Below the pieces are notes generated by a model. It saw only the letters and a list, made by a program, of their open reading frames with translations, made no database searches and had not been told where the DNA came from. A stretch of DNA of 64,000 nucleotides from assembly GCA_964019425.1 (NCBI GenBank), contig OZ025783.1:1-64000 (forward strand). The letters are read 5' to 3'. This DNA comes from Flectonema sp. DT1601 (lineage: Eukaryota). Of this stretch, positions 1-64,000 are shown piece after piece (position 1 is the first letter of the stretch; each line of letters begins with the position of its first letter). Position numbers and translations under genes: made by a program.

Positions 1-3000
1 GTTTGCGGGCTCGTATTGCCGGTCCTCCGTTTTAGCGGATGTTTGCGGGATTCCGAACCAGGTTGTCTTGTTTTTGGATGATCATGCCCTACGGGTTTGC
101 GGAGAGTTTTGCGGCGTTTTGCGGGTTTGCGGGTTTGCGGGTTTTCGTTTGGGTTTGCGAGTTGATGTGCGGTGTTTGCGGGTTTTGCGGGTTTGCGGGT
201 TTTGCGGTTTTGCGGGTTTGCGGGTTTGCGGGTTTGCGGGTTTGCGGGTTTGCGGGTTTGCGGGTTTGCGGGTTTGCGGGTTTGCGGGTTTGCGGGTTTG
301 CGGGTTTGCGGGTTTGCGGGTTTGCGGGTTTGCGGGTTTGCGGGTTTGCGGGTTTGCGGGTTTGCGGGTTTGCGGGTTTGCGGGTTTGCGGGTTTGCGGG
401 TTTGCGGGTTTGCGGGTTTGCGGGTTTGCGGGTTTGCGGGTTTGCGGGTTTGCGGGTTTGCGGGTTTGCGGGTTTGCGGGTTTGCGGGTTTGCGGGTTTG
501 CGGGTTTGCGGGTTTGCGGGTTTGCGGGTTTGCGGGTTTGCGGGTTTGCGGGTTTGCGGGTTTGCGGGTTTGCGGGTTTGCGGGTTTGCGGGTTTGCGGG
601 TTTGCGGGTTTGCGGGTTTGCGGGTTTGCGGGTTTGCGGGTTTGCGGGTTTGCGGGTTTGCGGGTTTGCGGGTTTGCGGGTTTGCGGGTTTGCGGGTTTG
701 CGGGTTTGCGGGTTTGCGGGTTTGCGGGTTTGCGGGTTTGCGGGTTTGCGGGTTTGCGGGTTTGCGGGTTTGCGGGTTTGCGGGTTTGCGGGTTTGCGGG
801 TTTGCGGGTTTGCGGGTTTGCGGGTTTGCGGGTTTGCGGGTTTGCGGGTTTGCGGGTTTGCGGGTTTGCGGGTTTGCGGGTTTGCGGGTTTGCGGGTTTG
901 CGGGTTTGCGGGTTTGCGGGTTTGCGGGTTTGCGGGTTTGCGGGTTTGCGGGTTTGCGGGTTTGCGGGTTTGCGGGTTTGCGGGTTTGCGGGTTTGCGGG
1001 TTTGCGGGTTTGCGGGTTTGCGGGTTTGCGGGTTTGCGGGTTTGCGGGTTTGCGGGTTTGCGGGTTTGCGGGTTTGCGGGTTTGCGGGTTTGCGGGTTTG
1101 CGGGTTTGCGGGTTTGCGGGTTTGCGGGTTTGCGGGTTTGCGGGTTTGCGGGTTTGCGGGTTTGCGGGTTTGCGGGTTTGCGGGTTTGCGGGTTTGCGGG
1201 TTTGCGGGTTTGCGGGTTTGCGGGTTTGCGGGTTTGCGGGTTTGCGGGTTTGCGGGTTTGCGGGTTTGCGGGTTTGCGGGTTTGCGGGTTTGCGGGTTTG
1301 CGGGTTTGCGGGTTTGCGGGTTTGCGGGTTTGCGGGTTTGCGGGTTTGCGGGTTTGCGGGTTTGCGGGTTTGCGGGTTTGCGGGTTTGCGGGTTTGCGGG
1401 TTTGCGGGTTTGCGGGTTTGCGGGTTTGCGGGTTTGCGGGTTTGCGGGTTTGCGGGTTTGCGGGTTTGCGGGTTTGCGGGTTTGCGGGTTTGCGGGTTTG
1501 CGGGTTTGCGGGTTTGCGGGTTTGCGGGTTTGCGGGTTTGCGGGTTTGCGGGTTTGCGGGTTTGCGGGTTTGCGGGTTTGCGGGTTTGCGGGTTTGCGGG
1601 TTTGCGGGTTTGCGGGTTTGCGGGTTTGCGGGTTTGCGGGTTTGCGGGTTTGCGGGTTTGCGGGTTTGCGGGTTTGCGGGTTTGCGGGTTTGCGGGTTTG
1701 CGGGTTTGCGGGTTTGCGGGTTTGCGGGTTTGCGGGTTTGCGGGTTTGCGGGTTTGCGGGTTTGCGGGTTTGCGGGTTTGCGGCGGTTTGCGGGTTTGCG
1801 GGTTTGCGGGTTTGCGGGTTTGCGGGTTTGCGGGTTTGCGGGTTTGCGGGTTTGCGGGTTTGCGGGTTTGCGGGTTTGCGGGTTTGCGGGTTTGCGGGTT
1901 TGCGGGTTTGCGGGTTTGCGGGTTTGCGGGTTTGCGGGTTTGCGGGTTTGCGGGTTTGCGGGTTTGCGGGTTTGCGGGTTTGCGGGTTTGCGGGTTTGCG
2001 GGTTTGCGGGTTTGCGGGTTTGCGGGTTTGCGGGTTTGCGGGTTTGCGGGTTTGCGGGTTTGCGGGTTTGCGGGTTTGCGGGTTTGCGGGTTTGCGGGTT
2101 TGCGGGTTTGCGGGTTTGCGGGTTTGCGGGTTTGCGGGTTTGCGGGTTTGCGGGTTTGCGGGTTTGCGGGTTTGCGGGTTTGCGGGTTTGCGGGTTTGCG
2201 GGTTTGCGGGTTTGCGGGTTTGCGGGTTTGCGGGTTTGCGGGTTTGCGGGTTTGCGGGTTTGCGGGTTTGCGGGTTTGCGGGTTTGCGGGTTTGCGGGTT
2301 TGCGGGTTTGCGGGTTTGCGGGTTTGCGGGTTTGCGGGTTTGCGGGTTTGCGGGTTTGCGGGTTTGCGGGTTTGCGGGTTTGCGGGTTTGCGGGTTTGCG
2401 GGTTTGCGGGTTTGCGGGTTTGCGGGTTTGCGGGTTTGCGGGTTTGCGGGTTTGCGGGTTTGCGGGTTTGCGGGTTTGCGGGTTTGCGGGTTTGCGGGTT
2501 TGCGGGTTTGCGGGTTTGCGGGTTTGCGGGTTTGCGGGTTTGCGGGTTTGCGGGTTTGCGGGTTTGCGGGTTTGCGGGTTTGCGGGTTTGCGGGTTTGCG
2601 GGTTTGCGGGTTTGCGGGTTTGCGGGTTTGCGGGTTTGCGGGTTTGCGGGTTTGCGGGTTTGCGGGTTTGCGGGTTTGCGGGTTTGCGGGTTTGCGGGTT
2701 TGCGGGTTTGCGGGTTTGCGGGTTTGCGGGTTTGCGGGTTTGCGGGTTTGCGGGTTTGCGGGTTTGCGGGTTTGCGGGTTTGCGGGTTTGCGGGTTTGCG
2801 GGTTTGCGGGTTTGCGGGTTTGCGGGTTTGCGGGTTTGCGGGTTTGCGGGTTTGCGGGTTTGCGGGTTTGCGGGTTTGCGGGTTTGCGGGTTTGCGGGTT
2901 TGCGGGTTTGCGGGTTTGCGGGTTTGCGGGTTTGCGGGTTTGCGGGTTTGCGGGTTTGCGGGTTTGCGGGTTTGCGGGTTTGCGGGTTTGCGGGTTTGCG

Positions 3001-6000
3001 GGTTTGCGGGTTTGCGGGTTTGCGGGTTTGCGGGTTTGCGGGTTTGCGGGTTTGCGGGTTTGCGGGTTTGCGGGTTTGCGGGTTTGCGGGTTTGCGGGTT
3101 TGCGGGTTTGCGGGTTTGCGGGTTTGCGGGTTTGCGGGTTTGCGGGTTTGCGGGTTTGCGGGTTTGCGGGTTTGCGGGTTTGCGGGTTTGCGGGTTTGCG
3201 GGTTTGCGGGTTTGCGGGTTTGCGGGTTTGCGGGTTTGCGGGTTTGCGGGTTTGCGGGTTTGCGGGTTTGCGGGTTTGCGGGTTTGCGGGTTTGCGGGTT
3301 TGCGGGTTTGCGGGTTTGCGGGTTTGCGGGTTTGCGGGTTTGCGGGTTTGCGGGTTTGCGGGTTTGCGGGTTTGCGGGTTTGCGGGTTTGCGGGTTTGCG
3401 GGTTTGCGGGTTTGCGGGTTTGCGGGTTTGCGGGTTTGCGGGTTTGCGGGTTTGCGGGTTTGCGGGTTTGCGGGTTTGCGGGTTTGCGGGTTTGCGGGTT
3501 TGCGGGTTTGCGGGTTTGCGGGTTTGCGGGTTTGCGGGTTTGCGGGTTTGCGGGTTTGCGGGTTTGCGGGTTTGCGGGTTTGCGGGTTTGCGGGTTTGCG
3601 GGTTTGCGGGTTTGCGGGTTTGCGGGTTTGCGGGTTTGCGGGTTTGCGGGTTTGCGGGTTTGCGGGTTTGCGGGTTTGCGGGTTTGCGGGTTTGCGGGTT
3701 TGCGGGTTTGCGGGTTTGCGGGTTTGCGGGTTTGCGGGTTTGCGGGTTTGCGGGTTTGCGGGTTTGCGGGTTTGCGGGTTTGCGGGTTTGCGGGTTTGCG
3801 GGTTTGCGGGTTTGCGGGTTTGCGGGTTTGCGGGTTTGCGGGTTTGCGGGTTTGCGGGTTTGCGGGTTTGCGGGTTTGCGGGTTTGCGGGTTTGCGGGTT
3901 TGCGGGTTTGCGGGTTTGCGGGTTTGCGGGTTTGCGGGTTTGCGGGTTTGCGGGTTTGCGGGTTTGCGGGTTTGCGGGTTTGCGGGTTTGCGGGTTTGCG
4001 GGTTTGCGGGTTTGCGGGTTTGCGGGTTTGCGGGTTTGCGGGTTTGCGGGTTTGCGGGTTTGCGGGTTTGCGGGTTTGCGGGTTTGCGGGTTTGCGGGTT
4101 TGCGGGTTTGCGGGTTTGCGGGTTTGCGGGTTTGCGGGTTTGCGGGTTTGCGGGTTTGCGGGTTTGCGGGTTTGCGGGTTTGCGGGTTTGCGGGTTTGCG
4201 GGTTTGCGGGTTTGCGGGTTTGCGGGTTTGCGGGTTTGCGGGTTTGCGGGTTTGCGGGTTTGCGGGTTTGCGGGTTTGCGGGTTTGCGGGTTTGCGGGTT
4301 TGCGGGTTTGCGGGTTTGCGGGTTTGCGGGTTTGCGGGTTTGCGGGTTTGCGGGTTTGCGGGTTTGCGGGTTTGCGGGTTTGCGGGTTTGCGGGTTTGCG
4401 GGTTTGCGGGTTTGCGGGTTTGCGGGTTTGCGGGTTTGCGGGTTTGCGGGTTTGCGGGTTTGCGGGTTTGCGGGTTTGCGGGTTTGCGGGTTTGCGGGTT
4501 TGCGGGTTTGCGGGTTTGCGGGTTTGCGGGTTTGCGGGTTTGCGGGTTTGCGGGTTTGCGGGTTTGCGGGTTTGCGGGTTTGCGGGTTTGCGGGTTTGCG
4601 GGTTTGCGGGTTTGCGGGTTTGCGGGTTTGCGGGTTTGCGGGTTTGCGGGTTTGCGGGTTTGCGGGTTTGCGGGTTTGCGGGTTTGCGGGTTTGCGGGTT
4701 TGCGGGTTTGCGGGTTTGCGGGTTTGCGGGTTTGCGGGTTTGCGGGTTTGCGGGTTTGCGGGTTTGCGGGTTTGCGGGTTTGCGGGTTTGCGGGTTTGCG
4801 GGTTTGCGGGTTTGCGGGTTTGCGGGTTTGCGGGTTTGCGGGTTTGCGGGTTTGCGGGTTTGCGGGTTTGCGGGTTTGCGGGTTTGCGGGTTTGCGGGTT
4901 TGCGGGTTTGCGGGTTTGCGGGTTTGCGGGTTTGCGGGTTTGCGGGTTTGCGGGTTTGCGGGTTTGCGGGTTTGCGGGTTTGCGGGTTTGCGGGTTTGCG
5001 GGTTTGCGGGTTTGCGGGTTTGCGGGTTTGCGGGTTTGCGGGTTTGCGGGTTTGCGGGTTTGCGGGTTTGCGGGTTTGCGGGTTTGCGGGTTTGCGGGTT
5101 TGCGGGTTTGCGGGTTTGCGGGTTTGCGGGTTTGCGGGTTTGCGGGTTTGCGGGTTTGCGGGTTTGCGGGTTTGCGGGTTTGCGGGTTTGCGGGTTTGCG
5201 GGTTTGCGGGTTTGCGGGTTTGCGGGTTTGCGGGTTTGCGGGTTTGCGGGTTTGCGGGTTTGCGGGTTTGCGGGTTTGCGGGTTTGCGGGTTTGCGGGTT
5301 TGCGGGTTTGCGGGTTTGCGGGTTTGCGGGTTTGCGGGTTTGCGGGTTTGCGGGTTTGCGGGTTTGCGGGTTTGCGGGTTTGCGGGTTTGCGGGTTTGCG
5401 GGTTTGCGGGTTTGCGGGTTTGCGGGTTTGCGGGTTTGCGGGTTTGCGGGTTTGCGGGTTTGCGGGTTTGCGGGTTTGCGGGTTTGCGGGTTTGCGGGTT
5501 TGCGGGTTTGCGGGTTTGCGGGTTTGCGGGTTTGCGGGTTTGCGGGTTTGCGGGTTTGCGGGTTTGCGGGTTTGCGGGTTTGCGGGTTTGCGGGTTTGCG
5601 GGTTTGCGGGTTTGCGGGTTTGCGGGTTTGCGGGTTTGCGGGTTTGCGGGTTTGCGGGTTTGCGGGTTTGCGGGTTTGCGGGTTTGCGGGTTTGCGGGTT
5701 TGCGGGTTTGCGGGTTTGCGGGTTTGCGGGTTTGCGGGTTTGCGGGTTTGCGGGTTTGCGGGTTTGCGGGTTTGCGGGTTTGCGGGTTTGCGGGTTTGCG
5801 GGTTTGCGGGTTTGCGGGTTTGCGGGTTTGCGGGTTTGCGGGTTTGCGGGTTTGCGGGTTTGCGGGTTTGCGGGTTTGCGGGTTTGCGGGTTTGCGGGTT
5901 TGCGGGTTTGCGGGTTTGCGGGTTTGCGGGTTTGCGGGTTTGCGGGTTTGCGGGTTTGCGGGTTTGCGGGTTTGCGGGTTTGCGGGTTTGCGGGTTTGCG

Positions 6001-9000
6001 GGTTTGCGGGTTTGCGGGTTTGCGGGTTTGCGGGTTTGCGGGTTTGCGGGTTTGCGGGTTTGCGGGTTTGCGGGTTTGCGGGTTTGCGGGTTTGCGGGTT
6101 TGCGGGTTTGCGGGTTTGCGGGTTTGCGGGTTTGCGGGTTTGCGGGTTTGCGGGTTTGCGGGTTTGCGGGTTTGCGGGTTTGCGGGTTTGCGGGTTTGCG
6201 GGTTTGCGGGTTTGCGGGTTTGCGGGTTTGCGGGTTTGCGGGTTTGCGGGTTTGCGGGTTTGCGGGTTTGCGGGTTTGCGGGTTTGCGGGTTTGCGGGTT
6301 TGCGGGTTTGCGGGTTTGCGGGTTTGCGGGTTTGCGGGTTTGCGGGTTTGCGGGTTTGCGGGTTTGCGGGTTTGCGGGTTTGCGGGTTTGCGGGTTTGCG
6401 GGTTTGCGGGTTTGCGGGTTTGCGGGTTTGCGGGTTTGCGGGTTTGCGGGTTTGCGGGTTTGCGGGTTTGCGGGTTTGCGGGTTTGCGGGTTTGCGGGTT
6501 TGCGGGTTTGCGGGTTTGCGGGTTTGCGGGTTTGCGGGTTTGCGGGTTTGCGGGTTTGCGGGTTTGCGGGTTTGCGGGTTTGCGGGTTTGCGGGTTTGCG
6601 GGTTTGCGGGTTTGCGGGTTTGCGGGTTTGCGGGTTTGCGGGTTTGCGGGTTTGCGGGTTTGCGGGTTTGCGGGTTTGCGGGTTTGCGGGTTTGCGGGTT
6701 TGCGGGTTTGCGGGTTTGCGGGTTTGCGGGTTTGCGGGTTTGCGGGTTTGCGGGTTTGCGGGTTTGCGGGTTTGCGGGTTTGCGGGTTTGCGGGTTTGCG
6801 GGTTTGCGGGTTTGCGGGTTTGCGGGTTTGCGGGTTTGCGGGTTTGCGGGTTTGCGGGTTTGCGGGTTTGCGGGTTTGCGGGTTTGCGGGTTTGCGGGTT
6901 TGCGGGTTTGCGGGTTTGCGGGTTTGCGGGTTTGCGGGTTTGCGGGTTTGCGGGTTTGCGGGTTTGCGGGTTTGCGGGTTTGCGGGTTTGCGGGTTTGCG
7001 GGTTTGCGGGTTTGCGGGTTTGCGGGTTTGCGGGTTTGCGGGTTTGCGGGTTTGCGGGTTTGCGGGTTTGCGGGTTTGCGGGTTTGCGGGTTTGCGGGTT
7101 TGCGGGTTTGCGGGTTTGCGGGTTTGCGGGTTTGCGGGTTTGCGGGTTTGCGGGTTTGCGGGTTTGCGGGTTTGCGGGTTTGCGGGTTTGCGGGTTTGCG
7201 GGTTTGCGGGTTTGCGGGTTTGCGGGTTTGCGGGTTTGCGGGTTTGCGGGTTTGCGGGTTTGCGGGTTTGCGGGTTTGCGGGTTTGCGGGTTTGCGGGTT
7301 TGCGGGTTTGCGGGTTTGCGGGTTTGCGGGTTTGCGGGTTTGCGGGTTTGCGGGTTTGCGGGTTTGCGGGTTTGCGGGTTTGCGGGTTTGCGGGTTTGCG
7401 GGTTTGCGGGTTTGCGGGTTTGCGGGTTTGCGGGTTTGCGGGTTTGCGGGTTTGCGGGTTTGCGGGTTTGCGGGTTTGCGGGTTTGCGGGTTTGCGGGTT
7501 TGCGGGTTTGCGGGTTTGCGGGTTTGCGGGTTTGCGGGTTTGCGGGTTTGCGGGTTTGCGGGTTTGCGGGTTTGCGGGTTTGCGGGTTTGCGGGTTTGCG
7601 GGTTTGCGGGTTTGCGGGTTTGCGGGTTTGCGGGTTTGCGGGTTTGCGGGTTTGCGGGTTTGCGGGTTTGCGGGTTTGCGGGTTTGCGGGTTTGCGGGTT
7701 TGCGGGTTTGCGGGTTTGCGGGTTTGCGGGTTTGCGGGTTTGCGGGTTTGCGGGTTTGCGGGTTTGCGGGTTTGCGGGTTTGCGGGTTTGCGGGTTTGCG
7801 GGTTTGCGGGTTTGCGGGTTTGCGGGTTTGCGGGTTTGCGGGTTTGCGGGTTTGCGGGTTTGCGGGTTTGCGGGTTTGCGGGTTTGCGGGTTTGCGGGTT
7901 TGCGGGTTTGCGGGTTTGCGGGTTTGCGGGTTTGCGGGTTTGCGGGTTTGCGGGTTTGCGGGTTTGCGGGTTTGCGGGTTTGCGGGTTTGCGGGTTTGCG
8001 GGTTTGCGGGTTTGCGGGTTTGCGGGTTTGCGGGTTTGCGGGTTTGCGGGTTTGCGGGTTTGCGGGTTTGCGGGTTTGCGGGTTTGCGGGTTTGCGGGTT
8101 TGCGGGTTTGCGGGTTTGCGGGTTTGCGGGTTTGCGGGTTTGCGGGTTTGCGGGTTTGCGGGTTTGCGGGTTTGCGGGTTTGCGGGTTTGCGGGTTTGCG
8201 GGTTTGCGGGTTTGCGGGTTTGCGGGTTTGCGGGTTTGCGGGTTTGCGGGTTTGCGGGTTTGCGGGTTTGCGGGTTTGCGGGTTTGCGGGTTTGCGGGTT
8301 TGCGGGTTTGCGGGTTTGCGGGTTTGCGGGTTTGCGGGTTTGCGGGTTTGCGGGTTTGCGGGTTTGCGGGTTTGCGGGTTTGCGGGTTTGCGGGTTTGCG
8401 GGTTTGCGGGTTTGCGGGTTTGCGGGTTTGCGGGTTTGCGGGTTTGCGGGTTTGCGGGTTTGCGGGTTTGCGGGTTTGCGGGTTTGCGGGTTTGCGGGTT
8501 TGCGGGTTTGCGGGTTTGCGGGTTTGCGGGTTTGCGGGTTTGCGGGTTTGCGGGTTTGCGGGTTTGCGGGTTTGCGGGTTTGCGGGTTTGCGGGTTTGCG
8601 GGTTTGCGGGTTTGCGGGTTTGCGGGTTTGCGGGTTTGCGGGTTTGCGGGTTTGCGGGTTTGCGGGTTTGCGGGTTTGCGGGTTTGCGGGTTTGCGGGTT
8701 TGCGGGTTTGCGGGTTTGCGGGTTTGCGGGTTTGCGGGTTTGCGGGTTTGCGGGTTTGCGGGTTTGCGGGTTTGCGGGTTTGCGGGTTTGCGGGTTTGCG
8801 GGTTTGCGGGTTTGCGGGTTTGCGGGTTTGCGGGTTTGCGGGTTTGCGGGTTTGCGGGTTTGCGGGTTTGCGGGTTTGCGGGTTTGCGGGTTTGCGGGTT
8901 TGCGGGTTTGCGGGTTTGCGGGTTTGCGGGTTTGCGGGTTTGCGGGTTTGCGGGTTTGCGGGTTTGCGGGTTTGCGGGTTTGCGGGTTTGCGGGTTTGCG

Positions 9001-11876
9001 GGTTTGCGGGTTTGCGGGTTTGCGGGTTTGCGGGTTTGCGGGTTTGCGGGTTTGCGGGTTTGCGGGTTTGCGGGTTTGCGGGTTTGCGGGTTTGCGGGTT
9101 TGCGGGTTTGCGGGTTTGCGGGTTTGCGGGTTTGCGGGTTTGCGGGTTTGCGGGTTTGCGGGTTTGCGGGTTTGCGGGTTTGCGGGTTTGCGGGTTTGCG
9201 GGTTTGCGGGTTTGCGGGTTTGCGGGTTTGCGGGTTTGCGGGTTTGCGGGTTTGCGGGTTTGCGGGTTTGCGGGTTTGCGGGTTTGCGGGTTTGCGGGTT
9301 TGCGGGTTTGCGGGTTTGCGGGTTTGCGGGTTTGCGGGTTTGCGGGTTTGCGGGTTTGCGGGTTTGCGGGTTTGCGGGTTTGCGGGTTTGCGGGTTTGCG
9401 GGTTTGCGGGTTTGCGGGTTTGCGGGTTTGCGGGTTTGCGGGTTTGCGGGTTTGCGGGTTTGCGGGTTTGCGGGTTTGCGGGTTTGCGGGTTTGCGGGTT
9501 TGCGGGTTTGCGGGTTTGCGGGTTTGCGGGTTTGCGGGTTTGCGGGTTTGCGGGTTTGCGGGTTTGCGGGTTTGCGGGTTTGCGGGTTTGCGGGTTTGCG
9601 GGTTTGCGGGTTTGCGGGTTTGCGGGTTTGCGGGTTTGCGGGTTTGCGGGTTTGCGGGTTTGCGGGTTTGCGGGTTTGCGGGTTTGCGGGTTTGCGGGTT
9701 TGCGGGTTTGCGGGTTTGCGGGTTTGCGGGTTTGCGGGTTTGCGGGTTTGCGGGTTTGCGGGTTTGCGGGTTTGCGGGTTTGCGGGTTTGCGGGTTTGCG
9801 GGTTTGCGGGTTTGCGGGTTTGCGGGTTTGCGGGTTTGCGGGTTTGCGGGTTTGCGGGTTTGCGGGTTTGCGGGTTTGCGGGTTTGCGGGTTTGCGGGTT
9901 TGCGGGTTTGCGGGTTTGCGGGTTTGCGGGTTTGCGGGTTTGCGGGTTTGCGGGTTTGCGGGTTTGCGGGTTTGCGGGTTTGCGGGTTTGCGGGTTTGCG
10001 GGTTTGCGGGTTTGCGGGTTTGCGGGTTTGCGGGTTTGCGGGTTTGCGGGTTTGCGGGTTTGCGGGTTTGCGGGTTTGCGGGTTTGCGGGTTTGCGGGTT
10101 TGCGGGTTTGCGGGTTTGCGGGTTTGCGGGTTTGCGGGTTTGCGGGTTTGCGGGTTTGCGGGTTTGCGGGTTTGCGGGTTTGCGGGTTTGCGGGTTTGCG
10201 GGTTTGCGGGTTTGCGGGTTTGCGGGTTTGCGGGTTTGCGGGTTTGCGGGTTTGCGGGTTTGCGGGTTTGCGGGTTTGCGGGTTTGCGGGTTTGCGGGTT
10301 TGCGGGTTTGCGGGTTTGCGGGTTTGCGGGTTTGCGGGTTTGCGGGTTTGCGGGTTTGCGGGTTTGCGGGTTTGCGGGTTTGCGGGTTTGCGGGTTTGCG
10401 GGTTTGCGGGTTTGCGGGTTTGCGGGTTTGCGGGTTTGCGGGTTTGCGGGTTTGCGGGTTTGCGGGTTTGCGGGTTTGCGGGTTTGCGGGTTTGCGGGTT
10501 TGCGGGTTTGCGGGTTTGCGGGTTTGCGGGTTTGCGGGTTTGCGGGTTTGCGGGTTTGCGGGTTTGCGGGTTTGCGGGTTTGCGGGTTTGCGGGTTTGCG
10601 GGTTTGCGGGTTTGCGGGTTTGCGGGTTTGCGGGTTTGCGGGTTTGCGGGTTTGCGGGTTTGCGGGTTTGCGGGTTTGCGGGTTTGCGGGTTTGCGGGTT
10701 TGCGGGTTTGCGGGTTTGCGGGTTTGCGGGTTTGCGGGTTTGCGGGTTTGCGGGTTTGCGGGTTTGCGGGTTTGCGGGTTTGCGGGTTTGCGGGTTTGCG
10801 GGTTTGCGGGTTTGCGGGTTTGCGGGTTTGCGGGTTTGCGGGTTTGCGGGTTTGCGGGTTTGCGGGTTTGCGGGTTTGCGGGTTTGCGGGTTTGCGGGTT
10901 TGCGGGTTTGCGGGTTTGCGGGTTTGCGGGTTTGCGGGTTTGCGGGTTTGCGGGTTTGCGGGTTTGCGGGTTTGCGGGTTTGCGGGTTTGCGGGTTTGCG
11001 GGTTTGCGGGTTTGCGGGTTTGCGGGTTTGCGGGTTTGCGGGTTTGCGGGTTTGCGGGTTTGCGGGTTTGCGGGTTTGCGGGTTTGCGGGTTTGCGGGTT
11101 TGCGGGTTTGCGGGTTTGCGGGTTTGCGGGTTTGCGGGTTTGCGGGTTTGCGGGTTTGCGGGTTTGCGGGTTTGCGGGTTTGCGGGTTTGCGGGTTTGCG
11201 GGTTTGCGGGTTTGCGGGTTTGCGGGTTTGCGGGTTTGCGGGTTTGCGGGTTTGCGGGTTTGCGGGTTTGCGGGTTTGCGGGTTTGCGGGTTTGCGGGTT
11301 TGCGGGTTTGCGGGTTTGCGGGTTTGCGGGTTTGCGGGTTTGCGGGTTTGCGGGTTTGCGGGTTTGCGGGTTTGCGGGTTTGCGGGTTTGCGGGTTTGCG
11401 GGTTTGCGGGTTTGCGGGTTTGCGGGTTTGCGGGTTTGCGGGTTTGCGGGTTTGCGGGTTTGCGGGTTTGCGGGTTTGCGGGTTTGCGGGTTTGCGGGTT
11501 TGCGGGTTTGCGGGTTTGCGGGTTTGCGGGTTTGCGGGTTTGCGGGTTTGCGGGTTTGCGGGTTTGCGGGTTTGCGGGTTTGCGGGTTTGCGGGTTTGCG
11601 GGTTTGCGGGTTTGCGGGTTTGCGGGTTTGCGGGTTTGCGGGTTTGCGGGTTTGCGGGTTTGCGGGTTTGCGGGTTTGCGGGTTTGCGGGTTTGCGGGTT
11701 TGCGGGTTTGCGGGTTTGCGGGTTTGCGGGTTTGCGGGTTTGCGGGTTTGCGGGTTTGCGGGTTTGCGGGTTTGCGGGTTTGCGGGTTTGCGGGTTTGCG
11801 GGTTTGCGGGTTTGCGGGTTTGCGGGTTTGCGGGTTTGCGGGTTTGCGGGTTTGCGGGTTTGCGGGTTTGCGGGTT
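1..11876 (+). repeat. Telomere-like tandem array (TTTGCGGG)n, 8-bp unit, ~1,460 units; first ~210 bp degenerate
   Basis: Read directly. Perfect 8-mer repetition from ~213 to 11876, with one 2-nt irregularity near 1783 (GCGGCGGTTT). Positions 1-212 are a noisy version of the repeat, typical of a low-coverage contig end. Confidence 0.97.
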
Positions 11877-12894
11877 TCTCCTATATAATTGTCAGCATCG
11901 GGGATATTTTGGGTTCTGAGGAAATCCACCAAGTCCTGGGCCAGGTACCCAGGCCAGGCCTTACCTAATTACACACTGGGAATGAGGCTTCTGTGCCTTC
12001 CCGCAAGAAGGTCTGGTTCTAAATGCGTAAGTGTTGACTGGTGTTGCACATTGCGGAAAGAAAAGTGGAGTTTTACCTGTAGCAAGTTGGCGCCACCAAA
12101 TGACAGTCTGATGCGTTTGTGGAAAGAAAATTGCTGCTTTTGCAGTTATTTGCCTTTGTCATGAAATTTTTTTTTTTTATTTTTTACTGCTTTTTGCGCC
12201 ACTCACCTCCAAAAAAACATGGGTATACCTTTTTTATGATTATCTCTCAACCTATCGGTCTTGAAAAGCCTTCACAAATTCTAGGTGGAAGGAAGATTTT
12301 AGTTGGTGCCAAGCTGTCTTTTTGTTATGGTTTAGACAATTTGGGTTGTAATAAATAATCCCATTCATTTTTGCAGTTATTTGCCACCTTTCCACTACCA
12401 ATGCTTATGTAGCACTTCTGGGCAAATTTAAGCTGCCAATTTTCTTCAGTAGGAAGTAAGTAAGAAATGTAAGAAAAAATTTTGCCTAAGGAAAAATGCT
12501 GGATTTTTGCGCCCGGGCAGGTCTAGAAAAGATGGGTAACCATTTTCTTAAAGTATAAAATGTGATGAAAAAATTTTTTTGGTATGGTTTTGAAATTTAG
12601 GTGTATGGTTGCCAATTTAGCAAATTTTTTTTTTTTGAAATAATTTTTTCCTTTTTAATAAATTTTAGGTGCCAAGCTGTCTTTTTGTTACAGTTTAGAC
12701 AATTTGGGTTTTAATAAATAAATTCTTTCACTTTTGCAGTTATTTGCCACTCTGTTACATCTCACTATTCTGAAAAAGCAATCTTTGATTTCATTTTTTT
12801 TTGGGTAAAGGGGTCTTTCCTACACAAATAGTAAACTTGGGGGGGGGCTTGCACTCTTCCCAGCTTAATCATCCATTAGTAGCAAATTTGTTTT

Positions 12895-13220
12895 TCAAGT
12901 TGGACTTTGTACGGGACAGGCAGGCTTTGTACGGGAGAGGTTGGCTTTTATTAGTGGCTCCCCTTGGGGGGGGTTGGAGGGGGGGCTTGCGTTCCGCCAA
13001 GAACTTGGCGGAACGCAAGTTAGACTTTGTACGGGACAGGCAGACTTTGTACGGGGGAGGTTGGCTTTTATTAGTGGCTCCCCCCCCTTGGGGGGGGTTG
13101 GGGGGGGGGCTTGCACTCTTCCCAGCTTAATCATCCATTAGTAGCAAATTTGTTTTTCATACGGGAGAGGTTGGCTTTTATTAGTGGCTCCCCCCCCCTT
13201 GGGGGGGTTGGGGGGGGGTT
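12895..13220 (+). repeat. Internal ~120-bp direct repeats of the Helitron-like element with C(n)-TT-G(n)-TT-G(n) tracts
   Basis: GGTTGGCTTTTATTAGTGGCTC-C(n)TTG(n)TTG(n) occurs at ~12940, ~13060 and ~13170, and again at ~20118 and ~21889. Confidence 0.85.
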
Positions 13221-13810
13221 AACTGTTCGAGTTTGTACGTAAAATACAAATGTTTTGTATCATAGACGATAATTTAACATTAGTTCTGAGATACAGTGAC
13301 TAAAGGTAATGTTAGTGCAGGTATACACTCTGCGATTGACGTAAATACTTTACATTATAATAAATGTTTCTAACTTAGCTGCATACACATCTCTTTTTCC
13401 GTGTTGTCATTCAGTGCAGTACGGAATCGAGTTATTCAATTTTGAATTAATCGTGAGCCCTGGGAAACCAAAACCAGGGTATAATGTAATACGGCAGAGG
13501 GGGGGGGGGGCTTGCGTTCCGCCAAATTCCCCATCCCGTAGTTCTTCTCACATTTCTATTTTATTGAAAATAATGTAATGAACGATAACCTCAGTTCAAT
13601 TCTTAATTTTGTCTTAATTAGTTTAACAATACAAAATGGATGAAGATGGTCATTCCCTTATTAATATAACCAAATTCCTATATTTCCATCCCAGGGTCGC
13701 ACACATTGCAGATACAAGTTCGATAAACCTGTTGTGAATGGTTTATAAAATGCTCAGAATGAAGAAAAATAAAGTGGAAAGACAGGGGGGATGTGACTAA
13801 ATAAATAAAA

Positions 13811-15694
13811 AATGGAATCGACAAAGTGGATCAATGGTGTTTTGAAAACGACATGGCCTTATCAGTCTCCAAAACCTGTGCGCTTAAGATGAATGTTCGC
13901 TCGAAGGGCATAGTACTAAACGATACGTGTAATCGCGAACTGCTTTTCTCTAGATCTGTTGAGGAACGCATGCTTAAACTTGACTATGGTGACATCGAGA
14001 AGCATATCAATCTCAAATCACCCAGACCCATGCTTCAAAGTGGCGAAACTATTCTTGAAATTGGAGGAATCCCAATCAAGACACAAGAAGAACTCGACAA
14101 CTTGATGCTGCAATACGTCGTTCGTGAGGACAGCATTATGGTTGTGAGAACAATATTCAAAACTGCCTTTCTGTTACCGATAGTCGACTCAGTAAAATAC
14201 CTCGGGGTTCACATCGACGACAGGCTCACCTTCCACAAACAAGTAGGCAAGATTCACGAAGAATTAAAGAGGGGGATATCACTTCTGCAGTGCCTCCAGC
14301 CGTACGAACTGGACTACAAGACTCTTAACATGGTTAAGAACCTTTATGTAACCGCGAGAATCTCGTATGCGCTTGACAGTTTTGGTTGGCTGATAAGCAG
14401 CAGCGTTGACAGCATCGACTTCGAACTGAGGAAGGTCGCCAGACTGGTTACTGGATGCAGCAAGTGTACGCCAAGAGAGTTACTGTTGTGGGAGTCTGAC
14501 ATGTATCCTTTTAAACGTCAGATTGAAAAGCAGACAAAAATTGCGTACTACCGGTATAAAGCCATGACTTGGATACCTAATACAAACAGACTCGCCTCAA
14601 CACAAAGCTACTGGGCTGGCCTAATCCCTGGCACTGATAGTCAGCGTGAAAGCCAGTGCCTTGTGCAGCCTGACTCGATGGAACCCTGGGTATCTCCGAC
14701 GAACCTTAGGATTAGCAACAGCTGCGGATTTCCGAAGTCCGCGAACCCTGCGGTGGACAAAGAAAAGTTCATGTCGTACATTGGAACGTTGCCTCCTGTC
14801 GACATGGTAATCAACTGCGATGGCTCCTACTCTGCTTCCGGCGCGGCCGGTGCGGCTCATATTGCCAAGTCACGTAGCGGCCTTCGATCTGCTTACGCGT
14901 CTAGGCTTTATCAAGCTGACTGCAGCTACAGGGCTGAACAACATGCTCTGAAGAACGCGGCTAGACATCTGAGAACAGTGTTTAGCAAAGATCGTTCAAT
15001 GAAATCTGTGAGGATATTCACGGACTCAAAATCCCTTCTGGATGAACTGCTGGGTGGAAGGTGCAGACAGAGGAATACCGAGTCCCTCAAGATACTGGAA
15101 TACCTGCGCATGTGCGAGATGAAAGTGCATTTGCAATTCATCCCCTCGCACATTGGAATCGAGTTTCACGATGAAGTTGACGCGCTTGCAAAGGAAGCAG
15201 CGCACAACAAGAACATCCGACCTGTGCTAGTCAAAGGCACGTACTTCTCGCGATCATCACATGTGAAGCGCTGCATCAAAAAGGATCTGCTTAACGTGAG
15301 TGGTTACACCTGCTACAAACACCTCATCAGAGGCCGTTCCGTTAAATACCCTCCTGGGATGGAAAGAGCCGACGAGATAAGGATAGCGAACTTCCGGACA
15401 GGATGTCACCCGCTAATTCAGAACTGGCGCAAGACGATCGACTGCCCATTTTGTGGCGAACCGTCCTCACAGGTTCACCTGCTGCAGGGATGTCAATCTC
15501 CCAAACTCGACTCTGCCAGGTTCAAAATCCTGGGCTTCTCAACACTGACCGGCAAGTGGGATCGCGATCGAGAACTTATTATTGCCAACGAAATTCCTAA
15601 CCTTGAAGCTCTCTTCACTTTGGCGTGGCTTCCATCACTCGCGTTGATCATAAGGTGGATGGAACAAACATCTAACCTTAGACTTTGGAAGTAA
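13811..15694 (+). mobile_element. 5'-truncated non-LTR retrotransposon (I group / ingi-like): C-terminal RT, RNase H and CCHC zinc knuckle
   Basis: ORF 13826..15694 (open from ~13805) contains late RT motifs (VDQWCFENDMALSVSKT; VKYLGVHIDDRLTF), RNase H motifs (NCDGS, SYRAEQHAL, IFTDSKS, FIPSHIGIEFHDEVDALAK) and CPFCGEPSSQVHLLQGC. Endonuclease and RT core (YADD) are missing. Absent from element copies 2 and 3. Confidence 0.88.
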
Positions 15695-16205
15695 AGTAGG
15701 TGACATGTAGTCGCCAATATCAATTTGTTATTATTTTAGTATTTTCATCATTATCAATCATCTCCTGGTTGGGTAACTGCACATCACCTTCGGTGTTGTC
15801 GCAGTGTCTCATCCAACACTCCTGTCTCCTTCTTCTCCTATTCTCCTTATAAATTTCTCTTGAGGGCAGGCCTTCGGGCTGTTCAAGTGGTCTTTGACCA
15901 CCGCTCTAGTTATATGCTCGACTCTTTGTTTTCCTTATCGATGGTAGGAATGGTAACCGAATTAGCTTCGTGTGTCCAATTTCAAGGACGCGTGACCATT
16001 TATTTTTTCCGTTGCCGCTCTTCTTACGTCCTCAGGCGGAGCCTACCTATGTTTCCCGTGTTTTCCAATTTGTCAGACTTAAGTCAAAAAGAAAGTATTA
16101 AAGAAAGACAAAACAAAGAAGTGAAAAGAACAAAAACAAAGAGTCTGGAAGCACAAACGAGTGTAACCAAAAAAAGAAAAAAAAAAAAAAATGGAAAATC
16201 CCAGG

Positions 16206-16296
16206 GCCTGCATAGCCGAGTGGATATGGTCACCGACCTTAAGTCTATTCGGTAGCCGTGGCACGGGTTCAATTCCCTGTTACGGCATATTTTTTG
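16206..16296 (+). pseudogene. tRNA-Leu-like degenerate module / Pol III promoter inside the element
   Basis: A-box TAGCCGAGTGG, CTTAAG anticodon-like loop, long variable region, B-box GGTTCAATTCC and a T-run terminator. The acceptor stem pairs poorly, so it is not a functional tRNA. Confidence 0.6.
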
Positions 16297-16558
16297 TGTT
16301 TTTCAACCAGGAAAATTAGTAAGAAGAAAACAGCAAGGAAAAGAGTACAAATTTTGTTAGTAAGTGGTATGGTTTTGAAATTGTGGGTGTATGGTTGCCA
16401 ATTTGGTAAAAAAAAAATTCTTCAGAAAAAAATTTTCCTTTATAATATTTTCTGAAAAATTTTATTTTTTCAATTTTTTTTGCTATAGGTTTTTGCTACA
16501 GATCTCCTAAAAAAGATGGGAAGAAAAGTAATAAATGAATAATAAAAAGATTGCGATG

Positions 16559-16627
16559 AGGATACAAAATTGGACTTAACTTAACGCGAGCGAAGCGAGC
16601 GTAAAGTTAAGTCCAATTTTGTATCCT
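16559..16627. other. 69-nt hairpin: 24-bp perfect stem, tandem G.A mismatches and a GCGAAGC cap
   Basis: AGGATACAAAATTGGACTTAACTT (16559-16582) is the exact reverse complement of 16604-16627. The inner part is ACGC-GA-GC-GAA-GC-GA-GCGT. Homologues lie at 21263-21331 and 23029-23097. Confidence 0.93.
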
Positions 16628-16758
16628 GGACGGGTACCTAGCTAGACACAGGGAATAAAAACAGACGTGACTTGGTTGTAAAAATAAGGTTTGTTCAGAA
16701 AGATTTAAAAAAAAAAAATTGTGTGCGAGCAACGCGAGCCTGGAAGGGGTATCTCTAG

Positions 16759-16984
16759 TGCGGGTTTGCGGGTTTGCGGGTTTGCGGGTTTGCGGGTTTG
16801 CGGGTTTGCGGGTTTGCGGGTTTGCGGGTTTGCGGGTTTGCGGGTTTGCGGGTTTGCGGGTTTGCGGGTTTGCGGGTTTGCGGGTTTGCGGGTTTGCGGG
16901 TTTGCGGGTTTGCGGGTTTGCGGGTTTGCGGGTTTGCAAGTTTGCGGGTTTGCGGGTTTGCGGGTTTGCGGGTTTGCGGGTTGC
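16759..16984 (+). repeat. Interstitial (TTTGCGGG)n array, ~28 units
   Basis: Read directly. One variant unit (TTTGCAAG) near 16938. Confidence 0.95.
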
Positions 16985-18047
16985 ATCTGTTGCTGCTGCT
17001 GTTGTTGCTGTTGGTGCAGTTGCGCCTTCAAATCTGCTAACTCCTTCGCCTGCTGATGGCCCTGGGCTAACATCATCTCACGGAACTCCGCCGACCCCGA
17101 CCGCTCCTGGCTTCGCTGTTGCTGTTGCTGTTGCTGGGCCTGTTGTTTTGATACCGTCTGCCGGAGTCTCGCAAGCTCTTCGATACTCTTCTCGGTGATG
17201 CCTTGTTGCTCCGCCAGCTGTGCGCGGAGTTGGGTGACTTGTTCGTCGCTTCTCTGCTGTTGCCCTTTTTGCATTCGGGACAATTCATCCTGCTGTCCCA
17301 GCAAGATGCTCTGGTGGTGTTGTTGTTCCTGCTGCTGCTTCTCCTGCTGCTCCAACCGTCCAACCTGCGATCGCACCACCGCCTCCACCGATCCCTGACG
17401 CTGAGCCACTTGCTGCAACGCCTGTCCCGTCTCCGCCTTCACTCCGGCCAAACGCCGATCCGCTCCCAGCGCGTACTCCTGGGTGGCTTGATAAAGCCCA
17501 CCCAATCCTTCCTCCGAGGTCTGGTGCCTCGCTGCCAACCCGCGGAGCACTTCGTCCGCCTCCACCGTAGTGACGTAGTCACTCATCGCCACGTCCATCG
17601 CCCCGTCGACGTCGTAAAACGTTTCCCGCAAACCCGCAAAGTTTCGCCCGACGGAGGCGAAAGCAGCCGGACTTTGTTCGCGGATGTCGGGCCGTCCAAG
17701 TCCGACATCCCCACCAAAAACGTACTAAACTGCGTTGGCCTTTCTTCAGCCAACACAGTCAGCAAGACAAAGACACCCCGTGCCGATGCCCTGCCGATCA
17801 CTGCCCTCTCGGTCTTCAAAAAACGAGCCAGCAGCTCGTCCGCAAACCACCTCTCACCACTCATGTCGTCCGCCTTTTCCGACGGCATCCACCAGAACCT
17901 CCCTTCTGCCTCCGACATACCTATCGCTTTTAGTGCGGCTTCCTTCCGCGCTCTCAAATCTACGTGGCCTTTTCTTGGGTGTGCCAACCCGGTGCCTTGC
18001 ACCCACAACGACAGAAGACTCGTCGGCATCGAGAATTCATATGACAT
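16985..18047 (-). pseudogene. GC-rich, Gln-rich coiled-coil ORF (possibly ORF1/gag-like of a mobile element), frameshifted and 3'-truncated by the repeat array
   Basis: ORF 17583..18203 (ATG at 18047, MSYEFSMP) and ORF 16705..17631 fuse into one frame (...SGETLRETFYDVDG...) if one copy of the duplicated 8-mer at 17625-17640 is removed. The frame runs into the array at ...QQQMQ. It is clearly more GC-rich than the host genes. Family not recognised. Confidence 0.6.
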
Positions 18048-18426
18048 TATTTCAAACTTAAATGTACAAGTATGAAAAAACCCTGTGATAAAGCGTAATG
18101 AATGACAAAATGGAAAAGTTAAACGATGAATAATTTTCTGATATATTGAGGGACACGTTCCCAAGGATAACTTGTAATAATGCAAGCTTGTTTTACAACA
18201 CACGGAATTTGCACATCTGAAACAATTGTTAAATGTAAAATGCCTTATCTAGAGACAGTGTCTGCAGCCAGGTCGGCGCAACACTTTTTGCCCATGATCG
18301 GACTCGTCTAAATTGAGGAAAAATGATCGAAGATGAGAACTCAAACTTCGTTGCACACTAGAGCAGAAAAGACAAAGGATGATATTACGTAATTTAAAAC
18401 TGCCATTTGCAAGGTTCCCAAGGAAA

Positions 18427-18502
18427 GGTTTGCGGGTTTGCGGGTTTGCGGGTTTGCGGGTTTGCGGGTTTGCGGGTTTGCGGGTTTGCGGGTTTGCGGG
18501 TT
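18427..18502 (+). repeat. Interstitial (TTTGCGGG)n array, ~9 units
   Basis: Read directly. Ends GCGGGTT immediately before element copy 2. Confidence 0.95.
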
Positions 18503-19574
18503 TCTCCTATATAATTGTCAGCATTGGGGATATTTTGGGTTCTGAGGAAATCCACCAAGTCCTGGGCCAGGTACCCAGGTACCCAGGCCAGGCCTCACCT
18601 AATTACACACTAATTCTTCTTTGCATTCCCGCAAGAAGGTCTGGTTCTAAGTGCAACATAAGTGTTGACTGGTGCCACGCATTACGGAAAGAAAAGTAGC
18701 GTTGCATATTGACCTGTAGCAAGTCGGCGCTACCAAATGACAGTCTGATGATCCACGGCGGGCGTTTGCAGAAAGAAATTTGCCTTTGTCACGGAATTTT
18801 TTTTTTTTTTTTTACCACTTTTTGCGCCACTCACCTCCAAAAAAACATGAGTAAATCTTTTTTTATGGTTATCTCTCGATCTATCGGCCCCGAAAAGTCT
18901 TCACAAATTTCTGTGTGGAGAAAAAAGTTTTGCAGTTGTTTGCCAGTCAAAACTTACGCAGCACTGTAAGCTGGCCAGGCCTAGCTACTTCCGTACTGGG
19001 AATGAGGCTTCTGTTTCTTCCTGCTAGCAGGCCTGGTGCTAAGTGCTACGTAATAGTGCCACGCATTGCAGGAATAATATTAGGTCGCCCAGAAGTGCTA
19101 TGTAAGCGCCAGGCCTAGCTACTTCCGTACTGAGAATGAGGCTTCTGTTTCTTCCCGCAAGCAGGCCTGGTGCTGGTGCTAAGTGCTACGTAAGTGTTGA
19201 ATGGTGTCACGCATTACGGGAAGAAAGGTAGAGTGTTGCATGTTAACCTGTTGCAGGTTGGCACTACCAAATGACCTGATGACCCACGGGGGGGCGTTTG
19301 CGGAAAGAGAATTGCTGCTTTTGCATGGGATTTTGTTTTTTTTTTTTTTTACTGCTTTTTGTGCCACTCACTTCCAGAAATCATGGTTACACCTTTTTTA
19401 TGGTTATCCCTTGGCCTATCGATCTCGAAAAGGCTTCACAAATCCCTGAGGAGAATAGGTTTTAGAGTTTTGGTGCCAAGCTGTCTTTTTGTTATGGTTT
19501 AGACAATTTGGGTTTTAATAAATAATTCCTTTCATTTTTGCCACCTTTCTGCAACCAATGCTTATGTAGCACCC

Positions 19575-19828
19575 CTGAGCAAATTTTGGCTGCTAATTTT
19601 CTTCTTGCAAGCAAATTTTAGCTGCTGATTCTCTTCCCGCAAGCAAATTTTAGCTGCTTATTTCTTTCTTGCAGGCAAATTTTAGCTGCTGATTCTCTTC
19701 CCGCAAGCAAATCTTAGCTGCTAATTTTCTTCCCGCAAGCAAATTTTAGCTGCTTATTTTCTTCCCGCAAGCAAATTTTAGCTGCTTACTTTTTTCCTGC
19801 AAACAAATTTAAGCTGCCAATTTTCTTC
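19575..19828 (+). repeat. 32-bp minisatellite, ~8 units (GCAAGCAAATTTTAGCTGCTnATTyTCTTCCC)
   Basis: Unit starts at 19607, 19639, 19671, 19703, 19735, 19767 and 19799. Copy 1 has only a single unit (~12420-12448). Confidence 0.92.
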
Positions 19829-20885
19829 AGTAGGAAGTAAGTAAGATTTATTTTTGCCTAAGGAAAAATGCTGGATTTTTGTGCCCGAGCAGGTCTAAAA
19901 AAGATGGGTAACTTTTTCCTTCTTAATGAGTTTTGGGTTTTAGGTGCCAAGCTGTGAAAAAGCAATCTTTGATTTCATTTCTTTTTGGGTAAAGGGTCTT
20001 TCCTACACAAATAGTTTCAGAACTAACCATTCTTTACAAAACCCAAAATGGCTGTAAACCGTCCAAGTTCGACCTTGGGTGAGGGCATTTTTGTTTTTTC
20101 TTGATTCTTTTTCAGGAGGTTGGCCTTTATTAGTGGCTCCCCCCCCTTGGGGGGGGTTGGGGGGGGGCTGCGTTCCGCCATCCCATAGTCTTCCCACATT
20201 TCTATTTTATTGGAAATAATGAATGATAACCTTATTAATATAACTAAATTCCTATATTCCCAGGGTCGCACACATGCAGATACAGGTTCGATAAACCTGT
20301 TGTAAAATACTTCCAAATGTAACAAACAGATAACCTAAGCCACATATCCAATCATCATAAACCTAGCCGTCGTTTTCGTGCTAGCATATTAATATAACAA
20401 CAACTACAGATATCTTTCAGAAAAACAAAAACAAAGGACTTGATAAAACAGGGTGCAGTGTGCATTTTCAGCTAAGGGAGGACATTTTTCATTTGTCGTC
20501 CCGTTGGGACAGAAAAGTAATAAATAAATAAGAAATTGCGAAAAAAAAAAGAAATTGCTTATATATAACGTTTATTTATTTATTTTTATTTTATTTCTTT
20601 TTTTCATGTTTGATTATTTCCTCTTCATATTATTTTTTTTTTTTTTTTCTGCCTCTCCCTTAATCCTGTTCGTTTCTTTGAAACGAAAATTCATTTGAAT
20701 ATTATTCCTTCGTCAGCATCTTTCATTGTCGCCCTTTGGGCCTGTTAAAAAAAAAAAAAAAAAAAAAAAAAAGAAAGTTTACATCGGGAATAGGGCAGGA
20801 GCCAAAAGCTCCCAGTCCGTTACTTCCCACCTTTTCGAAAACTAATTTATAAATAAAAATTGCAGAAAAGTAATAATAATAAAAA

Positions 20886-20965
20886 GTTGCGATATCCCAG
20901 GGGTAGTGGTATAACCTTCGCCCTGGGGCTGGGTGATCGCTGGTTCGACCCCCTGCCACTGCAAT
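20886..20965 (+). pseudogene. tRNA(Pro-like)-derived degenerate module inside element copy 2 (homologue ~22653-22731)
   Basis: A-box-like TAGTGGTA, CTCGCCCTGGGG anticodon-arm-like segment (copy 3 reading) and B-box GGTTCGACCCC. Stems are degenerate. Confidence 0.45.
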
Positions 20966-21141
20966 AACCCATCGCGCCCGTACACGCAATTAGTTCAAAT
21001 CCCGCGCCCGAAGGGCGTCCAGGGTAGGCACCTGGTAGACTCTCCTACATTAAGACTGGAGGGAAGGGAAAATGGAAGGATTTCCATAAAGAGGCTAAGA
21101 ACACACAAATAAATAAATAAAAAAAAAAAAGAAAATCCCAG

Positions 21142-21216
21142 GGCTGCACAGCCGAGTGGATACCTTAAATCTCTTCGGTAGCCGTGGCAAGGGTTCAATT
21201 CCCAGGCACATTTTTT
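21142..21216 (+). pseudogene. tRNA-Leu-like module with internal deletion (homologue ~22907-22982)
   Basis: CAGCCGAGTGG ... GGTTCAATTCCC ... TTTTTT, homologous to 16206-16296 but shorter in the D/anticodon region. Confidence 0.55.
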
Positions 21217-21455
21217 GTGTTTTTCAACCAGAAAAATTAGTAAGAAGAAAGTAGCAAGGAAAAGGGTACAAAATTGGACTTAACTTAACGCGAGCGAAGC
21301 GAGCGTAAAGTTAAGTTCAAATTTGTACCCTGGACGGGTACCTAGCCAGGGAATAAAAACAGACGTGACTTGGTTGTAAAAATAATGTTTGTTCAGAAAG
21401 CTTAAAAAAAAAAAGTTGTGTGCGAGCAACGCGAGCCTGGAAGGGGTATCTCTAG

Positions 21456-21575
21456 TGCAGGTTTGCGGGTTTGCGGGTTTGCGGGTTTGCGGGTTTGCGG
21501 GTTTGCGGGTTTGCGGGTTTGCGGGTTTGCGGGTTTGCGGGTTTGCGGGTTTGCGGGTTTGCGGGTTTGCGGGTT
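21456..21575 (+). repeat. Interstitial (TTTGCGGG)n array, ~15 units
   Basis: Read directly. Confidence 0.95.
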
Positions 21576-23218
21576 AGTAATTTTTTTCTACAGATCTCCT
21601 AAAAAAGATGGGAACACATAGCTGATCTATCCAAAAGTCTTCATAAGTCCCTGTTAACCATTTTCTTAAAATATAAAAAGTGATAGTAAGTGGTATGGTT
21701 TTGAAATTTAGGTGTATGGCTGCCAATTTAGTTAGCAAAAATTTTCTTTTTGAAATAATTTTTTCCTTCTTAATGAGTTTTGGATTTTAGGTGCCAAGCT
21801 GTGAAAAAGCAATCTTTGATTTCATTTCTTTTTGGGTAAAGGGTCTTTCCTACACAAATAGTTTCAGAACTAACCATTCTTTACAAAAGGTTGGCCTTTA
21901 TTAGTGGCTCCCTTGGGGGGGGTTGGGGGGGGGGCTGCGTTCCGCCATCCCATAGTTCTTCCCACATTTCTATTTTATTGGAAATAATGAACGATAACCT
22001 TATTAATATAACTCGCAAATTCCTATATTCCCATCCCAGGGTCACACACATTGCAGATACAGGTTCGATAAACCTGTTGTAAAATACTTCCAAATGTAAC
22101 AAACAGATAACCTAAGCCACATATCCAATCATCATAAACCTAGCCGTCGTTTTCGTGCTAGCATATTAATATAACAACAACTACAGATATCTTTCAGAAA
22201 AACAAAAACAAAGGATTGATAAAACAGGGTGCAGTGTGCATTTTCAGCTAAGGGAGGACATTTTTCATTTGTCGTCCCGTTGGGACAGAAAAGTAATAAA
22301 TAAATAAAAAGCGAAAAATGCGAAAATGCGAAAAAAAAAAGAAATTGCTTATATATAACGTTTATTTATTTTTATTTTATTTTTTTTTTTCATATTACTT
22401 TTTTTTTTTTTTTCTGCCTCTCCCTTAATCCTGTTCGTTTCTTTGAAACGAAAATTCATTTGAATATTATTCCTTGGTCGGCAACAGTCATTGTCGCCCT
22501 TTGGGCCTGTTGAAAAAAAAAAAAAAAAAAAAAAAAAAAGAAAGTTTACATCGGGAATAGGGCAGGAGCCAAAAGCTCCCAGTCCGTTACTTCCCACCTT
22601 TTCGAAAACTTATTTATAAATAAAAATTGCAGAAAAGTAATAATAATAAAAAGTTGCGATATCCCAGGGGTAGTGGTATAACCCTCGCCCTGGGGCTGGG
22701 TGATCGCTGGTTCGACCCCTGCCACTGCAATAACCCATCGCGCCCGTACACGCAATTAGTTCAAATCCCGCACCCGAAGGGCGTCCAGGGTAGGTACCTG
22801 GTAGACTCTCCTACGTTAAGACTGGGGGGAAGGGAAAATGGAAGGATTTCCATAAAGAGGCTAAAAACACACAAATAAATAAATAAAAAAAAAAAAGAAA
22901 ACCCCAGGGCTGCACAGCCGAGTGGATACCTTAAATCTCTTCGGTAGCCGTGGCAAGGGTTCAATTCCCAGGCACATTTTTTGTGTTTTTCAACCAGAAA
23001 AATTAGTAAGAAGAAAGTAGCAAGGAAAAGGGTACAAAATTGGACTTAACTTAACGCGAGCGAAGCGAGCGTAAAGTTAAGTTCAAATTTGTACCCTGGA
23101 CGGGTACCTAGCCAGGGAATAAAAACAGACGTGACTTGGTTGTAAAAATAATGTTTGTTCAGAAAGCTTAAAAAAAGAAATTGTGCGAGCAACGCGAGCC
23201 TGGAAGGGGTATCTCTAG
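21576..23218 (+). mobile_element. Helitron-like element, copy 3 (5'-deleted, ~1.64 kb)
   Basis: ~21765-23218 is nearly identical to ~19915-21455 of copy 2 (with a ~70-80-bp deletion) and has the same CTAG end followed by TGCGGGTTT. The TCTCCTATATAAT start is missing. Confidence 0.78.
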
Positions 23219-23240
23219 TGCGGGTTTGCGGGTTTGCGGG
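23219..23240 (+). repeat. Short (TTTGCGGG) array, ~3 units; innermost repeat tract
   Basis: TGCGGGTTTGCGGGTTTGCGGG, read directly. Confidence 0.9.
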
Positions 23241-24102
23241 CTTATGTGATGCACATTGTGCTAGGACTGAAAGTACGAGGCAGAGAACTTCTCCACCCGT
23301 CCCTGCGCCTCCGCCTTATTGATCTCGGACCATTTGGGAACTATTGTTTCCCAAAAGCTGCGGATTTTGTAGAGCTTGTCAGCAGGTACGGGGTTGGTGA
23401 CAGTGTAAAACTTTAGATTGGTTCGAATTTAGAGGAACCGATCTCAGGAAGCGAAGTGGGGTGTGTACGCTGGGTCTGATGTACCGTTCCTGTAATCTGA
23501 GATATTTGGCTTATCACAGAGACCCACGAGGATATTGAGTCCTAAAGAGAGTTTGAGTTCAGCTACGTTAAGATTGAGTGCCTAGTTGTTGCTGCAGTGC
23601 GAAATCATCTCATCACCTTTGGGGTGAACACAAGTTCAAATTTCTGCAGTTCCTTCATCAATTTCAGGTCTGACATGTTCTGCAAGGACCGCCGAAACGT
23701 GTGTCGTTTTACCTTGGTGATTTTCTTGCTCCATTTCAGAGGGGAAATGCTTGGCTCTATTGTACTCTCTTCATCGCTCGAAGAAGACTCAGGAGCACCC
23801 AAATCTGGGATAGGTGACCCTACTGAATCATTTTTCGATGGAAATAGTTTTAGGGATTTTAATTTTTGGCTGAAAACATGGGATAGTCATGGGCAACCTG
23901 GCTAAGACTGTCCCCCAGTGCAAAAAAAAAAAAATGAACTTTTTCTCAGAAAAAGCTGGTGATTTTTGCAGCACGATCCCACATAAAATTTGTCGTTTTT
24001 GGGCAGCTCTGGCTCCCTTGTACTCACAAGGTACATTTTTCCCCTTTGTCAAAAAAAAAAAAACGCGAAAGGCCACTATAGTGGCCTTCAGGGCTTAAAG
24101 GG
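23241..24102 (-). mobile_element. Decayed piggyBac DNA transposon (one terminus plus N-terminal transposase pseudogene)
   Basis: The minus strand begins ATAA|CCCTTTAAGCCCTG (piggyBac-type CCC end next to a TTAA-like site), with a 20-bp palindrome AAGGCCACTATAGTGGCCTT at 24069-24088. Manual translation through stops and a frameshift gives FELVFTP..., AELKLSLGLNILVGLCDKPNISDY..., S*DRFL*IRTNLKF..., DKLYKIRSFWE. This matches the piggyBac/PGBD (DDE_Tnp_1_7) N-terminal pattern. Confidence 0.75.
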
Positions 24103-27100
24103 TTATTATAAAATAAAATAAAAACATTACACAAACAAACATCATAGGGGATACCGCATCTCTTGTTGTACTGTTGTTGTAAAAGATGTCGTGAGATATT
24201 CAAACTTCTTCAATCAGGTTTCTCATCCCCGCCCTGCACTTCACTTGGCGTGGATGTCATGGTTTTTGTTTTCTTTCTTGGGATGTTGTCTGTGGGGGCA
24301 GAGAGTCATGTACATGAATTCCTTCTATTCTCATGATTGATGTCTGAATGTGAAGAAGGTGACAATCTCATTCCACTTACTAAGATAACTACTCACAGAC
24401 TAAACTGCACAAAACTGATGTTTTCTTCTTTTCTTTCTCTTTCAGTCATTTATTTTTTTTGACACCAGCCCAAAAAAACAGCTACAATGCTGTCAAAAGC
24501 ACACGGGCTGGTTCTTTTGTAAAATATTGCTCAATAAATGAAACAAATCTTCGTCAGACACCAGTCGACAGAAGAAGGATTGGGAAGAAATGTATACCCA
24601 AATATCCAATAGTTACACAGCACTTATCCAACAGAGCTGAAGCCTTTGTTGGAAGTCAGTGCCAATGACAGTCGGTTTTTCCCAACTACTTTTTCAGGCT
24701 CTCAACATGGGAAGCAAATCGCTACCAGTAAATTCCGCCTTGATATTTGAAGACTAAATTATCAGTTTTCATTAATAAAAAAAAAAAGGGATTCCCAAAA
24801 TGCAAGTGTTAACTATAAAGGGGAAAAAAACTGACAACCAAAATAAGTCAAAGGAATCTTATATTTCAAAGTCTCTCGTAGTTGATGCCACGAACTCATG
24901 TGTCATTGATCATTTTATTGTAGAATACGATACCTGATAGATGCGTTCACAACCTGAGAAAACGGATAGATCACACAACAGAGAATGCGATCAAATAATA
25001 AGATACAAAGAGCTTACGGAGTATTCTACTCTCTTCGACCTCTGAAAGCAAAGAAACGCAAACACACGGTCCAGCTGGAAAGATGATAAAGGAAAGCATT
25101 TTATACCGCCCAAAGAAAAAAGAAGAAAAAAAAATAACAGTAACAAACAAACTTACAAAGGGAAAATGAGAAATGAACAAAAGCCTGTATTTACAGCGAC
25201 CATCACGCATGATATAATTGATCTGCTTGAGGTATGAAGACGTGTCGCTTGTTTTGCGCTTTACGAAGCCAAGGGTCGCTGAAACTATGCGACCCAAGGC
25301 AAGAAATAATGGAACAGAGACGGGTCACAAAGAACCTGTGCAAGAAAGAAACTATGAGAGAAAATAGCAGAGACGTATTTCTTAAGCAGAGTTACGATCA
25401 AATAATTCATCAAAGAGAATCTGACTCTGTCAAAAGAACAGAAAGCAAGGGCTACACAACACACTTAGATCCGAAAACTATGTATTGGCGAACAAATATT
25501 ACACTATTAAGATACTAAAAAAGATTAACAACACAACTAAAAAAAAAGATAAATGAATAAACTTGTTTTCTTTTTTGATCAGAATTTTGAGCTTCAGTCT
25601 GCGCTAAACTTAATACTTACTTACCTCAGACTTTAGACGGAACTTATTTCCAAATAATAATTTGGGGATAGTTGTCATGCTGGAGACAGGATGACAACCA
25701 CCTGTGTCGGAATCACATTTCCTTCCTCTCACAATCCATGAAAAACGGATTATTCACTGTTCCCTTGGCACGCTTTCTTAGAACCTCAGCGATAAATCTT
25801 GTAGTATATTTTACGTTTTTATTTCAAAATAAAAAGATAGTTCCTTTTTTCTTGCTCACGTGGACTAAGTACACCAGATTGGTTTCCACTGCAAGTCCAA
25901 GAACACAACAACTCAATAATTCTTAAAAAATAAACGAAAAGCAACTTTTTTCAAAAAAAATGTGCTGTAGGGCCTGTCAACATATTTGTTCTATTCCGTT
26001 TTTTTTTCTTTTTTATTTTTTATTTTTTTTTTGAGTTGAAATTTGACCAAAAAAAATAAAATAAAAATTGCATTTCGACTAGGGAATAAATAGCAGCGAT
26101 GCAAGGGAAAGCGTATATAAAAAAAAAATCAAATTAAAATGATTGTAGTGCCTCACTGCACAAAAGTAACGATAATAATAGTAAGTTACAATTTTCTGCA
26201 CAAGTCGCAGTTGCAGCTGCCTTCTTTCTTTTAATGTTTTCTTCAACGTTGGTGACGCACGTTTTTTTTTATTTCTCCCCTTCTGAAAAATGAAAAGAGG
26301 GGAAACTTCTGTTGATCAAACCGTAAAACTCAAAAGATGCGCTTATGAGTTTGAGTATAGACTGTTTCTGTCTTGCTGCGGGACTTGGGTTGGTTGCAAC
26401 AAAAATTGTTTTATGGCTGGGAAAAAAAAATATAACACTTCTTACTAGCAGAAAAATCCGGTGAACATAGTACCCCAGAATAACTACACATCTGAAAACA
26501 TGTCAGATACAATGACCTTCCCAAAATTGGTAAAAGAGTAGCAGTGCTGTCTTCTTCCCTTTCGGGGAATAACAAAAACTGTCACCTACTGTGGTCTGCT
26601 TAGATACTCTAAAATAATTCTTTTTTTATTTTTTTCTAATTCTTTTTATTTTTTTTTCCAGCCAGCGTTATACTCCCCGCGGCTGTCGAAGAAAAAAAAA
26701 AAAAAAAAAAAAAAAGTTGTTTCTTTATTTATTTTAGTTCTCAACAAAATGAGGCCCCCCTGACAGCTTCTCAGTGGGTAGATTGATATTTCTCTAGAAG
26801 GAAATGAAAGAAAAAAAAAATAGTTGATAGTGCTAGATCGCAATGAAACAATACTTCATTTGCACAACAAGCAGGTGGTCGGATCACTCGGTAAGTGCTG
26901 AAAACTAAACATCGAGTGACCCTTCCAACCCCTTTTAACATAATATCCTTTACGTCGTTGTACTTTAAAGTAGCCGCATCGAACGGACGCTTTTCGCGCA
27001 CAGGGAACGAGCAGTAAAAAAGAAAAGAAAAAAAAGTTTATAGGAATTTCTGAACAGACAGAAACAGAAGTTTATCTTGTAGTAACATGTGTATTCATCA

Positions 27101-27441
27101 GTATTGTATCGAAGGATGACTTTTTGCCCTGTCGGGAGTTTTATCTGATCGTTGATTCTGGTTCGAAGTAACGAAGAACAAACAACGAAGTTGAAAATAA
27201 TGAAAGGTTTTTCTTTCAATCATTGTTTCTGTATTTAGAATGGGACTAGATGACTTGAACCGTCCAGTAGCTCTAATTATAGAAAACATGATGAACAGCT
27301 TTGACGAAACCTCAACAAAAAAATAAAAATAAAAGATTTCAGAATTGATTATTCGGTCAATACTTTCATCAGAAAGAAAGGCACTTCACTATGTCGAGAG
27401 ATGATCTGATAGGTAAAGACAAACAACTGAATATTAATATT

Positions 27442-29054
27442 CTAGTGAGCTACCTGTATACTTTCCTTTGCAATACCAATTATACACACACTACCATTTC
27501 CACTTCCATTAGAAACTCCATTCTTCGTAGTCAGCAGATCATATTCGACAGCTGACTCTGCTGAGGTAGGTTGTCCATTCTCAACGTACGCGTTTTCTGG
27601 GTATGTCTCACTTGGCCAACGTGGTGGCAGGGAATCAATTGGAGAAGCAAAAGAAGCATTCTCTTTCAACTCTGTGAAATCACCGTGAGTTGCAATGTCA
27701 TTAACATCACTCAGCAGTGGAGGTGATTTCAATTCATGTTGGATTCTTGGCGAGTCAACTGCATGTTCTGTTTTACTCTTCCTTGTGGCGAGTACCACCA
27801 AACCTGAGATGCTGATTGCACACCCAACAGCGAAGAGTACAGCATCGAGATGCTTAATTTCTCTATACTCCTGGTAGAATATTAAGCCGCTCAAAATACC
27901 CATTGCGACCCACAGCGCCTGGTAGACAGGAAGCACAAACAAAGCGTCTCTGTAAATTCTGAGCGAGCAATTCAAGTATGTGATCTGAAGGAACAAACAC
28001 GTCAACATTGGAACTAAGAACAGGAACGTGAAACCAACACTCTTCGCTGCACTGTCATCGCTTCCGTAGACAGCATTTGAAAAGAATTTTAAAACAGCCT
28101 GTTTTTGATTATATAAAACTACCCTGTCCGGGCTTCTGGGCCTTCTACGAATTTAAAAACATACTTTAGCAAACATAACACTTTGAGCACCCACAGACCC
28201 TGCAAATATTGCGTGGATTGAGGGATAGAACTGCGGCCCGAACCGAGTTACAAATACGAAATGTTTGTGTCGCGGAATGCCTTCAAGTAGGTCCAGGTTG
28301 TTGTGAAGCTGTTTTTTTTTTTTTTTTTCCTTTCTTCGTTTCTCAAATCACTTCTAACAATAAAAATGATCTTTTTCGGTCAGTCTCTTGGAATAAATAA
28401 ACATACCCAAACAGTTTCCAACACGTCTTCAATGACACCTTCCTCAACGAGTGTCCTCTGCATTATCGTAAATCCTTTCATGAAGTAGACGAGAACGAGC
28501 AACGCTATCAGAACGAATGAACCATACATTAAGAACAATGGAGCGTAAAAGTAGGACAGAAGACAAGGAGTATGAACATTGTGTTCTTCACCTGCTCCAT
28601 AAAGGCAGGCCACGATAGTACCAGTGACAGCAAGAATACACCCAATGACATCGTGTTTCGTCAACTTCTCCTTTAGAAAGACAGGCGTGATCAAAATATT
28701 AGCCACCATCGTCGACGCTCCTAATGCCGCAACCCTTGAGAGCGGTACGAAGGGCAGCGCTGCCATATCAAAAATACTTCCCATTACCATGCAAAGTAAC
28801 CCAGACCACCATTGCCACATTTTGCAACTGTTTTGCCGTTCCTCAACTGGCAGCTTTGAGTTTCTGTTGTGCGCCCATTTTTGAAGATTTACTCCAAAAC
28901 ACGAAATGAACGAGGCAGCGATAACAAGAAGAGTTCCCATCGCAACGAGTGGTGTGCTGACGGCATCTCTTCCAGTCTCGGCAGACCCGCAGACCTCGTC
29001 AACCAAAGTCAGCGTTGATATCGTTAACGTTGACGTTGGGCCATCTACCGCCAT
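27442..29054 (-). CDS. NIPA-family (DMT superfamily) probable magnesium transporter; 3 exons: 29054-28407, 28308-28165, 28098-27442
   Basis: Motifs GVNLQKWAH, WWSGLLCMVMGSIFDMAALPFVPLSRVAALGA, GAQSVMFAK and LQITYLNCSLRIYRDALFVLPVYQ. The GTATGT...CAG introns (98 and 66 nt) restore the frame. Confidence 0.88.
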
Positions 29055-29617
29055 TTTGTAGTTAAGGTAGAAGGCTGGCAGAAAGCAAAAATAAAAACAT
29101 TAAAAACATTCACCACCCATAACTAACTCACAATCTGATATTTCCATTTTGTGATCCCAACTGAGAAGAGCTTGAAGTAATGTTTCTGTTTTAGTCAAAT
29201 TAAAAAAGATGAATAAAAAACAAACAAAAAAAAAAAAATAATCTCAAAAGAAATAACAATATCTAGGGAACAAGTTTCTTTTTTGGGGGTGATAATTTAA
29301 CACGTAAAAAAAACGTTACGCTGGTACAAAATATAACAACACAAAGCAATTAATAAAAGATACGACATCATTAAAATTCCTTCAGAATGAGGAAATCGAT
29401 CCGCGGATAGCCCGCAGCTGACTTATAAGGTACGACAAGGATGACATGAATCAACTAGTAAACAACCTTTTTCTTTACTTCGTGACAATTAGTGAGGCTA
29501 GATTACGAATGGGGTGTGTCTTGGAAGACTTTTACTACTAATTTAAGCACAAAAAAGAATAGTTTGGGAGAATTGCACAAATATAAATAAGAATTCTATG
29601 AACAGCTAACTTAATAA

Positions 29618-31096
29618 TTAATTACTTCTATAAGGAGCTCTACCACTACCTAATTGAGTAATACTAAATGATGAAGATCTCGATGAAAGACCAACTGATG
29701 TCGGCATGTCAGCGGGTTGTGTTGGAGGAGTTGATTTAAGAGTTCGCCAGGAAGGACGGGACGCGAACATACTTTCATTTAAATTTACGATTGGAGCTGT
29801 TGACAGATCCGACTGCATGACGTCGTTCCAACGCTGACGACTTGGAAGTTGCTGCGAATATGAGTTCCCTCCAATTCCAGAAAAAGGATTCGGATGAATT
29901 GATAACGAGTCTGGTGGTACAGTTGATGACTCGCTGCATCGAATGTCGAGTTCAGATCCTTCGTTTCCTTCAAATCCAACGACGTGTTCATCATCAGGTT
30001 CTTCAACATAAGAATGATCAACTCCAACATCAGTCGACTCTTTAGGACGACCACATAATATAACTGTCGGCATTTCCTCTGCAGCAGACATCTCTGCGAG
30101 TACGGGTCTCTCTCGCTTTCGAACATCCGTTCTGTGAATGCAGGAGATGGTTTGATCATTCCAACGTACTTCAATCCAATCTCCTTTAGTACTTAGGATC
30201 TTAACGGGGTAGTATTCATTATTTCTCTTGGCTTCAACTGGAGGACTCGGAGGAATGACGGACATAACGGGTGAAACCGATTGCGCTGGCGGAGTGCTGT
30301 GAGATGACGTTTCGGTGTTGACGATTGCAGAAGTAGAGTTTCCGATTCGCTTGGTTGGTGAAGCTACCACAATGGGAGGAGGAGAACGAGAACGAGAACG
30401 AATTCCATTCATTGAGGAGTCGCTAGAAGATGAAATCATCGGTCGCGATCTTCCCTGAGCGACGGTTGGCGACCTACTTCTGTGTCGATACTGTTTTGTG
30501 TCATCACTCAGCCACTGCTCTGATTCAACACAGTTTGGAATAGACAACGGCTCTGTGAGTGGTGTCTGTGACGGCTTCGACTTTAATATGACGGAATCGA
30601 TAACCTGAACGGTGAGACATATCGAAACTGGAACTCCATCTTTTTGCAAAACTACTTCTTTTGTAGCTAATGTCGGGGGTGGAGTTGACCCTCTGCTGCT
30701 ACTTTGGGTGTTGCCACTGTTTAGATCCATTGGAATTTGCTGCAGAGATGCAGCAAGTTCTTCAAAATAGAGAGCGCAAACATCGAGTTTCTGTTCAAAG
30801 ATTCCGACCAGTTTCTCTTCGTTATTTCCATTTCGCACAGCTTCCATTAGTGTAAAGCCGAGCTGCTTTTTTTTCCTTTCTATCAAAGTTGTGTTAAATT
30901 CTAAACATTCATCAATTCGATAAACTCCATTCTCATCAACAGTTCCAACAGTTGTAGTACCCTTGTGCTTTCCCTTCGACCATCTCACAGCTAAACGAGC
31001 ACCAGGTACCCTCCCTTTTACTACAACCTTTTTAATTGTGATTCTCATCCCTACTGTGATGCCCGTACTTCGTAATCTCCTGAAGACCGATGGCAT
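29618..31096 (-). CDS. Hypothetical protein with N-terminal NT-C2 (EEIG1/EHBP1-like) domain and low-complexity S/P-rich tail
   Basis: 492-aa ORF. The N-terminus (LAVRWSKGKHKGTT...FNTTL...KKQLGFTL) resembles NT-C2. An AG acceptor lies just upstream of the ATG. Confidence 0.65.
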   Translation of the reverse strand: MPSVFRRLRSTGITVGMRITIKKVVVKGRVPGARLAVRWSKGKHKGTTTVGTVDENGVYRIDECLEFNTTLIERKKKQLGFTLMEAVRNGNNEEKLVGIFEQKLDVCALYFEELAASLQQIPMDLNSGNTQSSSRGSTPPPTLATKEVVLQKDGVPVSICLTVQVIDSVILKSKPSQTPLTEPLSIPNCVESEQWLSDDTKQYRHRSRSPTVAQGRSRPMISSSSDSSMNGIRSRSRSPPPIVVASPTKRIGNSTSAIVNTETSSHSTPPAQSVSPVMSVIPPSPPVEAKRNNEYYPVKILSTKGDWIEVRWNDQTISCIHRTDVRKRERPVLAEMSAAEEMPTVILCGRPKESTDVGVDHSYVEEPDDEHVVGFEGNEGSELDIRCSESSTVPPDSLSIHPNPFSGIGGNSYSQQLPSRQRWNDVMQSDLSTAPIVNLNESMFASRPSWRTLKSTPPTQPADMPTSVGLSSRSSSFSITQLGSGRAPYRSN

Positions 31097-31478
31097 CGTG
31101 TGATGGTGTGGCCTGATGAAATCGAATAATTATTATTTGATATGCCTTGTTTTTGTAATAGTTGTTATTGATCCTGTCAAACAAGAGAAAATAAATAATC
31201 CATCACACAAAGCTGACTACTTTATTGCCGACGCTCAAGAACTCGCGTCTTTGCGCAGACTAAAATTGATTGTTGAATGTCAACTGAAGTGTACTTGGTC
31301 AGGTGGTCGTTACGTGGATGCTGTGAAATTTTGGCATGCGCGACTGCAAAAAGTAAAACCCTTTTGGTCGTAAAGGGTTTCTCATCTCTGACTATCAGCG
31401 CCAAGCCCTATGCAACCAACCACATTATACTTCACCCTCAGGAATTACTGGATAAGATCAATTATCATTCTAACTGCA

Positions 31479-31988
31479 CTATGACTCTTTGTGCCGAGCT
31501 ACTAGATCGAGTTCTGTTGTTTCAAGTTTCTCGAGAATCTGAGCCACAACTAAGTGGTCATCAATTTTCTTCATTCCGATGTACATGTCAAAGTCGTTAT
31601 CTGAAACACCAGACTTCTCTTCGATTTGTTTTTTAATTTTCCAAATCGAAGTGTCAACAGAAATCCCATCCAAAGATATTTCTCGAAGTGACTCGAAGAT
31701 CGGAGGGAGGTCAGCTTCGGTTTTCGGCTTCGGTGGCTCCTCTACAGTCGTCTCTGAAGACGAGTTTGAGGATGACGGGATGCCGCTCTCTTCCGGCTTA
31801 AATACTTCGAGTCCTAATCCTCCCCAAAATTCGTGGAATTCATCCTCACGATAAAAACTTTCTTCACTCATGTTTTTAAAAGTATCTTTTGGTCCTTCAT
31901 ATGTTATCGTTGCACCACCAACTGTGACACTCCTTTTGATCACGTCACCGCAATATCTCCTCGCTGAGGATCCCCACACGCGGAGCAT
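31479..31988 (-). CDS. Hypothetical protein; possible mitochondrial presequence and C-terminal ubiquitin-like fold
   Basis: 169-aa ORF starting MLRVWGSSARRY. The C-terminal SVDTSIWKIKKQIEEKSGV...MYIGMKKIDD has a Ubl-like pattern. Confidence 0.6.
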   Translation of the reverse strand: MLRVWGSSARRYCGDVIKRSVTVGGATITYEGPKDTFKNMSEESFYREDEFHEFWGGLGLEVFKPEESGIPSSSNSSSETTVEEPPKPKTEADLPPIFESLREISLDGISVDTSIWKIKKQIEEKSGVSDNDFDMYIGMKKIDDHLVVAQILEKLETTELDLVARHKES

Positions 31989-32583
31989 CTCTTTTAATAT
32001 TAACTAGTATGAAGAAGTTAGACGTATTCCAAGGTTCCAACAAACTAGAATGGTAAGCAGACTAAAGAACTTTTACAAAAACTGACTGAAATACAAAAAT
32101 GTTTCAAAATATATCTCAAAACATGCCGTCATCCTCCCATATATGATTTGCAATATCTCAAACGTTCCTGCTCTCACCCACCTCTTACTTTGGAGGAGGC
32201 AACTCTCTTGCCAGAAACCTTGAGAAGCAACCCATTTACCGATTGTTGGTTTATGATAAAAAGAAATTAAATAAAAAGAAAATTAAAAATGAAAATTCTC
32301 AAGCACGTAATTCTACCAAAAGTATACTAATACGTGAAAGGTGAAGTCTGTAAGTGTTTCGAACATTCTTATATTCAACAGCGGTGAAGGCCTTTCAGCC
32401 CAGCCGATGAAAACGTCGGTACGGGTTTTCACAGTGGAAGTCGTCACCAACAAAAATACTTAAAAAAAGAAGAAAAAATATAAAAAAACTTTTGAATCGA
32501 AAAACAGAAGTACTTCTAAACTCTAAAAACTGTTCATTATTTCTTCCGTTGAATATTTCTATTCATAAACAGATTAAGGTTCC

Positions 32584-45743: not shown

Positions 45744-46169
45744 CTTTGTGTTTGTTTCTGTTGTGTGTGAAATATGGTTCTTCAATAAGTTAACGTATCA
45801 CTTAAGTAGACGCATTAAAGAGAACTAGTACCGCGGTTCTGCTTCATTGTAATCCCCCAAAAAGAACCTGACAACAAAAGAAAAACGAAAGAAAAATGAA
45901 ATTCCCTCCGACTTAATAAATACATAAAAGGCAGATATCCTGCGCACACTTACTACCTACAAGAAACAATAATACCCATAGTTTTCTTTATCGTAAAGGG
46001 AACACTTTTTACTTTTATTGATACCGACGCTCTCGTAAATGCCGACTGAGGAATACATAAAAAAACATCTCCTTAAAAAGAAGGTTTCGTCAAATAGATT
46101 TTGATGTCAGTCGGAGTAGGGTGGTATTATAATATCAACCAAATGATTGTGATGTGTCCTATTTTATAA

Positions 46170-46778
46170 TTACTGTTCAAATGCATTGAGGTATCTGCTT
46201 CTCCAATTCTTCCTCATTCTCGGAATCTTAATATCACCCTGGTGATACTTTCTAGCCATCACAATACTATCATATGTGAATCGGCGAGTCGCTACTCGAG
46301 GATGCAAGTTCCACCAAAGCCAAAAGTATTTAAACGAAGCTGGTTTCCTAATGATTGATTTGAGTGCTTCAGTCTCTCCGCAATGAAAGTATTGAATCAA
46401 ATGAAAGACTTTGTTCATAAGAAGAGGTTGTAGTTTAACGTTGTAAAGTAAATTAGCTGCCATCTTATGTATCAAAGTAAAGTAGTAATGTGACGAGTAG
46501 TTGTACGCACGAGAACGTAAACTTATGTATCCAATATTTCTGACTGCGAGTTCGAGAAACTTACCAACTCTTCCTTCTATACTTCCGTGGTATCTGTGAA
46601 GTCGAAATTGAAACAACAAGAAGTCATAAAACGGCGTATCAGCGTGTACCAGAGACCTCCCTGTATTATTAAAATATGTCAGCGGTGTCCATTCGTCTGG
46701 GCGGTAGTTCGGATCTTGCAAACTACGAGTTCTGCTTATCAATCGCTTCTGCCCTCGTAGGGCAACTCGCAGAGACAT
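46170..46778 (-). CDS. Hypothetical basic/aromatic protein with probable mitochondrial presequence, 202 aa
   Basis: ORF starting MSLRVALRGQKRLISRTRSL, with a CAG acceptor 8 nt upstream. Family not recognised. Confidence 0.72.
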   Translation of the reverse strand: MSLRVALRGQKRLISRTRSLQDPNYRPDEWTPLTYFNNTGRSLVHADTPFYDFLLFQFRLHRYHGSIEGRVGKFLELAVRNIGYISLRSRAYNYSSHYYFTLIHKMAANLLYNVKLQPLLMNKVFHLIQYFHCGETEALKSIIRKPASFKYFWLWWNLHPRVATRRFTYDSIVMARKYHQGDIKIPRMRKNWRSRYLNAFEQ

Positions 46779-47477
46779 CTTCCCTCCTGTTGGTTGAAGA
46801 ATGAAAACATTTTAAAATAACTAAAAACACATCCGTCAAATATAAATGTTTCTTATTATCAACTCAACACGAGTTCATTGTTGCATTTCTGATGATAAAT
46901 TATTATTACAGAGATCCACTTGGTAGATTACAAAAATTTTGAAAAAAAAACGGAGCAAACGATTCCTCTACTCCGTCAGAAGACATTTGAAGGATTTGAT
47001 CGCAGCGCCACAACTCAACTTTAATAAAGATAAGGTTAATCATAAGTACTGTGAATTATCTTATTGTTAACAACAACAGTACAGTTGTTGTGAATATGAG
47101 ACAATCAGAAAGGGAGGAAGGAGAGGAGAACTGGACGTGCTAAAATATTTTACAGTAATTTTTTTAAAATTAATTGGACTCGCAGGGAAGGACCACATCC
47201 ACAGCAATAGCGTCGGATAAAATAATTTATGGATTCGCATTTTATGAACATCTACTGACTAATTACTTCTACTAAAAGAGCAACTTTCACAACACTCCAC
47301 TCGCTGTCACTTGTGACACTTCAAAATACCAGCCAAAGAAAAAGGAGAAAATCAACCACAAAATAGACGTCACGCGCTCTTACAGATCACGAGATTGGAA
47401 TCCACCTGCCAAAAGGGATCTTCGGGGGCCTTCTTTGAATCCACACTTTGCACGTTTTAATTATCGTTTTTGGTAAA

Positions 47478-49313
47478 TTATTTATTCTTTTTGTCGGAAT
47501 CGACTACTGCCGACTCCACAGACTTTTTGAGTCGCATGACGTCGGTCAGAACGTTTCTCTCGAGCACTTCAGAGGATGCGAGTAGCGCTCCATACAAAGC
47601 CCCACTGAACCCACAAGTAACAACATCCTGTCCAGTAAGACAAAGTCCCTCAACAGGTGTTGGTGATCTCAGACTAGCCAACGCCATCGGTGAGAATCTC
47701 TGAACGGTGTGGTCAAGTCCGTAGATTTCACCTTTTTGAGAATTTAAAAAATACTTATTTGTGAGTGGTGATGCAGCGTCCATGTGTTCCACTTTGTCGG
47801 CCAGTTGAGGAAATCTTTTTAATACACAATTCCACATCTTATCAGAAAAGATACCTTTCAGAGATTCGTACTCAGTTCCTCTTTTGTGAATACCTTCCTC
47901 ACACCACTCAGTAAACCACTCGAAGGCTGACAGGGCAACGACTGTGCAAGTAGTTTTGTTTGGATGCCTCTCTCTCGCAATGCTATCCTTTGTCGACGGG
48001 AATGACGCAAAGCAAACTGGAAGCTCCCAATCTCCAGTGAGGAGCTCTTCAGGAGTCTTTTTCAGAAATTCTTGAATGTCTTGTTCGATATTTTCTGATT
48101 TCATGAGCCAGTAATTAGTCGCCTGAACATTTAATTCTTCAGCAGATCCGTTGAGACCAATAAAGAGACACATCGAAGAGAACCCCTGTCGCATATCTTT
48201 CAAAGGGTATTGAGCTAAGTGAGGTTTTAAAGATGGAACCAAATGTTCGAACGTGTTGAACAAACCAGCGTCAGAAACGACAGTTTTACAAGGAATGAAT
48301 GCGTCGTCTCTATCCATAATTACTCCTTGACATCGTCCGTTTTGGACTTCAATACTTCGGACACGTCCTTTTACGAGAACTACTCCATTTCCAGTTTTGT
48401 GAAGAGCTTTTATTAAAGCGATCGTCACTTCTGATGATCCACCCTTTGGATATAAAGCTCCCTGAATATAATGTTCTACAAGAGATCCGTGCATTGCGAA
48501 TGATGCTTCTGAAGGGACACAACCATAGTCACCGTACTGGTACATTAAGACAGCTCGTAGTTTCGGATCTGTGATTGTGTTGTTTACAACGTCTGCGACA
48601 GATGTTTGCGCCAATTCAAAAAACTCACCGAACATAAACTTAATAACACCAGTAGATACAATTAACCTCATGAACCACATTGGGAATAGTTTTACTAAAA
48701 ATAATGCCATCTCTGTCTTTCTAACTCTCGTGATCTTATGAAAGTAACGATCAAGTTCTTCTTTAGAATCTGGGAAGCGGTCGTCAAGCATTTTTCGTAG
48801 ATTCTCACGGCCAGAATAGAGTGGAAATTCCTCATCCTTTACAATAGCCATGTCGTAAATGTTGTGAAGGTGTTCCCATTCCATTTGTCCTTCAGTGAGC
48901 TGGTCTAACATAAATAAAGAAATTGATGTCGGTGAGTACCCAACGTAGTGAATCCCGCTGTCAAACTCAAAACCTTTTTGAAAAAAAGTGTGGCAACATC
49001 CTCCTGCTGTAGTATGCTGCTCCAAAACGGCTACTTTCTTGCCAGCCTTTGCCAGGAGTACAGCCGCCGCTAGTCCACCAATTCCAGAACCGATTATAAT
49101 GACATCAGTGTCTTGTGGTACGCTGTCTTTTTTATAAACTTTTTTAAGAAATTGATCTCTCTTTGACATGTCACGTTCGACACCTTCGTTTGGACGTCTG
49201 ACGTCTTTCTGAAATGGGTTCCGACCCTTCTTTCGACGTAGTGGATATGTAACGAGATACGCTCCTACCGCCATCACTAAGATGAAGACCAACACGGAGA
49301 TGTATAATAGCAT
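47478..49313 (-). CDS. All-trans-retinol 13,14-reductase (RetSat)-like / phytoene desaturase family FAD oxidoreductase
   Basis: N-terminal TM anchor, DVIIIGSGIGGL Rossmann motif, LEQHTTAGGCCHTF, FEFDSGIHYVG, GEIYGLDH and LCLTGQDVVTCGFSGAL. ATG at 49313. Confidence 0.9.
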   Translation of the reverse strand: MLLYISVLVFILVMAVGAYLVTYPLRRKKGRNPFQKDVRRPNEGVERDMSKRDQFLKKVYKKDSVPQDTDVIIIGSGIGGLAAAVLLAKAGKKVAVLEQHTTAGGCCHTFFQKGFEFDSGIHYVGYSPTSISLFMLDQLTEGQMEWEHLHNIYDMAIVKDEEFPLYSGRENLRKMLDDRFPDSKEELDRYFHKITRVRKTEMALFLVKLFPMWFMRLIVSTGVIKFMFGEFFELAQTSVADVVNNTITDPKLRAVLMYQYGDYGCVPSEASFAMHGSLVEHYIQGALYPKGGSSEVTIALIKALHKTGNGVVLVKGRVRSIEVQNGRCQGVIMDRDDAFIPCKTVVSDAGLFNTFEHLVPSLKPHLAQYPLKDMRQGFSSMCLFIGLNGSAEELNVQATNYWLMKSENIEQDIQEFLKKTPEELLTGDWELPVCFASFPSTKDSIARERHPNKTTCTVVALSAFEWFTEWCEEGIHKRGTEYESLKGIFSDKMWNCVLKRFPQLADKVEHMDAASPLTNKYFLNSQKGEIYGLDHTVQRFSPMALASLRSPTPVEGLCLTGQDVVTCGFSGALYGALLASSEVLERNVLTDVMRLKKSVESAVVDSDKKNK

Positions 49314-50263
49314 TTTATTTCTTATGTTTTTACTGAAGTATCGAAATAATACTTTTTTGAAGATGAAAAAGTTCGCAATGTATTTTTCCTTTCCAACAAC
49401 TTCTCGGAAAAGGACGAGCAATTTCGATTGTTGCCGTTCGAAACTTTTAACTCGTTAAATCGTTCATCGTCTGATCACAATTTTATTCAACCACACCAGA
49501 CCGGCTAATTAATAGACACTCGTTTTCGTTAAATCCCACTCTTTGAAAGTTATCTTTGACTTTTTTTTTTTGCCCTTTTCTTTTTTCTTTTTTTTTTTGG
49601 ATGACAGGATTTCATCAAAAACGTTTTTTTTTTTTATTTTGTCTTCAATTTTTTTTTTTTTTTTTTTTAATTATTTTGTTTTGTTTTGTTTTTTTCGTTC
49701 TTCCCTTTTTCTACTTTTACAGAATATCAAAAAAGTGGGGGTGAAAAAAAATCAAGTGGGACAGAGTCTGGGAAACCAGTTAATGTGCTATTCTCGTTCA
49801 CCAAACCAAGAAATGTGGTCGGGTGTCTCACCTCACACTAATCACACTGGTCGAAATGCCACGAGGTAGGAAGTACGCAAAAGTATCGTGTGAGGTGATA
49901 GAGATGCAGAAGTACTGAAGAAATAGATTTCCCTTAACCTTTTTTCTTTATTAATGAGATTATATGAAAAAATGTAATCCAGGGGAGTGGATTTTTTACA
50001 ATTTTTCTAACAACACACTGAAAGGACCAAACGATAGATCCAGTGAATTGATTTCCCTGTCACACTACTTGTTGATGGCAACTAGCAGTCGCTTTACTCG
50101 AAATGAACGTTTTTTTTGTGGCACCGTTGGCTTAAGATACCCAAGAGGCAGCCTAGACCAAAGACGTTTGTGACTGATAAGAATTATTTATATCATCCAT
50201 AAGAAGGAAAAGAGAAAATCAAAAGCAAAAAAGGAAAGCTTTCAAATAGTTGTTCTTCCATTC

Positions 50264-52386
50264 TTACTCTTCTTCACCAGTGTTGATAGTGACAAGGACT
50301 TGTCCACCAGTTACCTTTGATTCCACCTGTGTTTTTTTTATTTAACGAAAATGAAAAAACTCAAACGTGTTGTTAAACCAAAAACAGAAACAATACAAAC
50401 CTTCACAGGAAGCGCCTCAATTGTTCCGGCGGCGTTAGCCTTAATCTTGTGTTCCATCTTCATGGCTTCCATTACCATGATATCATCACCTGGCTGTACA
50501 GAGTCACCAACCTGAACTGATACTTTTGTAATCTTACCAGGCATTGGTGCAGTAATAGCACCTCCTCCAGAGAATGCTGTGTCGTATGAAGTACGAGTCT
50601 CAAGTGGGAAGGTGATCGTTCCGTTTGTTGTCAATAAAGCGATTGTATCTTCAGATGGTATCGCTCTGTACTCAAAACGAACGTCATCAATCAACAACAC
50701 GATGTTGTCCTGAACAGTCTTTGGTTGAGTTACAATCTTAACGGTGGTGCTCTTCTTTCCTGAAGTCACAACAATTTCATTACTGGAAGGAGCCATTGAC
50801 ATAGAGACTTCTGATTCACCGAATTTAATAGTTTTATTGAAACCTGTGTTCAGGCGGAACATCGAAAGCTGAGAAAATGGAGTTCCAGTCTGAGCGTTCT
50901 TACTGAGCTCAGCAAAAGTAACTCCAAAAGCAGCCATGGCGTATTCTTGAATTGTGTGAACTTTGTCAGTCAGAAGGATGTCGTGGTTATCGGTAATAAA
51001 GTTAGTAGAGACGCAGCCCTTAATAAAATCTTTGCTTGTAATACAAGAAGTTAAGAACTCGATATTTGTTGGGATTCCAACAACGAAGTAGGTGCGGAGA
51101 GCTTCTTCTAGTGCCCGAAGACAAGTGCTTCTATCCTTGGCCCAAACAATTAACTTCGCAATCATCGGATCGTAGTGAACGAGAACCTCATCACCAGGAC
51201 GGAACCCAGAGTCAACTCTTACGATAGTCCCGTCGATGGTTGTTTTTGGAAGCTCAACGTGTGTCAACAGTCCAGCTCCTGGTAAAAAGTCAGCACCTGG
51301 CTTCTCAGCATAGATACGAGCTTCTAAAGAGTGTCCCTTAATTGTAAGGTCTTCCTGCTTGAAAGGAAGCTTCTCACCGCGAGCTACTTCAATTTGAAGT
51401 TTCACGAGATCCAGTCCAGTGATCATTTCAGTTACCGGGTGCTCAACCTGAAGTCTGGTGTTCATTTCCATAAAATAGTATTTGTCGGTAGTCACATCGA
51501 AGATGAATTCAACAGTTCCGGCACCGACATAGTCTACGGCCTGGGCAGCACGAACAGCTGCTTCTCCCATCTCTTTGCGAAGGGATTCTGAGAGCCCAGG
51601 GGCTGGGGCTTCTTCGAGAACCTTCTGATGTCTTCTTTGAACTGAGCAGTCACGTTCAAAAAGGTAAACTCCGTTCTTGTGTTTGTCACAGAACACCTGA
51701 ACTTCAACGTGACGGGACACGTCGAGGAATTTCTCAATCAGCACTCTGTCGTCTTTAAAAAACGCGATTGCTTCTCTGCGAGCACCCTCCAAGTTGTCAA
51801 TAAATTCTTCACTTGATCTGACAACACGCATTCCCTTTCCTCCTCCACCGAGGACAGCTTTGATAAGAACTGGGTAGCCCATCTCATCGGCTTTTGATTT
51901 CAGTGTCTCGTTGGTTTGATCCTCACCGTGGTATCCAGGAACACATGCAACATTAGCTGCTTCCATAATGTTTTTAGATTCAGACTTGGATCCCATCGAA
52001 GTGATAGCCGACGCTGGAGGTCCAATGAACTCAACTCCAACTTCTTCGCAAGACTTTGCAAATCCGGCATTCTCAGAAAGGAATCCGTATCCCGGGTGGA
52101 TGGCTTGAGCTCCGCATTCCTTAGCAATCTTAACAATTTTATCTCCCAATAAATACGATGATGTTGCAGGAGGAGGCCCAAGTCTGTAAGCTTCATCCGC
52201 CATCTCAACGTGCTTTCCATTGGTCTCAGCATCACAGTGAACAGCAACAGTTCTAACTCCCATCGATCTGGCGGTTTCAATAACACGGCAGGCGATCTCA
52301 CCTCTGTTAGCAATTAATATTTTATCGATTTTCTTCGACTTATGCCGCGCCTGCCGAGACAGTATGCGCCTCGAGTTGAACATCAT
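50264..52386 (-). CDS. MCCC1: 3-methylcrotonyl-CoA carboxylase alpha (biotin-containing) subunit, mitochondrial; exons 52386-50401 and 50326-50264
   Basis: ILIANRGEIACR, HPGYGFLSEN, ERDCSVQRRHQK, MEMNTRLQVEHPVTE and biotinyl motif EAMKM. A 74-nt GT..CAG intron completes the biotinyl domain (VESKVTGGQVLVTINTGEEE*). Confidence 0.9.
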
Positions 52387-52560
52387 TTTGTTCGATTGAT
52401 TATCTGATGAAGTGATAAAAAGATAAAATAGATAAAATTAAAAAATGAAATCTCGATCCTCACGAAGGTTGTTTCGACGAGAAGACTCCACAACGACAGC
52501 AACGTCATGCAAGCTGGAGTCACGCAGCTACTTTATACCCGAGTACCCTTATTTGTGCTC

Positions 52561-52749
52561 TTAAGTTAATTTCGTTTTTTTTTCAATTCGTTCGAGGTCC
52601 CGCAACCACTTAGAGAATTCATTTATCATCATCTCTGCTGATCTCGCACCAGCTGTTTCCGTGTCTTCTGCTGCTTTGCTCGCTTCTTCGAGTGCCTTCC
52701 TTGCGGCTTCAGATTGCTGAAATAATTGAGAAAGTTGATTGACGTCCAT
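52561..52749 (-). CDS. Small 62-aa coiled-coil ORF, or last exon of the upstream gene
   Basis: MDVNQLSQLFQQSEAARKALEE..., with a CAG acceptor 14 nt upstream. Could instead be spliced to 52882..55338. Confidence 0.45.
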   Translation of the reverse strand: MDVNQLSQLFQQSEAARKALEEASKAAEDTETAGARSAEMMINEFSKWLRDLERIEKKTKLT

Positions 52750-52881
52750 CTTTGTGTTAGTACCTGTTCGAGAAGTAGAATATTTATGATTTTGAGGGAA
52801 ATGAATAAATAAAATATTACAAAACTGTTAGAGAGATGAGAGTGACTGTGTAAGTGAGACATGTCATGTATACTTTTCCCT

Positions 52882-55338
52882 TCACTTTTCACCAGAAAGT
52901 GACTCGCATACAGACTTGGGAGCTCCATGACAACGACAATACCCGCGGTGAAGACGACCTTTTTCAATAAGAATTTTTAAGATATCTGTAAAGTCTTTTT
53001 GTAGGATTGTAACTCTGATAGTTCGCTGGATTTTACGAATTGCATGAGAACGTTTTTGGAATCTGACCAACTCGTCAAAATACTTCCTCATGAATATCAA
53101 TTTCTTGTTCCTTTCCAATTTTCGTAAATCTCTAGAAATGTACGAGTTTTCATCGCGTCTGGCGGCTTCTTTTCGAATTCGTCTCGTTGTCTTTGTAGTT
53201 TGACGAATTTGAATTCTTTCAGTTGAGTACTTCAACAACTTAGCGAATGATGTTCTTCTCAATACTTTAGAGGCTGCTTTGTTCATACGCCATAAGATCT
53301 TTCCAGCGACTATCTCTTTCTTCAACTGAAGAAGTACTAAAGAGTAGTTCTTATCGAAAAGAGTTGGATCTTCAAATGGATGACCTCTGTAATTCGATTC
53401 TTTCACGAGAGAAGAGAAGAAATCCGAAATTACCACATCTCGTTGTCGTGTCTCTTGTCTTATTCTAATAAAGTGTCTCCAGTTCCAGTATGAATTGAAT
53501 CGAATTTTAAACAAAATTTTAATCATTTTCTTCACTGCGATAGTTCGTAAACTTCTGAGTTCAACTTGTCTGGATGTCCAGGTCTCTAATTTTTGTAAAT
53601 ATTTCATCAGAAGAACCTTCTTCATGTCGAGTGCCGTGTTCCTCATTGCGACTACCAGTTTTAATTTTCGATAACATCTCTGAAGGACTATGCGAGATGT
53701 CCGAGCTCTTAGTATTGAAAATTGTTTATTAAGAAGTCTTCTACACGTCACCCTCTCCAGAACTGATCTGACTATTTGATTAAAATAACTTTCCAACAGA
53801 GAGAGTTCGGCATTTCTACGAATTCGTACTAGTGCGACTAGCGGAGGATTGCTTTGAGTGTTTCTTTGTATTCGCCTGTCCCACGCAAAGTGATAAAAGT
53901 TTTTAATCATTTGATCTGTTTCTTTAGCTTTCAATGGATACTGTTCACTGTTGCATTGTTTTAGGCATTTATTACGCCACTTAGTTTTGTATTTTTGTTT
54001 TGTTCCCTTAACCGACTGCAGTGCAGACCCCTGGTAAGAAGTCGACGGAGGCAGTGTTATTGCATATCTGTCAGCTGCTGCTTTCTTTTTTGTATTTTTT
54101 GAAAGTGGTCTCTGGTTTCGTAGAAGTTTCAAAAGCCATAGACGGCGGGTCTTGTCGTCTTCCCACCAAGTGGTTTCCCGAAGAGTTTCTTTTGTGAATG
54201 GTTTTTGTTTTTTCTTTTTTCGCTGTTGTTTCACAGAACCACCAGAAGAATAGTAATTCGAGATATTGATTTCGGACATCCGATCAAAGTCTCTCTGGTC
54301 TGAAGTAATAAAGTTCGTTAATTTATTGACATCCGACACTTCTCTGTTGACAAGCAACTGTTCGACAGTTACTTGTTCCTCATCTTCATTGATGTGAATA
54401 CCGAGTTGCCTTTCTAATATAATTGCTAAGTTTAAAACTGTTGATCTTCTTCTTTCTGCTATCACTTCGTACATTAATTCCGATGCAGATTTAGTCTTCT
54501 GTGCGGTTCTTATAAACTGCGATAAGAACTCTTCGTCACTAACGTCTTCTACCCGATTGCTGTTCAGAGATGTGGAGTTTGAGTCTCTTAAACTGCTCTG
54601 GTAAGTATTATTTTGTTTATTCTTTTTATTGGTTTGATAAGAAATCCATTTCATGAAATACCTCCTCCGAAGTCGTTTGTCACAAACAGATTTTCGATAT
54701 CGAGTTGCTGACCTTTGAGCTTCCCTCGCTCTGTCGATTGCTGCGACAACTTCACTGCAAAGAGATTCATTATTACGTTCTGCAACATATCTTTCGAAAA
54801 CTGAATAGACTCCACTTGATTGAACTTCTTTAGTACTCTTAAGAACTCTTTTATTGGTATTTCTGTTTGGTGGTCGTTGTCTTGAGACTGATGGAGGATG
54901 AGGAGTTCTTACTGCAGGACTCTTAAAAGACTTTACAAAAGGTGACTTGCAACGATCAGTCATATCATTTCTCATTACTGGAATCCGAGAAAATAGACTT
55001 CCAGTTCCCGCCCGTGGAGGAATCCAATCAGCTTTTTCTACACTACTGAGATTGTTGTCGTCTCTCATTTTAAAGTTCCTTCCGCTGGGATGCGCTGAAT
55101 GCGGTCTCTTGTAATGTTTATTATTATTAGTAACGTAGTAATTATAATTTATGTAATTAACTGAGGGTACCGAACTCGTACTATTTCCGCTGTTTACTGA
55201 ATAAGGTCGAACAGGTTGTGGTGGTGGAGACTCAGCATCCCCGGCAGCTGTTCTGCTGTTCATCAAATGAATAACATTATGGGCTGAGGTGCTCAAACAT
55301 ACTTCCGTTCCTTGTGAATGATTCATTGTTTGTGTCAA
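52882..55338 (-). CDS. Hypothetical basic helical protein, 818 aa
   Basis: Long ORF on the cluster strand, with an R/K/L-rich C-terminal half carrying periodic W/F (Sfi1-like texture). Family not established. Confidence 0.72.
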   Translation of the reverse strand: MTQTMNHSQGTEVCLSTSAHNVIHLMNSRTAAGDAESPPPQPVRPYSVNSGNSTSSVPSVNYINYNYYVTNNNKHYKRPHSAHPSGRNFKMRDDNNLSSVEKADWIPPRAGTGSLFSRIPVMRNDMTDRCKSPFVKSFKSPAVRTPHPPSVSRQRPPNRNTNKRVLKSTKEVQSSGVYSVFERYVAERNNESLCSEVVAAIDRAREAQRSATRYRKSVCDKRLRRRYFMKWISYQTNKKNKQNNTYQSSLRDSNSTSLNSNRVEDVSDEEFLSQFIRTAQKTKSASELMYEVIAERRRSTVLNLAIILERQLGIHINEDEEQVTVEQLLVNREVSDVNKLTNFITSDQRDFDRMSEINISNYYSSGGSVKQQRKKKKQKPFTKETLRETTWWEDDKTRRLWLLKLLRNQRPLSKNTKKKAAADRYAITLPPSTSYQGSALQSVKGTKQKYKTKWRNKCLKQCNSEQYPLKAKETDQMIKNFYHFAWDRRIQRNTQSNPPLVALVRIRRNAELSLLESYFNQIVRSVLERVTCRRLLNKQFSILRARTSRIVLQRCYRKLKLVVAMRNTALDMKKVLLMKYLQKLETWTSRQVELRSLRTIAVKKMIKILFKIRFNSYWNWRHFIRIRQETRQRDVVISDFFSSLVKESNYRGHPFEDPTLFDKNYSLVLLQLKKEIVAGKILWRMNKAASKVLRRTSFAKLLKYSTERIQIRQTTKTTRRIRKEAARRDENSYISRDLRKLERNKKLIFMRKYFDELVRFQKRSHAIRKIQRTIRVTILQKDFTDILKILIEKGRLHRGYCRCHGAPKSVCESLSGEK

Positions 55339-56490
55339 TGAGGTGTCATGTTATATTTATTTATTTTTCGTTGTACTACAGAACTCTTAATAAAGAAATA
55401 TCTAATTTATAATAAAAAAGGAACACATTAGAACAATTAAATTGAAAAATAATAAAAAAAAGATTTTTTTTCCCTTCTTTTTTTTTGTTCTCTCTTTTTT
55501 CTCAAAGCGTATCTTTCACGAGTGTTCACCCGAAAGTGGAATTGAAGTACATGATCTGTAAAGAAACAATGACAACAATAATGGGAGTATTTACCTAAAT
55601 AGTAAAGGTGTAAAAAAAGGTGAGGAGGGATGATATTCTTAGTTTGTTAGTTTGCAAGTCCAGAATTGATAACTTCGTAACCCGCACCGTAGAGGACACA
55701 ATCACGGAGATTGTGTTTTATAACTTCGACTGGAGGATAAATTCCCATCCGCCCTGCCTGGAGACCAACAAATTGAAAACAAAAATAAATAATTGAGATG
55801 GGAGCACAGACAGATTGCAACATGAATGACGGCTTTCTTTTCCGCTGAGTGATGTTAGGATTGACCAAGTTGAGTGCTGACAAAAATGTCGTCACTTCAA
55901 TTCCTTTATAAATTAAACAAATAGTTGAAAAATCAGAAATGCAATAATAAAAAAAAAAAATAATAAAAAAAAATACTAAAAAATAAAAATAAAAACAGAA
56001 AATATTCACAGAGATTAATATCGCAAACCCTCCCTGACATTTTTAAACTACACCAAAAAATGTTATTTTTTTTTTTATTTCATGGAAAAAAAATAAAAAA
56101 AATAAAAAAAAGGGAGGAAAAACACAAGCAGCAGAGGTAATAGTTATTATGTGAGGTAATGTACTAGTGGTACTTTACTAGACAAGCTACTCAACATGCA
56201 ACAAACAGAGAGCTACAATGAGCACTCTCTGATAAAAATTATTACAAACAAAAGACTTGGATTGCTCCTTTTTTCTTTTCCAAATGAAAGCTACATGTTT
56301 CCCCATCACAATTCAAACAAAGCCTCATCGCATACAGTAATACTAGCACACAGGTAACATGACATAAAATAATTGCTAATAAATAACGGCTCTTGATCTG
56401 AATACCTTCTTCTCCGACTTCGTCGTTGCAACAAAAAAAAAGAAAATAAAAACATTATTAGTGATGTTGAATAACTAAATAAAAAGATCT

Positions 56491-59400
56491 CTACCTTAAT
56501 TGATTTGATTCTTGATTAGCACTCCCACTCTTACTGTCAGGTGTGATAGGGTGAGACCTCATTGAAGATCGAAGAGATTGTTTTGGTGAAGATATCTGTG
56601 AAACATCATCTGTTACTAACATAACGTTAAGGGGAGGCTTCTTAACTCTGATACTCCTCCCCATTATTGAGGACTGCGTACTTCTCAGGGAACGAGTACT
56701 TCGAGATGTTCTACTGCTGTTGTAAGTGCTAGTTGAATGAGCGAAGGAAAGGCGGTGAGAGCTATTAGGACCAGCAAGATCGTCGTACTCCTTTTGCTTG
56801 TTGTTCAGCCAATTTGAAACTCCAGTTACAGATTCCCTTGCATAGCGGCTCCCTCTCGGAGACTTTAGAGCCGCTGAAGAGCAAGCACTCTCTCTCCTCT
56901 TAAGGAGTCGCTCCACTTTGCATCCCATACTTTTTCTTGCGTCACTGCAGTGATGTTGTTCATTTTTCATTATTTCTTGAATACGACTTCTAGCAGCTGA
57001 TTTGATATCATTTACTGCGCTGGGGAACGCAGTTTCGACCTCTGCAAAGTCGTTCTTTTCCAGAGCCAGCAAGTTGCAAAATGTCAGCGACTTTACAGTT
57101 GCCGTTCTCCGAACCCGATGGAGCACTGCGATTTCTCCAAAGAAGTTTCCAGCGCGTAAGACGCACTTGACGCCTTGTGTTGATTCTTCGAGAACACCAC
57201 ACTCTCCGATTACTATAAAATACATGTAATTACCTGGCTCACCTTTTACTGTGAGTAGCTCTCCGGGAGTCCTGATTTCGTTTTTCAATTTCAGAGACAG
57301 AGCGAATACAAACTCATCATTCCCGAGTACCGTTGAGAAGATTGGAACCTATTTTTGTTTGATTATTTAAAAATCTCTGCCAACTAATAACAAAGTCTAA
57401 TGTAAACAAACATACTCTACTGATTACAGCCTTACAGACTTCTATTTGAACAAGTGCATCAAGCTCAGGATGGAGATCGTGAACTAATTTACTATCGTTG
57501 TACGAACCAGTCTCAAAAACGTGTTTATAATATTGAAGGCAATCCGTTCGATACCACGATGGAAGTTTTTTATATTCAAGAAAAGCCTTAACATCATTTA
57601 TCTTTTCCTTAAAAACCATCTTCGCATCGGGTACTTGCAATGCATTACCAATCGTAGACAGTAACGTTGCGTATGTAATAACACCAAGGATGGTAGACAC
57701 ACCAGCGTACAACACTTGTAGGTCTGCTGGTGGAACAGGTTGACCACGTGTAAGGCCAGACATTGTCTTTATAGCATAATCATAAGCCTGTAAATACTGT
57801 GATATTGCCGGAAGTGTTGAAAAGTTCGCAACGGTTAAGGCCATTTGTACATCTTGATCAGACACTTGTGTAGCAGTTAATTTAAAAAAACAAGCCATGC
57901 CATGTGCGAATAAACAAAGTGAATACATCGCATGAAATATTCTCGAGTACCTCGGAGAGATGCCCGTACCAATCACAGTTATAAACTTACTTAAATAAGT
58001 TACTAAAAAGAACTTATTAATTCCATAAATAGGATCCCGTAACACACTTCCCTTCACAATGATACCGATTATGTCCAACGGGAATGCCGTCGTTATATCG
58101 ATAACAAGTTGTTTTCTTGATGGTCTTTCAAATGTAATTTTCCGACACACCCAGGCAAAGAAATAAATATCTCCAATTAAATACATTATCATCTTCCAAA
58201 GTTGTGGATCTACACTAAAAGAAAAGTCATAAGTACTCGAACAGAACACAACTGTTGCATAAACACAAGTGATGGGAAGAATCTTCTCAAAAGATGCCAT
58301 CCGCTGTTGAGTTTCTTCAAGACTCGCTTGATCTTCAGTTTTATAAGTAATATTATTCTTATGAGCAACAGCACGTCTTACAGTTTGTATTTCCTTTGAG
58401 ATTTGACCATGCTCATTTAGTACACTGTGATCACAATAAAACAGACTTATGAAATCAGTTTCTTCCATCGTTTGACAATTAAACTCTTCTTTCAGTTCTC
58501 CTATTTCACCGGATTCGTGAGGGAGTTGTAATGATTGAAGAACTATTGTTAATGTGTTGTCATCAATACCGGTCATGTTTGGAGCTACTTCTTGCCAAAC
58601 TTTTGAAGCCTTCACATTCATATCACATTCACTGAATACTAAGGCGATTGCTGCGAGGTGGATGCGACTGAATTCGGTTGTTAGCATGTCGCTGTTTTTA
58701 AATTCTTGAAAAGCGGAGATGAAAAAATTCCAACTAACGGTGCCATCAGTTGAACTCTCAAGACAAATATCGAAGAACACATCCGAGTCTTCTTCTCGGA
58801 TGTCGACTCCAACGGTGTCTAAATACTCCGAAATTTCTTCACAATAAAGACCTTCAGCTCCCGTAGCTTCACAAACTTTCTCCCAAATGGCTCTCATTTC
58901 TCGTTCGTCAGCTAGAAGACTGTCTTGTGTCTCAAAAGCCCAATATTCATCGAACTGGTTTTCACTTGGATGACATGATCCACTAAAACTACCACCATTA
59001 CCACCACCAACACTAGCAATGTAATCTGTTATATCTAAGTGTTGTTTTGATGGACAGATGAGGGCATTGTTTTGATTTACTGGTGGTACTACCGGAGGAA
59101 GCTCAACAGGAATTTCAATTTCACCAGCGCTGTCATCGCACATTAATTGTTGAAATGAATTACGATGACCACATGATGACATTGATTCTCTTCTATCAAA
59201 CGGATCGATACTTAGCCTTAAATAACTCGGCGGGTTATTGTCTGTTGTTGGCTTACTCAAATTGTTTTGTTTTTCAGTATCAATGATTGTAACTACTTCT
59301 TTTTTTTGATTAGAAATACTTCCTCGAGAAGGGAGGTTAGTTGTGTCACTAATCACTTGTGGAGGTGACACTTCAAGAGCGGGAAGCTCAAGTTCATCAA

Positions 59401-60277
59401 AAGTGTCGCTGCTGCAATTTGGTTTTAAATAAGTTTCCGCGACGCTATTGATCTTTCGACTTCCATTACTCTTATTACTCAAACATGACAACTCTCTCAT
59501 GGGGCGACTGTTAACCCCAAAGGAACTCAAACTTGAAAGTGATGACTTTTCTTGTATTTGTCCTTTATCATTCTCTGGAGCTGTTACAGATAATATGTCA
59601 GCCTGCTTACGGATTACATACGGCACTTCATAAGACTTATTAAAAAGACTCATATTTAACTTATGCATCCACAGTAATAATAAACTCAACAGAATGCAAA
59701 CTGTGAACATCACTGCAGTTACTAATAGTTCGTTGCGGCTAGCGATCGGTTCGGAAAAGTCATCGGCGGAGAGAGTCGACGACCATTCCAACGATATAAT
59801 GGAAACCGTAATAACAATACAACAAGTTAGTGTTATTCGGGAGATATACGTCATTAGGTTTCGATTTTCGCTATACTCTGAGAGACAAAAGATAACTGGA
59901 ACAGATAGCATTCCATATAAAAGATGACTACATCCGAGAACAGAAACACTTGTATTCAAGAGTCTCATAGCAGCAGTAATTGGGATTACTATAATTGAGA
60001 ATGTCGCACCCACAGCTGGTAAAAGTTCACATCGAATCCTCACAGATATCGCAACAAGTAGTAGTACACTAGCTTCAATAATTAATAATACTCGATAAAT
60101 AACACTCCTACCTCCTGATCCTGGTCCGCACAACACACCAGATAAAATCAGGTTAACTAACACGGCATTTATTGAGAGGCTCCAATTTATTCGCTGACAT
60201 CCTTTGGAGTTTGCAGGAATTACTAAGCAGTCTAACGGACCCCACAAAGAGTCCTTTTCCCAGTTTTTGCTTGGCAT
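56491..60277 (-). CDS. Cyclic-nucleotide-gated/HCN-like cation channel with extra N-terminal TM region and EF-hand-like segment; exons 60277-57416 and 57348-56491
   Basis: IDITTAFPLD, pore helix YDYAIKTMSG, C-linker FKEKINDVKAFLEYKKLP and cNMP-binding GNFFGEIAVLHRVRRTATVKS. A 67-nt GTATGT..TAG intron joins the two ORFs in frame (…ISR|VPIFS…). Confidence 0.87.
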
Positions 60278-60790
60278 TCATTCTGATTGATGAAAGAAAT
60301 GATATTTATATATAAAAAACACAAAACACTAAATTCTTGAAAGTACACACCACTGTAATTCAATCTCATTATGTTTCTCTCCTGAAAAAGAAGAAGGGAC
60401 GTCATACGTATTTTGCTTGTAAACAATGCAATGCGGTTTGTTTGTTTATTTTTATTCTCATTTTTTATTGTTGTCTTCTTCGTAACCGAAATAACTATTT
60501 TGAAGAACGTTATAAAAATAATTCAGATTAGCTTTATATTTCGTTGAAACGCAGGCAGAATCCTGGAGCACATGACCGTAAGATATATCGGCTTTGAAAA
60601 TATTTTCTTCTCCAACTACGTCGGTACAAAAAAAAAAAAAAAAAAACAACAAAATAATAATAGAATTAAAGAAACAGAAATACTTCAGCAGCAATAACGA
60701 AAAAAAACTTTTTTTTTTTTTTTCCAAAACAGATAACCTCAAACCCAGAAGGGTGGGAAAGGAAGGAGAAACTTTATTTATTTATGGGCA

Positions 60791-61040
60791 ATGGCCCAAA
60801 ATACCCCACTTTTTTTGCAAATGGCCCAAAATACCCCAAAGTGGCCCAAAATACCCCGAAGTGGCCCAAAATACCCCAAAGTGGCCCAAAATACCCCGAA
60901 GTGGCCCAAAATACCCCAAAGTGGCCCAAAATACCCCGAAGTGGCCCAAAATACCCCAAAGTGGCCCAAAATACCCCAAAGTGGCCCAAAATACCCCGAA
61001 GTGGCCCAAAATACCCCGAAGTGGTCCAAAATATACCGAA
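60791..61040 (+). repeat. 20-bp tandem repeat GTGGCCCAAAATACCCC(A/G)AA, ~12 units
   Basis: Read directly. Confidence 0.95.
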
Positions 61041-61170
61041 CCCGGCTTTGGGAACTTGTAAATCAGGATAATGTGTGTACAGAAACTGGAATTGATGATT
61101 TTTTTTCGCTGTTCACTACAAGTTGTAACTTTTTCCACTGCCATTTTTTTTTTTTTTTTTTCCTTTTTTT

Positions 61171-61201
<31 letters not shown>

Positions 61202-62653
61202 CTTGAAACTTTTTTTTTGGAACCTGCCTGGCCAGTATTTCTGTGTCACTTGGACAAAAGCTTTTTGCCGTCCCATTTTACTTTCTATTCAGCACACTCA
61301 TCTGTGGATTTATGGTAATGGATTGATTGAAAGCTAATAACACAAACGGTCAAGGATGTGATGACTTGGGAAATGATAAAGTAATCTTCTTTCTGGAACT
61401 TCTGCTCAGTACATGCAAATGCATCTTGACACGCGGGAACCCTTCGGGCAGTACTGCGCTCTTGATAATTCAAAGTAGCCTTAAAAAAGCTCTCATGCTT
61501 GCATGAGTTAGATACCCTGATAACCCGGTCAGAAACAGGAGTGTCGCTTGCGACCAGGCTGTCTGTAACTCGCAGGTGTCTTGACTTTGAAATTCGGTTG
61601 GAATGACGTGTAAGAGGACAGCAGTTCTCTGTAAGGTGACCCAGCCCTGCACACATACCGTTCTTTGCATGCACTCAGTAAAACTTCCAGAGGCTGAGAA
61701 TACTATCAAGACCTGACGAACAACCCAACCTATCCGTGAGTATTTGTCTTTGCTAATCTCGTCAAGTGAACATCATACAAACGTTATCTCAACATCCGTG
61801 TGCGCTTAAGGTGTACGGGTGTCATCTTCCTCATCTCGATTTAGCCCTGCACCACCTGCAGATTCTCGAAGGAAACTGGTTGCCTACGATGCTTCGTTCA
61901 GTAAAGTGTTCAGGTTCCTAATCACAAATGTTTTCATTCTCTCTAGGCTTTTACTCTTTTACTACGAACTTTTATTCTCAATCTCTAAGATGCCCGAAAC
62001 ATAGTTGAAACTCAACCTGCTGCCACTGAAACTCAGCCAAAAAAATAGTATAAGCAAGATCCACTGCTAAAGCAAAGTAGCTTAAAGAGATTAAGAAAAT
62101 CTCTAAGTGTGTAGCTGGCTATGTGTCTGCACATATGAAAAAAGTTGGAGGAATTGCTAGTTTGTTGGGTTATATTCGTAGCAGCTTCACGGTGACGGCG
62201 GCCTTACTGAGAATTATCCCTGGTTGTTATGTGTTGAAAGCTACAGGTTATGGCGTCAAAATAACACTCGCGTGGGTGGTTGCTCTCTTCGGAAAGCATA
62301 ACTTCAGACCCGTCAATTCGCGGCGCTTATATCTGCACACATTAATTAGTTGAACGAGTTCAAGTCACTTCCTGCATAGCAGATCCGTGTCCTCTGTACT
62401 AACGCTATACTAAGTGTGACTGTGGCTGATACACGTAATGGTTGGGTTCTTTAAGTACTCAGGACTGGTTGCTTGCTAATGTGAATGCTGACGTTCGAAT
62501 TGCCCAAACTTTCGAGTAAATTTAGGTGACCTGTCTGGTGCTTGTGATGCTCTAAACCCTGATGGTTGTATGAGTAATACCTGGTGACTGTGACCCATCC
62601 TCATACCCAGCTATGTGGTTGGGACCCCAGGGTGCACAGCCAGACCGGGTTTC

Positions 62654-62785
62654 TGGGCCACTTCGGGGTATTTTGGGCCACTTTGGGGTATTTTGGGCCA
62701 CTTTGGGGTATTTTGGGCCACTTTGGGGTATTTTGGGCCACTTTGGGGGTATTTTGGGCCACTTCGGGGTATTTTGGGCCACTTT
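62654..62785 (-). repeat. Inverted copy of the 20-bp tandem repeat, >=6 units, truncated by gap
   Basis: TT(C/T)GGGGTATTTTGGGCCAC units. Confidence 0.95.
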
Positions 62786-62985
62786 NNNNNNNNNNNNNNN
62801 NNNNNNNNNNNNNNNNNNNNNNNNNNNNNNNNNNNNNNNNNNNNNNNNNNNNNNNNNNNNNNNNNNNNNNNNNNNNNNNNNNNNNNNNNNNNNNNNNNNN
62901 NNNNNNNNNNNNNNNNNNNNNNNNNNNNNNNNNNNNNNNNNNNNNNNNNNNNNNNNNNNNNNNNNNNNNNNNNNNNNNNNNNNNN
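62786..62985. other. Assembly gap (200 N)
   Basis: Run of exactly 200 N, indicating a scaffolded assembly. Confidence 0.99.
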
Positions 62986-63584
62986 TCACACGAGCTTTCT
63001 GATTGTTTGTCTCCATTGAAATCTTCTTGTTGGCTACTTTGTTCACTGTAAGACCCAGACATTACTTCATCTTCTGACTTTACTCCTTCTGCAGTTTTTA
63101 TATTTTCATCTCTTGGAGTTAATGTCGCACTGCTAATACTTGCGGCCTGTTCTTCGTTCGGTTTATTTATCATCTCGTAGCTGGATTCTGAATTACTTCG
63201 TGAAATTGATTGGTCGCTCTTCGATCTCAAGTCACTCCGTGTGGAACCCTTTGGAGTGCTGTTTGCTGGAGTTGGGTTTGCTGAAGTTGTGTCGGCATTG
63301 GAATTAGCAACTTTTTGATTGTCAGGTTTCCTTGAAGGAGTCTTAACCTTTTTAACAACACCAATCGGTTGGCCGTATATCTCATGAACGTCCTTCCTCC
63401 AGGCCAGCTTTGCTTCTGTTTCGGGATTCCTACGTTCGCACTGTTCTCTCTGCTTCATCTTATTCAGATGCTTCTTCACTCGTTCGCCTTCATGCATTGT
63501 TCTCAAATGAGGGTCTCTTAGTGCATCGTATTGCTTCATTTTATCATTTGGTCGGACGTCAATCCATCCGCCTCGCCTCCTCAT
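62986..63584 (-). CDS. Hypothetical protein, 3' end lost in gap
   Basis: ORF from ATG 63584 (CAG acceptor 6 nt upstream), open up to the gap. YDALRDPHLR resembles the YxxLxDPHL motif of some ciliary proteins. Confidence 0.7.
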
Positions 63585-64000
63585 ATTAACCTGTTTCTTT
63601 AAAAAGGAAGTTACACTTATTTATGATGTTGTATTAATTACTTCAACAGCTACCAGCAGATGTTATTATAAAATCCTGTAGATGAAAGTAGTGTGATGCT
63701 GAAATAACTCTTTTAACGACATTTTCTATTTTCCCTTTCCTCAACGGGTAGTGGGTGGGGGTAGGTAGAGAGACCCCGCCGCAGGGAGTACCACAAAACC
63801 ACCTACACTGCGTGATAGCAGGAATGAATTTTTAGTTGCAGAGAACTCTTTTTTCTGCTTTTTTTTTTTTTTTTTGAAATTCTTCGACCGATGGCCGTTC
63901 GCAATCCGATTTTAGTTTCCATGCAGACCTGGCGTGTACTACAAATTTGGCCGAACAGGTGAGGTAGCATGGATTCATCATCTTACGAGTGACAGGGAGA

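Follow-up and report, generated by a model that had tools for sequence, protein, structure and literature searches.

Putative non-autonomous Helitron-like elements at one T|T bond of an 8-nt tandem repeat in a diplonemid

Organization of the locus

The window (the whole 64-kb stretch of DNA analyzed) opens with a long array of (TTTGCGGG)n, and three related elements lie between this array and shorter blocks of the same repeat. The best named match of a neighboring gene is Diplonema papillatum, and the host is a diplonemid (a euglenozoan, marine protist). The features are as follows:

1..11876, +, array A0, (TTTGCGGG)n, ~1470 units
11877..16758, +, copy 1, a TC...CTAG element of ~2.5 kb without its nested LINE
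11877..11945, +, left terminal sequence, conserved (copies 1 and 2 differ by 1 substitution over 69 nt)
13818..16191, +, nested 5'-truncated APE-RT-RNase H LINE with a poly(A) tail, within copy 1
16206..16287, +, tRNA-like module, degenerate, scoring 17.1 bits with Rfam tRNA (below the cut-off of 29)
16559..16627, 21263-21331 and 23029-23097, +, long hairpin of ~30 bp whose tip reads GCGAGC-N3-GCGAGC
16723..16758, +, right terminal sequence, GCGAGC-N3-GCGAGC motif followed by CTAG, identical in 3/3 copies
16759..16982, +, repeat block A1, 28 units, one of them variant
16983..18426, −, spacer X, holding the 5' part of a multicopy coiled-coil gene (ATG at 18047) together with the region upstream of it
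17625..17640, −, two exact repeat units in the X reading frame, between two GAAAC words
18427..18502, +, repeat block A2, 9.5 perfect units
18503..21455, +, copy 2, a complete TC...CTAG element, 2953 bp, non-coding
21456..21575, +, repeat block A3, 15 units, one variant base adjoining copy 2
21576..23218, +, copy 3, CTAG end intact, without the TC start
23219..23242, +, repeat block A4, 3 units, with unique gene-rich DNA beyond

The 5' start, TCTCCTATATAAT, occurs twice in the 64 kb (11877 and 18503), both times directly 3' of GCGGGTT. The 3' end (...GAAGGGGTATCTCTAG) occurs three times, ending at 16758, 21455, and 23218, and is followed by TGCGGG, TGCAGG, and TGCGGG, respectively. The TC start is thus present in two of the three copies and the CTAG end in all three. 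Copy 3 is flanked by GCGGGTT and TGCGGG and is therefore also in register, and the junction bond is T|T in 3/3 copies. All element starts and ends in the 64-kb window are on the + strand and none are on the − strand. A sequence-only reading of this DNA had reported two starts, three ends, one orientation, and a shared repeat register; its coordinates proved exact, with the same T|T bond.

All three copies occur in the repeat and none in the 40.8 kb of AT-rich unique DNA; the repeat strand itself has no A|T site. Because each unit has just two T|T bonds, the shared register is weak evidence. With three N|T bonds per unit (two of them T|T), the probability that three copies share one bond by chance is 1/9 to 1/4, not (1/8)^2, and the same strand for three copies has a chance probability of 1/4. 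An ordinary Helitron family with a loose N|T preference, piled up in the array by local hopping and by purging among genes, would draw on this small number of bonds and on the gene density of the remaining window. In the available text of PMC4778049, the A|T target of Helraiser is a preference and not absolute, and 46 of 1,751 insertions were at non-AT sites, with TT, AC, and AA most prominent. Helraiser also favors an AT-rich context there, whereas the 8-nt target unit here is 62.5% GC and lacks A on its inserted strand, and 3/3 copies are at a minor site. We consider this explanation quite improbable.

The in-register joins rule out target site duplications (TSDs) except for multiples of 8 nt. 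The absence of a TSD claimed earlier goes beyond what a target with an 8-nt period can show, since a TSD of 8, 16, or further multiples of 8 nt looks identical to none. The insertion boundary can slide by one T. No terminal inverted repeats were detected in copies 1 and 2, in which the last 300 nt held no inverted match of at least 8 nt to the first 30 nt. An internal two-unit copy of the target is absent: none of the copies contains a 10-mer of the repeat, and a 7-mer ~125 nt from the left end is at chance level.

Terminal sequences and hairpins

The last 36 nt are identical across all three copies. The GCGAGC-AAC-GCGAGC motif within them, previously read as a terminal hairpin, is a direct repeat and not a Watson-Crick palindrome, and the terminal 71 nt folded no more stably than shuffled sequences in ViennaRNA (z of 0.16, −0.58, and 0.21 for the three copies). 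Pairing within the motif is presumably conceivable solely via tandem G.A mismatches. A strong hairpin (z of −10.4 and −8.9) ends 121–131 nt upstream of the 3' end. It contains one compensatory pair change, a number matched or beaten by shuffles in 152 of 500 cases. The ViennaRNA fold of the 3' end also suggested that the right end might pair with the target as an IS608-like guide; this idea was rejected when 512 of 5000 shuffles did equally well.

In IMG/VR, the pattern GCGAGC-N3-GCGAGC...CTAG was followed by T in just 15 of 134 matches (124 of ~390 loci listed). The pattern is generic and is therefore not diagnostic. The authors of HELIANO likewise describe such end motifs as widespread and prone to false positives in the available part of PMC11417382.

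Internal features and the nested LINE

The LINE in copy 1 is flanked by an 11-nt duplication (an A-run plus TGGAA) at 13807-13817 and 16186-16196. Its RT-RNase H ORF is 93% identical to residues 629-1253 of P0001, in a cluster of 101 members, and its relatives include full-length APE-RT proteins. The LINE is a separate, later event within copy 1, and what the sequence-only reading took for different cargo in this copy is mostly this one insertion. The same reading had named an RT in a long partner as evidence against itself; the RT found here is that of the nested LINE and does not refute it. As a mobilizer or long partner of the elements, the RT was rejected because it belongs to a LINE with its own target duplication.

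The elements could in principle be non-autonomous partners of a repeat-specific retroelement (SART/TRAS-like or TATE-like) with coincidental TC and CTAG ends, and several features point that way. The fixed 3' end and the 5'-truncated, in-register copy 3 recall target-primed insertion, TATE inserts at one set place in the telomeres of kinetoplastids (PMC6681497, available part), D. papillatum has TATE-like ORFs (PMC10161547), and a TSD of 8 nt is compatible with the data. Such an origin is nevertheless highly improbable, as the 3' end has neither poly(A) nor a tail repeat, no split direct repeats were seen at the elements, and both Helitron end motifs and hairpins are present. The elements have no RT or YR that we could find of their own, the sole RT being that of the LINE, and the copy 3 junction can be explained as a TT-microhomology deletion.

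Copy 2 contains a minisatellite with a 32-bp unit (19578-19828) as well as internal duplications. Copies 2 and 3 carry shorter relatives of the tRNA-like module of copy 1, for which ARAGORN made no call; Rfam searches over 11800-64000 yielded weak, chance-level matches alone. The gene in spacer X is truncated on its 3' side by block A1, and X had no Pfam family and no usable Atlas match. The two repeat units in X have a polarity opposite to all arrays, and the X frame shifts there. Copy 3 and spacer X are each cut on the outer side and repeat-capped.

Divergence among copies and flanking repeats

The ends of copies 1 and 2 differ by 1 substitution in 105 nt and the adjacent interiors by 41 in 474 (Fisher P = 0.003, with the boundaries between end and interior set after viewing the alignment). 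Conservation of this kind would be expected if the ends act as cis-signals. Blocks A1 to A3 carry 3 substitutions in 420 nt (A4, at 24 nt, was excluded), compared with ~19 expected had they aged as long as the 5' interiors, which have diverged by 9% (P ~6e-6); measured against 3'-end divergence alone (1.8% per lineage), the same test gave P = 0.055. Repeats can be homogenized, and near-perfect flanks are to be read with this in mind. Copy 3 differs from copy 2 by 1.7% substitutions over its last 1.35 kb, and its segments 21582-21614 and 21655-21755 match copy 1 and are absent from copy 2. By its sequence, copy 3 is a third mosaic and not a cut-down copy 2.

The near-perfect flanks and the copy 3 modules that lack a counterpart in copy 2 favor separate, recent insertions. 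The sequence-only reading had argued for independent insertions from divergence and cargo; the conclusion is retained, with end conservation, fresh flanks, and the mosaic structure of copy 3 now in its favor. The alternative is that a single old Helitron insertion multiplied and was rearranged as repeat blocks recombined unequally, as a Y'-like subtelomeric module and without any targeting. Repeat blocks serve as recombination substrates, the copies lie next to one another in one orientation and have a mosaic structure, the sequences of copies 2 and 3 differ by just 1.7%, and the shared phase would come for free. A single founder predicts even divergence, however, and the ends are ~ninefold more conserved than the interiors, the flanks are almost perfect, and copies 2 and 3 have different bases after CTAG-TGC. 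We regard this history as unlikely.

Non-autonomous Helitrons as the favored explanation

Judged from their sequences, the three elements are probably non-autonomous Helitrons inserted into (TTTGCGGG)n at a single T|T bond by a RepHel protein encoded elsewhere in the genome. In favor of this view, D. papillatum has Helitron-like ORFs (PMC10161547). The sequence-only reading had proposed a rolling-circle family with a T|T target, and a non-autonomous Helitron-like family remains the best reading. The elements have no coding capacity, and none of their 72 frames matched a Rep or helicase family; the case for a rolling-circle mechanism therefore rests on the end motifs. The absence of RepHel from the copies is expected for non-autonomous elements. 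RepHel ORFs were identified at 2 of 35 loci in IMG/VR, and a search with one of these returned 87 proteins, none labeled diplonemid, which is weak evidence on an autonomous partner. None of the 87 RepHel proteins compared with the window matched it. The exact 34-nt right end had no match in JGI metagenomes. When 168 loci were compared by BLASTN with the three copies, with X, and with the remainder of the window, no match was obtained at E 1e-3.

Under the favored explanation, a RepHel from elsewhere in the diplonemid genome would insert the elements by single-strand transfer into the G-rich repeat strand. By analogy with the Helraiser model, its HUH nuclease would nick the left end and peel off one strand, the peeling would halt at the right end with the aid of the hairpins, and the freed strand would be joined between GCGGGTT and TGCGGG with nothing duplicated. 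This process would entail rolling-circle chemistry, an independent insertion for each copy, and an active preference for the repeat. On the basis of three neighboring copies in one window, the elements likely home to the repeat, much as has been described for Paramecium.

Comparison with known systems

We compared the elements with known Helitrons and with transposons that target telomeric repeats. The sequence-only reading knew of no described equivalent, a view that two systems overturn. Helitrons of Paramecium aurelia cap telomeres and enter C4A2 telomeric repeats in a fixed orientation (PMC13085455, as far as its text was available), and the YR element TATE of Leishmania inserts into the telomeric hexamer always at one position (PMC6681497, likewise). 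The Paramecium elements share with those described here a short repeat of the same polarity on both sides, a fixed orientation with the left end outward (which for the elements here presumes that the window start faces the chromosome end), a long array before the left end with short blocks after the right ends, and numerous copies that lack ORFs and contain satellites and duplications internally. They differ in ending with CCAA, in belonging to a third transposase clade, and in targeting the C-rich strand of a proven telomere, whereas the elements here have TC/CTAG ends, a G-rich inserted strand, one exact bond, a euglenozoan host, and a telomere-like repeat.

HLE1 elements (Helraiser, PMC4778049; HELIANO, PMC11417382; both in part) have the same 5' TC and 3' CTAG, no terminal inverted repeats, and a T after the insertion. 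They target A|T in AT-rich DNA, in contrast to T|T in a GC-rich repeat, and here any short terminal hairpin would be non-Watson-Crick and the long hairpin lies further upstream. As the usual A|T target is not used, we call the elements HLE1-like and not HLE1. HLE2 elements (Helitron2, Helentron) also target T|T but have short terminal inverted repeats; the elements here have none, and their ends are of the HLE1 type. The T|T bond, earlier taken as unusual in itself, is thus the rule for HLE2 and a named minor site of Helraiser. TATE, SART, and TRAS (PMC6681497 and PMC10088271, available parts) likewise use a fixed position and strand of the telomeric repeat, but they are retroelements with RT (plus YR or endonuclease) and other ends. 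Helitrons of Hydractinia subtelomeres (10.1101/2024.11.21.624632) and Drosophila biarmipes (PMC10088271) are also concentrated at chromosome ends beside tandem repeats, but the available portions of these sources mention no fixed insertion bond within a short repeat.

New here are the canonical ends (TC/CTAG), the likely targeting of the G-rich strand, and the euglenozoan host. The part of the literature searched, with the Paramecium supplements outside it, held no diplonemid repeat-targeting Helitron. Sequence-specific targeting by Helitrons was thought to be absent until the Paramecium report, itself on a divergent third clade. Irrespective of what the repeat is, we judge the chance that an HLE1-type family came to target repeats independently to be about even. 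If true, a textbook TC/CTAG family in another supergroup that uses one bond of a GC-rich repeat would indicate that targeting evolves repeatedly, would offer a direct way to map the determinants of HUH transposase target choice, and could possibly provide a site-specific insertion tool.

Polarity and nature of the repeat

Array A0 starts at base 1 of the window with a degenerate tip (the first ~208 nt), followed by runs of 196 and 1261 perfect units. Its G-rich strand is the + strand and runs from the window start toward the genes. In a telomerase-type telomere the G-rich strand runs 5' to 3' toward the chromosome end (PMC13085455, available text), and the polarity of A0 is opposite to this expectation. 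The sequence-only reading of the target as a telomere-like repeat is not supported as far as a telomere is meant. The (TTTGCGGG)n array may be a satellite; candidate readings include a telomere, a subtelomeric or centromeric satellite, and an inverted internal block. The part of the literature searched (including the supplements of PMC10767889 and PMC10161547, with TeloBase and the Paramecium supplements outside it) held no TTTGCGGG telomere and no diplonemid telomere motif. What caps diplonemid chromosomes is a simple question that follows, with TTTGCGGG as a candidate of the wrong polarity.

A joint reading, very unlikely as a whole, would make the window start a real chromosome end with a cap repeat of reversed polarity, so that the 3' terminal strand would be C-rich, (CCCGCAAA)n. 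Canonical-ended Helitrons would then have independently evolved targeting of a single bond on the G strand, building the subtelomere inward, and the enzyme that makes the ends would also have left copy 3, spacer X, and the two-unit insertion in X as scars of healing. Four units of the repeat had no match in IMG/VR; a 27-nt pattern of the repeat was found at 44 metagenome loci with 3–13 units.

Three Helitron-like elements with probable insertion into an 8-nt repeat

Three Helitron-like elements (copies 1–3) and a spacer, X, separate the blocks (A0–A4) of an 8-nt repeat.

Features of the repeat region (coordinates on the forward strand)
1–11876: repeat array A0
11877–16758: copy 1, followed by 28 repeat units (block A1)
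13818–16191: diplonemid APE-RT-RNase H LINE, inserted shortly before a tRNA-like module of copy 1
16206–16287, 20895–20960, and 21138–21210: tRNA-like or Pol III box-like modules inside the elements, with equivalents in copy 3
16983–18426: spacer X, followed by 9.5 repeat units (block A2)
18503–21455: copy 2, followed by 15 repeat units (block A3)
21576–23218: copy 3, followed by three repeat units (block A4) and then unique DNA

The starts, the ends, and their shared bond are real. Both starts (11877 and 18503) and all three ends (16758, 21455, and 23218) were recovered where the sequence-only reading had placed them, with no further occurrence on either strand of the 64 kb. The bond GCGGGTT|TGCGGG forms the junction at five of five intact element ends, including those of copy 2, where the single variant base described earlier lies in the right flank. 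Copy 3 is in register with the repeat, yet is without the TC start; it begins 19 nt upstream of an internal TCTCCTA word. Such words, which resemble the left end, occur inside the elements at 16503, 21041, 21595, and 22807 and might have been left by nested insertions. Since a Helitron inserts in front of a T, each repeat unit offers three insertable bonds, two of them T|T, and the chance of a shared bond by itself is 1/9 to 1/4. The periodic target conceals any 8- or 16-nt target duplication.

Copies 1 and 2 differ at 1/69 nt of their left ends and 0/36 of their right ends, and just inside these at 34/317 and 7/157 (combined P = 0.003, with boundaries set post hoc). Blocks A1–A3 together contain three substitutions over 420 nt. 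If they had the age of the 5′ interiors, some 19 should have accumulated (P about 6e-6); dated by the 3′ ends, the expectation falls to only 7.6 (P = 0.055). Copy 3 is a mosaic, 1.7% apart from copy 2 across 1.35 kb and opening with modules present in copy 1 and absent from copy 2. The conserved ends, clean flanks, and copy 3 modules therefore favor separate entry of diverged elements into fresh repeat, as previously proposed. Recombinational spread of one insertion is compatible with three neighboring copies and is considered unlikely. Canonical Helitrons (HLE1) prefer AT-rich DNA, according to PMC4778049. The unique, AT-rich DNA of the window (40.8 kb) contains none of the copies, an absence confounded by selection among dense genes. 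A Helitron with loose specificity is judged quite improbable. The copies are probably repeat-targeting, non-autonomous Helitrons.

Element ends, nested LINE, and coding capacity

The CTAG ends of all copies, the TC starts of copies 1 and 2, and the lack of inverted repeats are compatible with HLE1 as defined in PMC11417382. The copies behave like HLE1 but are not classed as such, because their target is T|T instead of A|T and the 64-kb window yielded no partner. The motif 19 nt upstream of CTAG is a direct repeat without significance in folding, and could pair only via G.A mismatches. The GCGAGC-N3-GCGAGC...CTAG-type pattern is also frequent in unrelated viral contigs. Six giant-virus-bin contigs (L012, L024, L025, L048, L049, and L065) contain several dispersed, hairpin-like GCGAGC-N3-GCGAGC...CCTAGCGA repeats in both orientations, and contigs L104–L106 carry the same motif. 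A 30-bp hairpin with this motif at its tip ends 121–131 nt upstream of the 3′ end (stability z −10.4 and −8.9); 97.8% of its pairs are kept between copies, with one compensatory change, which shuffles equal.

An ORF in copy 1 (13805–15694) has an RNase H domain and aligns to residues 629–1253 of P0001, a full APE-RT protein whose cluster comprises 101 members, with matches at 90%–100%. The ORF starts within the RT domain, and poly(A) at 16169–16191 closes a LINE flanked by an 11-nt duplication; the empty site is present in copies 2 and 3, directly upstream of the tRNA-like module. This LINE, with a ~90-residue insert near the end of its RT domain, is recently active, and its named relatives are from Flectonema neradi (38%–45% identity). 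The RT was accordingly rejected as the element's own enzyme. That the copies are partners of a retroelement, to which an RT in copy 1 might have pointed, is the least probable reading, this RT belonging to a separate nested LINE.

Without the LINE, copy 1 is ~2.5 kb and non-coding. None of 72 element frames of at least 45 residues, outside the LINE and X ORFs, matched a Rep or helicase family (two had sub-threshold, irrelevant matches only), and none of 87 RepHel transposases matched the window. RepHel ORFs lie on two contigs binned as giant viruses (L190:3093–8120 and L200:2264–3919); both contain PF14214, the former also PF05970, and their relatives are mostly unnamed metagenomic proteins. 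Among the tRNA-like modules, only 16206–16287 gave an Rfam tRNA match, a weak one.

Nature of the array and spacer

The window opens, at base 1, with the degenerate tip of array A0 (first ~208 nt), and the array contains 1261 perfect units in succession. These properties, the T-run/G-run motif, and the absence of tandem TTAGGG from the window are points for a telomere. Against it, the G-rich strand points to the genes, opposite to what a left-end telomere would show (polarity as in PMC13085455). The Euglena telomerase product is TTAGGG (PMC3622300), and no published diplonemid telomere motif was found in the literature. The ordinary reading is a long satellite, subtelomeric or centromeric, at which the contig broke off, or else an internal block in inverted orientation; a telomere of reversed polarity is very unlikely. 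Some words in the degenerate tip may resemble a long-read hairpin adapter, which if present would place a read or contig tip at the window start.

Spacer X carries the 5′ portion of a coiled-coil gene (relatives P0067, P0069, and P0072) that is multicopy, often decayed, and found only in unnamed ENA contigs (six related clusters, 12 members). The gene has no Pfam or Atlas assignment and could represent ORF1 of a further mobile element. Both junctions of X are out of register, with GGTT at either side. At 17620–17645, exactly two repeat units of opposite polarity lie between two GAAAC words, adding 17 nt relative to P0069 and shifting the frame. This insert is reminiscent of the short interstitial telomeric insertions seen where a break was repaired. 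The units may have entered via telomerase or via templated capture from the neighboring array. The outer sides of X and copy 3 are cut and array-capped at GCGGG-TT, for which TT microhomology accounts cheaply; this capping and the two reversed units together keep the reversed-telomere reading alive.

Known systems and other features

The earlier statement that no equivalent had been described does not hold: in Paramecium, Helitrons are inserted in C4A2 telomeric repeats in absolute orientation, with many non-autonomous copies (PMC13085455). Those belong to a third clade, have CCAA ends, and use the C-rich strand, whereas CTAG and the G-rich strand are found here. The authors of that study ruled out that telomerase had capped a linear intermediate, as the repeats behind the right end are C-rich. 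In the present copies, G-rich repeats follow the right end and also precede the left end, the latter being an arrangement that capping would not produce. TATE of Leishmania likewise has a fixed telomere position, but is a tyrosine recombinase retroelement (PMC6681497). Helitrons are reportedly enriched at chromosome ends in Hydractinia and D. biarmipes. One diplonemid has 118 small chromosomes, a Paramecium-like karyotype (PMC13598402). A neighboring TBC GAP gene has its best named relative in Diplonema papillatum (52%), clearly ahead of the next named matches. With the F. neradi relatives of the LINE, this identifies the host as a diplonemid distinct from both species.

Inverted arrays of a 20-bp unit, ~1.7 kb apart, occupy 60779–62785 and adjoin a 200-N gap (62786–62985); they look like a foldback or TIR element.
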